Part shown: piece by piece, positions 1 through 64,000 of the stretch
How the letters are laid out: each line of letters begins with the position of its first letter
How positions within the stretch are numbered: the stretch's first letter is position 1
DNA from: Candidatus Lustribacter sp.
Lineage (GTDB): Bacteria; Vulcanimicrobiota; Vulcanimicrobiia; Vulcanimicrobiales; Vulcanimicrobiaceae
Length of the DNA: 64,000 nucleotides
Reading direction: 5' to 3'
NCBI GenBank assembly: GCA_965277805.1
Contig: OZ255842.1
Location: 4,384,001 to 4,448,000, forward strand
Program-made: the position numbers and the translations under genes
Notes under the pieces: generated by a model
What the model saw: the letters and a program-made list of their open reading frames with translations, nothing else
Told to the model about the DNA's origin: nothing
The model's database searches: none

Positions 1-339
1 TACGATTGGCAGATCCTGCACAGCGAGTCGCTGGCTGAATTGGATGCTCGCTACAACCTCCGCACGAACGACGGACACCTCATCTACGTGCGCGCCAGCG
101 GTCGCCGCTATGCATCGCCGGAGATTTTGCAAAAGCTGATGCGCGGAGAACCGGCCCGTCGCGGTCCGAATTATTACGGCGTTTCCACGCCGCTCATCGA
201 GACCGGCGATCCGGATCTGCAATGGATGAACTATCACGCGTTCATCGGCAACTCGCGAAGCGAGCCGTCGTTTCAGAACATCCGCTTCTTCACGGTAGAT
301 TACAACGACGAACCCGACTCCGGAACGGCAACATCATGA
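1..339 (+). CDS. DUF3237 (UPF0311) family protein, 5' end outside window
   Basis: Frame open from base 1: YDWQ..ELDARYNLRTNDGHLIYV..G.R..ETGDPDLQWMN...FIG matches the DUF3237 pattern; stop overlaps next ATG (ATGA). Confidence 0.8.
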   Translation, partial: YDWQILHSESLAELDARYNLRTNDGHLIYVRASGRRYASPEILQKLMRGEPARRGPNYYGVSTPLIETGDPDLQWMNYHAFIGNSRSEPSFQNIRFFTVDYNDEPDSGTATS

Positions 340-1007
340 TGCAACACGACGCCGATCTGGCTTCATTGCGGAAATATCTCGAAGATCGCGGTTTTGCGCA
401 AAACGACCGGTTGCCGCCGGAACGCGAGCTCGCCGACAAGCTCGGGTTGACGCGTAACCGCGTTCGGGGCGGATTGCGCAAGCTCGAGTCGGAGGGACTC
501 ATTTGGCGCCACGTGGGCCAAGGCACCTATTTCGGTCCGCGCCTTTCGCCGCTGGTCAACCGTCGCGCACTCGAGACGTTGGCGGAGATGACCTATCCGC
601 GCGAAGTCATGGATGCGCGCCTAGCATTTGAGCCCGAACTTGCGCGCCTCGCCGCGCTGCGCGCAACCGGTTTGGACTTCAGCGCACTCGACGGCTGCTT
701 AGAACGCATGCGCACGACCACGGACTGGTCGGTATGGGCCCTTTGCGATGCCCAATTTCACCGGCTGATGGCCGTCGCTGCAGGTAATACCCTGATGCTG
801 GCGATGTTCGATACGATGCAGGCGGGACGCAATAAACAAGTGTGGGGCCGCTTGGGTACGAGCAAGATCCGCGATTCGCGGCGCGGTGAAATTCTCGCCG
901 AACATGGCGCGATCGCTGCGGCTCTCCGCGACCGCGATCCCGAAGGCGCCGCCGCTGCAGTCCGTGCGCACCTGACAATTGCGCGGAAGAATATTCTCCA
1001 CGAATGA
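336..1007 (+). CDS. GntR/FadR-family transcriptional regulator (FCD domain)
   Basis: N-terminal RLPPERELADKLGLTRNRVRGGLRKLESEGLI..GQGTY wHTH; C-terminal D..FH..A.GN..EH..I..A FCD pattern. Start set at ATG 336 (ATGA overlap). Confidence 0.92.
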   Translation: MMQHDADLASLRKYLEDRGFAQNDRLPPERELADKLGLTRNRVRGGLRKLESEGLIWRHVGQGTYFGPRLSPLVNRRALETLAEMTYPREVMDARLAFEPELARLAALRATGLDFSALDGCLERMRTTTDWSVWALCDAQFHRLMAVAAGNTLMLAMFDTMQAGRNKQVWGRLGTSKIRDSRRGEILAEHGAIAAALRDRDPEGAAAAVRAHLTIARKNILHE

Positions 1008-1945
1008 AGCTAGCACTGTACGAACACGGCGGCGAAACGCGCCCGGGAATCATCAGCGACCGCGGCATCGTCGACGTCTCTTCGGCGGTAACGATCGCGT
1101 ACACGCCGCAGCTCACGATGGTCGGCATCATCGATGCCTTCGGCGACCTGCGGAGCGAACTGGAATCGCTCGAGCGATCGGGCAGCGCAACGCCGCTTGA
1201 CGCCGTTCGCCTGCGCCCGCCCTTGCCTCGGCCGGGCAAAATTCTCGCCTGCATCGCCAACTACTGGGAACATGCGCAGCGCGAGGCTCGTCCGCTCAAC
1301 ATGTTCATGAAAAATCCCGACGCCGTCGTCGGGCCGGGCGACACGATTGCGCTCCCCGATTTCACCGAACCGTGGATGTTCATGCACGAGGCCGAGCTGG
1401 CAATCGTTATCAAAGGCCCTGCGAAGATGGTGAAGGCGGAAAACTGGCGCGATGCGGTTTTCGGGTATACATCGATGATCGACGTATCCGCTCGTGGCGA
1501 CGGCCGGCGCACGTGGCCGGCAAACCCGATCATGAGCTGGCTTGGGAAATCGTTCGATACGTTCGCGCCGATTGGGCCGTGTATTACGACGGCGGATGAG
1601 ATCCCGGATCCGAACGATTTGATCGTCCGCTTCTGGAACGACGGTCAATTGCGCCACAATTACAGCACCAGCGACATGGAACATCACGTGCCTGAACTGA
1701 TCGCTTTTGCGACGACCGTGATGACGATGAACTCCGGCGATCTCATCGCTTGCGGGACCAACCATGAAGGGTTGGGCGCCGTTCAAGACGGCGAGACGGT
1801 CGAAATCGAAATCGAACGGATCGGCCGCATGTCATTGACCGTTACCGATCCGCTAAAACGAACGTGGGAGCGAGGAATCTACATGGGAGTCGACTCGACC
1901 AATCCCGAGGCAGTTAAACGCCATCGTCCGAGCGCGGCATCGTGA
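1004..1945 (+). CDS. Fumarylacetoacetate hydrolase family protein
   Basis: PGKILACIANY, HEAELAIVI, DVSAR, GKSFDTFAPIGP, GDLIACGT motifs. Confidence 0.92.
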   Translation: MKLALYEHGGETRPGIISDRGIVDVSSAVTIAYTPQLTMVGIIDAFGDLRSELESLERSGSATPLDAVRLRPPLPRPGKILACIANYWEHAQREARPLNMFMKNPDAVVGPGDTIALPDFTEPWMFMHEAELAIVIKGPAKMVKAENWRDAVFGYTSMIDVSARGDGRRTWPANPIMSWLGKSFDTFAPIGPCITTADEIPDPNDLIVRFWNDGQLRHNYSTSDMEHHVPELIAFATTVMTMNSGDLIACGTNHEGLGAVQDGETVEIEIERIGRMSLTVTDPLKRTWERGIYMGVDSTNPEAVKRHRPSAAS

Positions 1946-2799
1946 ACGTCGTTCGCCTGGAATCCTTGACCTACGGCGTGGACGATCTCGACGCCGCCAA
2001 ACGCTATTACGACGACTGGGGCTTGATCGTCGCTGAAGAGGGCCGCCACGGGGTGGACTATCGCTTGGATTCGGGTCAAACGATCCGCCTGCGTGAGTCC
2101 GGCGATCCGACGCTTCCGAAAGCAATTGAGGGCGGTTCGACGGTACGCGAGGTGACGTGGGGCGTAGCGGATGCTGCGTCGCTGGACGCCATCGGCGCCG
2201 CGTTGAGTACCGACCGCGATCCCGAGAGTTCGAATGGAACCGTGAGTACGCGGGACCCGTGGGACATGGGGATCGCCTTTCGCATCGCCGCGCCGGGTCT
2301 GGCCGCGCCTGTGCGTTCGGAACGTCCGCGCAATCAGGCGTTCGCGGTCGCACCGCGCATTCGCCCTTGGCGTATCGGGCATGTCGTCCTGAACGTCCCC
2401 GAAGCGAAGATGCAAGCAACCTCGGAATTCTATCTCGACCGGCTGCAATTCCGGCTGTCGGAGCGGGTGAACCGATTCGGTGATTTCATTCGCTGCGCCG
2501 GTTCCACCGATCACCACAATCTTTTTCTCTTGCAGAAGCCCGAGGGCGGCCTCAACCATGTTGCGTTCGAGGTCGCTAATTTCGACGAAATCGTCATGGG
2601 CGGGAAATTCATGCAAGCGAAAGGCTGGGAGCCCGCAACGTCGCTCGGACGGCACGTGATGGGTTCGAATCTTTTCTGGTATTTCAAAAATCCGGGCGGC
2701 GGGTTAGCCGAGTATTTCTCCGACATGGACGTGGTGGACGATGGCTGGCAGCCACCGATTTGGGACACGAATCCGGGCTTCTCACTCTGGATGACGTAG
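1942..2799 (+). CDS. VOC-family two-domain protein, extradiol dioxygenase-like
   Basis: RIGHVVL, DHHNLFL, LNHVAFEV, LGRHVMGSNLFWYFKNPGGGLAEYFSDMD. Confidence 0.85.
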   Translation: MNVVRLESLTYGVDDLDAAKRYYDDWGLIVAEEGRHGVDYRLDSGQTIRLRESGDPTLPKAIEGGSTVREVTWGVADAASLDAIGAALSTDRDPESSNGTVSTRDPWDMGIAFRIAAPGLAAPVRSERPRNQAFAVAPRIRPWRIGHVVLNVPEAKMQATSEFYLDRLQFRLSERVNRFGDFIRCAGSTDHHNLFLLQKPEGGLNHVAFEVANFDEIVMGGKFMQAKGWEPATSLGRHVMGSNLFWYFKNPGGGLAEYFSDMDVVDDGWQPPIWDTNPGFSLWMT

Positions 2800-2816
2800 G
2801 CGAAAGGGCTCTGCTC

Positions 2817-3779
2817 ATGTCTGCAAATAATGCGCTCTCGCGCGGGCTCTTTCTCGCGTCGGGCGTCGCGGCGCTCGCTGCGCCGGCCGCGGCTGCGAAT
2901 GGACCGCTAACAACGATTCGCCTCGCCGGCACGACCGATCCCGATGTCGTGGCCGTCATCTGGGGTGCGCGTAACGGGATCTTCCAGAAGCGAGGACTCG
3001 ACGTCCAAGTGCAGCGCTTCAACAACGGTGCTGCCGTGTCGGCGGCCGTGGTCGGCGGTTCGATCGACATCGGTAAAGCGAACATCTTCAGCTTGATGAC
3101 GGCGCATCTGCGGAACATTCCGTTCGTCATCGAGTCGGTCGCTGCGATCTACTCTTCGGATAGCCCGATCGTCGGTTTCGTCGTCGCGAAGAACTCGACG
3201 TTGACGGGAGGTGCGGGCCTCAACGGCAAGACCATTGCAACCGCCGCGCTGGGTGACATCTTTTCCCAGGTAACGTCCGTGTGGATCGATCAAAACGGCG
3301 GCGACTCAAAGACGGTCAAATTCATCGAGCTGCCGTCGAGCGCCACGCCGGCCGCGATTTCCGCCGGCCGCGTCGACGCCGGAATTATGGTCGACCCGCT
3401 TTTGGCCGAAGCCGTTCGCAGTCAGAACTGCAAGGTGATCGGCCGCCCGTACGACGTCGTTGCAAAGCGTTTCGGTACCGCGTTCTACTTCTGCATGCAA
3501 GACTACGCGGCAAAGAACGCCGACGTGCTGATGCGCTTTCGCGCCGGCTTGGACGAGGCCACGAAATACGCCCTCGCGCACAAGCGCGAGATGGTTCCGA
3601 TCATGGCAGACTACACGGGCATGGAGCAAAAGCTGCTCGAGGATCTCCCGCTGGTCATCGGCTCCGGCGTGGTTCTCGACGAGATTCAGCCCGTCATCAA
3701 CTTTGCGTCTCGTAACAAATTGATCCGGAGCGCCTTCCCGGCGTCTGAGATCATCGATCCTTCGGCACTCCGGGCTTAG
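2817..3779 (+). CDS. SsuA/NMT1-type ABC solute-binding protein
   Basis: Signal-peptide-like N-terminus (LSRGLFL..AAA); NGAAVSAAVVGGSIDIG, LNGKTIA, GRVDA motifs. Confidence 0.88.
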   Translation: MSANNALSRGLFLASGVAALAAPAAAANGPLTTIRLAGTTDPDVVAVIWGARNGIFQKRGLDVQVQRFNNGAAVSAAVVGGSIDIGKANIFSLMTAHLRNIPFVIESVAAIYSSDSPIVGFVVAKNSTLTGGAGLNGKTIATAALGDIFSQVTSVWIDQNGGDSKTVKFIELPSSATPAAISAGRVDAGIMVDPLLAEAVRSQNCKVIGRPYDVVAKRFGTAFYFCMQDYAAKNADVLMRFRAGLDEATKYALAHKREMVPIMADYTGMEQKLLEDLPLVIGSGVVLDEIQPVINFASRNKLIRSAFPASEIIDPSALRA

Positions 3780-3790
3780 AAAGCGTACTC

Positions 3791-4731
3791 ATGCGTCGCA
3801 CTTCGTTTCTCACATCGACGGCCGCCGCTGCCCTAACCATGCTCGGAGCGCCGGCCTTGGCCGACGTTCCCACACCGGCGTCGATCGCCGTCGCGCCGTT
3901 GGCCGGCCCTGATGTCGCGGGTCTCTACTACGCGCTCCAGCAAGGCTGGTTCAAACAGGCCGGCCTCGACGTCGTCAATCAGCCGGTTCCCAATGGCGGC
4001 GCCGGGATGTCCGCGCTTGTTGGCGGCACGGTCCAGATCGCATACACGAACGTGTTGTCGCTCTGTGTTGCGCACCAAAAGGGCATTCCCGTCGTGCTCG
4101 TGGCTCCGGGCGCCGGCTACCACTCGGCGACGGCGGTCGCGCGGCTGCTCGTACCCGGCGATTCACCGGTGAAGACGGTCAAAGATCTCGACGGGAAAGT
4201 GATCGCGGTCCCGTTGCTCGGCGATATCAACACGATCGGCGTCGACGGACTGCTCGACCAAGTGGGCGTGAATCGGAGCAACGTCAAGTTTACCGAAATT
4301 CCGCCGCCGAATATGCCTTCGGCGTTGGCGGCGAAGCGGGTCGATGCGATTTCGATTTACGAACCCTTCGTCAGCGCCGCGATAGCGCAGGGCGCGCGTG
4401 CGATTGCCAAGCCCTACGATTCAGTTGCCCTCGACTTTACGATCGCCGCGTGGGTTGCCTATGGTCCGTGGGCTGCGGCGCATCGCAGTGAAGTTCTGCG
4501 ATTTGCTTCGACGCTCAATCGCGGCTCGCAGTATGCGAACGCGCACTATCAAGACCTGATACCGATGATTTCCGGCTTCTCGAAAATGGAACCCGACACG
4601 TTGAACAAGATGGCGTATCCGACGGTCGCTCCGAACCTTTCGATCGCGTTGATTCAGCCGGTCATCGACGCGGCAGCAAAATACGGCGCGATCCCGGCGG
4701 CTTTTGCCGCCAAGGATTTTCTGTTCGCCGG

Positions 4732-4735
<4 letters not shown>
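3791..4735 (+). CDS. SsuA/NMT1-type ABC solute-binding protein (Tat-like signal)
   Basis: MRRTSFL leader; DLDGKVIAV, KRVDAISIYEPF, IQPVIDAAAKYG. Confidence 0.9.
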
Positions 4736-6087
<1,352 letters not shown>

Positions 6088-6162
6088 GTCATTGTCGCAC
6101 GTTTGCTTGCTTCCGTCAACGCGCGAAGTCGCAGCTGGGTGACGGTTCTCCCGCCGGAATGC

Positions 6163-7230
6163 CTAAATGAAGGTATGGGGCCAGGTCGGGATTGCTGCCC
6201 ATCCGCCGTCGACTGTTGCAGTAATGCATCCTGGCGTCATACGAGCTCGGAACTCATATTGCGCGGACTCGTTGTCGAACAGTTCGTCAACGGTTAGCGT
6301 TCGCGCAACTAAGCCTTGCTCGTACGCGTAACCGAGAAAACGCCCCAGCACCGGGCGATTCGCTTCAACCCCGTACGGCCATGGGTCGTCACCCCAAATC
6401 TCCACGGTTTCATCGAGATATCTCCTCATGAACGGCAAACTCGTCATGCGCTCGTCCTGAAGGATGCGATACGCGTACTCCTTGGATTCATCGAATGCGC
6501 TGCAGAGATCCGCCGCGAGGCCTGCCCGTCGCTCGATCGAGGCCCGCCGGACGACGATCACATGCAAAATTGGGAAGAACCCGGTGCGTGCGACGCTTTC
6601 CCGATCGCGCTCGTGCGCATCGGTTGCGACGCGAACCACCTTGCCGGCGTCGTAGGGCAAAACCATCGCGGTCCGCGCAGTCATCAGGGCGTCGACCGTC
6701 CCATCGAGCAAGCGCTCCAGGCCGAGGTACGAAGCCCGGCAGTAGGCGACGCGTACGCCGGGTGGGTAACTCGTGTCCGCCCTGGCGGGAGTAGCACTGA
6801 ACCACTCGATCTCATGTGGTTCGATGCCGCATTCTTCTTTGAGGAGTGCCCTATGCCAGAACGCCGGCGTACCGAAGTAGGATGGCGCACTCATCACGCG
6901 CCGCCCGCGAAGATCAGCCAGATTCTTGATCCCGGTGTCCGGCCGCGTATAAATGTAAGGACGTTGGAAGAGGCGATCGCTGAAAACGGGTATTGCCGTC
7001 ACGTCGCGCCGGTTGAACTTCCAGGCAACATACTGAACGAGCGGAATGTCGGCCGCGTCAAACGCTCCGCTCATCAGACCATCGGCAGCCGTCGGGCCGC
7101 CGGGCACGTTCACGAAGGTCATATTTTCGCGGCGCACGCGGCCATCGAGCAGCGCCGCGGTTCGATCGAACTTCAATGCGGCCACAGTTACAGCAGGCAG
7201 CGCTGTTGAGGTAAGCCATGGCTGGTCCAC
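6163..7230 (-). CDS. 4,5-dihydroxyphthalate decarboxylase-like protein (PhtD/OphC-like, SBP fold)
   Basis: FDRTAALLDGRV, AIPVF..R.F, DLRGRRV, TGFFPILHVIVVR, DPWPYGVEANR..L..F. Start GTG 7230 is an estimate. Confidence 0.8.
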   Translation of the reverse strand: MDQPWLTSTALPAVTVAALKFDRTAALLDGRVRRENMTFVNVPGGPTAADGLMSGAFDAADIPLVQYVAWKFNRRDVTAIPVFSDRLFQRPYIYTRPDTGIKNLADLRGRRVMSAPSYFGTPAFWHRALLKEECGIEPHEIEWFSATPARADTSYPPGVRVAYCRASYLGLERLLDGTVDALMTARTAMVLPYDAGKVVRVATDAHERDRESVARTGFFPILHVIVVRRASIERRAGLAADLCSAFDESKEYAYRILQDERMTSLPFMRRYLDETVEIWGDDPWPYGVEANRPVLGRFLGYAYEQGLVARTLTVDELFDNESAQYEFRARMTPGCITATVDGGWAAIPTWPHTFI

Positions 7231-7287
7231 CAGCCGGTCTTCTGCCAATACCGGGGATGGGGCCTGGAGGGTTTGCCGGCGCAAGCC

Positions 7288-7302
7288 ATACCGTCATGGT
7301 AT
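7288..7302. promoter_or_regulatory. LysR-type box ATAC-N7-GTAT in divergent promoter
   Basis: ATACcgtcatgGTAT between divergent genes; TACAAT -10-like hexamer at 7338-7343. Confidence 0.6.
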
Positions 7303-7380
7303 AGACGAACGGCGGGGACGGCGGTGCGCCCCGAACATACAATACTTGCCAGCGCGTACGAGCGGCGAACAGGAGCAGCA

Positions 7381-8151
7381 GTGGACGCAAAACTCGACAC
7401 CGCGATTCGCGAAGTCGTTATCGCTAACCGGATACTCGCGCATGAGAACATCGTTGATGCATCTGGGCATGTGAGCGCGCGCCACCCCCTGTATCCTGAC
7501 CGTTTTCTGATCTCCTGGTCGAGAAGCCCTGAACACGTGACGCGCGAAGACATCATGGAATGCGCGCTTGACGGCACGCCATTGAACGGGGACACGCGTC
7601 CGCCATACAAAGAGCGGTTTATTCACGGCGCAATCTACGAAATGCGGCCGGAAGTCAACGCCGTCGTGCACGCGCACCCGGAGGAGGTCTTGCCCTTCAG
7701 CGTGACCGACGAGCCGCTACGAGCGTTGATCTCTTCAGCGAGCATGATCGGCACTGAAGTTCCAGTATGGGACATTGCCGATAAATTTGGCGACGAAACC
7801 AGCCTGCTGGTCGAGAACATCGAACAAGGACGCGATCTCGCAAAATCCTTGGGAAAAAATGGGCTGACGCTGATGGCCGCGCATGGAATCGCGGCCGGCT
7901 GTCCGACGATGATCGAAGTCGTTCGTCTAGCCGTTTATGCCACCCGAAACGCTCGCGTTCAGTTAGCAGCTCTCCAGATTGGAAAGAAGATCCGTTTTCT
8001 CTCCGCGGGCGAAGTCAACGTGCGCGGAGCCGGCGGCTACTTCGCCGCCGACTCGCACGGCATCTATCGAGCCTGGGAGCACTGGGCGTTGAGGGCCGGA
8101 TGCGGCGATCTACTTCCGAAGCGCGATGAAGCGACGATGCGAACCCATTAA
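7381..8151 (+). CDS. Class II aldolase/adducin family protein (possible pyridine-carboxylate decarboxylase type)
   Basis: AGGAG before GTG 7381; ANRILA..GHVSARHP, ERFIHGAIY..RPEVNAVVHAH, LMAAHG. Confidence 0.88.
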   Translation: MDAKLDTAIREVVIANRILAHENIVDASGHVSARHPLYPDRFLISWSRSPEHVTREDIMECALDGTPLNGDTRPPYKERFIHGAIYEMRPEVNAVVHAHPEEVLPFSVTDEPLRALISSASMIGTEVPVWDIADKFGDETSLLVENIEQGRDLAKSLGKNGLTLMAAHGIAAGCPTMIEVVRLAVYATRNARVQLAALQIGKKIRFLSAGEVNVRGAGGYFAADSHGIYRAWEHWALRAGCGDLLPKRDEATMRTH

Positions 8152-9101
8152 GCGATACCGGGCGCGAAAACATCGCTAACGCGAAACGCGGACTTGATGA
8201 CGCCAAACCTTGCGGTGGCATCGACAACGGGTTGAAAATCTGACGCTCGCATATGCAGCGGATAGAAACACCGGTGCATTCCGGCCGGCAAAGTTGTCTT
8301 ACCGTATTTTTCGAGAATCTTCGCCGTGAGCGGCCGGTTCTTGTTTGCCCAATCGGCCGTCAACGCAAGCGCTTCGCTGAATTTCTTAACGACGTCCGAA
8401 TTGGCTCGCGCATAATCGGCCGAACATACCCACGCAGCTTCACAGAACTGGGTCGACAGCGCGTCGTAGCCGTTCGCCAAGAGGCGTCCGTTGCTTGCCA
8501 ACGTTTGGCTGAGCACCGGCTCCTCGATGCAGGCCGCATCGATCCGCCCGGAAAGCAGAGCCGCATCCATTGCCGAGTAGGGAAGCTCGACGTATTTGAT
8601 GCTGTCAATGTTGGCGCCGCTCTTTTGGAGCCATGAGTGCAATGCGATGTCTGCGAGTTGCTTGAGGAGTGAAACAGCTACCGTTTTCCCTTCGAGGTCC
8701 TTAGCGGTCCGAATCGCCGACGTCTTCGCGACCACCATGGCTGCGGTCGGCGATTGGCTGGAATACGCACCTGCGGGCGATACCCACACAAACGGGATAC
8801 CGTTTTCGTGTGCGCTCGAAAGTGCAACAATATTGATGCAACCGAATTCAAGAGTACCGGAAACGATGGCTGCCGCTGCCGCAGCTCCGTTTGCGATGGT
8901 CGCGAGCTCGGCATTGAGTCCGACCTTATTGAAGAAGCCGCCATCCTGAGCGTAGAAACCCGCGGCCGTGATGTCCAATGAGCCACCGGCTATACGCACT
9001 GGTTGGGACGTTTGTGCGCCGGCGGGGCTCGCAGTTGCGAGTCCGAGAAGCGCAGGTGCTGTTAGGAGCTTGAGCGCGTTACCACGTGTCAGGCGTTCCA
9101 A
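8148..9101 (-). CDS. SsuA/NMT1-type ABC solute-binding protein
   Basis: GAGGAGG upstream of TTG; NGAAAAAAIVSG, DLEGKTVAV, GRIDAACIEEP. Confidence 0.88.
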   Translation of the reverse strand: MERLTRGNALKLLTAPALLGLATASPAGAQTSQPVRIAGGSLDITAAGFYAQDGGFFNKVGLNAELATIANGAAAAAAIVSGTLEFGCINIVALSSAHENGIPFVWVSPAGAYSSQSPTAAMVVAKTSAIRTAKDLEGKTVAVSLLKQLADIALHSWLQKSGANIDSIKYVELPYSAMDAALLSGRIDAACIEEPVLSQTLASNGRLLANGYDALSTQFCEAAWVCSADYARANSDVVKKFSEALALTADWANKNRPLTAKILEKYGKTTLPAGMHRCFYPLHMRASDFQPVVDATARFGVIKSAFRVSDVFAPGIA

Positions 9102-9131
9102 CCGGGATGACCTCCTCTGTGATGCGTTATG

Positions 9132-10340
9132 TTAAACGGGTTGTGGCTCTGGCGGGTGTTCGTTGCGGAGCTGCGAGTTGTACATCGCTTCCCACTCTTC
9201 ACCTCGCGAAATGCTCAGCGCGTTCAAGTCGTAGGTCCACGAGCTCAGTGTTTTGCCGCCGCGCAGCGCGCGTAATTCACGCTGCCAAATCTTGCGAATC
9301 AAGATGACCGCGCGATCGCTCTGGCCGAGGCGCTCTGCTGCCGGCGGCGCGAACGCCTGGGCAACGTCGTCTTGAAGGCGCACCCAATCGACAGTTTCAG
9401 GGTCGATCTGATCCAGATACAGCTCACCGGCCAGGATCTTCTTTACGAATTCGCGGTTCGGTCCGACGCGCTTCGCTAAACGCGCTTTACGCCGCTCCTT
9501 GTATTCGGCTGCCTTATCTGCCGGCAGGCGAACTGCCGCCACGGTGAATTGCCAATGGCTTTCGTCATCGATCGGAACCCACCACGCCATAAACTCGCGG
9601 AAGATCGCGATCGTCGGATCGGTGGGCTGGGCCTTATGGTGGAAAATGTTGGGCATTCCAATTTGCGACTGTTGTTTGCGGTCGCGCCAGCGTGCCGAAA
9701 CGGTTATGCCCCAGCAGCTCTCTTCGGCCGAAATGACCGGGCTTTCGACGAAGCCGTCAAACGAGCCAGGATTGTTCTGATGCACGAACCCTGAGTGCGT
9801 CAAGTCACCTGCGTTCTCGAGATTATTAAAGTAATTGCAGTCGCGAACATAGCTGTCGCATTCGAGGAATCCCTCGAAGTCTTCTAGATTCGGATAGCGT
9901 GGGAAGGCGGGCGGTGCGCCTTCACCGAGATATGCGAATACGAGACCGAGATAATCGCGACAGGGATATGAGCGAATCGAAACTTTGTCGCAAAAGTTCT
10001 GCGGTTCTGCCGGTTGATCCGTACACTGACCGGTCCCGTCAAACTTCCATCCGTGGTAGAAACAGCGAATCTCGCTCGCTTCGACGATCCCGATCGACAT
10101 ACGCGCTCCGCGGTGCGGGCAAACAGCATCGACGAGATAGGGGTCGCCGTTGCTGCCGCGATAGAGGGCGTAATCGCAACCCATGATCTTTATCGGCTTT
10201 ACGCGATTCGCCGGAAGATCGTCGCTGTGAAATACCGGCTGCCAGAACGATCGCAGGTACCGCCCCCCTAAAGTGCCCGGGCCAGTCTCATGAAAGTTGA
10301 CGTCCTTCTTGGTGGCCGGACCTTGACGTACTGTTGGCAT
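9132..10340 (-). CDS. Rieske non-heme iron oxygenase alpha subunit (phthalate 4,5-dioxygenase-like)
   Basis: GPGTLGGRYLRSFWQP; Rieske CPH..CFYHGW; mononuclear Fe site ENAGDLTHSGFVH and QD; LGQSDRAVILIR. Confidence 0.93.
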   Translation of the reverse strand: MPTVRQGPATKKDVNFHETGPGTLGGRYLRSFWQPVFHSDDLPANRVKPIKIMGCDYALYRGSNGDPYLVDAVCPHRGARMSIGIVEASEIRCFYHGWKFDGTGQCTDQPAEPQNFCDKVSIRSYPCRDYLGLVFAYLGEGAPPAFPRYPNLEDFEGFLECDSYVRDCNYFNNLENAGDLTHSGFVHQNNPGSFDGFVESPVISAEESCWGITVSARWRDRKQQSQIGMPNIFHHKAQPTDPTIAIFREFMAWWVPIDDESHWQFTVAAVRLPADKAAEYKERRKARLAKRVGPNREFVKKILAGELYLDQIDPETVDWVRLQDDVAQAFAPPAAERLGQSDRAVILIRKIWQRELRALRGGKTLSSWTYDLNALSISRGEEWEAMYNSQLRNEHPPEPQPV

Positions 10341-10392
10341 GAAGCCCTGATCCTGTTCGCGGCGTCCCGACGCCTGGCGAACACGGGCAACT

Positions 10393-10407
10393 ATACTGCA
10401 TCGGCAT
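10393..10407. promoter_or_regulatory. LysR-type box ATAC-N7-GCAT between Rieske gene and lysR
   Basis: ATACtgcatcgGCAT (T-N11-A) in the divergent intergenic region next to the LysR gene. Confidence 0.55.
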
Positions 10408-10495
10408 GGAAGGCGCTCCCCAATTGAATGGGAACCCGCGCCGTCCGCAAGTACGGCGGAGCCTTGGGCGACAGGGAGAATAAACCGCCTTAATC

Positions 10496-11449
10496 GTGCA
10501 GTCGCTCTTTAGTCTCCGCGATCTGGAATGCTTCATGGCCGTCGTGGAGCACAAGACGTTCAGCCGCGCGGCAAAGAGCCTCCACCTTGCCCAACCACCT
10601 TTGAGCCGGCGGATCGCGGAGCTGGAACGAGCGCTCGGCGCGCATCTCTTCATTCGTGGCGCACGGCAAGCCCAGCTTACCGACGCGGGTGTGGCTTTGG
10701 CGCGCGAGGCGCGCATCGTTCTCGAGCAGGCGAAGCTCGCCGAATCGATCGTTCGTGACGCCATTCAAGGAAAGACGGGACACGTCCGCGTCGGCTACGC
10801 TAGCCAAAGTGCATTTGCAGCCGTCCCGCCCGCCGCGCAGCTCTTCCGAAAGATGCATCCGCGCGCAACTCTAAAATTCGTTCGTTTCTTTATCGCGCAT
10901 CTGAACGACGCGCTGCGTTCAGGCGCGATCGATATCGGCCTCATCAATGGCTGGTTTGAAGCGGAAAATTTTCGTGCTGACTGCCTTGAAATCGATCGGC
11001 TCGTCATCGCGTTGCCGGAGAATCATCCGTTAGCGCAGCAAAGCGTTGTCGCGATCGCCGACCTTGCCGATGAACCGTTCATCGAATTCCCACGCTTTGG
11101 TCCGACTGGAATTCACGATCTCGTCCGAAGCGTGACAGCCCGTGCTGGATTTACACCGAAAGTCTCGCACGAAGTCGAAGGCCACAACGTGGTCACCGCA
11201 TGCGTTGCGGCCGGTCTAGGAGTTGCGCTCGTGAATGAAGCTGCCTGTCGGCACGCGATCGGCGGCGTGGTGTTCCGCGAGATTTCGCCGCCCTCGCCCG
11301 AAGTTCGAATGACCGCGCTATCGCGTCATGACGAACTGAATCCGCTCGTTTTGTCGTTTATCGATCAACTGAAAATCGTCTGTGCCGATCGCCAAGCGAC
11401 TTCGCTTGGGACTAACGGGTCGCGAGTTTCTTCCCGCCCGGGCGCGTAA
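10496..11449 (+). CDS. LysR-family transcriptional regulator (BenM/CatM/HcaR-like)
   Basis: F.AVVEHKTFSRAAKSLHLAQPPLSRRIAELE..LG..LF.R..LTDAG; C-terminal CVAAGLGVALV. Confidence 0.95.
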   Translation: MQSLFSLRDLECFMAVVEHKTFSRAAKSLHLAQPPLSRRIAELERALGAHLFIRGARQAQLTDAGVALAREARIVLEQAKLAESIVRDAIQGKTGHVRVGYASQSAFAAVPPAAQLFRKMHPRATLKFVRFFIAHLNDALRSGAIDIGLINGWFEAENFRADCLEIDRLVIALPENHPLAQQSVVAIADLADEPFIEFPRFGPTGIHDLVRSVTARAGFTPKVSHEVEGHNVVTACVAAGLGVALVNEAACRHAIGGVVFREISPPSPEVRMTALSRHDELNPLVLSFIDQLKIVCADRQATSLGTNGSRVSSRPGA

Positions 11450-12599
11450 CCGGAATCCAGCGTTTCGAGAGCGGGTCGAATTTCACCACCATCTCGGTAT
11501 TGATTCCGAGACCGCGTTGACTGCCATCGCGGAAGTCATAGAGTCCGTTGATGCCCGCAAAGCCATGCAAACCTTCGATATAATCGCGAACTTGCACCGC
11601 GGTAGCGTCCGGGCCGATATGCCGTAACGCATCGATCAGGATCATGGCAGGATCCCAGGCAAAGATATAGCCGTTATCCGGGATGACCCCGCGCGCTTTA
11701 AGCGCCCCATTGAATTGCTGGAGTGCATCGAGGATGGGTCCCGGGCGTAGCACCGTCACCCCCAGTCCGACCATCGAAGAGAAGTAAAGCTGCTTCGGCA
11801 AGATCGTGAGATACTGATTCATTTGATCGGTGATCGCATTTCCCGAGTTACTGAGAACGGGAACGTCAAGGCCGCTTTGCGTCAGTTGCTTCAAGATCAA
11901 ACCAAATGGTGTGCCCGTCGTCCACGCGATGAGTATGTCGGGTGAGGATGCCTGAATGCGTGTGATCTGTGCGGCGACGCTTAGATCTGTGATATTGAAA
12001 TGTTCGTTATCGACAATTGAGAGATCATGGTTTTCTGGCCGAAGCAGGGCTGCCTTAACGTTGTCCTCACCCTCCTGACCCGTCGCATCTGTAGATGTGA
12101 TCAACGCGATCTTGTGCCAGCCGCGTGTGTGAAAATACGTGAGCGCGCCACCGACCGAGTCTCGCACAGCCATGCTCGTCGAGAAGATAAAACTGTTTGG
12201 CGCCGGATGGATCGACGGTGACACGCAGTACGTGACGGGACCGGCTTTATTAACAATTGGCAGCACAGCCGAACACGTTCCCGAACCGGACGGCCCGAGC
12301 ATCACCGCTGTATGTTGGCCGATGAATTCGCTCGTCAATTGTACCGCGAGTGCGGGATTGCTCTGGTCATCGACGACTTCGAAATGCACCGGCCGACCGC
12401 GAATGCCGCCGGACTTGTTGGTCAGGTCTTCGACCGCTTGGAGGGCTAAGGCGTCCGAATGGCCGAGGAAGGCACCGGCTCCAGTTAGCGAGAGAACGGC
12501 CGGGATTGTGTACGTCGGCAGCGTCGCTGCGTCGGCCGAGGTCGTCCCTACGAACACGCCCAACAAAGCGATCGAAAATGCGAAGGCCCGTATACTCAT
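11412..12599 (-). CDS. LivJ/branched-chain-type ABC solute-binding protein
   Basis: Signal peptide; LSLTGAGAFLG, GGIRGRPV..V.DDQSNP, GINGLYDF..QRGL. Confidence 0.88.
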   Translation of the reverse strand: MSIRAFAFSIALLGVFVGTTSADAATLPTYTIPAVLSLTGAGAFLGHSDALALQAVEDLTNKSGGIRGRPVHFEVVDDQSNPALAVQLTSEFIGQHTAVMLGPSGSGTCSAVLPIVNKAGPVTYCVSPSIHPAPNSFIFSTSMAVRDSVGGALTYFHTRGWHKIALITSTDATGQEGEDNVKAALLRPENHDLSIVDNEHFNITDLSVAAQITRIQASSPDILIAWTTGTPFGLILKQLTQSGLDVPVLSNSGNAITDQMNQYLTILPKQLYFSSMVGLGVTVLRPGPILDALQQFNGALKARGVIPDNGYIFAWDPAMILIDALRHIGPDATAVQVRDYIEGLHGFAGINGLYDFRDGSQRGLGINTEMVVKFDPLSKRWIPVTRPGGKKLATR

Positions 12600-12664
12600 C
12601 TTGCAAAGTGCCCCGCATGGGGAGCGAATCCTAGCGCTCGTAATATCAGTTTTGACCGTCTGCT

Positions 12665-12679
12665 ATACGGAAGTAGTAT
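12665..12679. promoter_or_regulatory. LysR-type box ATAC-N7-GTAT overlapping a putative promoter
   Basis: ATACggaagtaGTAT; TTGACC (12652-12657) lies 16 nt before TAGTAT (12674-12679). Confidence 0.55.
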
Positions 12680-12732
12680 CAAACGCGAGCTGGAAGGCGA
12701 TGGTGCTTTAAGGAAGCTGCATTCGTCCAACA

Positions 12733-14949
12733 ATGACTATCGAAGTTGCTCCATTCGTTGTACCCGCGATATTCAGAAGCGATGAGTATCGTGTCGAAGG
12801 ACGCGCCAAAGTTACCGGTGCGGCTCAATTTGCGGCGGACTTTCAACGCGAAGACATGCTCTGGGCAGCTTTTGTTTCGAGCTCGGAACCGCACGCCAAA
12901 ATACTTAGCTACGATCTGCGCGCGGCGCGCGAATTGCCGGGCGTACGCGCCGTTCTCACGGGCGAGGACCTAGCGGGCCGATATTTTGGGCGTGTTTTGG
13001 CCGATTGGCCCGTATTGGCGCAAGGCCGCGTCCTGTTCGTTGGCCAGTATGTGGTCGCCCTTGCCGCCGATACGCGCGAGATTGCTGAAACAGCAGCAGC
13101 GCTGGTGGTGGTTCACTACGAATCGTTGGAGCCGATCTTCGAGACAGCCGAAGCACTTGCCGACGACGCCACGATACTCCACGAGCAGCGATCGATCTAT
13201 GCTTTTCAAGGTAGACCTGGAACTGCACCGGTACAATCGCACGGGAACATTCAGGGCAGTCTTTTGGTGGAACGTGGCGATATAAGGGCCGGCTTTGCGT
13301 CGGCCGTGCGGACGTTCGAGCATACTTTTACGACTCCGCGTCATCATGGTGGTTACATCGAGCCGCGTGCCACGCTGGTTTGGGTCGAAGAGAACGAGCA
13401 TGTCCATGTGATCTCAACATGCAAGACGCCGTATGCACTGCGGAACATGCTGTCCGTGTGCACCGGCGTTCCGGTGGCAAAAATTACCGTCGAGCAATCT
13501 AACATTGGCGGTGACTTCGGCGCAAAGGGCTTATCGGTTGACGATTTCCCGTGTTACTTTCTGGCGAAAGCTACGGGCCGGCCAGTGAAGTATGTACGCA
13601 GGTATATCGAAGACGTCCGCTCGACGAATACTCGTCACGCAGCAACCGTAACGATGAAGACCGGGGTCGACGCGGCCGGAAGTATCGTCGCATTCTACGG
13701 ACGGGTCGTCTATAACGGCGGTGCATTTGCTGCCGCAAAGCCGGTACCGCACCTCTTACCTGGTTCATTTTTGTCGAAGACGCCGTATCGCATACCAAAC
13801 GCAAAGGTCGAGCTATTTTCGGTTTATACCAATACGGTACCGGCCGGACACGTGCGATCTCCGGGCGATGTCCAAATTATTTTCGCGTTAGAATCGCACA
13901 TGGATATGGTTGCCGATGAACTTGGCATCGATCCGGTCGACTTCCGGCTCAAAAATGTTCTGACCGGCGACGAACAGGATCTCGACGGCGCCCCGTATAT
14001 CTGTCCGCGCGGAAGAGACGTGCTCGAAATATTGCGGCGCGAGGGTGATTGGGATGTCCCTTTGCCACCCGGTCGTGGTAAGGGCATCGCGATAACCGCG
14101 CATCACATCGGACACGGGAGCTCGCAAGTACGAATGCGTCTCGTTCGCGACGGGACGATCACGATTTATACGCCACTTATGGATCAAGGGGTCGGTACGC
14201 TCACGATGCTAGGACGTATCGCCGAGGCAGTTTTGAATGTCGGGCTCGAACGGTTTCGGTTCGTTCAGGAAAATACGGCTGGGGGACTTGCGGAATCCGG
14301 TCCTGGCGCTACGCGAGTTACGGCAATCACGGGGCAAGCATGTCATGATGCGGCGCAGCAACTTCGTGCCCGGCTCGGCGATGCGGGTTGGAACGGAATC
14401 GAGAATAGCTATGCCCGTGCCGCGGAAGAGGCATGTATCCGTGGCGCGGTTGAGGTAACGGGCACCCACGAACGGCATTGGACGTGCGGCGAGCTCGATT
14501 CGCACAATTTCTCCGGTTATCTGGCGGACGTCTCGGTCGATTTGGAAACGGGCGCCGTTCGCGTAAACAAGGTCATCTTCGTTGCGGATGTGGGTGTCGT
14601 CATCAATCCCCTTGCTCACCAAGGACAGATCGATGGGGGCTTTATTTTTGGTCTCGGTCACGCGCTCAGTGAGGAGCTTATTGTGGAAGACGGCCGAATC
14701 GTCAACTTGACATTTGCCGACTACAAAGTGCCGGTACAAAAAGATATCCCGCCGTTCAGGACGATCTTGTTGGAAACCCCGGGCGGCCCGGGGCCTTTTG
14801 GCGCCAAGGCGATCGGAGAATCAAGTTCGTCTGCGATTGCACCGGCGATAGCGAACGCTGTTGCACGCGCGTGCGGTGTTCGCGTTGCGCAGCTCCCGAT
14901 CAGTGCGGAGCGTGTGCTGAATGGCCTTTCACAAAACGCGCGCGGTTAG
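12733..14949 (+). CDS. Xanthine dehydrogenase-family molybdopterin-binding (large) subunit, no adjacent S/M subunits
   Basis: RVEGRAKVTGAAQFAAD, GGDFGAK, DQGVG, GQIDGGF..GLGHALSE, GPFGAKAIGE. Confidence 0.93.
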   Translation: MTIEVAPFVVPAIFRSDEYRVEGRAKVTGAAQFAADFQREDMLWAAFVSSSEPHAKILSYDLRAARELPGVRAVLTGEDLAGRYFGRVLADWPVLAQGRVLFVGQYVVALAADTREIAETAAALVVVHYESLEPIFETAEALADDATILHEQRSIYAFQGRPGTAPVQSHGNIQGSLLVERGDIRAGFASAVRTFEHTFTTPRHHGGYIEPRATLVWVEENEHVHVISTCKTPYALRNMLSVCTGVPVAKITVEQSNIGGDFGAKGLSVDDFPCYFLAKATGRPVKYVRRYIEDVRSTNTRHAATVTMKTGVDAAGSIVAFYGRVVYNGGAFAAAKPVPHLLPGSFLSKTPYRIPNAKVELFSVYTNTVPAGHVRSPGDVQIIFALESHMDMVADELGIDPVDFRLKNVLTGDEQDLDGAPYICPRGRDVLEILRREGDWDVPLPPGRGKGIAITAHHIGHGSSQVRMRLVRDGTITIYTPLMDQGVGTLTMLGRIAEAVLNVGLERFRFVQENTAGGLAESGPGATRVTAITGQACHDAAQQLRARLGDAGWNGIENSYARAAEEACIRGAVEVTGTHERHWTCGELDSHNFSGYLADVSVDLETGAVRVNKVIFVADVGVVINPLAHQGQIDGGFIFGLGHALSEELIVEDGRIVNLTFADYKVPVQKDIPPFRTILLETPGGPGPFGAKAIGESSSSAIAPAIANAVARACGVRVAQLPISAERVLNGLSQNARG

Positions 14950-16424
14950 TCATATACCCCGCGGATGCTCCAGGCACTCGATTCGTGCGCGATGCGCACG
15001 AGGGAACCGTCGTCGAGCAGCACGTCGTACTCATCGCGCACCAACGGCTCGCCGGCGCCGACCGCACCGGCCCACCAGCCTTCTTCAACGCGCCACGGCC
15101 CGGCCGCATCGAGCACCGTTTGCGCGGGCGTGCCGACGAATCGCGGTGCGCCGCCGATCACGCGCACGGCGACCGCTTGCGGTGCGATCGGATGGAATTG
15201 CAGCGTTGCGGTCTGCGGTAACGGTGCCGGCGCGGTAACAGTCCAGCTTTTCGTTACGAGCGGTTCGAGCGTGAACGGGTCGTGCGCGAAGCGCCGCTCG
15301 ACGCGCGGACCGTTCACGATGCGCGTGCGCAACGCGCCGCCGTCGCCGAATGCGGCCTCGAGTCGCGCGAGCACGACGCCGAGCGCATCCGGATCCGGAT
15401 CGCCGGCCGCAAAGAGCGCGAGCGGCACGCCGCCGTCTTCGAGTCCCTCTGCAACGAGCCGCAAACCGGTGACGGGCGCGTCTAGCACGACGCCTTCGAG
15501 ACGTGCGCGCAGCAGGTTGAACAGCGTTGCCGGCACCGCGGTGGGCTGCGCGACGCGCGTGGTGAGTTCGCGGATGTCGCCGTTTTCGCACTCGAGCGCG
15601 AGGACGAGCCGTCCCGCGCGCTTCCCCGCCGCGCCCAAATCGTCGACGACGCGGTTGACCAGCGAGCGCAGCGCGAACAGCACGGCTTCTTCGGAGCTGG
15701 CTTCACCCTCGCCGTAACTGCTGCGGTCGATCCGCAAGGCGCGCGGGCGCGGGCGCAGCCGGCGGCGATCGATGCCGCACGCCCACTCATGCCAGCGTCC
15801 CGACGCCGGGCCGAAGCGGCGCACGAACGGTCCGTGCGGCAGCGCCGCCAGATCGCCCAGCGTGGCGACCCCAAGCAAGCGCAGCCGGTCGCAGACGTCG
15901 TCACCGCAATCGAGCAGCTCCAGCGGCAGAGGGCTGAGGAAGGCCGCCGGATCGCCGTCACAGATGGCCCCATCGCCGAGCATCGCCGCCGCCCGCGCGA
16001 CGAACGGGTTCGGCCCAAGACCGACCCGTAGCGGCAGATCAAACCCGGCCAGCGCGTTGCGGACCGCGCCGATCCAGCCGTAGGCGCTGCCCTCGATGCC
16101 GTGCATCTCAAGGAAGGCCCGGCCCCAGCCGCCGTCCTCAACCAGCGGCGAGGCGGCGTCGAGCGCCTCGAGCACGTCGGCCCAGACCGCCGCGTCCCGC
16201 TCGCGATCGTCGACCACGGTGCGGGCTTCGTTGGCCACGGCCTGCGCCTGGACGAGCGTCATCCCCGGCCGTACCCCAAGCGCCGCCGCCGGCAGCGAGC
16301 AGTCCACGACCCGGCCGCGTTCGAGCTTGTCGGCCACGATCACGGGTGCATCGAGGTCGACGGCCTGGGTCAGCCGGGCGACGGCCAGCCGGAACGCCGG
16401 GATCCAGAGACAGATAATCGGCAT
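14946..16424 (-). CDS. imuB: ImuB-type catalytically inactive Y-family DNA polymerase
   Basis: A..LGVRPGMTL.QA, LRLLGV.TLGDLA.LP....RRFG, C-terminal AGPWRVEEGWW..RDEYDV; no D-x-D/SIDE catalytic motifs; SOS box upstream. Confidence 0.88.
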   Translation of the reverse strand: MPIICLWIPAFRLAVARLTQAVDLDAPVIVADKLERGRVVDCSLPAAALGVRPGMTLVQAQAVANEARTVVDDRERDAAVWADVLEALDAASPLVEDGGWGRAFLEMHGIEGSAYGWIGAVRNALAGFDLPLRVGLGPNPFVARAAAMLGDGAICDGDPAAFLSPLPLELLDCGDDVCDRLRLLGVATLGDLAALPHGPFVRRFGPASGRWHEWACGIDRRRLRPRPRALRIDRSSYGEGEASSEEAVLFALRSLVNRVVDDLGAAGKRAGRLVLALECENGDIRELTTRVAQPTAVPATLFNLLRARLEGVVLDAPVTGLRLVAEGLEDGGVPLALFAAGDPDPDALGVVLARLEAAFGDGGALRTRIVNGPRVERRFAHDPFTLEPLVTKSWTVTAPAPLPQTATLQFHPIAPQAVAVRVIGGAPRFVGTPAQTVLDAAGPWRVEEGWWAGAVGAGEPLVRDEYDVLLDDGSLVRIAHESSAWSIRGVYD

Positions 16425-16433
16425 TGGGCGCCG

Positions 16434-16462
16434 ATTGTATCGAACATACGTTCGATACGCAA
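16434..16462 (-). promoter_or_regulatory. Sigma70-type promoter TTGCGT-N17-TACAAT with embedded LexA (SOS) box
   Basis: Palindrome GTATCGAAC-atac-GTTCGATAC at 16437-16458 (GAAC-N4-GTTC core) fills the -35/-10 spacer; the -10 ends 9 nt before the imuB ATG. Confidence 0.88.
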
Positions 16463-16599
16463 GAGCCGGGATTCGCCGGTCCTTGCCTCGTCTGCAAAGA
16501 CTGGACGGCGCTGGTAAGCGCTAACCTATGAGTTAGCGATTTTTTGGCGAACAGGGTCAGGATCTGTATGAGATTGCCTATCAATGAGGTCGTTTCCGA

Positions 16600-17466
16600 T
16601 TGTTCTTCCGCGTGAAGAAGAAGGCAAGCGCATCGGTAACTGTCGCTGAACAACTCGTGCTCGGCATAATCGGTCCTCCGGTAGCGACCCAACAAACACT
16701 ATCGAACGACGTTCTCATTCGGATTCAACGCGATTGGGCTTGCGGTTGCCGAACGCAGTTACTCTCGCCGGGGCTCTCCTCGTGGGAGCTGTGCCGGCGG
16801 CACGAAATCATGTATTTGGGTGCGGACGAAGGGAAGCCGTCGATCGGGCTGCGGGAGTGGCTCGAGGCGCTCGTTCATAATGTCCACGCTCCCGTTTGGA
16901 GTGCGCCGCTCGTCGGACTCGGCGTGGCGCTCGCAATAAAAGTCGCTTACGATTCGAAGGCGTTGGCGAAGCGCGCGAAAGAAGCCGAAAACACCGCCTT
17001 GATCGATCCGTTGACCGGTCTGTACAATCGCCGTGGTTGGAATCGCCGTGTCGACGAGGAGCAAAAGCGTCTAAAGCGCGATGCAAAAGCGCCCGTTGCC
17101 GTTGCTGTGTATATGCTCGACGTCGATGGCCTGAAAATTACCAACGATGAACGTGGGCATGCCGCCGGTGATGCGATTTTACGTCAGGTATCGAAAGTGA
17201 TTTCGTCGGTTACTCGGGAGCATGACATCACTGCCCGGCTCGGCGGCGATGAATTTGCGATCATGACGATTCAATCGCAACCTGCCGAAGCCGATCTCAT
17301 TCGCGCGCGCCTCGAGCGTGGCTTTCAATCGGCAAGCCTTGCGGTCTCGATCGGCTGCGCATTCGCCGAGTCGCTCGAGACGATCAGTGACGCGATGGAT
17401 CGCGCCGACAGCTTGATGTACGAAGCGAAGAAAAGTCGCGTCGGACGCGCCGCAAAAAGCCTCTGA
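16600..17466 (+). CDS. Diguanylate cyclase (GGDEF) with N-terminal Cys/His motif and one TM helix
   Basis: DPLTGLYNRR, DVDGLK..ND..GH..GD, I-site REHD, ARLGGDEF; GAGGT 9 nt before TTG 16600; hydrophobic APLVGLGVALAIKVAY. Confidence 0.9.
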   Translation: MFFRVKKKASASVTVAEQLVLGIIGPPVATQQTLSNDVLIRIQRDWACGCRTQLLSPGLSSWELCRRHEIMYLGADEGKPSIGLREWLEALVHNVHAPVWSAPLVGLGVALAIKVAYDSKALAKRAKEAENTALIDPLTGLYNRRGWNRRVDEEQKRLKRDAKAPVAVAVYMLDVDGLKITNDERGHAAGDAILRQVSKVISSVTREHDITARLGGDEFAIMTIQSQPAEADLIRARLERGFQSASLAVSIGCAFAESLETISDAMDRADSLMYEAKKSRVGRAAKSL

Positions 17467-17552
17467 AACCGTGATTGTGTGATCTGCATCCGGGTACGAT
17501 GAGAATCTGAAAATGCGGATAACGGCCGTTACAGAGTTCCAGTTCTCGTAGC

Positions 17553-17831
17553 ATGCCGAAACATCCATCGCTAGGCGACCTTCGAGCGGTACTCGGCTTG
17601 TACGAGCTTTCGAGAGCACCCATGGAAGCGGTTAGTTCCGGCCAGGCAACGATCCTCATCGCCAAATGGGCGTGCGGCTGCTCGTCACGCGGAACCGACA
17701 TGCGCGCGATGGAACACCTGAACTGCAGCCGGCACGAGCGGATTGGGCCACGCCCTCCCTTCCCCGGCGACCGTAGAACGCGTTTACGGCGCCAGCGCGG
17801 TCAGATCGCCGAGCGTGGCGACGCCGAGTAA
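17553..17831 (+). CDS. Small hypothetical protein with WACGC-x14-CxRHE motif
   Basis: 92-aa ATG ORF sharing an identically spaced Cys/His motif with the N-terminus of the upstream GGDEF protein. Confidence 0.6.
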   Translation: MPKHPSLGDLRAVLGLYELSRAPMEAVSSGQATILIAKWACGCSSRGTDMRAMEHLNCSRHERIGPRPPFPGDRRTRLRRQRGQIAERGDAE

Positions 17832-17840
17832 TGCCAGTCG

Positions 17841-18461
17841 CTAACGCGGCTCAGCAGCGTACGAGCTGCCCGTCACCGGATCGATATAGACATCGCGTGT
17901 TGCAGACGTCTTGCCACGATGCTCCTCGAACTGCACGTGCCAAGTCTGTTCGTCGGCCCGATTGCTTTCGAACCCGCGAAGCAGCTCGACGTTCTCCACC
18001 TTCGTCAGCATGACGCCCGCACCAAGCTCGGCTTGCGCGCGCCGCACGGCCGCCATCGGCGTCGCAATCAATGGGTGAGTAGCGACGGGAGCACTCCCGA
18101 GCGCCAGGATCAAGGCGAGCGCCACGCCGAGAATGCCGATGCCGATTGCTAGTTCCTGGATCGCCACCGCGCCCTTGAGCCGCCCATCGTCAATCTTCGG
18201 CGTCGACGCATTGAGCAGCAGCAAGGCGCGCCCTAAAGCGAAGATGCCCGCGGCGGCGGCGACGAACAGAAAAATCCAAGACACGATCAGCATCGACTTC
18301 TGCAACGGCGTAAACGTGAAACCGGTCGGGGTCACGAGACCGATGCTAAAGACGAGCGCTCCGCTCGCAAGAGACAGAAGTAACTTACTGAGATCGACGG
18401 CCGCCGCGAACGCTGCCGGCACCGGCGGATCCTGGGCCTCCTTAACCACCGTCGCCGTCAT
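17841..18461 (-). CDS. Hypothetical membrane protein (about 3 TM helices) with PepSY-like C-terminus
   Basis: Three hydrophobic stretches; C-terminal WHVQF..RDVYIDPVTG resembles PepSY; start overlaps upstream stop (TGATG). Confidence 0.7.
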   Translation of the reverse strand: MTATVVKEAQDPPVPAAFAAAVDLSKLLLSLASGALVFSIGLVTPTGFTFTPLQKSMLIVSWIFLFVAAAAGIFALGRALLLLNASTPKIDDGRLKGAVAIQELAIGIGILGVALALILALGSAPVATHPLIATPMAAVRRAQAELGAGVMLTKVENVELLRGFESNRADEQTWHVQFEEHRGKTSATRDVYIDPVTGSSYAAEPR

Positions 18462-18832
18462 CAGTCGAACGGCCAGAAACCGAGCGAGATGCCGAAGAAC
18501 GAATGGCCCGTGATTTGCGCCGGGCCCATCGCCCGTAATCTCTCCGCAACATCGTCGGGCGTGTCGAGGAAGCGCGTCCCCGGTCCGTATCCCGCGTGTC
18601 TCGTCGCTTCGTCGTAGCGAGCTCGCGCCTCGGCCGACGATGCGGCGTCGAACGCCTTCATCGCAGCCTCGCGCAACGAGCCGGCTTGATCCGGAGCAAT
18701 ATTCGCGAGGGCAGCGTCCGAAATCTGCGCGACCAGAAACTTGCGCGCTTCCGGGGTTACGGCTTGGGCGCGGCGTTCCTGAAACTCCGCCGCCGCGTCA
18801 TCGACAATGCGGGCGGCCTCTTCCCGTGTCAC
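18461..18832 (-). CDS. Small helical hypothetical protein ending in FWPFD (possible histone-fold)
   Basis: 123-aa Ala-rich helical ORF translationally coupled to the membrane protein gene; fold assignment is a guess. Confidence 0.6.
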   Translation of the reverse strand: MTREEAARIVDDAAAEFQERRAQAVTPEARKFLVAQISDAALANIAPDQAGSLREAAMKAFDAASSAEARARYDEATRHAGYGPGTRFLDTPDDVAERLRAMGPAQITGHSFFGISLGFWPFD

Positions 18833-18980
18833 GCGGCCGCACTATCCGTTCCGTCGCCGGCCACCCTGTCGGCCAATCGAGGCCTCGCCGATTGCCGACA
18901 GCCATTGGACGAAGCGCGGAGCGAGCGCGTGCGCGTCGACCATAGGACTTTAGTCGGGGCTCCTTGTAAGCATCATTGCT

Positions 18981-20174
18981 ATGGCTCCTGGGTATTTTCG
19001 CAAATTAATTGCGTTGGTCATTACCGTTGCGTCACTTGCCGCGGTGGGTTCACCGGTGGGTGCGGCCGACCCGTATGAGATCAACGTGATCCTGCCGCTC
19101 ACCGGCCGGCTCGCGTTCGTCGCTGCGACCGATCAGCAAGCCCTCAAAGCCCTGGAAACATACACCAACAAGACCGGCGGCATCCGCGGAAGGCCGCTTT
19201 CGTTCGTTTTCGCCGACGATCAGTCCGATGCAAAAGTCGCGTTGCAACTCGCGCAGGGCCTGATCGCGAAGAATGTGCCGCTCATCATGGGACCTTCGAG
19301 TCCGGATGCTTGCGCTGCGATCGCCCCGATCATCGAACAGAACGGTCCGTTCTTGTATTGCTTAGCGAACGCGGGGCATCCCACGCCCGGAAGCTACAAC
19401 TTCCTCACCCTCTTCCCGTACGAACCGCAGTTCGTCGTGACGATGCGCTATTTCCGCGAGCGCGGCTTCAAGAAGCTCGCTTATGTGGTTGCCTCCGATG
19501 CCGGCGGTCACGACGCGGAGAAGGCATTGCTCTACGCGACCGGATTGCCGGAAAACAAGTCAATCCAAATCGTCGACCACGAGTACTTTACGCCCGGCGA
19601 TCTCAGCGCTGCGGCGCAAATGGAGCGGATCAGCGCTGCGAAGCCCGACGTGCTGGTCGTTTGGGCCACGGGCACGGCGGCTGGCACGCTCTTCCGCGGC
19701 GCCCAAGACGTGGGCATGGACCTGCCCACGGCCACCTCCCCCGGCAACCTCAATGCTGCCTTCTTCAAACAGTACGCATCGAAATTGCCGAGCAATTTGC
19801 TGTTCGCATCGGTGCCGTATTACGGCGGCGACGCGCAGATGAACCCGGCCACGCGCGCAGCGGTCGCGACGCTGACGAACGCGCTTGCGCCGCTGGGTGC
19901 GAAGCCCGACACGATCGAGATCTCAGCTTGGGATCCGGGCTTGATCATGGTCGATGCGCTGCGCAAGATCGGGCCGGGTGCCACGGCCGCACAACTCAAA
20001 GCGTACGTCAGCAACTTGCAAGGCTTTACCGGCGTCAACGGGCCATACGATTTCAAAGCGGAACCGCAACGCGGACTTGGCTCGAAGAACATCGTCGTGG
20101 TGAAATACGATCCAAAAGACGGTTCATTTACGGCGGTGAGCAAAGCCGGCGGCGATCCGCTCCCCGGCAAATAG
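18981..20174 (+). CDS. LivJ/branched-chain-type ABC solute-binding protein
   Basis: Signal peptide; LPLTGRLAF, GGIRGRPL..ADDQSD, GVNGPYDF..QRGL; paralog of 11412-12599. Confidence 0.9.
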   Translation: MAPGYFRKLIALVITVASLAAVGSPVGAADPYEINVILPLTGRLAFVAATDQQALKALETYTNKTGGIRGRPLSFVFADDQSDAKVALQLAQGLIAKNVPLIMGPSSPDACAAIAPIIEQNGPFLYCLANAGHPTPGSYNFLTLFPYEPQFVVTMRYFRERGFKKLAYVVASDAGGHDAEKALLYATGLPENKSIQIVDHEYFTPGDLSAAAQMERISAAKPDVLVVWATGTAAGTLFRGAQDVGMDLPTATSPGNLNAAFFKQYASKLPSNLLFASVPYYGGDAQMNPATRAAVATLTNALAPLGAKPDTIEISAWDPGLIMVDALRKIGPGATAAQLKAYVSNLQGFTGVNGPYDFKAEPQRGLGSKNIVVVKYDPKDGSFTAVSKAGGDPLPGK

Positions 20175-20180
20175 CCGATC

Positions 20181-20708
20181 ATGGTTGACGACGTCGAGTC
20201 GCTCATCACCGATGAGATGCGCGCGTGCATCGGCTACACGACGCCGCCGCTCGCGATTCCCGAAGAGATCAGCGCATCCGATGTGCGGCACTTCGTCTCC
20301 GTCATCGGCGAGACGAACCCGATCTACCGCGACGCGGCCTACGCACGGCGCATGGGCTACAAGGGCGTCGTCGTCCCGCCGATCTTCGTTGTCATTCTCT
20401 TCCGCCGCATTCAGGTACCGGTCGGACAACGGCCGGGTCTCGATTGGGGTCCGCTCCAGTTGCCGCCATCGTTCAAGAACACACGCAACGCCGGTCAAGT
20501 CTATGAGTGGCTGCGACCGGTGTACGTCGGCGACACGCTTACGATCACGACGAAGCTCGTCGATCTGCTGGCGCGCCGCACGCGCGACGGCCGGCCGATG
20601 ATCCTCATCGTTTCGGAATTCGAAATCCGCAATCAGCACGGCGAACTGATCCTCCGTCAGATGAATCACGACGCAAAACTCGAGCTGACGTCGTTCAAAG
20701 CGAGCTGA
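20181..20708 (+). CDS. MaoC/FAS1-like dehydratase (hot-dog fold)
   Basis: VRHFVSVIGETNPIYRD..YA...GY...VVPP; YEWLRPVYVGDTL; NQHGE. Confidence 0.88.
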   Translation: MVDDVESLITDEMRACIGYTTPPLAIPEEISASDVRHFVSVIGETNPIYRDAAYARRMGYKGVVVPPIFVVILFRRIQVPVGQRPGLDWGPLQLPPSFKNTRNAGQVYEWLRPVYVGDTLTITTKLVDLLARRTRDGRPMILIVSEFEIRNQHGELILRQMNHDAKLELTSFKAS

Positions 20709-20710
20709 CA

Positions 20711-21838
20711 TTGGGACGGGTGCTCGATCTCTCGCGTCAAGCCGGCGTCTATGCGACCCGGCTCTTGGCCGAGCAAGGTCACGACGTGATTCGGCTCGAG
20801 CCGCCCGGCGGCGATGCGGTGCGGCGTCAAGGACCGTTCCTCGGCGGCGCGCCCGACATCGAAGACGGCGCCTACCATCAGTTCTTCAACGCCGGCAAAC
20901 GCAGCGTTGCGCTCGACGTGACGACGGCCGCCGGCCGCGAAGCATTCGCGCGGCTCGCGCAAATGGCCGACACGATCGTCGCGAGTTTGCCGCTGCCGAT
21001 TCCCGAAGCCGAACTGCGCGCGCGCAATCCGGATCTCGTGCTGGTGCTGATCACCGAAGACGACCGACCCGAGCTGTGCGCGTACGCGCGGTCGGGCCTG
21101 CTCTCGATCACCGGCCATCCCGATCGCGCGCCGGTGCTGATGGGCGGTCACATTATGTACGCCGCCACCGGTCTCTGGGTGATGATCGCGGCCGCATCGG
21201 CGCTGCTCGTGCATCGCATGACCGGCGAAGGCCAAACCGTGACGGTCGACATCCAGCAGTGCTTCGAATCGTTTCTCGATCACGGCATCGAAAACTACAT
21301 GGCGCGCGGACGGCGCGTCGAGCGCAGCGGCGCGCGCGGCTCGGTGACGGCGCTCGCCGGGGCGCTGCCCAGCAGCGACGGCTTCTGGATGCTGAGCTTG
21401 ATGGACTCGCGCGAACAGTGGCGGATGCTGCTCGAGTGGATGGACGATCCGGCGCTGACCAACGACGAGACGCTCGGCAAGTACGAAGCGCGGCTCGCGC
21501 GGCGCGACGAACTGCTCGACCGCATCGGCAACTGGGCGAGCGGATCCACCAAGCTCGACGTTGTGAGCGAGGCGCAGAGCCGCCACATTCCGGCGGCGCC
21601 GATTGCGACCTCGCTCGATCTGGCCGAAGACGCGCAGTTGATCGACCGCCGCTTTTTGGTCGAGATCGATCACCCCGCGCACGGTCATATGCTCTTCCCG
21701 CGCGGCGCGCTCGCCACGATCTGGGATCGCGAAATGCCGGTCGCGCCACGGCTGGGTTCGGCCAACGCCGAGATCTTGCGCGAAGTGGGTTACACGGAAG
21801 AAGAATGCGTGCTGCTGTTCGAACGGAGCGTGATATGA
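20711..21838 (+). CDS. Class III (CaiB/BaiF) CoA-transferase subunit, apparently lacking the catalytic Asp
   Basis: RVLDLS, LLAEQGHDVIRLEPPGGD..R, NAGKRSVALD, APRLG; GHIMY where ..D is usual. Start TTG 20711 is an estimate. Confidence 0.85.
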   Translation: MGRVLDLSRQAGVYATRLLAEQGHDVIRLEPPGGDAVRRQGPFLGGAPDIEDGAYHQFFNAGKRSVALDVTTAAGREAFARLAQMADTIVASLPLPIPEAELRARNPDLVLVLITEDDRPELCAYARSGLLSITGHPDRAPVLMGGHIMYAATGLWVMIAAASALLVHRMTGEGQTVTVDIQQCFESFLDHGIENYMARGRRVERSGARGSVTALAGALPSSDGFWMLSLMDSREQWRMLLEWMDDPALTNDETLGKYEARLARRDELLDRIGNWASGSTKLDVVSEAQSRHIPAAPIATSLDLAEDAQLIDRRFLVEIDHPAHGHMLFPRGALATIWDREMPVAPRLGSANAEILREVGYTEEECVLLFERSVI

Positions 21839-22332
21839 GGCATCCCGATCCGGTTGAGGTCGAACAGCGGTATTTCGAGGATGTCCACGTCGGCACCGAG
21901 ATCCCGCCGCGCGACTTCGGGCCCCACACGCTGCTCAGCGCGGTGTTCTGGGCGGCCGTGCAAGAAAACGCCGGACTGCTGCACCTCGATCGCGATTACG
22001 TGCGCGAATTCCGCGGCGCACCCTCGATCGTGGTCAGCGGTCAGCAGCGCCAGAGTTTGCTCACCCGCGCGCTGATGGACTGGGCCGGCCCGCGCGGCTT
22101 CCTGCGCAAGATGGATTGCCGGCACCGCACCTCGACCTACGAAGGCGACTCGCACATTTTCTCGGCCAAGGTGATCGAGAAATCGAGCGATCCCGAATCG
22201 CCGTGGATCGTATTGGAGTTCGACGGCCGCAATCAAAAAGACGAGCAGATCTTGCGCGGCACGTGCACGATTCTGTTGCCGCGCCTCGACTGGCCGATCG
22301 AGCGCCACGTGTGGGACGCCGAGACGCCGTGA
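21835..22332 (+). CDS. MaoC-like dehydratase (hot-dog fold)
   Basis: RYFEDVHVGTEIP, LHLDRDY, DWAGPRG, GRNQKDE; ATGA overlap. Confidence 0.82.
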   Translation: MRHPDPVEVEQRYFEDVHVGTEIPPRDFGPHTLLSAVFWAAVQENAGLLHLDRDYVREFRGAPSIVVSGQQRQSLLTRALMDWAGPRGFLRKMDCRHRTSTYEGDSHIFSAKVIEKSSDPESPWIVLEFDGRNQKDEQILRGTCTILLPRLDWPIERHVWDAETP

Positions 22333-23489
22333 GCAGCCTGAGCGGCAAGTACGCAATCGTGGGCGTCGGTGAATCCGACGTCGGTCAGCGCACGGGCCGC
22401 ACCGGCATGGAACTGCACCTCGAAGCGGCGACGCGCGCCATCGCCGATGCGCGCATTGAGAAGTCGGCGATCGATAGCGTGATCGCGCGGCCCGCGCACA
22501 GCGCGAACATGGACAACTACTCCGCCGTGCTGGCCTACCAGCTCGGCCTGCAGCCCGCGTACATCACCGACGTCGGCCTCAGCGGCGCATCGTCGGTGTC
22601 GATGATCCTCGCCGCGGTGGCGGCGCTCGAAGCTGGGTTCTGCACGATGGCGCTGTGCGTGAACGGCGACTCGTCGAGTTCGCGCGGTTCGGCCAAAGAG
22701 ATGCACGCCGCGCACCGCAATTGGATCGACGATCTCGAGCGGCCGTACGGCTTGGTCGGTGCGCCGATCCAGTACGCGCTGCCCGCGATGCGGCACATGT
22801 ACGAATTCGGTACGACGAGCGAACAGTTCGGCGCGATCGCGGTCGCCTGCCGCAAGCACGGCGCCCTCACGCCCAACGCGGTGTGGCGCGAGCCGATTAC
22901 GCTGGCCGAGCATCAAGCCTCGCGCATGATCGTCGATCCGTTCCATCGCCTCGATTGCTGCGGCACGACCGACGGCGCGGGCGCCGTGATCGTGACGTCG
23001 GCCGAACGCGCGCGCGACCTGGCGCAAAAGGCCGTGTACGTACTCGGCCTCGGCCAGCACGCCTCGCACGCCGACGTGCAGTACGCCGCCTCGATGACGA
23101 CGAGCGCCGCCAAAGGCGCCGCGGACCAAGCCTACGCGATGGCGGGCCTGCGGCCGATCGACATCGACGTGGCCGAACTCTACGATTGCTTCACCTCGGT
23201 CGTGCTCGTCACGCTCGAAGATTACGGCTTTTGCAAGAAGGGCGAGGGCGGACCGTTCGTCGAGGGCGGCCGGATCGAACTCGGCGGCGAATTGCCGGTG
23301 AACACGAGCGGGGGACTGCTCTCGCAAGTCAACGCCAGCGGATTCTTTCACATCACCGAAGCGGCCACGCAGATGCGCGGCAGCGCCGGTGCGCGTCAGG
23401 TCGAGGACGCGGAAACCGCCATCGTCAGCGGACAGTGCGCGGTGACCGGCGTCAACGCATGTCTCATTCTCGGAAACCAACAGCCTTAA
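22329..23489 (+). CDS. SCP2/Ltp2-type thiolase-fold protein (probably non-thiolytic)
   Basis: AIVGVGES, DCC..TDGAGAVIVTS, AELYDCF, LPVNTSGGLLS; no catalytic Cys at LSGASS. Confidence 0.9.
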   Translation: MSSLSGKYAIVGVGESDVGQRTGRTGMELHLEAATRAIADARIEKSAIDSVIARPAHSANMDNYSAVLAYQLGLQPAYITDVGLSGASSVSMILAAVAALEAGFCTMALCVNGDSSSSRGSAKEMHAAHRNWIDDLERPYGLVGAPIQYALPAMRHMYEFGTTSEQFGAIAVACRKHGALTPNAVWREPITLAEHQASRMIVDPFHRLDCCGTTDGAGAVIVTSAERARDLAQKAVYVLGLGQHASHADVQYAASMTTSAAKGAADQAYAMAGLRPIDIDVAELYDCFTSVVLVTLEDYGFCKKGEGGPFVEGGRIELGGELPVNTSGGLLSQVNASGFFHITEAATQMRGSAGARQVEDAETAIVSGQCAVTGVNACLILGNQQP

Positions 23490-23504
23490 CATGGGAGCCT
23501 TCGC

Positions 23505-24608
23505 ATGATCGCCTGTCTTTCTCCGAACGGACAAAACACGACGCGCGGCAACGATGCCGTGACGAAGTTGCTGGTGGCAACGGTCGAGGGCATCAGCGTA
23601 CTCGAGCGCGAGCGGCCCGGTGCCGAGTGGCAAAACCGCGGCCACAAGCTCGAGGGCAAGCACTGCAGCTCGATCATGATCGAGCCCAAGCGCGGCGGCA
23701 TCTTTGCCGGTTTTCACGAGAACGGCGGCCTCTACTTCAGCAGCGACGGCGGCGAGACGTGGGAGCGCCGTATGAACGGTCTCACGATCGATCACGTCTT
23801 CTCGGTCGCGTACGCGCATCACGGCGATAAGGTCGTGTTGTATGCGGGCACCGAACCCGCGTCGATCTTCCGCAGCGACGACTACGGCTTGACGTGGGTC
23901 GAGCAGACCGGCGTGAAAGAGGCGCCCGATCGCGACAAGTGGCTCTTCCCGGGCAAACCGCACATCCCGCACGTGAAATCGATCACGGTGAGCCTCGCCG
24001 ATCCGAACATGGTGTGGGCGCTGGTCGAACAGGGCGCGCTCATGCGCACGACCGACGGCGGCGCGACCTGGATCGAACAAAAAGATTACTCCAAGCCCGA
24101 AGATCACAACTACCGCGACGTGCACCAGCTCACCATGCACCCGGTGAACACGAACGAGTTGTGGCTCACCACCGGCATGGGCGCCTACCACAGCCTCAAC
24201 AGCGGTGAGAAGTGGGAGCAGATCACCGACACGTCGTTCCGCGTCGGCTATCCCGACCATACGTTCGTCTCGCCGCTCGATCCCGACATGATGTTCGTTT
24301 CGGGCGCGATGATGTATCCGGGGCACTGGAAGAAAGTGCACCGCGCCGATCCCACGGTGATGAAGTCGCGAGATCGCGGACGCACGTGGGCTGATTCGAG
24401 CGAAGGTCTCGCCGAAGACCGCCGCGCGAACATCGAAGCGATGAGCATGGCGATCTATCCCGGCGGCTTCTCGCTCTTCGTCGGCAACACCGACGGCGAG
24501 GTCTACGAAACCGGCGATGCGGCCGAACACTGGACGCAGATCGCGCGTGCGCTCGGCCCGGTGTCGAAGATCTATCACTACAAGAACTTGCTGCCCGTTC
24601 CGGCGTGA
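23505..24608 (+). CDS. BNR/Asp-box repeat beta-propeller protein, no signal peptide
   Basis: Repeated S-x-D-x-G-x-T-W boxes (SSDGGETW, SDDYGLTW, TTDGGATW, SRDRGRTW); AGTEPA. Confidence 0.85.
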   Translation: MIACLSPNGQNTTRGNDAVTKLLVATVEGISVLERERPGAEWQNRGHKLEGKHCSSIMIEPKRGGIFAGFHENGGLYFSSDGGETWERRMNGLTIDHVFSVAYAHHGDKVVLYAGTEPASIFRSDDYGLTWVEQTGVKEAPDRDKWLFPGKPHIPHVKSITVSLADPNMVWALVEQGALMRTTDGGATWIEQKDYSKPEDHNYRDVHQLTMHPVNTNELWLTTGMGAYHSLNSGEKWEQITDTSFRVGYPDHTFVSPLDPDMMFVSGAMMYPGHWKKVHRADPTVMKSRDRGRTWADSSEGLAEDRRANIEAMSMAIYPGGFSLFVGNTDGEVYETGDAAEHWTQIARALGPVSKIYHYKNLLPVPA

Positions 24609-25813
24609 TCGCACACGAACGGGCGCAAACGGCGTCCGGTGTCAGCCCGATTGCCGGGCTGAAGGTCTTCGACTTCACCCACGTCTTCGCCGGCCCGTTC
24701 TGCACGCGCACGCTGGCCGATCTCGGCGCCGACGTCGTGCACGTGGAAAGCCCGTCGCGCGATCCGGGCGACCGCCATCGCGCGACCTACGCGCACCGCA
24801 ACAAACGCTCGATCGCGCTCGACCTCAAGAGCGAAGCGGGACACGCTGTTGCGATGCAACTGGCGATGGGCGCCGACGTGATCGTCGAAAACTTCAGCGC
24901 CGGCGTAATGCGACGCTTGAAGCTCGACTACGAAACGCTCAGCAAAGACAACCCGCGCCTGATCTACATCAGCCTCTCGGGTTACGGCCATACCGGTCCG
25001 CGCAAATCGTGGACCAGCATGAACATGAACCTGCAGGCGTACACAGGTCTCATGCTCACGACCGGCGCTGAGGGCGATCCGCCGACCGCGATCTCGAATT
25101 CGTGGAACGACTACATCGGCGGCCTGCACGGTATCATCGCCGTGCTCGGCGCACTGACCGAGCGCGAAGACACCGGCCGCGGCCGCAACATCGACTTGAG
25201 CCAATTCGAGTGCAGCGTTGCGACGGTCGGCGCGCTCTTGATGGCGTCGGCCGTTTCGGGCAAACCGCCGAAGCGCTGGGGCAACCGTTCGAGCAGCGCC
25301 GCGCCGCAAGGCGCCTATCCGTGTGACGGCACCGACGAATGGTGCGTGATCGTCGCCGAAACCGACGAGCAGTGGCGTGCGCTGGCAAACGCGATCGGCC
25401 GCGCCGACCTCGCCGCCGACGAACGCTTCGCAACGGTGGTCGGACGGATGCGTCATCACGACGAGCTCGATGCGGCGATCGGCGCGTGGACGCGCGGCCG
25501 CCGCAACACCGAGGTGGAGCAGACGCTGCAGGCCGCCGGCGTTCCGGCCGAACGGATGCGGCGCGTGGACGACGTCGTCGAATCGCCGGATTCGGGCGGC
25601 GCATACCGGCCCGTGCCCGGCGAGCGGAAGAAGCCGCTCGTTGCCCCGTCGGTGCCGTTCACGTTCAGCAAGAGCACCGTGGCAACGTTCACCGCGCCGT
25701 GCACGTTAGGAGAACATACCGAAGAGGTACTGCGTGACTGGCTAGGCTTAGACGCCGCCGCAATCGCGTCGTTGCAGAGCCGGAACGCGTTCGGAGCTGA
25801 AAGGACAAACTGA
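24605..25813 (+). CDS. Class III (CaiB/BaiF) CoA-transferase with catalytic Asp
   Basis: GLKVFDFTHVFAGPFCTR.LADLGADV, RNKRSIALDLK, ADVIVENF, SGYGHTGP, WNDYIGG. Confidence 0.93.
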   Translation: MIAHERAQTASGVSPIAGLKVFDFTHVFAGPFCTRTLADLGADVVHVESPSRDPGDRHRATYAHRNKRSIALDLKSEAGHAVAMQLAMGADVIVENFSAGVMRRLKLDYETLSKDNPRLIYISLSGYGHTGPRKSWTSMNMNLQAYTGLMLTTGAEGDPPTAISNSWNDYIGGLHGIIAVLGALTEREDTGRGRNIDLSQFECSVATVGALLMASAVSGKPPKRWGNRSSSAAPQGAYPCDGTDEWCVIVAETDEQWRALANAIGRADLAADERFATVVGRMRHHDELDAAIGAWTRGRRNTEVEQTLQAAGVPAERMRRVDDVVESPDSGGAYRPVPGERKKPLVAPSVPFTFSKSTVATFTAPCTLGEHTEEVLRDWLGLDAAAIASLQSRNAFGAERTN

Positions 25814-26757
25814 TGGCCTCGTATTCGCGCGCCGCAGCATTGACCGGTATCGCCGCACTCGCCGCCGCGCCGGCGATCGTTCGCGGCGCCGACTTGGCTC
25901 CGATCCGCATCGGCGCCGCGCCGACCGACGCGACCGCCCAGCATCTCTACGCGCAAGACCTCGGCATGTTCGCGGCTGCCGGGCTCAGCGCGGAAATCCA
26001 GCCGATGCGAACGTCGGCATCGCTGATCGCGGCGATCGTCGGCGGCTCGCTCGATGTCATGACGAGCACGGTCGTTTCCATCGCGCTCGCGCACAACAAG
26101 GGCATCGATATGCGCGTGATCGCGGAAGGTAACGTCTACGACGGCCCGCCGCCGCAAGCGGCGATCGTGGTCGCGCCGAACTCGACGATCAAGAACGGCG
26201 CCGATCTCAACGGCAAGACCGTTGCGGTGAACGGTCTCGGCGATCTCACCCAAGTGGCGATCGCGGCGTGGATCGACGCTAACGGCGGCGAGTCGAAGTC
26301 GGTGAAGCTGATCGAGGTGCCGTTCTCCGGTGTCGGCGCGGCGCTCGCGCAAGGACGCATCGATGCCGCGCTGCTGGTCGAACCGTTCACGGCGGCGGCC
26401 CGCGCGGCGGGCCAGATCAAGATTCTCGGTGACCCGCAAGCAGCGATCGGACGCGGCTATATGGTCACCGGCTGGTATGCGAAGGCCGACTGGCTGAACG
26501 CGAATCGCGATACGGCGCGGCGGTTCGTCGACGTGATGCTGCAGACGGCGAAGTGGGGCAACGCGCATCATCCCGAGTCGGCAGCGATCCTGGCGAAGTA
26601 CGTGGGCATGACGGCCGATGCGATCCAGACGTCGCCGCGCGCCGTTTACGGCGAGAAGCCGATTCAGCCGGCGATGATTCAGCCCGTGCTGGACTTCTCG
26701 ACCAAGTACATCGGCCTCGAAAAGACGTCGGCCGCGGCGTTGATCTGGCGCGCTTAA
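25813..26757 (+). CDS. SsuA/NMT1-type ABC solute-binding protein
   Basis: YSRAAAL leader; DLNGKTVAVNGL, GRIDAALLVEPF. Confidence 0.9.
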   Translation: MASYSRAAALTGIAALAAAPAIVRGADLAPIRIGAAPTDATAQHLYAQDLGMFAAAGLSAEIQPMRTSASLIAAIVGGSLDVMTSTVVSIALAHNKGIDMRVIAEGNVYDGPPPQAAIVVAPNSTIKNGADLNGKTVAVNGLGDLTQVAIAAWIDANGGESKSVKLIEVPFSGVGAALAQGRIDAALLVEPFTAAARAAGQIKILGDPQAAIGRGYMVTGWYAKADWLNANRDTARRFVDVMLQTAKWGNAHHPESAAILAKYVGMTADAIQTSPRAVYGEKPIQPAMIQPVLDFSTKYIGLEKTSAAALIWRA

Positions 26758-27167
26758 AGGCGCGGTTGGAAGAGCGGCAACGTTGCCGCATCGGCGCGCT
26801 CGAGATAGGTAACCTCGACCGGCATGCCGATGCGCACCGCATCGGGATCGACGTTGACGACGTTGCTGAGAAAACGCGGTCCCTCTTCGAGTTCGATCAC
26901 GGCGACCACGTAGGGCACCTTTTCTTCCCAGCCGCGCCCGAGCGCCTGGCGCACGACGGCGAAGGTGTACACCGAGCCGCGGCCGCTCGCCGGTACCCAT
27001 TCGTGCTGGTCGCTCAAGCAATTTTGGCAGATGGGACTCGGCGGATGCCGGAACGCCCCGCACGCGTTGCAGCGCTGGATCAGCAGCTCCTTGCGCGAGG
27101 TTCCGTCCCACAGCGGCGTAAACATGAGGTGAACATCTTCGCGCGGAGATCGATATCTCCGGCGCAA
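26754..27167 (-). CDS. DUF35-type Zn-ribbon/OB-fold protein (start 27167 or 27125)
   Basis: LLIQRCNACG..HPP..ICQNC, ASGRGSVYTF, PYVVAVIELEEGPR, IGMPV. Confidence 0.92.
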   Translation of the reverse strand: MRRRYRSPREDVHLMFTPLWDGTSRKELLIQRCNACGAFRHPPSPICQNCLSDQHEWVPASGRGSVYTFAVVRQALGRGWEEKVPYVVAVIELEEGPRFLSNVVNVDPDAVRIGMPVEVTYLERADAATLPLFQPRL

Positions 27168-27207
27168 AGGAGAACTGTTAGGTACCTAAGTAACGCCGAA
27201 AGACGCC

Positions 27208-27720
27208 ATGGCTGAATCCGAACGCACGCGCTCGCGAGAGCGCGAACGCCCCACCCAAAGCGCTTACGAGGTGGCAATCACCTACGATAAGGAGCGCACC
27301 GAGCGGCAAAGCGTCGGCCGCGTCGTTTTGCGGTTGGAAGATTGCCCGCAAGAGCAAACGCGTCAGGGCCTCTTGCGCCCGTACCTCGATCCCTTCCTCA
27401 TTCCCGACACGCCGTTGCAGCACTGGGCCGTGTTCACGCACGAGATCCATACGAAATCTGGTAAGCACCGTCATCAAGGCGGTCTCGTGATCTACGTGAT
27501 CGACGGCAAGGGCTGGTCCGTGGTCAACGGCGAGAAAGTCGATTGGGAGAAGGGTGACCTGGTGTTGCTGCCGTTGGAAAAAGGCGGCGTCGAGCACCAG
27601 CACTTTAATGCCGACCCGGCGCATCCGGCGCTCTGGATCGCGTTCATTCACTTTCCGCTGCGCGACTACGTCGCCTCCGAAATGACGCAACTCGAAACCG
27701 CGGTGGACTATCGTGAGTGA
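27208..27720 (+). CDS. Cupin-domain protein (metal ligands intact)
   Basis: SGKHRHQGG..YVIDGKG.S...DWEKGD..EHQHFN. Confidence 0.88.
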   Translation: MAESERTRSRERERPTQSAYEVAITYDKERTERQSVGRVVLRLEDCPQEQTRQGLLRPYLDPFLIPDTPLQHWAVFTHEIHTKSGKHRHQGGLVIYVIDGKGWSVVNGEKVDWEKGDLVLLPLEKGGVEHQHFNADPAHPALWIAFIHFPLRDYVASEMTQLETAVDYRE

Positions 27721-28231
27721 TCGTACCGAACGGCTCGCCGAACAAAACTTCTGGGATCAGATTTTCGAGCTGCGCGACGAACAGCGCGCGCAGCGCAAGA
27801 ACGGCATCATGGTCATCAAGGAAGCGCAGCTGCCGCTCGAGGTCAACAAACAAGGCTTGATGCGCTGGTACATGCATCCGGGCATCAAAGACACGATCCT
27901 TTCGTGCTATCTCGTGTACTCGCAAGAGATTCCGCCTGGCAGCCGCTCGGGGCGGCTCTTGTTCGGCGGCGATCAGGTGATCTACGTCGTGGCCGGTCAA
28001 GGCTATACCGTGCTCGACGGCGTGAAGCATCCGTGGAAGGCCGGCGACGCGTTGAACTTGCCGCTGCGCAAGCCCGGCATCACCGTGCAGCACTTCAACA
28101 CCGATCCCGAGATCACGGCGAAGTTGATCGCCGTCGAGCCGAACTTTCTGCAATGCGCGAGCGTCGATCGAGGCACCGGTTTCGAACAGCTTGAAAACGC
28201 CCCCGAATACGACCGCGCAAAACGAGGCTGA
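27713..28231 (+). CDS. Cupin-domain protein (metal ligands largely lost)
   Basis: EIPPGSRSGRLLFGGD..YVVAGQGYT...WKAGD..TVQHFN; paralog of the preceding cupin. Confidence 0.85.
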   Translation: MSDRTERLAEQNFWDQIFELRDEQRAQRKNGIMVIKEAQLPLEVNKQGLMRWYMHPGIKDTILSCYLVYSQEIPPGSRSGRLLFGGDQVIYVVAGQGYTVLDGVKHPWKAGDALNLPLRKPGITVQHFNTDPEITAKLIAVEPNFLQCASVDRGTGFEQLENAPEYDRAKRG

Positions 28232-28236
28232 TCCCG

Positions 28237-30381
28237 TTGACTCACGCTCATAACCACGCCCACGCTCCGAACGCCGTCCCGCACGTGCACGCAACCGTCG
28301 ACAATCTCGGGGCCACGGCCGGCGGGAGTGCGCGGCAGCGTATCGTGCTCGACGCGGCTCAGATGCAACAGCTCGGGCTTGCGGCCGGCGATACGGTGCG
28401 CGTTGCGACCGAGCGCGGCCGCAGTACGGTTGCCCGGCTCGAGGCTCCGGCCGCCGACGGCAACACCGATATCGTGCGCATGGACCGCTTCGTGCGCCAA
28501 GCGTTGAAGGCGCGTCTCAACGAGTCGGTCGAGATCGAGCCGATCACGCTGGGGCCGGCCAAGCGTCTGGAGTTACTGCCGGCCGCCGACGTCACGACCG
28601 CGCACGATCTGATTCCGCACTTGACCGCGCTGCTCAGTGCCGACAGCACGGTCGTCAGCCGCGATACCGTTCTGTATCTGCCGTTTCCCGGCACGAATTC
28701 CGGCACGACGTATCAAGTCATCACGGTCGACGACGGTCCGGGCTACGTCACGGCCGACACGCAGATCGTCATGCACTATGCCGACGCGCACGTGCCGACC
28801 GGCGCGATGGACGTCACGTTCGAAGACGTCGGCGGCCTCGGCTCGCAGATCCGCGCGGTGCGCGAATTGGTGCAGCTGCCGCTGAAGTTTCCACACGTCT
28901 ACCAGCAGCTCGGCATCGTGGCGCCGCGGGGCATCATCCTCTACGGCCCGCCGGGCGCCGGTAAGACGCGCATGGCACGCGCGATCGCAAACGAGGTCGA
29001 GGCGCGCTTCTACTACATCAACGGTCCCGATATCATCGGTACCTATGCCGGCGAGACCGAAGGCAACTTGCGACGGATCTTCGGCGAGGCCGGACACCAC
29101 TCGCCCTCGATCATCTTCATCGACGAACTCGATGCGATCGCGCCCAAGCGCGGCGAAACCGGCGCGCATGCCGACATTCGCGTCGTCACCCAATTGCTCT
29201 CGTTGATGGACGGTCTCGGGCAAGTGGATGCGGTGGTCGTCGTTGCCACGACGAACCGGCTCGACAGTGTCGACCCGGCGTTCCGGCGTCCGGGCCGCTT
29301 CGATCGCGAGATTTTCGTCGGTCCGCCCGACATCGCCGGCCGTCGCGAAGTGCTCGATATCCACACGCGTGAGATGCCGCTCGCGCCCGATGCAATAGCT
29401 GCGCTCGACGATGTGGCGTATCGCACGCACGGTTTCGTCGGTGCCGACTTGATGGAGCTCTGTCGCGAGGCGGGCCTCTCCGCGCTGCGCCGCAACACGT
29501 CGATGCTGGCCGATCACCGCTCGGCGTTTCGTTTGCAGTCGGAGCAGATCACCGTGTCGCGCGGAGACTTTGAGCACGCGCTCGCGCATGTACGGCCGTC
29601 GGCCTTGCGCGAAACGCTGATCTCGCGACCCGACGTCACGTGGGCCGATGTCGGCGGCATGGACGCGCTGCGGGAAGAGCTGCGCGAGCTCGTCGAGATG
29701 CCGCTGCACAAGCCGGATGTGCTCGCCCAAATGGGACTGTCGGCGCACTCGGGGGTGCTGCTCTACGGCGCGCCCGGCACCGGCAAGACGCTGCTCGCGC
29801 AGGCGGTCGCCAACGAATGCGGCGTGAACTTCATCGCCGTCAACGGTCCGGAGCTGTTCACCAAGTGGCTCGGCGAGTCGGAAGAGGCCGTGCGGCACAT
29901 CTTCCGTATCGCGCGTCAAGTTGCGCCGGCGGTGATCTTCTTCGATCAGCTGGATTCGATCACGCCGGTGCGCGGCGACCATAGCGGTTCGATGACGACC
30001 GAACGCGTCGTCAACCAGCTGCTCGCGGAACTCGACGGCATCGAACCGCTCTCGGGCATCGTCGTGCTGGCCGCGACCAATCGCATCGATCTCGTCGATC
30101 CGGCGATCCTGCGTCCGGGACGGTTCGGCACGCACGTCCACGTGCCGCTGCCCGACGCGGCCGGCCGCCGCGCAATTCTCGAACTCTTCCTCACCGGCAA
30201 CGTCGATGCATCGATCGACGAGCTGGTGCCGCTCACCGAAGGGTTTTCCGGTGCGCAACTGCGCGAACTTTGCGCGCGCGCCAAACGGCTCGCGCTCCGG
30301 CGCACCGGTTACACCGGCGCCGTCGCCACCACCACAGCGGATCTGCTCAAAGCTATCGAAACCGTGAAGGAGCCGACATGA
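28237..30381 (+). CDS. CDC48/p97/VAT-family double AAA+ ATPase
   Basis: CDC48-like N domain (LGL..GD.V, VRMD...R); D1 [38 protein letters not shown] linker; D2 [29 protein letters not shown]. Confidence 0.93.
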
Positions 30382-31337
30382 CCTCACGCATCTCACGCCG
30401 CGGAAGCCTCGCCGGCATTGGGGCCGCGCTCGCCGCGAGCACGTTGCCGCGCGCCGCGCGTGCCGACGCCGTTCCGCTGCGCGTCGCGCTCGTGCCGATC
30501 TGGGACGTTGCGCCGTACTATGCCGCCGAGCAGCAGGGCTACTTCGCGGCGGAAAATTTGGTGTGCACGCCGTCCTTCGTGCGCGGCGGAGCGGTCGGTA
30601 TTCCGGCCGTCGTCGGCGGGACGTACGACATGGTCTACGCTAACGGCACGAGCATCGTTCAGGCGATCTCGAAAGGTATCGACCTGCGGATCATCATCGA
30701 GGGCGCGCCGATCGGCTCGAAGCCGCCGGATCCCGGCGCGCTGCTCAAGCGCAAAGGCGACCCGTTCAAGACGGGCAAGGACCTCGAAGGCAAGGTCGTC
30801 GGCGTGAACGCGCTGCGCGACGTGCAGTGGATGCTCGTCACGGCGTGGGTCAAAGTCACCGGCGGCGACCCCGACAAAGTGCAGATCGTCGAGATTCCGC
30901 TGCCCTCGATGGTCGACGCCCTCAAGCAAAAACGCGTCGACGCGGCGCTGGCGCTCGATCCGTTCATGACGATGGGCTTAGCCGATCCCGCAATCGAATT
31001 GCTCGACTGGGCCTTGAGCCGCGCGTACCCCAACGGCCCCGTCGGCTTCTTCGCCGTCACGCCGGAGTTGACGGCGAAACGCGGCAACGATCTGCGCGCG
31101 TTCGTGCGGGCGTACAAGCGCGGGGCGGCGTGGTGCAACGCCAACGCCGGCAAGGAACCGTTCATCAAACTCGTGGCCGGTTACAGCAGCATCGCGCCCG
31201 ATCTCGTCGCGCAGATGAAACCGATTCCGGCCCATGCCGAAATCGTGCCGAGCGACTTGCCGCGCCTGACCGCGCTCATGACGCAAACCGGTCTGCTCAA
31301 CACTCCCGTCGATCTGCGCAGCAAGATCTTCACCTAA
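30378..31337 (+). CDS. SsuA/NMT1-type ABC solute-binding protein (Tat-like signal)
   Basis: AAGGAG SD; ISRRGSL leader; DLEGKVVGVNAL, KRVDAALALDPF. Confidence 0.9.
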   Translation: MTSRISRRGSLAGIGAALAASTLPRAARADAVPLRVALVPIWDVAPYYAAEQQGYFAAENLVCTPSFVRGGAVGIPAVVGGTYDMVYANGTSIVQAISKGIDLRIIIEGAPIGSKPPDPGALLKRKGDPFKTGKDLEGKVVGVNALRDVQWMLVTAWVKVTGGDPDKVQIVEIPLPSMVDALKQKRVDAALALDPFMTMGLADPAIELLDWALSRAYPNGPVGFFAVTPELTAKRGNDLRAFVRAYKRGAAWCNANAGKEPFIKLVAGYSSIAPDLVAQMKPIPAHAEIVPSDLPRLTALMTQTGLLNTPVDLRSKIFT

Positions 31338-31349
31338 AAAGGAACGACC

Positions 31350-32306
31350 ATCAGCAACGGTCACGGTCTCATCGATGTGCACGTGCATCACTTCAGCGGC
31401 GCGTACATCGATTTGCTCGAGCAGCTCGGCTGCGACGAACGCATCCTCTTCGATTCTCGCCGGGTGGTCTCGCCGGCAGCCGATGCCGGCGTCGCCGAAC
31501 GGCTGGCGGTCATGGACAACAGCAACGTAGCCCGTCAGCTGCTCTCGATGTCGGCGGCGACGCCGTATCTCGAGAACGAACGCGATGCGGTGCGCGCGGC
31601 CCAGTTCATCAACGACGAGCACGCCGAGCTGCGGCGCACGTATCCCACGCGCTTCGGCTTCTTTGCCGCACTCCCGATGCCGCACATCGATGCGGCGCTG
31701 ACCGAGCTGCGACGCGCGTTCGACGAGCTGCACGCCGACGGCGCGACGTTCACCACCAGCGTCAATGCGCGATCGCTCGCCGATCCGGCGTTCGAGCCGG
31801 TATTTGCGGAACTCAACCGGCGCGGCGCGGTGGTGTTCATCCATCCGCCGGGCTTCGCGTGCGAATCGCCGCTGATCGCGGAGAGCCGGCTGACGTGGCC
31901 CCTGGGCGCGCCGGTGGAAGACGCCGTGTGTGCGATGCAGTTGATGCAGGCCGGATTTCCGCGCCGCTATCCGCAGTTGAAAGTCATCTTGCCGCACCTC
32001 GGCGGGATGCTGCCGTTCTTGCGCTACCGGCTCGACCGGGGCGGCATCCGCAGCGTGGCGGGCGAAGAACTCCCGAGCGTGCAAATGCGAAAATTCTGGT
32101 ACGACACCGCCAACGGCGAACCGCGTTCGCTGGCCCACGCCGTCGACGCGTTCGGCATCGACCGCATCTTATTCGGTTCCGACTATCCGTACTGGACCGG
32201 CGAATCTTACGGCCACGCGGTCAACTACCTGGGCATGGCCGGACTCTCCGAGGCCGACGTGACCGCGATTCAAAGCGGCAACGCGCAAAAGCTGTTCGCG
32301 GCATGA
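31350..32306 (+). CDS. Amidohydrolase_2 family protein (decarboxylase/hydratase-like); probable non-canonical start
   Basis: IDVHVHH, P.RFGFFA.LP, VFIHP, PHLGG.LPF, FWYDT, RILFGSDYPY. Confidence 0.88.
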   Translation: MSNGHGLIDVHVHHFSGAYIDLLEQLGCDERILFDSRRVVSPAADAGVAERLAVMDNSNVARQLLSMSAATPYLENERDAVRAAQFINDEHAELRRTYPTRFGFFAALPMPHIDAALTELRRAFDELHADGATFTTSVNARSLADPAFEPVFAELNRRGAVVFIHPPGFACESPLIAESRLTWPLGAPVEDAVCAMQLMQAGFPRRYPQLKVILPHLGGMLPFLRYRLDRGGIRSVAGEELPSVQMRKFWYDTANGEPRSLAHAVDAFGIDRILFGSDYPYWTGESYGHAVNYLGMAGLSEADVTAIQSGNAQKLFAA

Positions 32307-33250
32307 ACCGTAAGCACGCACTGGCGACCGGCGCGTTCTTGGCGGCTACCGCAGGGCGCGCACTCGCGCAAACCGCGCCCGCGCTGACGCCGGTACGAAT
32401 TGCGTCGACGAACAACGACGACGTAACGGCGGCGCTTTACGCGATCCAGCAAGACGCCTTTCGCAAAGCCGGACTCGACGTCACGCTGAGCGTGTTGAAT
32501 AGCGGTTCGGCGATCAGCGCCGCGGTCGCCGGCGGCGCCGTCGATATCGGGCGCTCGAGTATGCTGCCGCTGATCACGGCGCGCAGCAAGGGCATCGCGT
32601 TCATGCTGGTCGCGCCGTCCGGGCTGTATCTCGAAAGCGCACCGGACTCGGCGGTGGTCGTGGCGGCGAAGTCGCCGTTACGGACCGTCAAGGACCTCGA
32701 AGGCAAGATCGTCTCGAGCCCCGCTCTCGGCGATCTCGACAACCTCGCCTTCCGCAACTGGATCGATGCGAGCGGCGGCAACTCCAAACTCGTGCAGTTT
32801 GTCGAGTTGCCCGGATCGGCGGTCGTCGCCGGGCTCACCACCGGGCGCGTCGTGGCGGGTGCACTCCAGAGCCCGTTTTTGGGACAAGGCATCAAGGGCG
32901 GCACGGTGCGGCTGTTCGGCTATCATCTCTCATCGATTCGTACGCGCTTGATGCAGTCGGCGTGGTTCACCACCAGCGACTATTTGGGGAAGAACGCCGC
33001 CGTCGTGCGCGCCTTCGCTCAAGTGATGCAATCCGCGTCGGCATATTGCAACACGCATCAGGCGCAGACCGTCGATCTGCTGGCATCGTTCACGAAGATG
33101 GACCCGGCTACGATCGCGGCGAGCACACGCACCCAGTTCGCCACCTCGCTCGATCCCGTCCTGATTCAGCCGATGATCGACACCGCGGCGAAATACAAGG
33201 CGATCGACGCGCCGTTTGAAGCGCGCGACTTCATCGCCCGCGTGATCTAG
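32303..33250 (+). CDS. SsuA/NMT1-type ABC solute-binding protein
   Basis: MNRKHAL leader; NSGSAISAAVAGGAVDIG, DLEGK, IQPMIDTAAKYK; ATGA overlap. Confidence 0.9.
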   Translation: MNRKHALATGAFLAATAGRALAQTAPALTPVRIASTNNDDVTAALYAIQQDAFRKAGLDVTLSVLNSGSAISAAVAGGAVDIGRSSMLPLITARSKGIAFMLVAPSGLYLESAPDSAVVVAAKSPLRTVKDLEGKIVSSPALGDLDNLAFRNWIDASGGNSKLVQFVELPGSAVVAGLTTGRVVAGALQSPFLGQGIKGGTVRLFGYHLSSIRTRLMQSAWFTTSDYLGKNAAVVRAFAQVMQSASAYCNTHQAQTVDLLASFTKMDPATIAASTRTQFATSLDPVLIQPMIDTAAKYKAIDAPFEARDFIARVI

Positions 33251-34182
33251 ACCGCAGGAACGGCGTCGAGGCGGTCGTCGATCGCGCCGAACGAACCGAA
33301 CGGATTATCCGGATTCGCGTATTCAGCGCGCGGCACGTCGTGATAGATCTCCATGAGGTTGCCGTCGGGATCGATCAGGTAGACGCTGTTGGTTACGCCG
33401 TGATCCATCGTGTGGTGCACGTCGATACCGTTACCTTTGAGGTGACGGTATGCGTGCTGCAGTTGCGCGAACGATGCGAGCTCCATCGAGAAGTGCTCCA
33501 TCCCGAACATCTTTTTGGGCGTGGGCAACGGCGCATTCGTGTCGGTCGATTGCTCGAGCGCGAGCACCGGCTGCGCGTCGGGCGCGCTCGCGAGATACGT
33601 ACGGCCGTGCACATCGGCAACGGGCACGAGACGCAGCATCTCGCCATAGAACGCTCGCGATGCGGGAAGATCGGTGCAGCGCAAGGTCAGGTGGCTGGTG
33701 CGTCGGATGCCGGAGCGCCGGTTGGGTAAGCGTTTCGGATCTTCGGCGGCCGGCGGGGCCTCGAGATCGGTACCGTCGCCTTCGTTGCGGCGGCAGTAGA
33801 ACTCGAGGCGGTTGCCGTCGTGATCGGCGATGACGACGTTGGTAATCGAGCCGAAGTCTTCCGTGCGCACAACCGTCGCACCGAATGCCGGTCCCTGCGC
33901 TTTGATGCGCCCGTAGAGACGGCGCAGATCGTCAAACGCGTTCACTTCGTACGAAATGCTGTCCATTCCGATTTGGCGCGGATCGGGCAGCCGCTCGCCG
34001 CTCTTTCCGCTGCGCACCGCGATCATGTGGTGGTTGCTCACCGGGTTCGCAGTGAGAAAATAGAACGAGCCCTCTTGGCCGTAGGTTTGGAAACCGACGA
34101 CGTCTTCGAGAAATGCCTTCGCGCGCATCAGGTCGGTGACCCGAAGTACCACGTGCCCGGCACGTCTGATCGTGAAGTCCAT
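33247..34182 (-). CDS. VOC-family two-domain protein (catechol 2,3-dioxygenase-like)
   Basis: GHVVLRVTDL, DHDGNRLEFY, SHLTLRC.DL, EHFSME, DHGVTNSVYLIDPDGNLMEIY. Confidence 0.87.
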   Translation of the reverse strand: MDFTIRRAGHVVLRVTDLMRAKAFLEDVVGFQTYGQEGSFYFLTANPVSNHHMIAVRSGKSGERLPDPRQIGMDSISYEVNAFDDLRRLYGRIKAQGPAFGATVVRTEDFGSITNVVIADHDGNRLEFYCRRNEGDGTDLEAPPAAEDPKRLPNRRSGIRRTSHLTLRCTDLPASRAFYGEMLRLVPVADVHGRTYLASAPDAQPVLALEQSTDTNAPLPTPKKMFGMEHFSMELASFAQLQHAYRHLKGNGIDVHHTMDHGVTNSVYLIDPDGNLMEIYHDVPRAEYANPDNPFGSFGAIDDRLDAVPAV

Positions 34183-34192
34183 GATGCTGTCC

Positions 34193-35821
34193 TTAGGCTG
34201 CGCTGCCGCGAACGATATCCAGCACGCGTTCCGCGTCGGCTGGCAGTTCGTCCGCGCGCCACGCTACATGTCCGTCGGGCCGGACGAGCACGAGCTGCCG
34301 GTTATAGGTGTGGAAGAGCTGCGGAATGTCGAACGAGTGCACCGTCAATGGTACACCGCGCTTCGCCGCCGCGGCAACAAACACATCGGCTGCGGGCGCA
34401 TTGCGGCTCAAGCGCAGCAGCACGAAGCCGGTCCCGAAGAGATCGAGGATCGACGTCCGTTCGTCGAGCCAGAAGTGCGGCGCCCGGATGCCGGGCCGCG
34501 CGATCGGGTAGTAGGTACGATGATCGTTGAGCGGCGGCGGCGTGCCGTCGGGCACGATCACCGGCGAGTCCTCGTATGAGTAACCGAGCTGCATGCCCGC
34601 GTCTTCGTAGCGCGGCCCGTAATCGTAGCCGCAGTTGGCGCGATCGAGGATCCGCTGCAGCGCGGCGCTCACCTCGGCGCGCACGCGGTCGCCTTCGCTG
34701 CCGCTCTCCAAGATCGCCGGACCGGGCGTGCCGCCGACGGCTTCGTTGTGTTGCCAGCGCCCGGTTGCGGCGCGCACGTTCTGCGTTCCGATCGGTTTGC
34801 GCTCCGTCTCATACGACGGCAAGAGTTCGGGGCCGCCCCAGCCATCGATCACGGCCGCGAGTTTCCAGGCGAGATTCGTCACGTCGCCGATGCCGGTGTT
34901 GAGACCGAAGCCGCCGGTCGGAGAGAGCTGATGCGCCGCATCGCCGAGCAAGAACACGCGTCCCGAGCGATAGCTGCTCGCCACGACTTCGCGCCGCGAC
35001 CACACGATCGCCGAGCGCACCTCGAAGACAAAGTCGCGGCCCATGAAACGCCGCACCCACGCTTCGGCATCGGCTTTGGGGAAGTCCATCGTTTCGAACG
35101 GCTTCGTGATTTGCAAACGCCAAAGCGTAGCGCCGTCGATCGCCAGCACGCTCGCCCAGCGCCCTTCGGGCCCGATCGCCGTATAGAAGCCCGGGCCCTT
35201 GTCGTGCACGCGCAGAAATTCTTCGCTGTAGAAGACGACGTTCGCGTTGAGCGAGAGCGTGCCGGCGCCCTCGAGTTCGATACCGAGCGCCTCGCGAATG
35301 CGCGAACCGGCACCCTCGCAACACGCAACGTAGCGGGCGCGCAGCTCTTCGCGTTTGCCGGTTTGCGTATCGGCGAGCGTGAGCGCCACGCCGTCCGCAT
35401 CTTGGGTGACGCTCTCGCAGCGTGTTTGGTAGCGCCAACGCACCGACGGCAGCGCTTCGGCCGTCCGGCGGAGGATCGGATCGAAGATCGTTTGCGGGCA
35501 GCGCGCGATGCGTTCGGGCGTGGTCGGCGGCGTACGGAATTGCGAAAACGCCGGAAAGGGCTGACGGCCGAGCAGATAACCGGCGAGCGTGGTGACGTAG
35601 ATCAGGTCTTGTGCGTAGTCGGGGTTGAAGCCACGATCGCGAATCTCATCGGCGATGCCCCAGCGCCGGCAGAATTCCATCGTGCGCATGTTGATGTCGA
35701 CGAATTTCGCGTTGCCGACTTGTCCGTCGCCTTGCTCGATCACGACGCAGTCGAGCCCGCGCACGCCGAGTTCGATCGCCGTCGCCAAACCGACCGGGCC
35801 GCCGCCGACGATCGCAATCAT
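34193..35821 (-). CDS. FAD-dependent aromatic monooxygenase (PheA/TfdB-like, FAD_binding_3)
   Basis: IVGGGPVGL, CEGAGS.IR..LGI, GRVFLLGDAAH..PTGGFGLNTGIGD..NLAWKL, C-terminal LVRPDGHVAWR. Confidence 0.93.
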   Translation of the reverse strand: MIAIVGGGPVGLATAIELGVRGLDCVVIEQGDGQVGNAKFVDINMRTMEFCRRWGIADEIRDRGFNPDYAQDLIYVTTLAGYLLGRQPFPAFSQFRTPPTTPERIARCPQTIFDPILRRTAEALPSVRWRYQTRCESVTQDADGVALTLADTQTGKREELRARYVACCEGAGSRIREALGIELEGAGTLSLNANVVFYSEEFLRVHDKGPGFYTAIGPEGRWASVLAIDGATLWRLQITKPFETMDFPKADAEAWVRRFMGRDFVFEVRSAIVWSRREVVASSYRSGRVFLLGDAAHQLSPTGGFGLNTGIGDVTNLAWKLAAVIDGWGGPELLPSYETERKPIGTQNVRAATGRWQHNEAVGGTPGPAILESGSEGDRVRAEVSAALQRILDRANCGYDYGPRYEDAGMQLGYSYEDSPVIVPDGTPPPLNDHRTYYPIARPGIRAPHFWLDERTSILDLFGTGFVLLRLSRNAPAADVFVAAAAKRGVPLTVHSFDIPQLFHTYNRQLVLVRPDGHVAWRADELPADAERVLDIVRGSAA

Positions 35822-36750
35822 GCGCGATCTTCCCAGAACAGCTCGCTAGGGGTAAGCGGCTTCGTGAATACGCCCTGCTCGAGCCCGTAACTCACGAACG
35901 CTTCGAGCGTGGGCACCATCTTGGCGAGTGCGTAGGGTGCGGGGTCGGGGCCGATCAAGGCGAGCTGCGCTTCGAGTGCTTCGTAGTACCACAGGAGGCC
36001 CGAATCGCGCACGTCTTCCATCGCGGCAAGCCCCATGGTCTTCGCGCGGCAAAACGCGCCGAAGACGGCGCGCACGGTGTCGAGTCGCTCGTGCAGCTCG
36101 CGTTCGCGAAACACGATCACGTTCATCACCGGAACGATGCCGGTCGAACGGAAGTAGGCGCGCTCTTCGGCCGGAGCGCCCGAGAAGAGCCGCTTGACGT
36201 TGCGATGCGCGAGCAGTCGCGTCGGCAGGACGTCGGGATGAACCAGCGCATCGATCTCACCGGCCGCCAGCATCGCCGGTAGATCTGCATCCTTCGCCGT
36301 TGCTTCCAGCACCAGTCCCGGGGGCAACGCGTAAGGCGCCGGCGCGCGCGTTTCTTTGTTCAGCCAATGAATTTTTTCGAGTTGCACGCCGCACTGGTGC
36401 TGCAGCAGCGCGCGTGCCCACACGTTGGCGGTCATGCCGTACCGCGTCCCCACCCGCTTGCCTTCGAGATCGCGCGGATGATCGGCGCGCACCGCATCGT
36501 TGACGAAGATGTACGAATGGCGAAAGGCCGCGCGCAGAAACACCGGCAGCGCGATTACCGGCGCGCCTTGACTGCGGGCCCAGTAGTAGTTGACGAGCCC
36601 GCATTCCATGAAGTCGACGCTCGCCGGCGGATCGAGCAGCGCTTCGAGCCCCAGGTGGGCGTCGGGGACGAACGCGATCTCCGGTTCGACGATGCGGCCG
36701 TCGAAGAGCGCGTTACTCCAATCGTGCCGGCGGCACGCGACCCGTATCAA
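35818..36750 (-). CDS. 4,5-dihydroxyphthalate decarboxylase-like protein (PhtD/OphC-like)
   Basis: ALPVFLRAAFRHS, DLEGKRVG..YGMTANVWAR..L, GEIDAL, TGIVP.MNVIV. Start TTG 36750 is an estimate. Confidence 0.82.
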   Translation of the reverse strand: MIRVACRRHDWSNALFDGRIVEPEIAFVPDAHLGLEALLDPPASVDFMECGLVNYYWARSQGAPVIALPVFLRAAFRHSYIFVNDAVRADHPRDLEGKRVGTRYGMTANVWARALLQHQCGVQLEKIHWLNKETRAPAPYALPPGLVLEATAKDADLPAMLAAGEIDALVHPDVLPTRLLAHRNVKRLFSGAPAEERAYFRSTGIVPVMNVIVFRERELHERLDTVRAVFGAFCRAKTMGLAAMEDVRDSGLLWYYEALEAQLALIGPDPAPYALAKMVPTLEAFVSYGLEQGVFTKPLTPSELFWEDRA

Positions 36751-36752
36751 AT

Positions 36753-37514
36753 CTAGCCGCCGGCGATCCCCGTGGAACGCATGTAGTAGCGCCACATCGC
36801 TTCGGTGCGATTAGCGCTGATCGGCTTGCCCGGTTCGCCAAGGGCACGATTGAACGTCGCGATGTCCTCATCGGAGATCGGTTGCGGATCGCCGAGCAGC
36901 CGCGCGCGATAGTTCATCTCGGCCAGCTCGTTGAGCGAGATCGCGCGCAGCGCGGCTTCTTCGATCGTCCGGCCGGTGGCGGTGATGCCGTGGCCGCGCA
37001 TCATGCACACGTCATGCGAGCCGAGCGTTGCCGCGAGATCGTGGCCGAGCTGCGGGTTCGAGATCAGCACGCTGCGCTGGTAGGTCGGAATGCCTTCGAG
37101 CATCAGCTTCAACGCCGACGGATCGTAGGCGCCGAAGATCGGCAGCAGCGGCACGCCGGTGACGGTGAATAGCACGACCGTCGGCGGATGCACGTGCACC
37201 ACCGAGACGACGTCGCTGCGCGCGCGATAGACCTCGGTGTGGATGAAGACTTCCTGGGGCGGAAACAAGCCCTCTTTCGCGCCGCTCGCGATTTCGCCGT
37301 CCGGCGTCACCTCGAGAATTTCGTCGACGGTCGTGTAGCGCACTCCGGCCTCGGCCGGACCCCGCGCGCGGATGAGCAAGTTGTCGGAATCGGGCACCCG
37401 CACGCTCAGATGTCCCGTGTTCCCACTCGCTAGGCCCAGTACGCCCAGCACGCAGCACGCGTCAGCCAATCGCTGACGAAGATCTTGTAGTTGACCGGCC
37501 TCGAACGTCGTCAC
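36753..37514 (-). CDS. Class II aldolase/adducin family protein
   Basis: GHLSVRVP, PQEVFIHTEVYRAR.DV.SVVHVHP, MRGHGIT; GAAGG before GTG 37514. Confidence 0.88.
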   Translation of the reverse strand: MTTFEAGQLQDLRQRLADACCVLGVLGLASGNTGHLSVRVPDSDNLLIRARGPAEAGVRYTTVDEILEVTPDGEIASGAKEGLFPPQEVFIHTEVYRARSDVVSVVHVHPPTVVLFTVTGVPLLPIFGAYDPSALKLMLEGIPTYQRSVLISNPQLGHDLAATLGSHDVCMMRGHGITATGRTIEEAALRAISLNELAEMNYRARLLGDPQPISDEDIATFNRALGEPGKPISANRTEAMWRYYMRSTGIAGG

Positions 37515-37677
37515 ACGGCGCCCTTCGCGGCACGCGGTCGCGTACCCGCTCATACGCCCGAGATGAAGCGCGGCTGAAACGGCGATGAAAATTTGCTCAT
37601 GCGGCGTATGCCGAAGCTCCGATTTGCGTACACTCAAGAGCGCATCATCCACACTCTCTCTTTTGGAGCTATCATTC

Positions 37678-37992
37678 ATGCAAATCAAAGCCCTCATCGC
37701 TGCCACTGCCCTCATCGCTCTAGTTCCAATGGTCGCCAGCGCCGGCGAAGTCGAGAACCGTATTCACGATCAACAAGGGCGCATCAACCAAGGCGTGCAC
37801 AGCGGCACCATGACGTACGGCGAATACCATCGCACCGAGTCGCGTCTCGACCAGCTGCAGGCGCAGCGCAATCGCGACTTGCGCGCCAACGGCGGTCACC
37901 TGACCGGACGCGAAGACGCGCACCTCAACCGCGAAGAGAACAATCTCTCCGACCGTATCTACTTCGACAAGCACAACCGCTTCAACCAATAA
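37678..37992 (+). CDS. Small secreted helical-repeat protein
   Basis: GGAG SD, Sec signal (..ASA|GEV), two imperfect repeats (SGTMTYGEY.R / GGHLTGRE..HL). Confidence 0.8.
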   Translation: MQIKALIAATALIALVPMVASAGEVENRIHDQQGRINQGVHSGTMTYGEYHRTESRLDQLQAQRNRDLRANGGHLTGREDAHLNREENNLSDRIYFDKHNRFNQ

Positions 37993-38155
37993 GTGGCCGA
38001 CGCTTGCCTGCTCTCTACGCCGCTGTGCCGCAAGGGGTGGCGGCGCATGGGGCAGGAAGTCCGTACGGGCGGTGCACCATCAGCAAGGCGAGCCTCTGCG
38101 CGTAACGTCGCTCAACCCCGTTCGCGATGCCAAGTCGATCGGGCACGACGTCGGC

Positions 38156-38614
38156 ATGTCGCGCATCGCGATGGATGCGAAGAACACCGCCCTGCGTCAC
38201 CGCTTCGTGCGGCTGCTCGCCGATGGCGAGTCGGTCGCGATCGCCGAAGGTCAGCGTGAGGCGCGGGTCGCGCAACTGCTCAACGAGTTGAAGTGGGCGT
38301 ACGACGGCATCGTCGATGATCTCGGGACGCTCGAGAAAGCCAAAGACGGCGCCGAACGCCGCGATCAGATCTTGCGCGAGACGCTCGACGAGCTCGCCAC
38401 GATGGCCGAGCTTCAAACGGGCCGCGCCTTCACGACGGCGACATGGCGAGAAACGCTCGATGCCCTCCACGAGCACGTCGAAGGGCTGATCACCGCCGCG
38501 GTGATCGACGCGATCGTCCTGGCCGACATCGACCTGGCGCTCGAGCGTATCGAGCACATCGAAAAGACCGCGGGCGAGGCTTTACGGAGTTATCTCGGGT
38601 ACATCTCCGCCTGA
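38156..38614 (+). CDS. Hypothetical all-helical protein (start uncertain: 38156 or 38171)
   Basis: GC3-biased ORF ending 1 nt before the SDR start. Confidence 0.6.
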   Translation: MSRIAMDAKNTALRHRFVRLLADGESVAIAEGQREARVAQLLNELKWAYDGIVDDLGTLEKAKDGAERRDQILRETLDELATMAELQTGRAFTTATWRETLDALHEHVEGLITAAVIDAIVLADIDLALERIEHIEKTAGEALRSYLGYISA

Positions 38615-38615
38615 T

Positions 38616-39368
38616 ATGGGAAGATTGAACGGCCGCTCGATCATCGTGACGGGCGCGGCCCAGGGCATCGGCGCGGTCTATGCCAAAGCGCTCGCCGCCG
38701 AAGGCGCGAACCTCACGCTTTGCGATCTGACGGAGCCGCGCAGCGTGGCCGATGAGATTCGCGCGGCGGGCGGCAAGGCGATCAGCAGAGTCACCGACGT
38801 AACGTCGTCGACCGCCGTTGCGGCGATGGTCAAGGCGACCGTCGACGCGTACGGCACGGTGCACGGCCTCGTGAACAACGCGGCGATGTTCGGTTCGCTG
38901 ACGCTTAGGCCGTTCATGGAGATCGATTCCGAGGAGTGGGACAAGGTGATGGCGGTCAACACGCGCGGTGTATTCGAGTGCGCAAAAGCCGTCGTGCCCG
39001 CAATGCGCAAGCAGAAATACGGGAAGATCGTCAACATCGCGTCGGGCACGCTCTTCAAGGGCACGCCCTGGCTGATGCACTACGTGGCTTCCAAAGGCGC
39101 GGTGGTTGCGATGACGCGCGTGATGGCGCGCGAACTTGGCCCCGACAACATCCTGGTCAACTGTATCGCGCCGGGCCTCACCGTGAGCGCCGCCGTGAAA
39201 GAAACCTATTCGCTCGAAGACATCGCCGCGAACAAAGCCACGCGCGCGATCAAGCGCGAGGAAGAGCCCGAAGACCTCGTCGGTGCGCTCACGTTCTTCC
39301 TCTCAGCCGATAGCGACTTCGTCACGGGGCAAACGCTGCTCGTCGACGGCGGCTCGGTGATGCACTAG
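38616..39368 (+). CDS. Short-chain dehydrogenase/reductase
   Basis: TGAAQGIG, NNAA, S, YVASK, VNCIAPG, TGQTLLVDGG. Confidence 0.95.
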   Translation: MGRLNGRSIIVTGAAQGIGAVYAKALAAEGANLTLCDLTEPRSVADEIRAAGGKAISRVTDVTSSTAVAAMVKATVDAYGTVHGLVNNAAMFGSLTLRPFMEIDSEEWDKVMAVNTRGVFECAKAVVPAMRKQKYGKIVNIASGTLFKGTPWLMHYVASKGAVVAMTRVMARELGPDNILVNCIAPGLTVSAAVKETYSLEDIAANKATRAIKREEEPEDLVGALTFFLSADSDFVTGQTLLVDGGSVMH

Positions 39369-39418
39369 CCCGTCGCGTCGAGCGTTTTCTCGCCGGCCGC
39401 GACCGGCTGCGCGTACTC

Positions 39419-39445
39419 TGTCACGTTCCGGGCCTGGAGAACGTC
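39419..39445 (+). promoter_or_regulatory. ECF41-type promoter (TGTCACG-N16-CGTC)
   Basis: One mismatch to the ECF41 consensus TGTCACA-N16-CGTC, directly upstream of the CMD-ECF41 pair. Confidence 0.8.
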
Positions 39446-39466
39446 TCTGTGGTGGAGGAACGAAAG

Positions 39467-39949
39467 ATGACCCAAAAACTCAATGTTGCTACCGTCGACC
39501 CCCGCGTCCTGAAACCACTCTACGAAGCCGGCGCCTACGTGGCCCACAGCTCGCTCGAACCGGCGCTCCAGCATCTCGTCACACTGCGCGCGTCGCAGAT
39601 CAATGGCTGCGCGTTCTGCATCGCCATGCACAATCGCGAATTGGCTGCGATCGGCGAAGCGGGCGATCGCGTCTGGGGATTGTCCGCCTGGCGCGAAGCT
39701 TCGTGGTACAGCGAACGCGAACGGGCGGCGCTCGAATGGACGGAAGCGCTCACGCTCGTTGCGAACGGACATCCCTCGGATGAGCTCTACGCCCGCGTGA
39801 GCGAACACTTTGAGGAAAAGGAAATGGTCGCGTTGACGCTGGCGATCACGATGATCAACACCTGGAATCGCTTCAGCATCGGCTTCGGCATGCCGCCGGA
39901 AGCTGCGGAAGACGTGCTCGCGCAACTGCGGACTCCCGTCGCGTCGTGA
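39467..39949 (+). CDS. Carboxymuconolactone decarboxylase/AhpD-like protein
   Basis: LVTLRASQINGCAFCIAMH, WRE...YSERERAALEWTEALT, INTWNR; GGAGG SD. Confidence 0.93.
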   Translation: MTQKLNVATVDPRVLKPLYEAGAYVAHSSLEPALQHLVTLRASQINGCAFCIAMHNRELAAIGEAGDRVWGLSAWREASWYSERERAALEWTEALTLVANGHPSDELYARVSEHFEEKEMVALTLAITMINTWNRFSIGFGMPPEAAEDVLAQLRTPVAS

Positions 39950-40791
39950 TCGACGTCGCCGCGCTGCGGCCACGGCTCTTCGGCATCGCCTACCGGATCC
40001 TCGGATCGATCGGCGATGCGGAAGACGTCGTGCAGGATGCCTATATCCGCTGGACCGAGCGCAGCGGCGAGAACGTACGCGACGCTGCCGGGTGGCTCGC
40101 GACGGTGACCGCGCGCATCGCAATCGATCGCGGGCGCACGCTCGCGCGCCGGCGCGAAACCTACGTCGGCGAGTGGTTACCCGAACCGCTGATCGAACGC
40201 GACCCCGCCGCTGAGGTCGACATCGCCGACGACCTGACGATCGGCTTTCTGCGCGTGCTCGAGCGGTTGCGACCCGACGAACGTACGGCGTTGCTCTTGC
40301 ATGATGCCTTCGACTACTCGCATGCCGAAGTCGCCGCGATGCTCGACAAGACCGAAGACGCCGTCCGCCAGATGACTTCGCGCGCGCGGCATCGCGTGCA
40401 CGAGGAGCGGCCGCGTTTCGCAATCGACCGCCGCGCGGCCGCACATGCAGCGCAACGGTTCATCGCCGCGCTGCGCGACGCCGATGTCGATGAACTGCGC
40501 GCCGTGCTCGCCGAAGACGTGATCCACGTCGCCGACGGTGGCGGCCGCGTCAACGCGGGCCGGGCGCCGGTCGTCGGCATCGACAACGTATCGCGTTTGC
40601 TAATGGGCTTGCGCAGCAAGTTCTGGGGCGATCTTGAGATCCGCTCGGCGCGCGTGAACGGGCAACCGGGGCTACTGTTACTTCAACCGGACGGCACGCT
40701 GTTCGCAGCGGCCGGCCTCGATTTTCAGGCCGACCGCATCAACGGCATCTACACGGTCCTCAATCCCGACAAGCTACGCGCACCGCGCTAA
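39946..40791 (+). CDS. sigJ: ECF41 (SigJ-like) RNA polymerase sigma factor with SnoaL-like extension
   Basis: AYRILGS..DAEDVVQD, YVGEWLPEP, DGGG, NPDKL signatures. Confidence 0.93.
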   Translation: MIDVAALRPRLFGIAYRILGSIGDAEDVVQDAYIRWTERSGENVRDAAGWLATVTARIAIDRGRTLARRRETYVGEWLPEPLIERDPAAEVDIADDLTIGFLRVLERLRPDERTALLLHDAFDYSHAEVAAMLDKTEDAVRQMTSRARHRVHEERPRFAIDRRAAAHAAQRFIAALRDADVDELRAVLAEDVIHVADGGGRVNAGRAPVVGIDNVSRLLMGLRSKFWGDLEIRSARVNGQPGLLLLQPDGTLFAAAGLDFQADRINGIYTVLNPDKLRAPR

Positions 40792-40960
40792 GCGGATGCG
40801 CACCATACCGGCAACGCTGCGCTGATGGTTTTTCCGTTCAGGTACGTTGCGCTTCGTACGGTGACGGAAAGCGCTTCCACGATTGCGAGACCGCGGCCAC
40901 CGTCGGCATAGGGATCAGGAAAGGCGGCTTCCAGGGCGGCGGTAGTTCGTCCGGCACAAG
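40788..40960 (-). pseudogene. C-terminal remnant of an RsbW-like HATPase_c protein
   Basis: Minus frame reads ..FPDPYADGGRGLAIVEALS..NGKTISAALPV..stop; no start codon or N-box between the upstream in-frame stop at 41021 and this motif. Confidence 0.55.
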
Positions 40961-41041
40961 CCTCCGATGCTACCTCGACCGCCGATACCCTTGCACCACG
41001 GGGCGAAGGAGCAAATTCTCAGATACGGTACCTTCGATTGC

Positions 41042-41989
41042 ATGAGAATGACTCAAGTGGCCGCGGCCCTCGCCGTGCTGTTCCTCGCGTCGCTCGGGGG
41101 CGCATCGGCGCAGACCGATGTCACAACGATTCGCTTCATCTCATCGCCCTCGGACGATCTGCGGCCGGTCCTCTACGCGCAGAGCGCGGGTCTTTTCAAA
41201 AAGGCCGGCCTCGATGTCGAGATTACCCGCGCGGCGAGCGGCGCCGTCGTGGCGCAGTCGGTCATCGCCGGCGCTATGGACGTCGGCAAGTCGAGCCTGG
41301 TGTCACTCATCTCCGCCTACGCGCGCGGCATTCCGTTCGCGATGATCGCGCCGTCGGCAATCCATCAAAAGGACGACGCAAACGACGGCGTGATGATCTT
41401 GGCCAATTCGCCGCTGAAATCGGCCCTGGATCTGCAAGGCAAAGTCGTCGGCTGCACCGCGATCGGCGACATCGGATACCTCGGATTGCGCGCCATGATC
41501 GACGACCAAGGCGGTGATTCGTCGACGGTGCGCTTCATCGAGCTTCCCACGACGAACCTCGGGGCCACGCTCGAACAAGGGCGCGTCGACGCGGGCGTAA
41601 CGAACGAGCCGTACATGTCGAAGGATCTGGGAACGGGCAAATTCCGGATGCTGACCGACATGCTCAACGGCTACGGACCGAAACCGATTCTCGAGTCCGC
41701 ATTCTTCGCCACGCGCGACTACGTCGCCAAGAACCGCGATGCGATGGCGCGTTTCGCAAAAGTGATGGCGCAAGCGTCGGCCTACGCGAACACGCACATT
41801 CCCGAAACGCTGCCGCTGATGGTCGCGTTCTCCGGTATGGACGCGCACGCGGCCGCCATCATGCACAAAACGTTTACCGCGCTCTCCTTCGACCCGTCAC
41901 AAATTCAGCCCGTAATCGACGTCGCGGCAAAATACAAGATCATTCCCAAAACGTTCTCCGCGCGAGACATGCTCTCGACCGGATCGTAA
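41042..41989 (+). CDS. SsuA/NMT1-type ABC solute-binding protein
   Basis: Sec signal (ASA|QT); SGAVVAQSVIAGAMDVGKS, DLQGK, GRVDA; TACCTT 7 nt upstream of ATG. Confidence 0.9.
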   Translation: MRMTQVAAALAVLFLASLGGASAQTDVTTIRFISSPSDDLRPVLYAQSAGLFKKAGLDVEITRAASGAVVAQSVIAGAMDVGKSSLVSLISAYARGIPFAMIAPSAIHQKDDANDGVMILANSPLKSALDLQGKVVGCTAIGDIGYLGLRAMIDDQGGDSSTVRFIELPTTNLGATLEQGRVDAGVTNEPYMSKDLGTGKFRMLTDMLNGYGPKPILESAFFATRDYVAKNRDAMARFAKVMAQASAYANTHIPETLPLMVAFSGMDAHAAAIMHKTFTALSFDPSQIQPVIDVAAKYKIIPKTFSARDMLSTGS

Positions 41990-42002
41990 CGGCGGCGACT
42001 CC

Positions 42003-42596
42003 CTAGAGGCGATCGGGCAGATGTGTGTACATCGCGATCGCGTCGTCGTTGGACATCAGCGTGTCGACGATGTACGGATGCGGCTCGGCGTAGAGCGTCG
42101 GGTAGTCGACTTCATCGAATTCCGGCCGAACCGGAAACGCCAGCTGCTCGCGGTCTAGCGAGAATTGAGCATCGACGCCGGGCTTGTTTCCGCGGGCGTC
42201 GATGCGGTGCCATGCGCCTTCGAGATAGACGGCATTCAGGGCATGCAACGCGTGGCCGCCGTGATCGTCGTCGAACAACGTCAGCCGTTGATAGCAGAGC
42301 GCCGCCGGTATGCCGCGGTTTCGCAGCAACGCCGCGACGAGGTGGCTTTTGGGATAGCAAATGCCTTCCTTGAACGTGAGCGCATCGGTCGCGCTACGGG
42401 TGACCCGGTGACCTTGGATATCCCATGAGTGGGAGACCTCGTCCCGGACATAGAGAAACACGCGCCGCGCGGCCTCGATGTCATCGCACCCCGTGAGGCG
42501 GTCTTGAACGAATGCCGCAATTTCGGGCGCATCGGAGTCTACCAGAGTAGCGGGCGCCAGATACGCCGCGGAGCCGGCCTTGGGCATAATGTCCAC
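42003..42596 (-). CDS. Transglutaminase-like domain protein
   Basis: GICYPKSHL..ALLR..GIP, HALNAVY, WHRIDARGNK (Cys-His-Asp triad). Confidence 0.9.
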   Translation of the reverse strand: MDIMPKAGSAAYLAPATLVDSDAPEIAAFVQDRLTGCDDIEAARRVFLYVRDEVSHSWDIQGHRVTRSATDALTFKEGICYPKSHLVAALLRNRGIPAALCYQRLTLFDDDHGGHALHALNAVYLEGAWHRIDARGNKPGVDAQFSLDREQLAFPVRPEFDEVDYPTLYAEPHPYIVDTLMSNDDAIAMYTHLPDRL

Positions 42597-42664
42597 GTCG
42601 GTAGAGTCCTCGCGTTAGTCCGGTCGCCGGTGCGGGTACGGGTTAATCCCTGGAGGCGGATCGG

Positions 42665-42874
42665 ATGAAAACATTGTCGTGCAAAGATCTGGGCGGAACG
42701 TGTGACGCGAAGCTCTCGGCTGCGTCTTGGGACGAGATGGTACAGACGATGACCAAACACGTGATGGAAAAACACCCGGACGTTGCCAAACAAATGGAAA
42801 AAATGCACAACGACGATCCCACGAAGTGGAGCCGTGAAACGAAGCCCAAATGGGACTCGGCTCCTCAACAGTAA
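42665..42874 (+). CDS. DUF1059-family small metal-binding protein
   Basis: MKTLSCKDLGGTCD..A...E.....KH....H; GGAGG SD. Confidence 0.85.
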   Translation: MKTLSCKDLGGTCDAKLSAASWDEMVQTMTKHVMEKHPDVAKQMEKMHNDDPTKWSRETKPKWDSAPQQ

Positions 42875-42883
42875 CCGTACGAC

Positions 42884-43729
42884 TTACTTCGTGCGACCTG
42901 CGATCGCGGCTTCGCCTTCCCAGGCGATCGGCGCGCCGCTTTTTTCTGCGGCGTCGGCCGGACTGATCGACGCATCCCAAAATTTCGCGATGAAGCGCCG
43001 TCCGTTAACGCCGTCCGAATCCGGTGAAGCGAGCCAGGCCACAACCGGAGCCATGATCTCGGGCTGAAGGATCTTCGGGCCGCGGAATGCCTCGGGCAGA
43101 AACGGCGTGTTGGTCATTCCACCCGGCACGACGACGTTGACGGTTACGCCGCTTCCATCGAGTTCTTTGGCCCATACGGCGCTGCCGGCTTCGAGCGCAG
43201 CTTTCGAAGCACCGTACGCGCTCATGCCGCGCGCGAGCATCGTATCGAAGCTCGTGGTGACATTGATAATCCGTCCCCAACCGCTCGCTATCATGTATTC
43301 GACGGCGAAGCGCGTCATGTAGTACGGGCCGGCGCTGTTGATTGCCTGAATTCGAGCCCAGCCGGCAGGATCGGTTTCCCAAAACTTCACCGGGTGTTCT
43401 TTGCCGGGCGGAACCGCCGGGTCCATCGATACACCGGCGCAGTTGACGAGGATCGCGAGGCTCCCAAAAGCGGCGATCGTACCTTCGATCGCGCGCCGGC
43501 AGTCGTCGGCATTGGAAATGTCGGTCGGTAGTGCAAGAAACGTTGCGTCGTTTGCGCCGATTTCGCGTTTCAGGCGATCCAGACGCGCCGTGTCGACGTC
43601 AACGGCCGCGAGCCTGACCCCGCGTCGCGCGAGCTCGAGGGCGATGACGCGCCCCATGCCGCTGCCGGCCCCCGTTACCACGGCGGCGCGGCCCGTCAAT
43701 CCATTAGCCGGCGTAGAATCGTTGCGCAT
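42884..43729 (-). CDS. Short-chain dehydrogenase/reductase
   Basis: TGAGSGMG, NCAG, YGASK, VNVVVPGG. Confidence 0.93.
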   Translation of the reverse strand: MRNDSTPANGLTGRAAVVTGAGSGMGRVIALELARRGVRLAAVDVDTARLDRLKREIGANDATFLALPTDISNADDCRRAIEGTIAAFGSLAILVNCAGVSMDPAVPPGKEHPVKFWETDPAGWARIQAINSAGPYYMTRFAVEYMIASGWGRIINVTTSFDTMLARGMSAYGASKAALEAGSAVWAKELDGSGVTVNVVVPGGMTNTPFLPEAFRGPKILQPEIMAPVVAWLASPDSDGVNGRRFIAKFWDASISPADAAEKSGAPIAWEGEAAIAGRTK

Positions 43730-43813
43730 GCGATTGCCCTCCTACAGGTCGGTATCTGGCCTCGTTGGAAGTGGATTCCTTTAACCGGCTCTCAGCGTGA
43801 AACGAGGTGCCCT

Positions 43814-44746
43814 ATGAGCGCTTTCTCTCGTCGTTCGTTTGTTGCAGGTCTCGGCGGCGCGGCGCTTCTAGCGAGTACGTCGCAGCAGGCAGGCGCTGCT
43901 ATGGCGATCCACGCCGGCGTCACCAGCGATGACGGCTACGAAGCGTGGTTCGCGCAAGATATCGGACTGTTCGGGAAAGCGGGCCTCGACGTCAACGCGC
44001 AGCTCTTTCCGAACGGCTCTGCAGCCGCTGCGGCGCTGATCGGCCGTTCGCTCGATTTTGCGTGCGGCAATGTCGTGACGGTGGCACAAGCGCGCGACCA
44101 CGGAGTTCCGGTAGCGCTCGTCGCACCATCAATCGTGTCCGTCGCAACCGCTGCAAACACCGGATTGACGGTCGCGCTGGACAGCCCGATCCGCACCGCC
44201 AAAGATCTTGAAGGCAAGACCGTGGGCGTGCTGAGCATCCAAGGCATTCTCGCGATGAGCATTCAGCTCTGGCTCGATAAAAGTGGAGCCGATTCGAAGC
44301 GCGTCCAACTCGTTGAGATAACACCGCCTCAGATGCTCGCGGCGTTACAGCGCGGCACCGTTGCGGCAACGTTGATGGTCGATCCGTTTCTGACCGTTTG
44401 GGCGAATCAATGTCGTCTGTTGTCCAACCCGGTGGAAGCGATCGGTCCAAAAATCATCTCGACGGGCTGGTTTGCGACGACCGACTGGATTTCACAAAAC
44501 CAAGCCGCCGCCAAAGCCTACGCCGACGTCATGGCCGCGACCGCGCGCTGGGCGAACGACGTGAGCAATCGCACGCAAGCGACGGCGATCGTCACGAAGT
44601 ATCTCGGCCGCTCCGTCGATCTCGGCAAAACGTTCTACGCCCCGACGTTCGACTACGCGCCGTGGCAACCGGTGCTCGACGCCGCGTATAAGTACAAGTA
44701 CGTCAGCAAACCAATGACCGTGGCCGAACTCGTCTGGAAGCACTAA
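43814..44746 (+). CDS. SsuA/NMT1-type ABC solute-binding protein (Tat signal)
   Basis: FSRRSFV leader; NGSAAAAAL, DLEGKTVGV; GAGG SD. Confidence 0.9.
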   Translation: MSAFSRRSFVAGLGGAALLASTSQQAGAAMAIHAGVTSDDGYEAWFAQDIGLFGKAGLDVNAQLFPNGSAAAAALIGRSLDFACGNVVTVAQARDHGVPVALVAPSIVSVATAANTGLTVALDSPIRTAKDLEGKTVGVLSIQGILAMSIQLWLDKSGADSKRVQLVEITPPQMLAALQRGTVAATLMVDPFLTVWANQCRLLSNPVEAIGPKIISTGWFATTDWISQNQAAAKAYADVMAATARWANDVSNRTQATAIVTKYLGRSVDLGKTFYAPTFDYAPWQPVLDAAYKYKYVSKPMTVAELVWKH

Positions 44747-44778
44747 CCGGTACCATCGGGTTCGCTCGATGCTGCGGT

Positions 44779-45279
44779 TTACGGGCTCGTCATTTCCCGC
44801 AAGTTCGCGAGCAGCGTGTCCGTTGCGCGAAAGAAAGCGCGCTCGTTTTCGCGGCCCACGCCCGCGAACACGCGCTCCTGTAGTTCGGCCATCTCTGCGT
44901 TCATTGCAGCGTACGTTCGCCGTCCCTTGGCGGTGACGAGCACCTCGACGCTGCGGCCGTCGTCAACACGGTCCCGATGGTCAGTCAAGCCGAGCTCACG
45001 CAGCTGGCGCACCGCGCGCGAAATCGCTGCCTTGTCGAGCGTGACGTGCTTGCCGATCTCGACCGGCGCCATCGGGCCGAAAGCCGCCAACACGCTCAGC
45101 ACTTTCCACTGACCGTTCGTTAAGCCGCGCGAGGTGTAGATCTCGTACGTTGCCTTGCCCATGAAGAACGAAAGCACGGACAGCTTATATGACAGATTGC
45201 GTTCGAGGGAAATTTCCGGTGCTTGGACGGCCACGGCGTAATCTTGGGACAAGGATCGGCCGCGTCCTACCTGCGCCAT
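44779..45279 (-). CDS. MarR-family transcriptional regulator
   Basis: LT..QWKVL..L, LDKAAISRAVRQL...GL, DGRSVEV.VT.KG. Confidence 0.92.
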   Translation of the reverse strand: MAQVGRGRSLSQDYAVAVQAPEISLERNLSYKLSVLSFFMGKATYEIYTSRGLTNGQWKVLSVLAAFGPMAPVEIGKHVTLDKAAISRAVRQLRELGLTDHRDRVDDGRSVEVLVTAKGRRTYAAMNAEMAELQERVFAGVGRENERAFFRATDTLLANLREMTSP

Positions 45280-45280
45280 A

Positions 45281-46249
45281 CTATGGGTTGGTAATCACAT
45301 CGTGCGCCTGGACCGGTTGCGCCAGCAAGCCGTACTTGAATGCAAGATCGAGTTCCGGCTGCACGAGTGCCGGCGAGATTTCGGTGCCATAGATGACGCG
45401 TTTCGATCCCTTGATCTGATCGACCGAGCGCGCGATATGCGCCGCCAGAATCCCCGCTGAGTCGTCGTGATGGGCGTTGGCCCACAGCGCCGTCTGTTTC
45501 ATAACCTCAACGAACGCTTTGGCTTGCTGCCGGTGTGCCGCGACCCACGTCGTCGTCGAGTACCATACCGCACCCTCCAACCGCGGGGCGACGGTGAAGA
45601 ACACAGCCGACAGTACGTGCAGCGGATCGCCCGGCTTTCCGAGCGTCGGATCGGCGGTGTTGTCGAGCACTGCGGCATCGACGCGGCCGGCCTGTAGTGC
45701 CGCCGGCATTTCGCTGTACGGCAACTCGACGAAGTGCACGGTCTTCGCGTCGCCGCCGTTCTTGTCGATCCAGTTGCGTGTTGCGAGCTCGGTGAAGTTT
45801 CGCAGCGAGAGGAGCGCGATGGTCTTTCCGTTGATGTCCCTTGCGGTCTTCAGGCCCGACGCGTTGGTGACCGCCAAGATGCCGGTGCCGGGATCGCTCT
45901 GGTCCTCGATGGTGGCCGTAGCGATGATCGTTATCGGAATGCCGCGGCTATGCGCTACCGTCGCGTCGATCGCGTTGCCCCAGCCGATGTCGAGATCTCC
46001 GGAAGCAACCGCCGCCATGATCGTCGGTCCGCCCGAGATCGGCGAGATCGTCGCTTGCAGGCCGGCATTGCGGAAATACCCCAAGTCCGAGGCGTAAAAG
46101 ACTTGGGCTCCTAGGTCGCTGGAAGCCGTGCCGATGCGAATCGGACTCAGCGAGGATTGCGCGTTTGCGGCACTGCCCGATGTTAGTGGTACGATGAGAA
46201 CGAGCACGGCGCATAGGCGCCGGAGACCTTGGCCGATCGTGATATCCAT
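45281..46249 (-). CDS. SsuA/NMT1-type ABC solute-binding protein
   Basis: Signal peptide (ANA|QS); GGPTIMAAVASGDLDIG, DINGKTIA, GRVDAA; TATCCT 7 nt before ATG 46249. Confidence 0.9.
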   Translation of the reverse strand: MDITIGQGLRRLCAVLVLIVPLTSGSAANAQSSLSPIRIGTASSDLGAQVFYASDLGYFRNAGLQATISPISGGPTIMAAVASGDLDIGWGNAIDATVAHSRGIPITIIATATIEDQSDPGTGILAVTNASGLKTARDINGKTIALLSLRNFTELATRNWIDKNGGDAKTVHFVELPYSEMPAALQAGRVDAAVLDNTADPTLGKPGDPLHVLSAVFFTVAPRLEGAVWYSTTTWVAAHRQQAKAFVEVMKQTALWANAHHDDSAGILAAHIARSVDQIKGSKRVIYGTEISPALVQPELDLAFKYGLLAQPVQAHDVITNP

Positions 46250-46269
46250 GCTCCATAGGATAAGCTGAA

Positions 46270-46288
46270 TAGTTGTCAAAAGCAACTA
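46270..46288. promoter_or_regulatory. Inverted repeat TAGTTG-N7-CAACTA, candidate MarR operator
   Basis: Perfect 6-bp arms in the 69-bp divergent region; overlaps the -35 of a minus-strand TTGCTT-N17-TATCCT promoter. Confidence 0.65.
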
Positions 46289-46318
46289 CACCAGGACACA
46301 CCACCGCGAGGGTTTCCG

Positions 46319-47815
46319 TTGACGAACGTACTGCATGAAACGGCGTCCGCGTCCGGCCAGGACGGTCTTGCCTACGACGGGCTGCGTTCGTTTCTCCGGA
46401 AGTGCGAAGCCGCGGGCGAGATCACGACAATCCGCAACGCGAACTGGGATCTCGAAATCGGCGCGCTCACGGAAAGCGTTTCGGAGCTGATTCCGGAGCC
46501 GCCGGGATTACTTTTCGACGATATTCCGGGCTATCCGAGCGGCTATCGCGTGTTGAGCCTGCCGACGGGCTCGCGCGTGCGCATGGCGCTCTCACTCGGC
46601 TTTCCGCCCGAAACTCCCAAGATGGAGATGGTGCGCTTCGCCGCTAATCGCATGAAGACGAGCGCGCCGATTCCGCCGCGCGTCGTCGAGAGCGGTCCGG
46701 TGATGGAAAACGTTTTCACCGGCTCTCAAATCGACATTTTGAAGTTCCCGGTACTGCACGCGCATGCGCTCGACGGGGGCCGCTATATCGGAACCGGCGA
46801 CGCGGTGATCAACCGAGATCCGGAAAGCGGCTTCGTCAATATGGGCACGTACCGGATTCAAGTGCACGGGCCCGACCTGCTCGGCCTGTGGATGAGCCCC
46901 GGACAGCAAGGCCGCTTGATCGCCGAACGCTATTGGAAAGCCGGCAAAGCGTGCCCGGTAGTCGTGACGTTCGGCGGCGATCCACTCGTCTTCACCTTCG
47001 CCTACACGAAGTTTGCGTTCGGCGTCTCGGAACTCGATCGCGTGGGCGGCATGCTCGGGCACCCGCTCGACGTCATCACCGGACCGGTCACCGGGTTGCC
47101 GATTCCGGCACACGCCGAGATCGCGATCGAAGGCGAAATTCCCCCGCCGAGCGAGCAAACCCATACCGAAGGACCGTTCGGCGAATGGCCGGGCTACTAT
47201 GCGGTCGACGAAGATAGCACCGGAAACGAACAACCGGTAATCCGTATCAAAGCGCTCTACCACCGCAACGATCCGATTCTGCTCAATATGGCGCCGCAAT
47301 GGCCGGGCGCCCCGCACCATTCCGTGCGCTTCGACGGCGGGGTGTTGTGGGAACAACTTGAGGCCGCCGGCGTTCCGGGCATCAAGGGCGTGTTCGTCCA
47401 CAACTCGTTCTTCGTCGTCGTCGCGATCGAACAGCGCTACGCCGGTCACGCGATGCAGGTCGCAATGGCCACGCTGGGCTGCAACGCGAACGCACGCAAC
47501 GGCCGCTTCGTTGTGATTGTCGATGACGACATCGACCCCTCGAACATGTCCGAGGTCATCTGGGCGATGACGACGCGAGTCGATCCCGCCGGCGACATCC
47601 ACGTCGTGCCGAATGCGTGGGCGACGCCGCTCGATCCGCGCATGCCACCCCAACAGCAGGCGAACGGTCCGCATACGAATTCGCGCGCGATCTTCTACGC
47701 GGTGCGTCCGTGGCAGTGGCGTGACAAGTTTCCGCCGGTCAACCGCATCCCCCGTTCGACACGCGACGAGATGGTAGCGAAATACCGCGATCGCCTGCCC
47801 TTCCCGAAAATGTAG
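46319..47815 (+). CDS. UbiD-family (prFMN-dependent) decarboxylase
   Basis: WDLEIGA, DGGRYIGT, NMGTYR, EGPFGEWPGYY, VIVDDDIDP, WAMTTRVDP. Confidence 0.95.
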   Translation: MTNVLHETASASGQDGLAYDGLRSFLRKCEAAGEITTIRNANWDLEIGALTESVSELIPEPPGLLFDDIPGYPSGYRVLSLPTGSRVRMALSLGFPPETPKMEMVRFAANRMKTSAPIPPRVVESGPVMENVFTGSQIDILKFPVLHAHALDGGRYIGTGDAVINRDPESGFVNMGTYRIQVHGPDLLGLWMSPGQQGRLIAERYWKAGKACPVVVTFGGDPLVFTFAYTKFAFGVSELDRVGGMLGHPLDVITGPVTGLPIPAHAEIAIEGEIPPPSEQTHTEGPFGEWPGYYAVDEDSTGNEQPVIRIKALYHRNDPILLNMAPQWPGAPHHSVRFDGGVLWEQLEAAGVPGIKGVFVHNSFFVVVAIEQRYAGHAMQVAMATLGCNANARNGRFVVIVDDDIDPSNMSEVIWAMTTRVDPAGDIHVVPNAWATPLDPRMPPQQQANGPHTNSRAIFYAVRPWQWRDKFPPVNRIPRSTRDEMVAKYRDRLPFPKM

Positions 47816-47827
47816 CATCGGTCGCCG

Positions 47828-48676
47828 ATGAAACGCACCGACGGCGGGCTGATTTCTACGACGTTCCGCACCATCGGAGACGTCGCCGTCATTCGGCCGC
47901 GGTCGCTTGACGACGCGGTTACCGCGCTGATGCGCCACCAGGTGCCGCCGGCAATCTTGGCCGGAGGCACCGACATGGTCGCGCGCTTTAACGAGGGTTT
48001 CAATCCGCGTCACGTGCTGGCGCTCGCGGACGTCGGCGAGCTGAACGCGGTCGAGGACGACGGCGACGTCTTGCGCATCGGTGCCCTGGTCACGCATGCG
48101 CAGGGATCGGAGAGCGAGATCGTTTGCCGGGCCGTGCCGGGCTTCGCGCAAGCTTGGGCGCGCATTGCGAACGTGCGCGTGCGCTTCACTGCAACGATCG
48201 GCGGGAACGTGATGGCGCGGCGCACGCGCTACGAAATGCCGGTGTTACTGGCGGCGCTCGGCGCGCAGATCCGCGTGCGTGACGGCAGCGAGTCGCGGGC
48301 GTGGGACGTGCAGCCATATCTGCAGCGTGAGAGCGCACCGCGCGAGCTGCTGACGCACGTCGAGATCCCGCTGCCCGGCTTGTGCGCATTCGACTACGAG
48401 CGCAGCATGCGGCCGATCATGACGCAAGCGCTGGCCGTGCGGCGCAGCGGTCAGCGGCTGCAACTGCGCGTCGCTCTGGGCACGGAAGCGATGGCGCCGT
48501 ACGTGCTCGAGGCAGCGTGTGATCTCACGGACGATATGAACGCTATAGCGGCGCGTTTGTTTGAGGGGTTGCCTTCGAGCGCCTGCGATCACCTGACGTC
48601 GAACGCCTACCTGCGAGACGTCGGGCGAACCCTGCTCGGCCGCCAATTGACGAGGATCGTACGTGGCGGTCTCTGA
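47828..48676 (+). CDS. Mo-hydroxylase FAD-binding (medium, CoxM-like) subunit
   Basis: RPRSLDDA, LAGGTD, LRIGALVT, IANVRVR..ATIGGN. Confidence 0.9.
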   Translation: MKRTDGGLISTTFRTIGDVAVIRPRSLDDAVTALMRHQVPPAILAGGTDMVARFNEGFNPRHVLALADVGELNAVEDDGDVLRIGALVTHAQGSESEIVCRAVPGFAQAWARIANVRVRFTATIGGNVMARRTRYEMPVLLAALGAQIRVRDGSESRAWDVQPYLQRESAPRELLTHVEIPLPGLCAFDYERSMRPIMTQALAVRRSGQRLQLRVALGTEAMAPYVLEAACDLTDDMNAIAARLFEGLPSSACDHLTSNAYLRDVGRTLLGRQLTRIVRGGL

Positions 48677-48707
48677 TCTGATCGGCCGCGATCTCGAGGG
48701 CGACGAA

Positions 48708-49172
48708 ATGCCCGCGCTGCGCTTTGTGCTCAACGGAATCGAACGCACGGAAACGGTGCCGGCGCGGATGTCGCTCTGGGAGCTGTTGCACGACCAACTG
48801 GGCTTATCCGGAACGAAACTGGCGTGCTCACGCGGCGTCTGCGGCAGTTGTTCCGTGCTGATCGACGGCGTACCGCAAGCGAGCTGTTCGACGTTCGCGT
48901 TCAGCATCGATGGCCGCCGGGTGGATACGATCGAGGGAATCGCTGCGGCCGCGCACCCGTTGTGCGAGGCGTTCGCTGCGCGCAGCGCATTCCAATGCGG
49001 CTACTGCACCTCGGGCATGATCGTCATGGCGAAAGCGCTGCTCGATCACGATCCGCATCCGCCGCGCCAGACCGTGGTCGAATGGCTCAGCTCAAACGTC
49101 TGCCGCTGCACCGGCTACGCGATGATCATCGAAGCGGTGCTGGCGGCCGCGGAGCCGCGCGCCGATGCCTAG
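48708..49172 (+). CDS. Mo-hydroxylase 2Fe-2S (small, CoxS-like) subunit
   Basis: GTKLACSRGVCGSCSV..C, QCGYCTSG, CRCTGY; GAGGG before ATG 48708. Confidence 0.95.
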   Translation: MPALRFVLNGIERTETVPARMSLWELLHDQLGLSGTKLACSRGVCGSCSVLIDGVPQASCSTFAFSIDGRRVDTIEGIAAAAHPLCEAFAARSAFQCGYCTSGMIVMAKALLDHDPHPPRQTVVEWLSSNVCRCTGYAMIIEAVLAAAEPRADA

Positions 49173-51459
49173 CGCGTTCGACGAGAGCGTCCGGCGGCGC
49201 GACGCCGAGGCGAAGACGAGCGGCGGCGCAACGTACGGCGCCGACCTGGCCGTGGCGGGTATGTTGCACGCGAAGGTGCTGCGCAGCCCGCACCCGCACG
49301 CGGCGATCGTGTCCATCGACACCGCCGAAGCCGCGCTCGTGCCCGGCGTGCGCGCGGTCCTCACCGCTGCCGACATACCGCCGGACATCACGCCGTACTA
49401 CGGTTACATCATCAAGGATCAGCCGATTGTTGCGATCGACACCGTGCGCTTTGCCGGCGACATCGTGGCGGCGGTTGCCGCCGACACCGAAGCCGCTGCG
49501 GCTGCAGCGCTCGAGCGCATTCGCGTCACCTATCGCGTGCTGCCCGCCGTGACGACGATCGATGCTGCGCTGGCCGAGGGCGCGCCGGAGCTCTTCCCGC
49601 AGGCGCTGCCGGGCGCCGTTCCGCGCTACGGGGCCGGTGCGCGCGGTGCGCTGCGGCCGCGGTCGAACGTCTCGTACGAGTTCGGCTATCGAACCGGCGA
49701 TCCGGCGGCCTTCGATCGCTGCGATCATGTCTTCGAGGATGAGTTCCGCTTCTCGCGGATGCAGCATTTCCACCTCGAACCCTACGTCGGCATCGCATCG
49801 GCGACGCGCGGGCAGATCGAGGTCTGGACGAGCACCCAGAACCCGTTTCCGCTGCGCCGCGAACTCGCGCGCATGTTTCGCCTGCCGGAGAGCCGGGTGC
49901 GGGTCAACGTGCCGCTGGTCGGCGGCAGTTTCGGCGCCAAGAGCAACTGCAAGACCGAACCGGTCGCGATCGTGCTCGCGCAGATGACGGGACGACCGGT
50001 GCGCTGGTGCATGACGTTCGAAGAGAGCTTCTTCACGAATTCGCAACACGCCGCGCTGCTGCGGTTGCGAACGGGTGTGATGCGCGATGGCCGGCTCGTC
50101 GCGCGTCAAAGCGAAATCTTTCTCGACGCCGGCGCCTATTCAGGTGCGAGCCCGTTAGTTGCAGAAAAGTGCGGTTACCGCATTCCCGGCCCGTATCGCT
50201 ACGAATTCATCGACACCACGTGCTCGTGCGTCATGACGAACACTACGCCCGCCGGCGCGTTCCGGGGCTTCGGCGGCGGTCAGGCGACGTGGGCGAGTGA
50301 AAGCCAGATCGACATGATCGCGCGACGACTGGGGATCACGCCGTACGCGATGCGCGCGATGAACTTGCTGCACCTCGGCGATCCGTTCGTCCCCGGCGAA
50401 ACAGCCATCGATAGCGATTTGCACGTCGGGCTCGATTTAGTGATCGAGGAACTCGGCACGATCGAGCGCACGCCCAACCGCGGTGTCGGTTTTGCCATCG
50501 GTCTCAAGGACGGCGGGGGCATCAACAAGGCCGCGCAAGCACGCGTGAAGATCACGACGGGCGGCGAGGTCATAATCGATTGCGCCACCGTCGAGGCCGG
50601 CCAAGGCGCGCGTTCCTCGCTTTGCCAGATTGCAGCTGAAGTGCTGCAGACGCCGGTCGATCGCGTGACGATTTCACCGATCGATACCGATCACTCGCCC
50701 TACGATCACGGGACGAACGCGAGCTCGGCGACGGTCGTGATGGGCCGCGCGGTGCTCGCTGCGGCGGAACGCGTGCGCGACGACGCGTTGCGGTTTGCGG
50801 CTACCGCCCTGGGCTGCGATGCGGGCGAACTGCGGCTCGAGAACTGGCACGCTGTGCGCGAAGGCGAACGTCATTCGATCGCCGAGCTCGTGGTGCACGA
50901 GTTCGGCAATATCGGCTTCCAATTCGCCGCCGACGGTTTTCAGAAGGCCGCGCTAGACAAACGTGCCCCGCTCGATTCGCCTTGCGTGTTCTGGGAGATC
51001 GGTTGGGCCGCCGTCGTTGTCGCGGTCGATCCGGGCACCGGCAAAGTGACGCTCGAGAAGCTGGTCGTTAGCGGCGATGCCGGTAAGGCGATCAACCCGC
51101 TGGTGTGCCGCGGCCAAGATGAGGGGGCGGCGATGATGGGCGTCGCGCAAGCGCTCTTCGAGCAGATGATTTTCAACGACGGTATTTTGATGAACGGCGA
51201 TCCGCTCGTTTATCGCGTGCCGCTAGCAGAGGACGTGCCGCCCACGTTCGTTTCCATTCTGCAGGAGCAAGGCCGCGGTCCCGGACCGTTCGGCGCAAAA
51301 GGGTTTGCCGAAGGCGGGCTTTTGCCGATCGCCGCTGCCGTCGCCAACGCCGTCGAGGATGCCGTCGGCGTGCGCATTACCGAGCTCCCGATTTCCCCGC
51401 AGCGCGTGCATCGCGCGCTCTTTCTACAAAAACCGACAACCGCTGGAGTAACCGCGTGA
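49165..51459 (+). CDS. Mo-hydroxylase molybdopterin-binding (large) subunit
   Basis: LRSPHPHA, STQNPF, GGSFGAK, GAFRGFGG, EAGQG, GPFGAKGFAEG; no AYXCSFR motif, so not a form I CO dehydrogenase. Confidence 0.94.
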   Translation: MPSAFDESVRRRDAEAKTSGGATYGADLAVAGMLHAKVLRSPHPHAAIVSIDTAEAALVPGVRAVLTAADIPPDITPYYGYIIKDQPIVAIDTVRFAGDIVAAVAADTEAAAAAALERIRVTYRVLPAVTTIDAALAEGAPELFPQALPGAVPRYGAGARGALRPRSNVSYEFGYRTGDPAAFDRCDHVFEDEFRFSRMQHFHLEPYVGIASATRGQIEVWTSTQNPFPLRRELARMFRLPESRVRVNVPLVGGSFGAKSNCKTEPVAIVLAQMTGRPVRWCMTFEESFFTNSQHAALLRLRTGVMRDGRLVARQSEIFLDAGAYSGASPLVAEKCGYRIPGPYRYEFIDTTCSCVMTNTTPAGAFRGFGGGQATWASESQIDMIARRLGITPYAMRAMNLLHLGDPFVPGETAIDSDLHVGLDLVIEELGTIERTPNRGVGFAIGLKDGGGINKAAQARVKITTGGEVIIDCATVEAGQGARSSLCQIAAEVLQTPVDRVTISPIDTDHSPYDHGTNASSATVVMGRAVLAAAERVRDDALRFAATALGCDAGELRLENWHAVREGERHSIAELVVHEFGNIGFQFAADGFQKAALDKRAPLDSPCVFWEIGWAAVVVAVDPGTGKVTLEKLVVSGDAGKAINPLVCRGQDEGAAMMGVAQALFEQMIFNDGILMNGDPLVYRVPLAEDVPPTFVSILQEQGRGPGPFGAKGFAEGGLLPIAAAVANAVEDAVGVRITELPISPQRVHRALFLQKPTTAGVTA

Positions 51460-52418
51460 AATCCGTGTTCCGTCCCGTCTCCTGTTTGCTCGCCGTCGCC
51501 GTCGTTTTGGGCTTCGGACAACCGTCGCTTGGTCAACCGGCCTTGACGGTGGTGCATGTTGCGTCGAACATCAACGACGACGTCACGCCGCTGCTCTACG
51601 CACTGCACGCGCATCTGTTCGAGAAGGCCGGATTGCAAGTCGACATCGCGCCGATGAACAGCGGGTCGGCGGTGACTGCCGCGGTGATCGGCGGATCGAT
51701 CGATATCGGAAAATCGAGCATCCTGCCGCTGGTGAGCGCGCACTTCCGCAAGTTGCCGATTGCGGCCGTTGCGCCGGGCGAACTCTGGCTCCAGGATTCG
51801 CCGATCTCCGCGCTGGTCGTGAGCAAAAACGCCGGCATCAGCAACGTCAAAGACCTCGCCGGCAAGGTGATCGCGGTGCAAGCGTTGCGCGACTTCTCCG
51901 AGTTCGCGTTGCGCGATTGGGTTGACAGCATGGGTGGCGACTCTTCAGCCCTGAAGGTGATCGAGGTTCCGCAGTCGTCGATACTGACCGCCATCCAAGA
52001 CGGCCGCATCGCCGGCGCGAACATGAGCAATCCGGGCCTCGCGACCGTCCTCGCCTCGAACACCGCGAACATCATCGGCCGGCCCGACAATGCGATCGGG
52101 AAGCACTACCTCCTGACCGCCTGGTTTGCATCGACGTCGTACATCGCCGGGCATCCCGACGTCATTCGCAAGTTCGCCGAAGTGATGAGCCAGGCGTCGC
52201 GTTATACGAACACGCATCACGCCGAGACCGTCCCGATCACGGCCCCGTTTTGGGGCATAGATCCCAACGTTCTCGGCCACATGCCGCGCGCCGAGATCGG
52301 CGATCGCCTCGACGCCGCCGATCTGCAGCCGGTCGTGAATCTCGCCGCCAAGTATGGCATCATCGACAAGGCGTTCGACGCGCACGAACTGATCGCGAAC
52401 ACCGGCGCCGCGAAGTGA
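51456..52418 (+). CDS. SsuA/NMT1-type ABC solute-binding protein
   Basis: Signal peptide; NSGSAVTAAVIGGSIDIGKS, DLAGK, LQPVVNLAAKYG. Confidence 0.9.
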   Translation: MKSVFRPVSCLLAVAVVLGFGQPSLGQPALTVVHVASNINDDVTPLLYALHAHLFEKAGLQVDIAPMNSGSAVTAAVIGGSIDIGKSSILPLVSAHFRKLPIAAVAPGELWLQDSPISALVVSKNAGISNVKDLAGKVIAVQALRDFSEFALRDWVDSMGGDSSALKVIEVPQSSILTAIQDGRIAGANMSNPGLATVLASNTANIIGRPDNAIGKHYLLTAWFASTSYIAGHPDVIRKFAEVMSQASRYTNTHHAETVPITAPFWGIDPNVLGHMPRAEIGDRLDAADLQPVVNLAAKYGIIDKAFDAHELIANTGAAK

Positions 52419-53398
52419 AGACGTTTTACGACGATTGGCTGAAGGCGCGCGAGCAGGTCGACGCAACCCTCGACGGCACGCCGCTGGTCGCGCGCGACCG
52501 CGACATCCCGTGGGTCGAAACCCCGCAGGACGCCAAGTGCAAGCTGATGGTCGCCAACGAGCTCGGTTTCGCCACGATGGGCAGCAACGTGCTCAAGGGC
52601 GAGATTCCAGTCGGCTGGCACACCGGCAAACATCGGCATGGGGAAGAGTCGATGCACATCCTCGAGGGCGAGGGATACAGCATCATTAATGGCCAGCGCT
52701 TCGATTGGCACAAGCACAGCACGCTGCAGATTCCGTTCTACGCCGAACATCAGCATTTCAACACTGGCTCGCTACCCGTGCTATATATCTCAGGCATGGT
52801 GTTCGATCTCGAACGCTACGTGCGGGTCGCGCGGCTCGAACAGCTCGAGACGCACGGACCGAACGGCGAACTCGAACCCGCGCCGGCGGAGCAATCGCAG
52901 TACTATCCCGACGGCAGCCGGGCGATCATCCACATCGAAGATGCCCCGGCTAACGACCCGTCATACTCGGCTCAGGGAAACATCGCCGCGGTCCAAAACC
53001 AGCACGACTTCATGCAGTACCTGGCGTTGCCGAAGAACGGCTTTCGCACGACCAGCGTGGCGATTACGCACCTCTGGATTGAGCCGGCGTTTCATCACAG
53101 CGGCCGGCACAAACATCTCGAAGCCGTGGTGTACGCGGTCGAAGGCCAAGGGTACACCGAGATGCAGGGGCGCGTCGTGCAGTGGGAAGCCGGCGACGTG
53201 CTCTACGTGCCGCCCGCGATGTGGGAACACGAACACACCAACGACAACCCGAACCCGATCAAGCAATTGCGCATCGCGTTCGGAATCCGCGCGTGGTTCA
53301 CCGAGGTGTGGCCCGAAGGGTTCACGAGTCAGCGCATTTACGACAAGACCGGAAAGCCGATCGAACACGGCGCGATCGAGCGCCACCGCGAACGCTGA
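52415..53398 (+). CDS. Bicupin protein (gentisate dioxygenase-like fold)
   Basis: Two cupin motifs: TGKHRHGEE..EHQHFN and SGRHKHLEA..WEHEHTN; GTGA overlap. Confidence 0.88.
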   Translation: MKTFYDDWLKAREQVDATLDGTPLVARDRDIPWVETPQDAKCKLMVANELGFATMGSNVLKGEIPVGWHTGKHRHGEESMHILEGEGYSIINGQRFDWHKHSTLQIPFYAEHQHFNTGSLPVLYISGMVFDLERYVRVARLEQLETHGPNGELEPAPAEQSQYYPDGSRAIIHIEDAPANDPSYSAQGNIAAVQNQHDFMQYLALPKNGFRTTSVAITHLWIEPAFHHSGRHKHLEAVVYAVEGQGYTEMQGRVVQWEAGDVLYVPPAMWEHEHTNDNPNPIKQLRIAFGIRAWFTEVWPEGFTSQRIYDKTGKPIEHGAIERHRER

Positions 53399-53401
53399 GG
53401 C

Positions 53402-54229
53402 TCAGCTGCGGCGGGTCGCCACTCGAACGTAGAACTGCACGACCGCGCCTTGTACGTCGCGGATGCTGCGCACCGTGCCCGCAGCGTGGCCGGCGCGGAC
53501 GCTGGCCAGCAGTTGCTCGGTGTGCGCCTGCGAGAAGTTTTGCTGTCGAGCGAGATTCGCGGCGATCGCGAGCAGCATGGCTTCCGCCGGATAGTCGATC
53601 CGGTACTCGAGGAAGCGGTCGCGAATGGCGTCGTCGACCAGGTCCGCGCGGTTCGTGGTGAGCACGACGATCGTTCGCCGCGTATCGAGCTCGTCGACCG
53701 CATGGAAGAACACGCTGTCTTGCGAGAAGTGCCATTCTTTCGCGGTCGTGCTGCCGCGCGTCATCAGGATCGACTCGACGTCGTCGAATAAGAGCACCGT
53801 GCGCTCATCCGCCGAGGCGAAGCCCGTGCGCGCGTGCGAGAAGATGTCGCGAATGCGCGCCTCGCTCTCGCCGTAACGCGAGCGCGCGATTTCCGCGCCG
53901 TCAACCAGCGCCAGCACGACCGGTGAGCCCGCATCGGTCCGCCGGGTTTTGCCGAGTTCGTACGCGAGCCGTTTGGCGAGCGTGGTCTTCCCAACTCCGG
54001 GCGGACCGCTCAGGAAAAAACCTTTGACGAGGCCATAGCGGACGTCGGAGGACCATTGGTGGTCGACGATGCGCGTGACCTCATCGATGATCGACCCTTC
54101 GGCACCGTCCACGAGCACGTGACGGCCACCGGCATCCATGCCGAGTTGCGCCGCGAGCTCATCGAAGCGGATGAGGTTGCTGCTCGCCAACGGCCCGTTA
54201 TGGTCGTCGTGAAAATGATGCGTGTTCAT
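53402..54229 (-). CDS. Single-domain AAA+ ATPase with His-rich N-terminus
   Basis: GPPGVGKT, pore loop SRYGESE, Walker B LLFDDVE, SRH TTNRADLVDDAIRDRF. Confidence 0.88.
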   Translation of the reverse strand: MNTHHFHDDHNGPLASSNLIRFDELAAQLGMDAGGRHVLVDGAEGSIIDEVTRIVDHQWSSDVRYGLVKGFFLSGPPGVGKTTLAKRLAYELGKTRRTDAGSPVVLALVDGAEIARSRYGESEARIRDIFSHARTGFASADERTVLLFDDVESILMTRGSTTAKEWHFSQDSVFFHAVDELDTRRTIVVLTTNRADLVDDAIRDRFLEYRIDYPAEAMLLAIAANLARQQNFSQAHTEQLLASVRAGHAAGTVRSIRDVQGAVVQFYVRVATRRS

Positions 54230-54233
54230 GACG

Positions 54234-54998
54234 CTAGCGAATCGTTATCGTCGCCCGATATGGCTGCTCCGCCTGATCGGCGCCGTCGATCGTCAACCGG
54301 TACCGTCCGCTGTTCGGCAGCGTGACTGCCTGACCGGCCAGCAGATCGATGGGCTTGTCGGATGCCTCCGGCGTTAGCGAGTAGGTCAGCGCGGCCGGGC
54401 CACTGACGGTGAATCGCTGTCCGGCGGCGGCAGCAAAGGTATACTGATCGTACCAGCCCGCCGATACGCGGCCGCGGATGACCGCCGACGATGTGCCCGG
54501 CGCAAAGCGCAGCGGAATGGTGTCCGGCTTGCTTTCGCCCGTGTCGCCGCGCACGCGCTGCGTGTCGACCGCAACGTATTTCCCGTGCCGGTAGGCGTCG
54601 GTCGTCGCGATGGAAACCAGGGCGCTGTCATGCGCGCTCTCGTGGAGGTCCGGCAGCGGCTGCTCGTTACCTGACGGCGTGACCGAGTAGGCATACGTAT
54701 GCAAGAGCACGCTGCTCCGAGCGCCATCGAGCCGGAGAACGACATACGGACAATTCACGTTCCCGCAAATACACGAACCGGAAGCGAAGGCCAAAACCAC
54801 GCGTGCGTGGCCGGCATGTCCGAGCGTTTTGATATCGGCCTTCTGCACGATCGAGCGCAGGTCGGCGGACGAACAACCCGATCCGTCGCCGTCGAGCGCG
54901 TGCGCGAGCGCGACCTGCGTCGCCGCATCCGGCTGCGCACCGGCCGGGCGCGCGAGTAACGACGCAAGCGCGACCGCGGCAATGACCCACCGATTCAT
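54234..54998 (-). CDS. Secreted protein with Cys-containing N-domain and PliG-like C-terminal domain
   Basis: Signal peptide (AGA|QP); CICGNVNCP; C-terminus LRFAPGTSSA.I.G..YDQYTF.A.AGQ..LPNSGRYRL..Y...ITIR. Confidence 0.7.
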   Translation of the reverse strand: MNRWVIAAVALASLLARPAGAQPDAATQVALAHALDGDGSGCSSADLRSIVQKADIKTLGHAGHARVVLAFASGSCICGNVNCPYVVLRLDGARSSVLLHTYAYSVTPSGNEQPLPDLHESAHDSALVSIATTDAYRHGKYVAVDTQRVRGDTGESKPDTIPLRFAPGTSSAVIRGRVSAGWYDQYTFAAAAGQRFTVSGPAALTYSLTPEASDKPIDLLAGQAVTLPNSGRYRLTIDGADQAEQPYRATITIR

Positions 54999-56377
54999 CG
55001 GTGCAGAAGCATGGGGCGCTTTTCGGCGAGCGCGGCCGTTTTGGCATACAGTTCCACGATCGTGTCGCGGTCCGGACAGTACCGGTCGGCATCGTCGTCG
55101 ATGTAGAGCCAGCCGCCCTTCGAGCGTTTATGATAGTTGCCGCGATAGCTCACGGTCTTGGTATCGCCGATCGGCGGCGCGTCGTCTTCGGAGCCCGGGA
55201 TCTGCAGCTCCAGCCGGTGGTTCTCTGCCGGATCGCGGAAGACGTTCATCGGCTCGCCGCCGTTGCGCACGATTTCGATTTGCTCGGCCAATAGCTTGCG
55301 ATATGCGATGACGCAGGTATCGCTCTGGCCCAAGTGCTCCTGCGTGCGATCGGTGATCGTGCCTTGCTCGTACCAGGCGACCATGTCTTGGCCGAGTACG
55401 TAATCGATCAAATAGTTGCCCTTGGCGTCTTTCAGCGGGACTTCCGCATATGGGACGCTGTCTTGTTTCGGCACGCCGACTTCGGGTGGAAAATCGTAGT
55501 AGAAGTACTGCATGTGCCAGGTCGACGTATCGTCGACCGGCACGCCGAGCTGATAGGAATTGCGCAAACCGGTTGAGCCGGGACCGAAACCGAGCAAATA
55601 CGGAAAGAGAATCGGGTTGACACCGATCGTCCACGCGCGCACGTCTTCGGATTCGTTCGACGAAAGGCGCCCTTTGGTAAAGCCGAAGCGATTGTAGATC
55701 GGCTTGTACTTCACCCACGTGCCCTCTTCGAGCGCGGCGGCTTGCGCGCTCATTGCTTTGTTGTAGCGCGCGTCGGGGTCGTCGGTGAGGCGCCCCTGGC
55801 GTTCGAGCGCGTACTGTGCCAAACGTCCATGCAAGTATGTCGCGTGTCCGAGGTCGCCGCGATTCTCCATCACTTGCAGCCAGTTGCACGGTAAGCGGTG
55901 CGCGACGATTTGGCGAAAACCGCCGGGCTTCACGAACAGGTCCCACTGCGGCAAGAGCGGCGCGGGCAACGGCCCGAGATAACCCCAGATCAGACCGCCC
56001 ATCGCTTGCACGGGATATCCGGCGATCTTCACGCGCTCTTTGAACGTGCTCGCCGGCGGCTCCAACGGTTGTTCGACGCAGCGGCCCTCGCCGTCGAAGA
56101 GCCAGCCGTGATAGCAGCACCGCAACCCGTGTTCTTCGGGGATGCCGGCGGCGAGGCTCGTCAGACGGTGCGGACAGCGCTGACCGATGAGCCCGAGGTC
56201 CCCGCTGCGATCGCGATAGAGCACGAGGTCTTCGCCGAGAATGCGCACTGTTGCGACCGGATTTTCGGCCAGCAATGCCTCGGGATACACCGGATGCCAG
56301 TAGCGGCGCAGCAGTTCGCCGCCGGGTGTCCCGGCGCCGACGCGCGTGAGCGTTTCGTTCTCAGCTTGGGTCAGCAT
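54995..56377 (-). CDS. Rieske non-heme iron oxygenase alpha subunit
   Basis: MLTQAENETLTRVGAGTPGGELLRRYWHP; CPH..CCYHGW; ENRGDLGHATYLH; GQDM; EHLGQSD. Confidence 0.94.
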   Translation of the reverse strand: MLTQAENETLTRVGAGTPGGELLRRYWHPVYPEALLAENPVATVRILGEDLVLYRDRSGDLGLIGQRCPHRLTSLAAGIPEEHGLRCCYHGWLFDGEGRCVEQPLEPPASTFKERVKIAGYPVQAMGGLIWGYLGPLPAPLLPQWDLFVKPGGFRQIVAHRLPCNWLQVMENRGDLGHATYLHGRLAQYALERQGRLTDDPDARYNKAMSAQAAALEEGTWVKYKPIYNRFGFTKGRLSSNESEDVRAWTIGVNPILFPYLLGFGPGSTGLRNSYQLGVPVDDTSTWHMQYFYYDFPPEVGVPKQDSVPYAEVPLKDAKGNYLIDYVLGQDMVAWYEQGTITDRTQEHLGQSDTCVIAYRKLLAEQIEIVRNGGEPMNVFRDPAENHRLELQIPGSEDDAPPIGDTKTVSYRGNYHKRSKGGWLYIDDDADRYCPDRDTIVELYAKTAALAEKRPMLLHR

Positions 56378-56416
56378 GGCTGCAGGATACATCCCCTCCG
56401 CGTGGCACGGGTTCCT

Positions 56417-57607
56417 ATGCCCATTCGCCGGTTCGCGCGCTTTGCGGTAACGTGTCTCATGCTTGGCGCGCTGACGAGCACGCGCGGCGGGGCTGACCCC
56501 GGGCCGATCCGCATCGGCGTGATCTACGCCTATTCGAGTAACGCGAATAGCCCGCTCGGCCCGCGTTTCGACGCCGCCGTCGGGGCGTGGTTCAAGGAGC
56601 ACGGCGATACGATGGGCGGCCGCAAAGTCGAGATCATCCGCCGCGATGAAGGCGGGGTGAATCCCGAGAATGCGAAGCGCCTCGCGCAAGAACTCGTCGT
56701 ACAGCAGCACGTCGATCTGCTCGCCGGCCTGATCTTCACACCCAATGCGGTCGCCGTCGGCGAAATCTCGACGCAGTCGAAAACGCCGCTGATGATTCAA
56801 AACGCGACGACCTCGGGCATCCTCGCGCCCAACCCGTACGCGATGCGCGACAGCTATACGACCGCTCAAATCACCGCGCCCCTCGCGCTGTGGGCGCGCA
56901 AGCACGGAGCGAAAACGGCCTACGTGCTCTACCAAGACTACGGTCCGGGCATCGACGCCGGAACGACCTTCGAGAAAACGTTCACCGCGCAGGGCGGCAA
57001 GGTCGTCGGCGAGATCCGCATTCCGATCAACGCGCTGGAGTTCACGCCCTACATCCAGCACGTCAAGGAGCAGAAGCCCGACGTCACCTACGTGTTCCTC
57101 AACTCATCGGGCGGCGCGCCGCCGTTTTTGCGCGAGTGGGCCAACGCGGGCCTACCGAAAATGGGCGTGCAACTTCTCGTGCACGGCTCGATGGTGGAAG
57201 AGGACGAGCTGCAGTCACTGGGCGATCCGGCGATCGGCGTGATCAGCTCGATGAACTACACGCCTTCGCACGATTCGAAGCTCAACAAGCAATTCGTCAC
57301 GGACTATCTCGCCGCGTTCGGCCGTAACGGTAACCTCCCGGCCGCAACGGAAGTCGCCGCTTACGATGCGATGAGCTTGATCAATCGCGCCGTTCTCGCC
57401 CAAAAAGGCGATCTCACTGCCGACGGGACGCTCGCCGCGATCAAGGGTGTGCGCTTCGAAAGCCCGCGCGGCCCCGTACTGATTGACTCGCAAACTCGCG
57501 ACGTGGTGCAGAACGTGTACATCCGTCGCGTCGAACGCAAAGGCACGCTCTACGTCAATACGGAGATCGAAACGATTCCTATGGTACGCGATCCGTTCGA
57601 GAACTAA
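56417..57607 (+). CDS. LivJ/branched-chain-type ABC solute-binding protein (aromatic-binding type)
   Basis: GGRKVEIIRRDEGG.NPE.AKRLAQEL, TPNA.AV, DYGPGIDA, FESPRGP..ID..TRDVVQNVYIRRVE. Confidence 0.92.
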   Translation: MPIRRFARFAVTCLMLGALTSTRGGADPGPIRIGVIYAYSSNANSPLGPRFDAAVGAWFKEHGDTMGGRKVEIIRRDEGGVNPENAKRLAQELVVQQHVDLLAGLIFTPNAVAVGEISTQSKTPLMIQNATTSGILAPNPYAMRDSYTTAQITAPLALWARKHGAKTAYVLYQDYGPGIDAGTTFEKTFTAQGGKVVGEIRIPINALEFTPYIQHVKEQKPDVTYVFLNSSGGAPPFLREWANAGLPKMGVQLLVHGSMVEEDELQSLGDPAIGVISSMNYTPSHDSKLNKQFVTDYLAAFGRNGNLPAATEVAAYDAMSLINRAVLAQKGDLTADGTLAAIKGVRFESPRGPVLIDSQTRDVVQNVYIRRVERKGTLYVNTEIETIPMVRDPFEN

Positions 57608-57637
57608 AAATCGTCATTCGCTGCTTCGGTAAAGACA

Positions 57638-58237
57638 CTATTGGCCGCCGTTGCGGCTCGTGCCGTCGAGGATATGATCGATAATTCCGTAATCCCGCGC
57701 CTCGCCGGCGGTCAAATAGAAGTCGCGCTCGAGGTCGCGTAAGATGTCTTCGATCGGCTTGTGGGTCGTGCGTTCGTAAATCTGTGCGATGATGCGCCGC
57801 GTGCTGATGAGTTCGCGCGCGGTGATCTCGATATCCGTCGCCTGACCGCCCGTCTGTCCGATCGAGGGCTGATGGATCATGATCTTGCTATACGGCAATG
57901 CCATGCGTTTGCCGGGCGCGCCGCCGGTGAGGAGCACCGATGCCGCCGATGCCGCAAAACCGGCGCAGATCGTTGCGACCGGCGGCTTGACCAACTGCAT
58001 AGTGTCGTACATCGCTAAGGCGGCGCTGACACTTCCTCCGGGGCTGTTGATGTAGAGGTCGATTTCGCGGTCGGGGTCTTCGCGTTCGAGAAACAGCAAC
58101 TGCGCCACGACGAGATTCGCCATGTCGTCGTCGACGACGCCCGTGGCGAAAACGATACGGTCTTGCAGTAGCCGGGAGTAGATGTCGTAGGAGCGTTCAC
58201 CGCGGGCGGTTTGCTCAACGACGATAGGTACGAGCAT
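57638..58237 (-). CDS. clpP: ATP-dependent Clp protease proteolytic subunit
   Basis: [35 protein letters not shown] (Ser), MIHQP (His), ERDFY (Asp); TATACT 6 nt before ATG. Confidence 0.96.
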
Positions 58238-58340
58238 GCGCGGAGTATAGCGCCGCGCCGGCGGAAAGACAGCAGGGCGTGGCTCAAAAGCGGCCACCCT
58301 TGCGCAGGCATCGACGCCGGGCACGCGCGAAGACCCGTTC

Positions 58341-58541
58341 ATGAACACGTTGACGGAAGCCCAGCGGGAACGCGTTCTGGGCATGTTGCGCGAAGGTAAG
58401 AGTCTGCGTCGCATCGAGCACGAGACCGGACACCGTCGCGAGACGATTGCCGCCTATGGCCGGCAGGCCGGCCTGCTCCAAGAGCGCGTTACCAAGCTCG
58501 ACCTTCCTACCGGGCCGAAGGCAATGCTCCGCGCGGCCTAG
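58341..58541 (+). pseudogene. Short HTH protein resembling an IS transposase N-terminus (IS21 IstA-like remnant)
   Basis: MNTL...[30 protein letters not shown]; only 66 aa; no DDE domain or istB nearby. Confidence 0.55.
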
Positions 58542-59566
58542 GCGCGTTTCTTCATCATCGCGATCGCGTTGTCGTGATAGACGCCCGCGAGCTCGCGCGG
58601 GTTAAAGATGCCGCCTTCGGCGAGCATCTGTTGCGTCCACGCGGGCCCTCGAAACGGGTAGTCCGTTCCGAAGAGAATCTGCGAGGTCGGCACCATCGCC
58701 CGCAGCGCGAACATCGCGCCCTTGCTCGGCACTTGCGCGGTATCGTAGAAGCACTTCTGCGCTTCGGCTAAGAAGCCGTTGGGTACGCGCGATTTCATGC
58801 CTTCGTTACCGGTGTTGATGAAGCGCTGCACGAGGAACGGCGTCGTGCCGCCGGCGTGCGACCAGATGAGCTTGATGTTCGGATAGCGCTGCGTGCCGCC
58901 GTTGAAGATATACTCCACGATGGCGCGCGTCGTGTCGGTACCGTACTCGATCTGCGCTCCCGGCAGCCACGGCTGTACGTTGCCGCAGCACGGCGCGGTC
59001 GTCGGGTGCACGAACACGACGGCGCTGCGGCGGTTCAGCTCGGCGAAAAGCGGATCGAAGACCGCATTGCCGAGATACTTCTCGCCATAGCTCGTGAAGA
59101 GACCAACGCCGTCGGTCTTCAACGTGTCGTAGGCGTATGCGATCTCGGCGAGCGAGTCGGCAATGTTGGGCATCGGCAGCATTGCGAACATGCCGAAGCG
59201 GCCGGGATGCGCAACGCGCAGCGCAGCCATGTACTCATTGCTCGAGCGCGTGATGGTGCGGGCATTCGCCGGATCGTCAAAGCGATGACCGGGCATGCCG
59301 ACCGACGTGTAAGCGGTCGTGACGCCAGCTTGATCCATCTCCGTGAGCGCCTTCTCGACGCTCCAGCCTTTGAAGGCCCGGATCTCGTCGGGCGTGCTGT
59401 CGCCCTCGAGCCAGTGGGTCGGCGCGACGTGATGATGCACGTCGATCACGTTGCGCGCCGGTTGCGCGGCCAACGTCGCCGATAGGCCGGCTGAGGCCAG
59501 GACCGATGCGCCACCCGCCGTCGCGAACTGCGCCAGCAGACGGCGCCGCGTCAGTGTGTCGATCAC
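58538..59566 (-). CDS. Amidohydrolase_2 family protein with twin-arginine leader
   Basis: LTRRRLLAQF leader; IDVHHH, PGRFG.FA.LP, VFVHP, SHAGG..PF, FYDTA, ILFGTDYPF. Confidence 0.92.
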   Translation of the reverse strand: MIDTLTRRRLLAQFATAGGASVLASAGLSATLAAQPARNVIDVHHHVAPTHWLEGDSTPDEIRAFKGWSVEKALTEMDQAGVTTAYTSVGMPGHRFDDPANARTITRSSNEYMAALRVAHPGRFGMFAMLPMPNIADSLAEIAYAYDTLKTDGVGLFTSYGEKYLGNAVFDPLFAELNRRSAVVFVHPTTAPCCGNVQPWLPGAQIEYGTDTTRAIVEYIFNGGTQRYPNIKLIWSHAGGTTPFLVQRFINTGNEGMKSRVPNGFLAEAQKCFYDTAQVPSKGAMFALRAMVPTSQILFGTDYPFRGPAWTQQMLAEGGIFNPRELAGVYHDNAIAMMKKRA

Positions 59567-59612
59567 GTGAAGTAGATGCGTTCCGCCGGCGGGGCGACCC
59601 TTTCTGCGACGG

Positions 59613-60227
59613 TTAGGGTGCGTCGCCCTTGATCAAACGCACGTGACCATCGATGCGGTACTCTTCGCGGAAGCCGTGACGAAGATAGAATCGCAACGCC
59701 GCAGCCCGCTCTGCAAGCGCCCAAACGAAATAGGGTTGATCGAGCAACATCTCGCGCTCCATGGCCACGAGGAGCGCCGAACCGATACCGCAGCCGCGCC
59801 CATCGGCAGCGACGGCGAGGTAGCGTAGTTCGTGACCCGCACTGGGCGACGCTCGTTCCCGGCGCGACGAGCGGCGCGGAAGCCGGAGATAAGCCCCGCG
59901 ATAGGTGTCGCTCCGGCTGAGCGCGTGCAGCGCGAGCGGGATCACGTTACCGTGAATGAACGCTTGCCGGGCCCGATCGAGCTGTTCGTGCCGGCCGCCG
60001 ATTGCGAATCCGAGCACGCGACCCGTTTTTAAGTCGGCCGCGACCAGCGTAAGGCACAGCTGAGCGTGCAGCGCGATGAACTTCTGCTGCAGCTTCATCG
60101 ACATCGACGAAACAGCGTGTGCGGTGAACGCTTCGGCAAAGAGACACGCGATTGGCCGCAGATCGTTCTGCGTCGCCAACCGAAGACCAAACGGCGTCTC
60201 GGAGTCCGGTACCTCCACCTCGATCAT
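59613..60227 (-). CDS. GNAT-family N-acetyltransferase
   Basis: LRYLAVAADGRGCGIGSALL, AALRFYLRHGF; GGAGG SD. Confidence 0.85.
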   Translation of the reverse strand: MIEVEVPDSETPFGLRLATQNDLRPIACLFAEAFTAHAVSSMSMKLQQKFIALHAQLCLTLVAADLKTGRVLGFAIGGRHEQLDRARQAFIHGNVIPLALHALSRSDTYRGAYLRLPRRSSRRERASPSAGHELRYLAVAADGRGCGIGSALLVAMEREMLLDQPYFVWALAERAAALRFYLRHGFREEYRIDGHVRLIKGDAP

Positions 60228-60329
60228 GGGTCCGTCCTCCGCATCCCAGCGTTTGCTTGGAGACGATATTCCCGTCCCGGACCAGCGTAAACCGCCGGTC
60301 TGGTTACCAGCTGAGCGCGGAGCTTGACG

Positions 60330-61265
60330 CTAGCTCGGCGAGCCCTTCCAGAAGAGCGTCGATGCGACGACCGGCTTGTCGAGGAGGCCGTAACGGTAGG
60401 AGACGTCGAGGAGCGGCTGCGCGAGCGTTGGGTCGAGCGAGGTCGAGTAGAGATTACGGGCCATCGCCTTGACGCGATCGTAGGGGATTTGGGTCAGGCG
60501 GGCTTCGATCTGCGCGCTGTCGGTTTGATGCGCGTTGGCCCACCGCGCGCTCTGATAGGTCACGTCGATGAACTTGCGTGCGATCGCCGCATTTTTATCG
60601 GCCCAGTCGCCGCGCGCTACCCAGATCCCGGTGTAAAACTGATCGGCGATCGCGCCGTATGGGTAGCCCAACGTGCGAATCATACCTTTCCCTTCGCTCA
60701 GGAACGGTTCGCCGCTCAGCGCTGCGGCAACCGTTCCGCGCTGCACGGCGGCGTTTGCCGCAGGGAGCGGTATCTCGATCAACTTGACGGCGCTCGCATC
60801 GACGCCGCTTTTCCGCAGCCACTCCTGAACCGCGATGCTCGGCCCCGAGTTGAGCGACGGAACGCCGACGACTTTCCCAAGTAGATCGGCTGCACTGCGC
60901 AAAGGGCTGTCGACCGACGTGATGAGCGCGATCGTCGGCACTTTCGCTTCATAGTGCGCGCCGGCGGCGACGACGACGACATCGAGCCCGCGGTTGCGCG
61001 CGTTCGCAATCGGAACGAGGTCGCTGTTGGCAAATTCGAGCGAATTACCGATCAGCGCCGCGAGCGATGCCTGTGTGGAGAGCGACTGGATCTCCGCCTG
61101 CAGGCCGGCCTTCGCGAACATCCCCTGATCTTGCGCGTAATACGGCTCCAGGAACGGATCGATCAGAAACGCGCCGACCCGCACCGTCGGCGGGGACTGC
61201 GCGGACGCAACAGCCGGCGCGAGAAGCGATGCGGCGATCCCGCCCAAGACCGAGCGACGTCTCAT
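60330..61265 (-). CDS. SsuA/NMT1-type ABC solute-binding protein (Tat signal)
   Basis: MRRRSVL leader; YAQDQGMFAKAGL, DLLGKVVGV, GTVAAALSGEPF. Confidence 0.9.
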   Translation of the reverse strand: MRRRSVLGGIAASLLAPAVASAQSPPTVRVGAFLIDPFLEPYYAQDQGMFAKAGLQAEIQSLSTQASLAALIGNSLEFANSDLVPIANARNRGLDVVVVAAGAHYEAKVPTIALITSVDSPLRSAADLLGKVVGVPSLNSGPSIAVQEWLRKSGVDASAVKLIEIPLPAANAAVQRGTVAAALSGEPFLSEGKGMIRTLGYPYGAIADQFYTGIWVARGDWADKNAAIARKFIDVTYQSARWANAHQTDSAQIEARLTQIPYDRVKAMARNLYSTSLDPTLAQPLLDVSYRYGLLDKPVVASTLFWKGSPS

Positions 61266-61329
61266 GGCCCAGCGTTTGTGAAGCGCAATGCCGCGCCCTC
61301 GTCGAAGCCAGATCGACCGGAGGCAGCCG

Positions 61330-62616
61330 ATGCTCAACGAAGCCGACAACCAGCTCCTTACGCAGACCAGTCCCCAGACGCCGATGGGCGCGTTCGTGCG
61401 CCGCTTTTGGCTCCCGTTTCTGCTCAGCGAGGAGCTCGCCGAACCCGATGGACCGCCGGTGCGCGTGCGCTTGCTGGGCGAAGACCTCATTGCATTCCGC
61501 GCGACGGACGGCAGCGTCGGCCTCGTGGACGCGTTCTGCCCGCACCGCCGCGCGCCGATGTTCTTTGGCCGCAACGAAGAGTGCGGGCTGCGCTGCGTGT
61601 ATCACGGCTGGAAGTTCGACGTGAGCGGCGCGTGCGTCGATATGCCCTCGGAGCCGCCCGACAGCCTGTTCAAGTCGAAGGTCGGCATTACGGCGTACCC
61701 GGTCCGCGATGCGCACGCCGTGCTGTGGGCTTATCTCGGTCCGCGCGACACGGCCGGCGATTTGCCGCATCTGGTCTGGATGGACCAGCCGAACGAGTAT
61801 CGTTTCATGGGGCGCTGGCTGCAGCGGTCCAACTTCGTGCAAGCGATTGAAGGCGAACTCGACTCGTCGCACCTGAGTTCATTGCACCAGCCGCTCGTGC
61901 CCGACCCGAAGCTGCCGCCGACCGCGGGCTTCGGAAAGTACGTCCGCGAGGACACGGCGCCGACGTGGACGATTCGCGAGCGCCCGTACGGACTGAGCGC
62001 GACCGCGCGGCGCCACGCTGACGGTACGCGCGGCTACTTTCGCACGAACCAGTTCTTGCTGCCGTTCGGATCGCTCATTTCACCCGATCACGGGCGCGCG
62101 CGGATGATGCGCTTCTGGGTTCCGCGCGACGACGAGACGACGCTGGTCATCGCCGTCAACTATCACGAAGACCGTCCGGTCTCCGAAGACGAAGCCGCCG
62201 GTTATCGCGCCGGCGAGTACGGCTTCTGCGTCGTGCGTCCGGGAACGGACTGGCCCGTGCCGGGCCCCGATAACGACTACCTCATGAGCCGCGAAGTGCA
62301 GCAGACGAAGACGACGACGGGCATCCCGGGGATCCGCGTTCAGGACTTGGCGATGGTCGAGGGAATGGGCGCGCGCGTCGACCGGCGCTTCGAACACCTC
62401 GGCACGAGCGACACCGCGATCATCGCGATGCGCCGGACGTTATTGGACGGCGCGCGTGCGCTCGCGAACGGCACGCCGCCCGTTGCGGCCGCGGGCGGCG
62501 ATCTCTACCGCGTGCGTTCGTGGTCGGCCGTCATCACCGATGACGAATTCACGGAGCAGATGGACGCCCTGCAGCAGCCGGAAGCTGAAGCGCGTCGTAC
62601 AGCCGTTCCGACGTAA
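61330..62616 (+). CDS. Rieske non-heme iron oxygenase alpha subunit (phthalate 4,5-dioxygenase-like)
   Basis: GGAGG SD; CPHRRA..GRNEECGLRCVYHGW; EGELDSSHLSSLH; VQDLAMVE; EHLGTSD.AIIAMRR. Confidence 0.95.
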   Translation: MLNEADNQLLTQTSPQTPMGAFVRRFWLPFLLSEELAEPDGPPVRVRLLGEDLIAFRATDGSVGLVDAFCPHRRAPMFFGRNEECGLRCVYHGWKFDVSGACVDMPSEPPDSLFKSKVGITAYPVRDAHAVLWAYLGPRDTAGDLPHLVWMDQPNEYRFMGRWLQRSNFVQAIEGELDSSHLSSLHQPLVPDPKLPPTAGFGKYVREDTAPTWTIRERPYGLSATARRHADGTRGYFRTNQFLLPFGSLISPDHGRARMMRFWVPRDDETTLVIAVNYHEDRPVSEDEAAGYRAGEYGFCVVRPGTDWPVPGPDNDYLMSREVQQTKTTTGIPGIRVQDLAMVEGMGARVDRRFEHLGTSDTAIIAMRRTLLDGARALANGTPPVAAAGGDLYRVRSWSAVITDDEFTEQMDALQQPEAEARRTAVPT

Positions 62617-64000
62617 TTCCGAGCGCGGTGAGCCGCACGCCGCAGGCGGCTTCGATCGCGTTCGCAATTGCGGGCGCGACGCCGGCGGTGTTGAACTCGC
62701 CGGCAGCCTTGGCGCCGTACGCCCCCGGGCCGCCGGTCGGCGGCAACTGGATCACGCGGAACGGCGGCATGTCGCGCTGCGTCGGCAGCTTGTAGTCCGA
62801 CAGCGCGGCGTTCACGATGCGGCCTTCTTCGACAACGATCTCCTCGGTCAGCGCGCTGCCGAGACCCATGAGAAATCCGCCGTCGATTTGCCCGCGGTGC
62901 GCGATCGGGTTGATGATCTGCCCGACGTCGGCCACGAACACGATCTCGTTCACCTTGATCGTTCCGGTGTCGGCGTCGATCGAAACGTCGGCGCCATACA
63001 CGCCGAAATTCAGATACATATCATGACCCGGCGAATGCACTTGCGATCCTGAAGCGGTGATGGTGACCGGACCATCTTTGGTCACCGCACGAACGGCCTC
63101 GTTCCACGGGAGACGATCCACACCGGCCTCCGTGAAGAGCGCGCGTATTTTGTTCGCGGCATCGACGGCGGTGTGACTGAGGATGTTCGTGCCCTTGCTG
63201 CCGCCGATACCGGGATCGAGCGGAACGTCGCGCGTGTTACCGCGCGTCACGGTGACCTGCTCGGAATCGATACCGAGCTCGGCGGCGATGATGCGCTGGA
63301 TGACGGTGTGCTGGCCGACGCCGGGTTCCACTGCGCCGGTCTGCACGGCGAGAATGCCGTCGGGCTGCACGGTAACGAGAAAACTCGTTGCGCCGCCGGC
63401 GATGTGCCGCGCGCTCAGCGCCAGCCCCCGACCGCGGCCGGGCGGAAGCGCGTCGTACCAGTGCATCTCCTCGCGCAAGGCGGCCAGTACTTCGCGCGAA
63501 CGCGTTTCGACGGCCGGGTTCCCTTCGATGTCGGTGTCGCCGTCGGCGATCGCGTTCTTCAGCCGGAACTCGAGCGGATCGATCCGCAGTTCGTGTGCGA
63601 CGATATCGACCATCGACTCGAGCGCAAAGATGATCTGCACGTCGCCGGGTGCGCGTAAGAATGCGGCCGGTACCGTGTTGGTGTACACGGCGGCGCGCTC
63701 CATCCGCATGTTATCGAGTTTGTACGGCATTTTCGGCGGCCGTCCGGGCAGCACGCCCGGTGCCGGCTTCTGCGCGCCGTACGCGCCGCCGTCGAAGATC
63801 GTCGTGAACTCGAGCGCCTGCATGATCCCATCGTTGGTCGTTGCGATCCGGACCGTGGTCGTCGACGCGTGACGCACGTGGCTCGAGCGCACGTCTTCAA
63901 GATACGTGCGGACGTGTTTGATCGGCCGGCCCGTCGCGCGCGCGAGGAACGCCAGCGGCGGTACCTCGATCGCGAGACCTTTGGCGCCGAATTCTCCGCC
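62549..64000 (-). CDS. Xanthine dehydrogenase-family Mo-binding subunit, 5' part outside window; paralog of 12733-14949
   Basis: Frame open from window edge: GGEFGAKG..RAPGDVQIIFALES..GQIDGGF..GAYGAKAAGE. Confidence 0.92.
   Translation of the reverse strand, partial: GGEFGAKGLAIEVPPLAFLARATGRPIKHVRTYLEDVRSSHVRHASTTTVRIATTNDGIMQALEFTTIFDGGAYGAQKPAPGVLPGRPPKMPYKLDNMRMERAAVYTNTVPAAFLRAPGDVQIIFALESMVDIVAHELRIDPLEFRLKNAIADGDTDIEGNPAVETRSREVLAALREEMHWYDALPPGRGRGLALSARHIAGGATSFLVTVQPDGILAVQTGAVEPGVGQHTVIQRIIAAELGIDSEQVTVTRGNTRDVPLDPGIGGSKGTNILSHTAVDAANKIRALFTEAGVDRLPWNEAVRAVTKDGPVTITASGSQVHSPGHDMYLNFGVYGADVSIDADTGTIKVNEIVFVADVGQIINPIAHRGQIDGGFLMGLGSALTEEIVVEEGRIVNAALSDYKLPTQRDMPPFRVIQLPPTGGPGAYGAKAAGEFNTAGVAPAIANAIEAACGVRLTALGITSERLYDALQLPAAAGRPSAP

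Follow-up and report, generated by a model that had tools for sequence, protein, structure and literature searches.

A bacterial Cdc48/VAT-like ATPase with glutamine at the D2 Walker B position and its linkage to a pair of cupin genes

Introduction

Why would a bacterial relative of Cdc48 carry, in the second of its two ATPase rings, a substitution that is otherwise made to disable such rings, and on which protein would this machine act? It is D2 that acts as the principal motor of p97, and replacement of the Walker B Glu by Gln is the standard laboratory substitution blocking hydrolysis in AAA+ proteins. A gene of this kind is located in the window, i.e., the whole stretch of 64,000 nucleotides of Candidatus Lustribacter sp. 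DNA analyzed here. An initial annotation, made from the letters of this DNA, had read it as a specialized, D1-driven remodeler or metallochaperone for the enzymes of the surrounding catabolic pathway rather than as a general proteostasis unfoldase.

Domain architecture of the ATPase

28237..30381, + strand: Cdc48/VAT-like AAA+ ATPase of the "D2 Walker-B Gln" clade, N-D1-D2, 714 aa
28819..29616, + strand: D1 AAA module (residues ~195–460), motifs unchanged or almost unchanged throughout the clade
29629..30336, + strand: D2 AAA module (residues ~465–700), Walker B Glu replaced and the other motifs kept
29947..29949, + strand: CAG codon of Gln571, the D2 Walker B catalytic position, identified from the sequence and its homologs
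30127..30129, + strand: Gly631, the residue following the D2 Arg finger, a clade-specific replacement of Asp

The ORF starts with TTG, and GAGG is present 9 nt upstream of this start codon. The product contains CDC48_N (Pfam PF02359; residues 32–104, 44.5 bits against a cut-off of 35.1) together with two AAA (PF00004) and two AAA_lid_3 (PF17862) domains, and the AF2 model (mean pLDDT 81) contains a two-lobed N domain, D1, and D2; both agree with the full N-D1-D2 architecture of CDC48 that had been assigned at first. The closest solved structure in a phmmer search was VAT (5g4f; E 3e-180), followed by p97. The "CDC48 family" model TIGR01243 matched residues 32–690 with 679.2 bits and so fell short of the curated cut-off, 802.65. 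Judged by its domains and nearest structural relatives, the protein is a Cdc48/VAT-derived double-ring AAA+ ATPase in a bacterium.

Glutamine at the D2 Walker B position

The Walker B motif reads IFIDELD (E297) in D1 and IFFDQLD (Q571) in D2, reproducing the canonical DE of D1 and the DQ of D2, with CAG at 29947–29949, that had been reported before. An assembly or sequencing error at this codon was ruled out by homologs, bacterial loci, and contigs from sequencing runs. All 121 sequences compared (the query plus 120 matches with 65–98% identity) have D-Q in D2 and D-E in D1. Among 71 bacterial loci, the D2 position is Q in 67 and H in 3, the remaining one being without D2 coverage, i.e., Q or H in 70 of the 70 covered loci, and E was found in 9 of 9 archaeal loci. 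The same codon was present in contigs from two runs possibly made from the source sample (X1 and X2), which cover 29112–30381 with 0 differences, and in a contig from a separate study (X5), which covers 29828–30381 with 18 differences, 0 of them at 29947–29949.

The substitution also appears to mark a clade. The 150 best representatives at 50% identity included 17 with Q and 7 with another non-Glu residue at this position. In a tree made with FastTree only, which is unrooted (midpoint used) and holds 164 rows, 78 rows fell on one side of a branch with a support of 88 (95 at the next node) and 86 Glu-type rows on the other. The 78 rows comprised 68 with Q, 4 with H, one each with N, P, G, and D, and 2 scored as E; the latter two are frameshifted ORFs, and tblastn reads Q in both. 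In the alignment column, Glu accounted for 98% of the 86 Glu-type relatives and Gln for 89% of 76 clade members. By comparison with its homologs, Gln at this position of D2 is a trait fixed throughout the family, neither an error nor a strain quirk. In passages of the paper on the actinobacterial Cdc48-like protein Cpa, the substitution E566Q is employed to block hydrolysis (PMC6017811).

Other motifs of the two rings

D1 is fully canonical (K243, pore loop T-Y-A-G, D296–E297, N340, and R351/R354), and it is the most conserved domain, with a mean pairwise identity of 0.68 versus 0.57 for D2. In D2, the Walker A Lys (K517), the pore-loop Trp (W544), and the Arg finger (R629) are 100% invariant in the alignment of the Gln clade, so the description of these three elements as intact was correct; the sensor-1 Asn is kept in 84%. 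The position after RPGRF in D2, a feature absent from the initial annotation, is Gly in 96% of the Gln clade and Asp in 86% of the Glu-type relatives.

These features bear on whether D2 is inactive at all. The Gln variant could hydrolyze ATP slowly or with the help of another residue, which would leave an ordinary two-motor unfoldase specialized for the cupins described below. The absolute conservation of K517, the pore-loop Trp, and R629 agrees with this, as does the only moderately lower conservation of D2 relative to D1; the kept motifs and the 57% mean identity imply strong constraint, so that slow or compensated hydrolysis might remain. We nevertheless regard an active D2 as improbable, because the Walker B Glu-to-Gln change is the standard block of hydrolysis and because H, N, P, G, or D is tolerated at the position within the clade, which means that a carboxylate is not required there. 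The only new clade-specific acidic residues, D313 and E407, are both in D1 and none is in D2, and Gly631 represents the loss of a further conserved acidic residue of the site.

The cupin pair upstream of the ATPase

27208..27720, + strand: cupA, a monocupin of the gentisate/salicylate 1,2-dioxygenase type, 170 aa, Pfam Cupin_2
27713..28231, + strand: cupB, a cupin paralogue without HxH metal ligands, 172 aa, weak Pfam Cupin_2 match (22 bits, below cut-off)

Two cupin genes precede the ATPase gene, which starts after a 5-nt spacer following the end of cupB at 28231, exactly as first described. An alignment of 31 cupA sequences contained five invariant columns, H87, H89, E129, H130, and H132, of which H87, H89, and H132 make up the 3-His site. 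In a phmmer search against PDB, cupA matched gentisate 1,2-dioxygenase (GDO; 3bu7) with an E value of 1e-13 and with HRH aligned to HRH, and its top Foldseek matches were salicylate and gentisate dioxygenases. By these residues and matches, cupA carries the 3-His Fe(II)-type cupin site of the gentisate/salicylate dioxygenase class. Its AF2 model has a pLDDT of 87, falling below 50 at residues 1–9, and a conserved N-terminal tail, MAExERTRxRER..YE, is modeled as disordered. This tail is present in all paralogues whether or not an ATPase is adjacent, and it may thus serve another purpose, e.g., oligomer contacts.

CupB has L-L-F at the HRH positions when aligned to GDO, and it has conserved motifs of its own (PPGSRSGR and VQHFN in 31 sequences). 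The two cupins are mutual neighbors in most loci and are encoded by two separate genes (170 + 172 aa) rather than as a single-chain bicupin of ~350 aa. CupB is presumed to be a non-catalytic partner subunit of cupA.

Conservation of the gene neighborhood

30378..31337, + strand: NMT1-type solute-binding protein with a twin-arginine-like signal peptide; its start ATG overlaps the ATPase stop (ATGA)

The gene downstream of the ATPase gene does overlap it, as had been noted, and the extent is probably 4 nt (ATGA) and not the 112 nt obtained with the longest ORF, since the most likely start is the ATG at 30378 with the signal peptide next to it. An NMT1-type solute-binding protein gene adjoins cupA or the ATPase gene in many loci; it is frequent but not universal.

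The cupins are the conserved neighbors. A cupA/B-type gene was found within 5 kb of the ATPase gene in 65 of 71 bacterial loci and both genes in 56 of 71, counts that overstate the number of independent observations because the search for loci used peptide patterns taken from the window ATPase and 54 of the 71 are from Alphaproteobacteria. When only loci flanked by 3 kb or more on each side were counted (n = 55), a cupA/B-type gene lay within 5 kb in 52 and both genes in 47; no cupin was found within 5 kb in the other three (L024, L032, and L079). These context counts refer to the clade apart from its deep representatives (42–52% identity; P0126–P0162). None of the nine archaeal Glu-type loci has a cupin gene beside the ATPase gene. 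The module occurs in at least four different gene orders, and the loci are labeled as Pseudomonadota, Vulcanimicrobiota, Acidobacteriota, Bacillota, Chloroflexota, and, in one record, Myxococcota.

The remaining neighbors change. Only in Eremiobacterota loci does the ATPase gene have CoA-transferase, thiolase-like, and BNR genes as neighbors, and the flanks elsewhere contain genes for FAD monooxygenases, bicupins, UbiD, amidohydrolases, and AOR or Mo-hydroxylases. The initial annotation had expected a conserved link to cupin and CoA-transferase genes; the cupin half of it holds, with a cupin gene at 52 of 55 well-flanked loci, and the CoA-transferase half is confined to Eremiobacterota. Likewise, a remodeler for the enzymes of this pathway in general is not supported, the pathway genes being different between lineages. 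The conserved partner of the ATPase is the cupin pair and not the CoA-transferase genes, and the persistence of this linkage in several phyla points to a so far undescribed helper machine that would be dedicated to one enzyme family.

Termini of the ATPase and the proteasome question

28237..28296, + strand: His-rich N-terminal tail of the ATPase, predicted to be disordered (residues 1–20; pLDDT <50 for residues 1–11)

The His-rich N-terminus that had been pointed out is seen in the translation, and 103 of 121 near homologs have at least 4 His in this tail. It is absent in the Beta-, Acidobacteriota, and Bacillota members that retain the cupin pair, and hence the core function of the module must lie elsewhere. 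The metallochaperone reading, which derives from this tail, would apply to part of the clade at most. At the other end, the ATPase terminates in ...VKEPT, its final three residues differing between homologs, in line with the reported lack of an HbYX motif. A profile search of the genome for a 20S proteasome partner gave one PF00227 match, a 179-aa ORF of HslV size. We rejected a partnership with the proteasome on account of the missing HbYX motif, the variable C-termini, and this lone HslV-size match. The same motif and search results, together with the single copy of the ATPase gene, speak for the earlier view that this is not a general proteostasis factor. A defense system was also considered and rejected, PADLOC having returned only generic AAA matches (IetA and TRIP13) and none for the cupins.

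It could still be argued that the ATPase is a general unfoldase, as Cdc48 relatives are, and that its adjacency to cupins is meaningless, the gene hitch-hiking on a mobile catabolic island. The module is indeed rare and patchy: among the genomes sampled, cupA matches came from 2 of 151 in the phylum and 1 of 201 in one alphaproteobacterial order, a rarity that makes genome sampling uninformative on co-occurrence and suggests horizontal transfer of the whole block. However, the linkage has outlasted repeated rearrangement of the gene order and full turnover of the other neighbors in about six phyla, a general factor would not be so rare, and the proteasome partner and the HbYX motif are both absent, so that we consider this explanation very improbable. 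A protein search of a plasmid collection returned only relatives of <60% identity, from Rhizobium, Microvirga, and haloarchaea; the Gln clade was not represented, and the search therefore yielded no annotated example from a cultured organism.

Copy number of the ATPase and the cupins

The source genome has five cupA/cupB pairs and one Q-type ATPase gene, and five other genomes have exactly one Q-type ATPase gene each, always adjoining a cupin pair. Several pairs are also present at L010, L039, L049, and L060. When metagenome loci were anchored on cupA and required to extend at least 3.5 kb on both sides (n = 17), the ATPase gene was present in 6 and absent nearby in 11. This asymmetry (6 of 17 loci; five pairs to one ATPase) is as expected for an accessory factor with several client enzymes, and the 11 loci without a nearby ATPase gene mean that the cupins may not need the ATPase.

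The relationship could also run the other way, with the cupins as cofactors of the ATPase (adaptors or sensors, like the adaptors of p97) that bind a small aromatic ligand or a metal and steer the unfoldase to other targets, e.g., pathway enzymes or regulators. The pseudo-enzyme cupB without HxH ligands would suit such a role, the multiple pairs per ATPase in the source genome and at the four loci named above resemble interchangeable adaptors, and cupins act as ligand sensors in AraC-type regulators, to whose Pfam family AraC_binding cupA has a weak match. We judge this rather unlikely, however, given that the 3-His site of cupA is invariant and nearest to ring-cleaving dioxygenases, that the cupins at 11 of the 17 loci sit in catabolic clusters like ordinary enzymes with no ATPase gene adjoining, and that no other conserved candidate client was found near the ATPase gene among the loci examined.

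Proposed function

The reading that we favor, with about an even chance of being right, is that the ATPase is a D1-driven, D2-locked remodeler ("activase" or maturase) dedicated to heteromeric cupin dioxygenases. What the sequences show directly are the motifs themselves, the fixation of Gln throughout the clade, and the gene linkage across phyla; that D2 has lost hydrolysis, that the ATPase binds the cupins, which protein is its client, and why it would remodel it are inferred. CupA, as the catalytic 3-His subunit, and cupB, as the subunit without metal ligands, would together form one heteromeric enzyme. D1, with its canonical motifs and aromatic pore loop, would hydrolyze ATP and supply the mechanical work, an assignment made by analogy with the textbook behavior of Walker B Glu-to-Gln mutants. 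D2 would bind ATP and hardly hydrolyze it, owing to Gln in place of the Walker B Glu and Gly in place of the Asp after the Arg finger, and would form a stable ATP-locked ring for assembly and gripping. The motor would engage the cupin complex, most plausibly through the disordered conserved N-terminal tail of cupA, and the complex would be transiently opened or partly unfolded for assembly, activation, or repair of the enzyme, e.g., the swapping of an oxidized or wrong metal or of a trapped ligand. Metal may be held by the His-rich tail of the ATPase in the branch of Eremiobacterota and Alphaproteobacteria. A complex prediction that combined both cupins with the N domain of the ATPase (residues 1–192), with alignments as input, gave a score of 0.00 ("no answer"), which counts neither for nor against binding.

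A more specific version of the favored reading, which we offer as a tentative possibility, is that this is the first activase for non-haem-iron ring-cleaving dioxygenases. D2 would be frozen in an ATP-bound, gripping state, D1 alone would pull the tail of cupA and thereby allow metal exchange, the new metal would come from the His-rich tail of the ATPase in some lineages, and one ATPase would serve a whole family of paralogous cupins. To our knowledge, there is no known activase for cupin or non-haem-iron dioxygenases; the known repair route of extradiol dioxygenases is XylT-type ferredoxin reduction.

If the remodeler reading is true, this clade has a natural Walker B "trap" substitution throughout, in the ring on which p97 chiefly relies as a motor, and a system shaped by evolution, rather than an engineered mutant, becomes available for testing what each Cdc48 ring contributes. 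Cupin dioxygenases would also join the few enzymes with a private AAA+ helper, such as Rubisco, nitric-oxide reductase, and CO dehydrogenase. This would be relevant to the heterologous expression of ring-cleaving enzymes and to the interpretation of aromatic-degradation clusters of soil and peat bacteria.

Comparison with known systems

A search of the full-text literature, with subscription journals and supplementary files outside its scope, found no cupin-linked or D2-Gln bacterial Cdc48. The nearest relatives, VAT and Cdc48/p97 (TIGR01243; 5g4f and 5g4g), likewise have CDC48_N and two AAA modules with lids and with aromatic pore loops in both rings. The window ATPase differs from VAT and p97 in the clade-wide D2 Gln and Gly631, in a TIGR01243 score below the cut-off, in the lack of HbYX, and in the two adjoining cupin genes.

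The proposed division of labor resembles that of NSF, which disassembles SNAREs in eukaryotes with the help of SNAP adaptors and in which D1 is active and D2 is a non-hydrolyzing assembly ring. By analogy, the window ATPase would likewise combine an N-domain and a working D1 with a D2 that binds nucleotide and is catalytically silent. It differs from NSF in resembling VAT and p97 more closely in sequence and in having a D2 that retains the aromatic pore loop and the Arg finger.

Rubisco activases act by tail-pulling, and a flexible, conserved terminal tail on which an ATPase could pull may be a property shared by their client and cupA. The Rubisco activases (Rca, CbbX, and CbbQO; review PMC5437159), like other enzyme-dedicated AAA+ repair factors, are classical-clade AAA+ proteins encoded beside one metabolic enzyme. 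They are single-ring proteins with Rubisco as the client, whereas the window ATPase is double-ring and cupin-linked.

Cpa interacts with the 20S proteasome, and it is likewise a Cdc48 homologue from bacteria in which one of the rings is degenerate, although the degenerate ring of Cpa is D1 and its D2 motifs are strictly conserved, as described in passages of PMC6017811. The same passages group the non-actinobacterial bacterial Cdc48 homologues with archaeal ones as probable horizontal transfers, and they contain no mention of the Gln variant or of a cupin link (PMC6017811).

On the cupin side, the gentisate and salicylate 1,2-dioxygenases (3bu7, 2phd, and 3nst) and the monocupin 5-nitrosalicylate dioxygenase (8ch4) share the HRH...H 3-His motif and the fold with cupA. 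The system in the window differs from the gentisate and salicylate dioxygenases in being split into two genes of ~170 aa, one of them without metal ligands, in its extra conserved N-terminal tail, and in its linkage to an AAA+ ATPase.

The ATPase gene and its product

The gene of the Cdc48/VAT-like AAA+ protein (hereafter the ATPase) and its D2 Walker B glutamine codon are located as follows.

28237-30381, plus strand, ATPase ORF of 714 codons with a TTG start
29947-29949, plus strand, CAG codon of Gln571 in the D2 Walker B motif

GAGG is found 9 nt upstream of the start, and the small cupin gene cupB ends at 28231, 5 bases ahead of it. The product matches Pfam CDC48_N at residues 32-104 with a score above the cut-off, together with two AAA modules and two AAA lids, while the NCBIfam CDC48 model covers residues 32-690 with 679 bits, below the curated cut-off of 802.65. 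The closest solved structures are Thermoplasma VAT (5g4f, E = 3e-180) and then p97, and the AlphaFold model (44 homologs) has a mean pLDDT of 81, with values <50 only at residues 1-11 and 186-190. The Walker B motif reads IFIDELD in D1 and IFFDQLD in D2. A twin-arginine-like signal peptide follows ATG 30378 and makes this codon the most likely start of the solute-binding-protein gene downstream; only the 4-nt ATGA is then truly shared with the end of the ATPase gene. All elements of the initial annotation (N-D1-D2 architecture, DE in D1 and DQ in D2, cupin spacing, and overlap with the binding-protein gene) were found in place. Both NMT1-type binding proteins (30378-31337 and 25813-26757) carry signal peptides, and that of the downstream protein contains SRRGSL, which is twin-arginine-like. 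Among the neighbours scanned, neither an ABC permease gene nor an ABC ATPase gene was found.

The D2 glutamine as a family trait

All 121 sequences compared (the query and its 120 best matches, 65-98% identity) have D-E in D1 and D-Q in D2, and among 80 loci fetched from species-representative genomes, the D2 residue was Q in 67, H in 3 (Terriglobia), and truncated away in 1 of the 71 bacterial loci, but E in 9/9 Methanosarcinales loci. The persistence of DQ among homologs, proposed as a check in the initial annotation, was thus borne out, and so was the reading of CAG at 29947: contigs of two sequencing runs cover the codon with 0 differences, and a related contig from another study shows 18 differences over 29828-30381, none of them within this codon. 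Judging from these alignments, the D2 Gln is fixed in the family and is not mere noise. The best 150 representatives at 50% clustering comprise 126 E, 17 Q, 2 D, 2 G, and 1 each of H, N, and P. In a FastTree phylogeny of 164 full-length rows, one branch (SH-like support 88; 95* at the node after it) sets 78 rows apart, namely 68 Q, 4 H, 1 each of N, P, G, and D, plus L069 and L071, whose E score stems solely from frameshifted ORFs and which read IFFDQLEA by tblastn. The non-Glu rows P0244 and P0253 fall within the Glu side. A single origin of the Glu-to-Gln change is compatible with this unrooted tree, the product of a fast method, but is not proven by it.

In three Acidobacteria (Terriglobia) loci (L050, L051, L052), D2 Walker B is VFFDHLDA, and cupins still adjoin the gene, L052 showing only cupA. 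The ATPase match is split or merges into long artificial ORFs on MAG contigs at L055, L069, L071, and L077, which suggests assembly frameshifts; L055, at 99% identity to the window gene, has a one-piece match to residues 1-368 only.

Predicted roles of the two rings

When 76 rows of the D2 Gln clade were compared with 86 Glu-type rows, the clade differed beyond Q571 at G631, where Glu-type relatives have Asp after the D2 arginine finger, and at the D1 positions Y222, T274, D313, A386, and E407 together with a one-residue insertion at 309. No new acidic residue was found in the clade D2 in this comparison. The D2 Walker-A Lys, pore-loop Trp, and R629 are invariant, and every D1 motif is canonical and invariant; within the clade, mean pairwise identity is highest in D1 (0.68), followed by D2 (0.57) and the N domain (0.41). 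Walker-B Glu-to-Gln mutants keep ATP bound and hydrolyse it very poorly. By analogy with such mutants, D2 of the ATPase should bind ATP with very poor hydrolysis, and D1 would then be the motor. That D2 still hydrolyses ATP seems to us quite improbable.

The cupin pair

CupA (170 aa) matches gentisate and salicylate 1,2-dioxygenases with the HRH motif aligned, and H87, H89, E129, H130, and H132 are invariant among 31 sequences. Its model (pLDDT 87) is closest to gentisate/salicylate dioxygenases and resembles the monocupin 5-nitrosalicylate dioxygenase. The first ~20 residues, MAExERTRxRER...YE, are conserved in all phyla and disordered in the model. CupB is a 172-aa paralogue with non-ligand residues at the HxH positions and invariant motifs of its own. 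Taken together, the pair resembles a gentisate-dioxygenase bicupin divided over two chains, one catalytic and the other not. At E <= 1e-20, 745 cluster representatives belong to the cupA family, and none has more than a generic name.

Linkage of the ATPase to the cupins

To assess linkage, tblastn was run with the window's neighbours, and all ORFs were classified by jackhmmer. A cupA- or cupB-type gene lies <=5 kb from the ATPase in 65 of the 71 bacterial loci, and both do in 56. Where >=3 kb was available on both sides, 52 of 55 loci have at least one cupin gene, 47 of them both, and L024, L032, and L079 lack any within 5 kb. Because loci were retrieved by peptide patterns from the window ATPase and one class dominates, the independent observations are nearer the number of lineages than 55. 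Gene order varies (cupA-cupB-ATPase; cupB-ATPase-cupA; divergent cupA beside cupB-ATPase; ATPase-cupB-cupA). The hosts, as labelled, are 54 Alphaproteobacteria, 5 Acidobacteriota, 4 Betaproteobacteria, 3 Vulcanimicrobiota, and 1 each of 'Candidatus Eremiobacteraeota', Bacillota, Chloroflexota, and 'Deltaproteobacteria'. That the ATPase stands beside cupins by meaningless hitch-hiking is very hard to credit.

The window's CoA-transferases, thiolase-like gene, and BNR gene accompany the ATPase only in Eremiobacterota loci; elsewhere it is flanked by FAD monooxygenases, bicupin dioxygenase-like genes, amidohydrolase_2, UbiD, aldehyde:ferredoxin oxidoreductase, molybdenum hydroxylase, and various binding proteins. 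The interpretation in the initial annotation is therefore partly supported: the specialisation is real and the cupin synteny holds, with the cupin pair as partner instead of the pathway as a whole, as the expected link to CoA-transferase genes did not extend beyond Eremiobacterota. The alphaproteobacterial module usually adjoins 1-2 gentisate-dioxygenase-type bicupins (350-390 aa) and an FAD-dependent aromatic hydroxylase (L009, L014, L017, L021, L025, L026, L031, L040, L066, and others), with a UbiD decarboxylase and a DUF418 protein also present at one such locus.

The same catabolic island contains a second AAA gene, with these neighbours.

52250-53398, plus strand, cupin protein of 382 aa
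53402-54229, minus strand, single-module AAA ATPase of 275 aa
54995-57061, minus strand, LigXa-like Rieske oxygenase

A 254-aa ORF without a family match also adjoins this gene (within 52250-57061).

Cupins without the ATPase

The 5.5-Mb genome of the window has five cupA/cupB pairs and one Cdc48-type gene, the next-best matches being single-module AAA proteins. Each of five other genomes has one Q-type ATPase, always beside a cupin pair, and one has a second pair elsewhere. In the reverse test with 80 cupA-anchored metagenome loci, 17 had >=3.5 kb on both sides; the ATPase was present in 6 and absent from 11, cupB was present in 11, and every ATPase met at cupA-anchored loci had D-Q. Thus, the ATPase is almost never away from the cupins, while the cupins are often away from the ATPase. 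This asymmetry is the pattern of an accessory factor, which may possibly be shared in trans. The CupA tail persists in the paralogues and at loci lacking an adjoining ATPase. We consider it unlikely that the cupins are adaptors or sensors of the ATPase.

The four extra pairs (near 248343, 1137981, 3745116, and 1041717; 49-71% identity to window cupA) each adjoin NMT1-type binding-protein genes, one also an FAD monooxygenase. The gene set at 20181-25813 (thiolase-like, BNR/Ycf48-like, two family-III CoA-transferases, and MaoC dehydratase) is met again at metagenome loci L105 and L108, where it precedes a cupA gene without a nearby ATPase; it looks like a pathway of its own using a cupA-type enzyme.

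Proposed mechanism

The best-supported reading, on which our own judgement is evenly balanced, is that the ATPase would be a dedicated remodeller of the cupA/cupB enzyme. D1 would pull, D2 would form an ATP-locked ring holding the hexamer and perhaps the substrate, and the client enzyme would probably be gripped by the CupA tail for assembly, activation, or repair of its metal centre. The His-rich ATPase tail, which fits a metal-handling role, contains four or more His residues in 103 of the 121 near homologs (the anchor motif failed in 14 more, most of them His-rich by eye). It is missing in Beta-, Acidobacteriota, and Bacillota members that retain the cupins, and on this distribution it is an add-on, not core. 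A proteasome link of the ATPase and a defence role of the module were both rejected.

Comparison with known systems

A cupin-linked or D2-Gln bacterial Cdc48 was not found in full-text searches of the main articles of open journals. The predicted ring usage resembles that of NSF, and as the putative private AAA+ factor of one enzyme, the Q-type ATPase resembles Rubisco activases. It is a relative of Cdc48/VAT by sequence, but neither reaches the curated score of that family nor shows the Walker B Glu of a catalytic D2. Cpa shows the opposite degeneracy (D1 degenerate, D2 strict) and a proteasome link, and the Cpa paper treats other bacterial homologues as archaeal-like transfers (PMC6017811).
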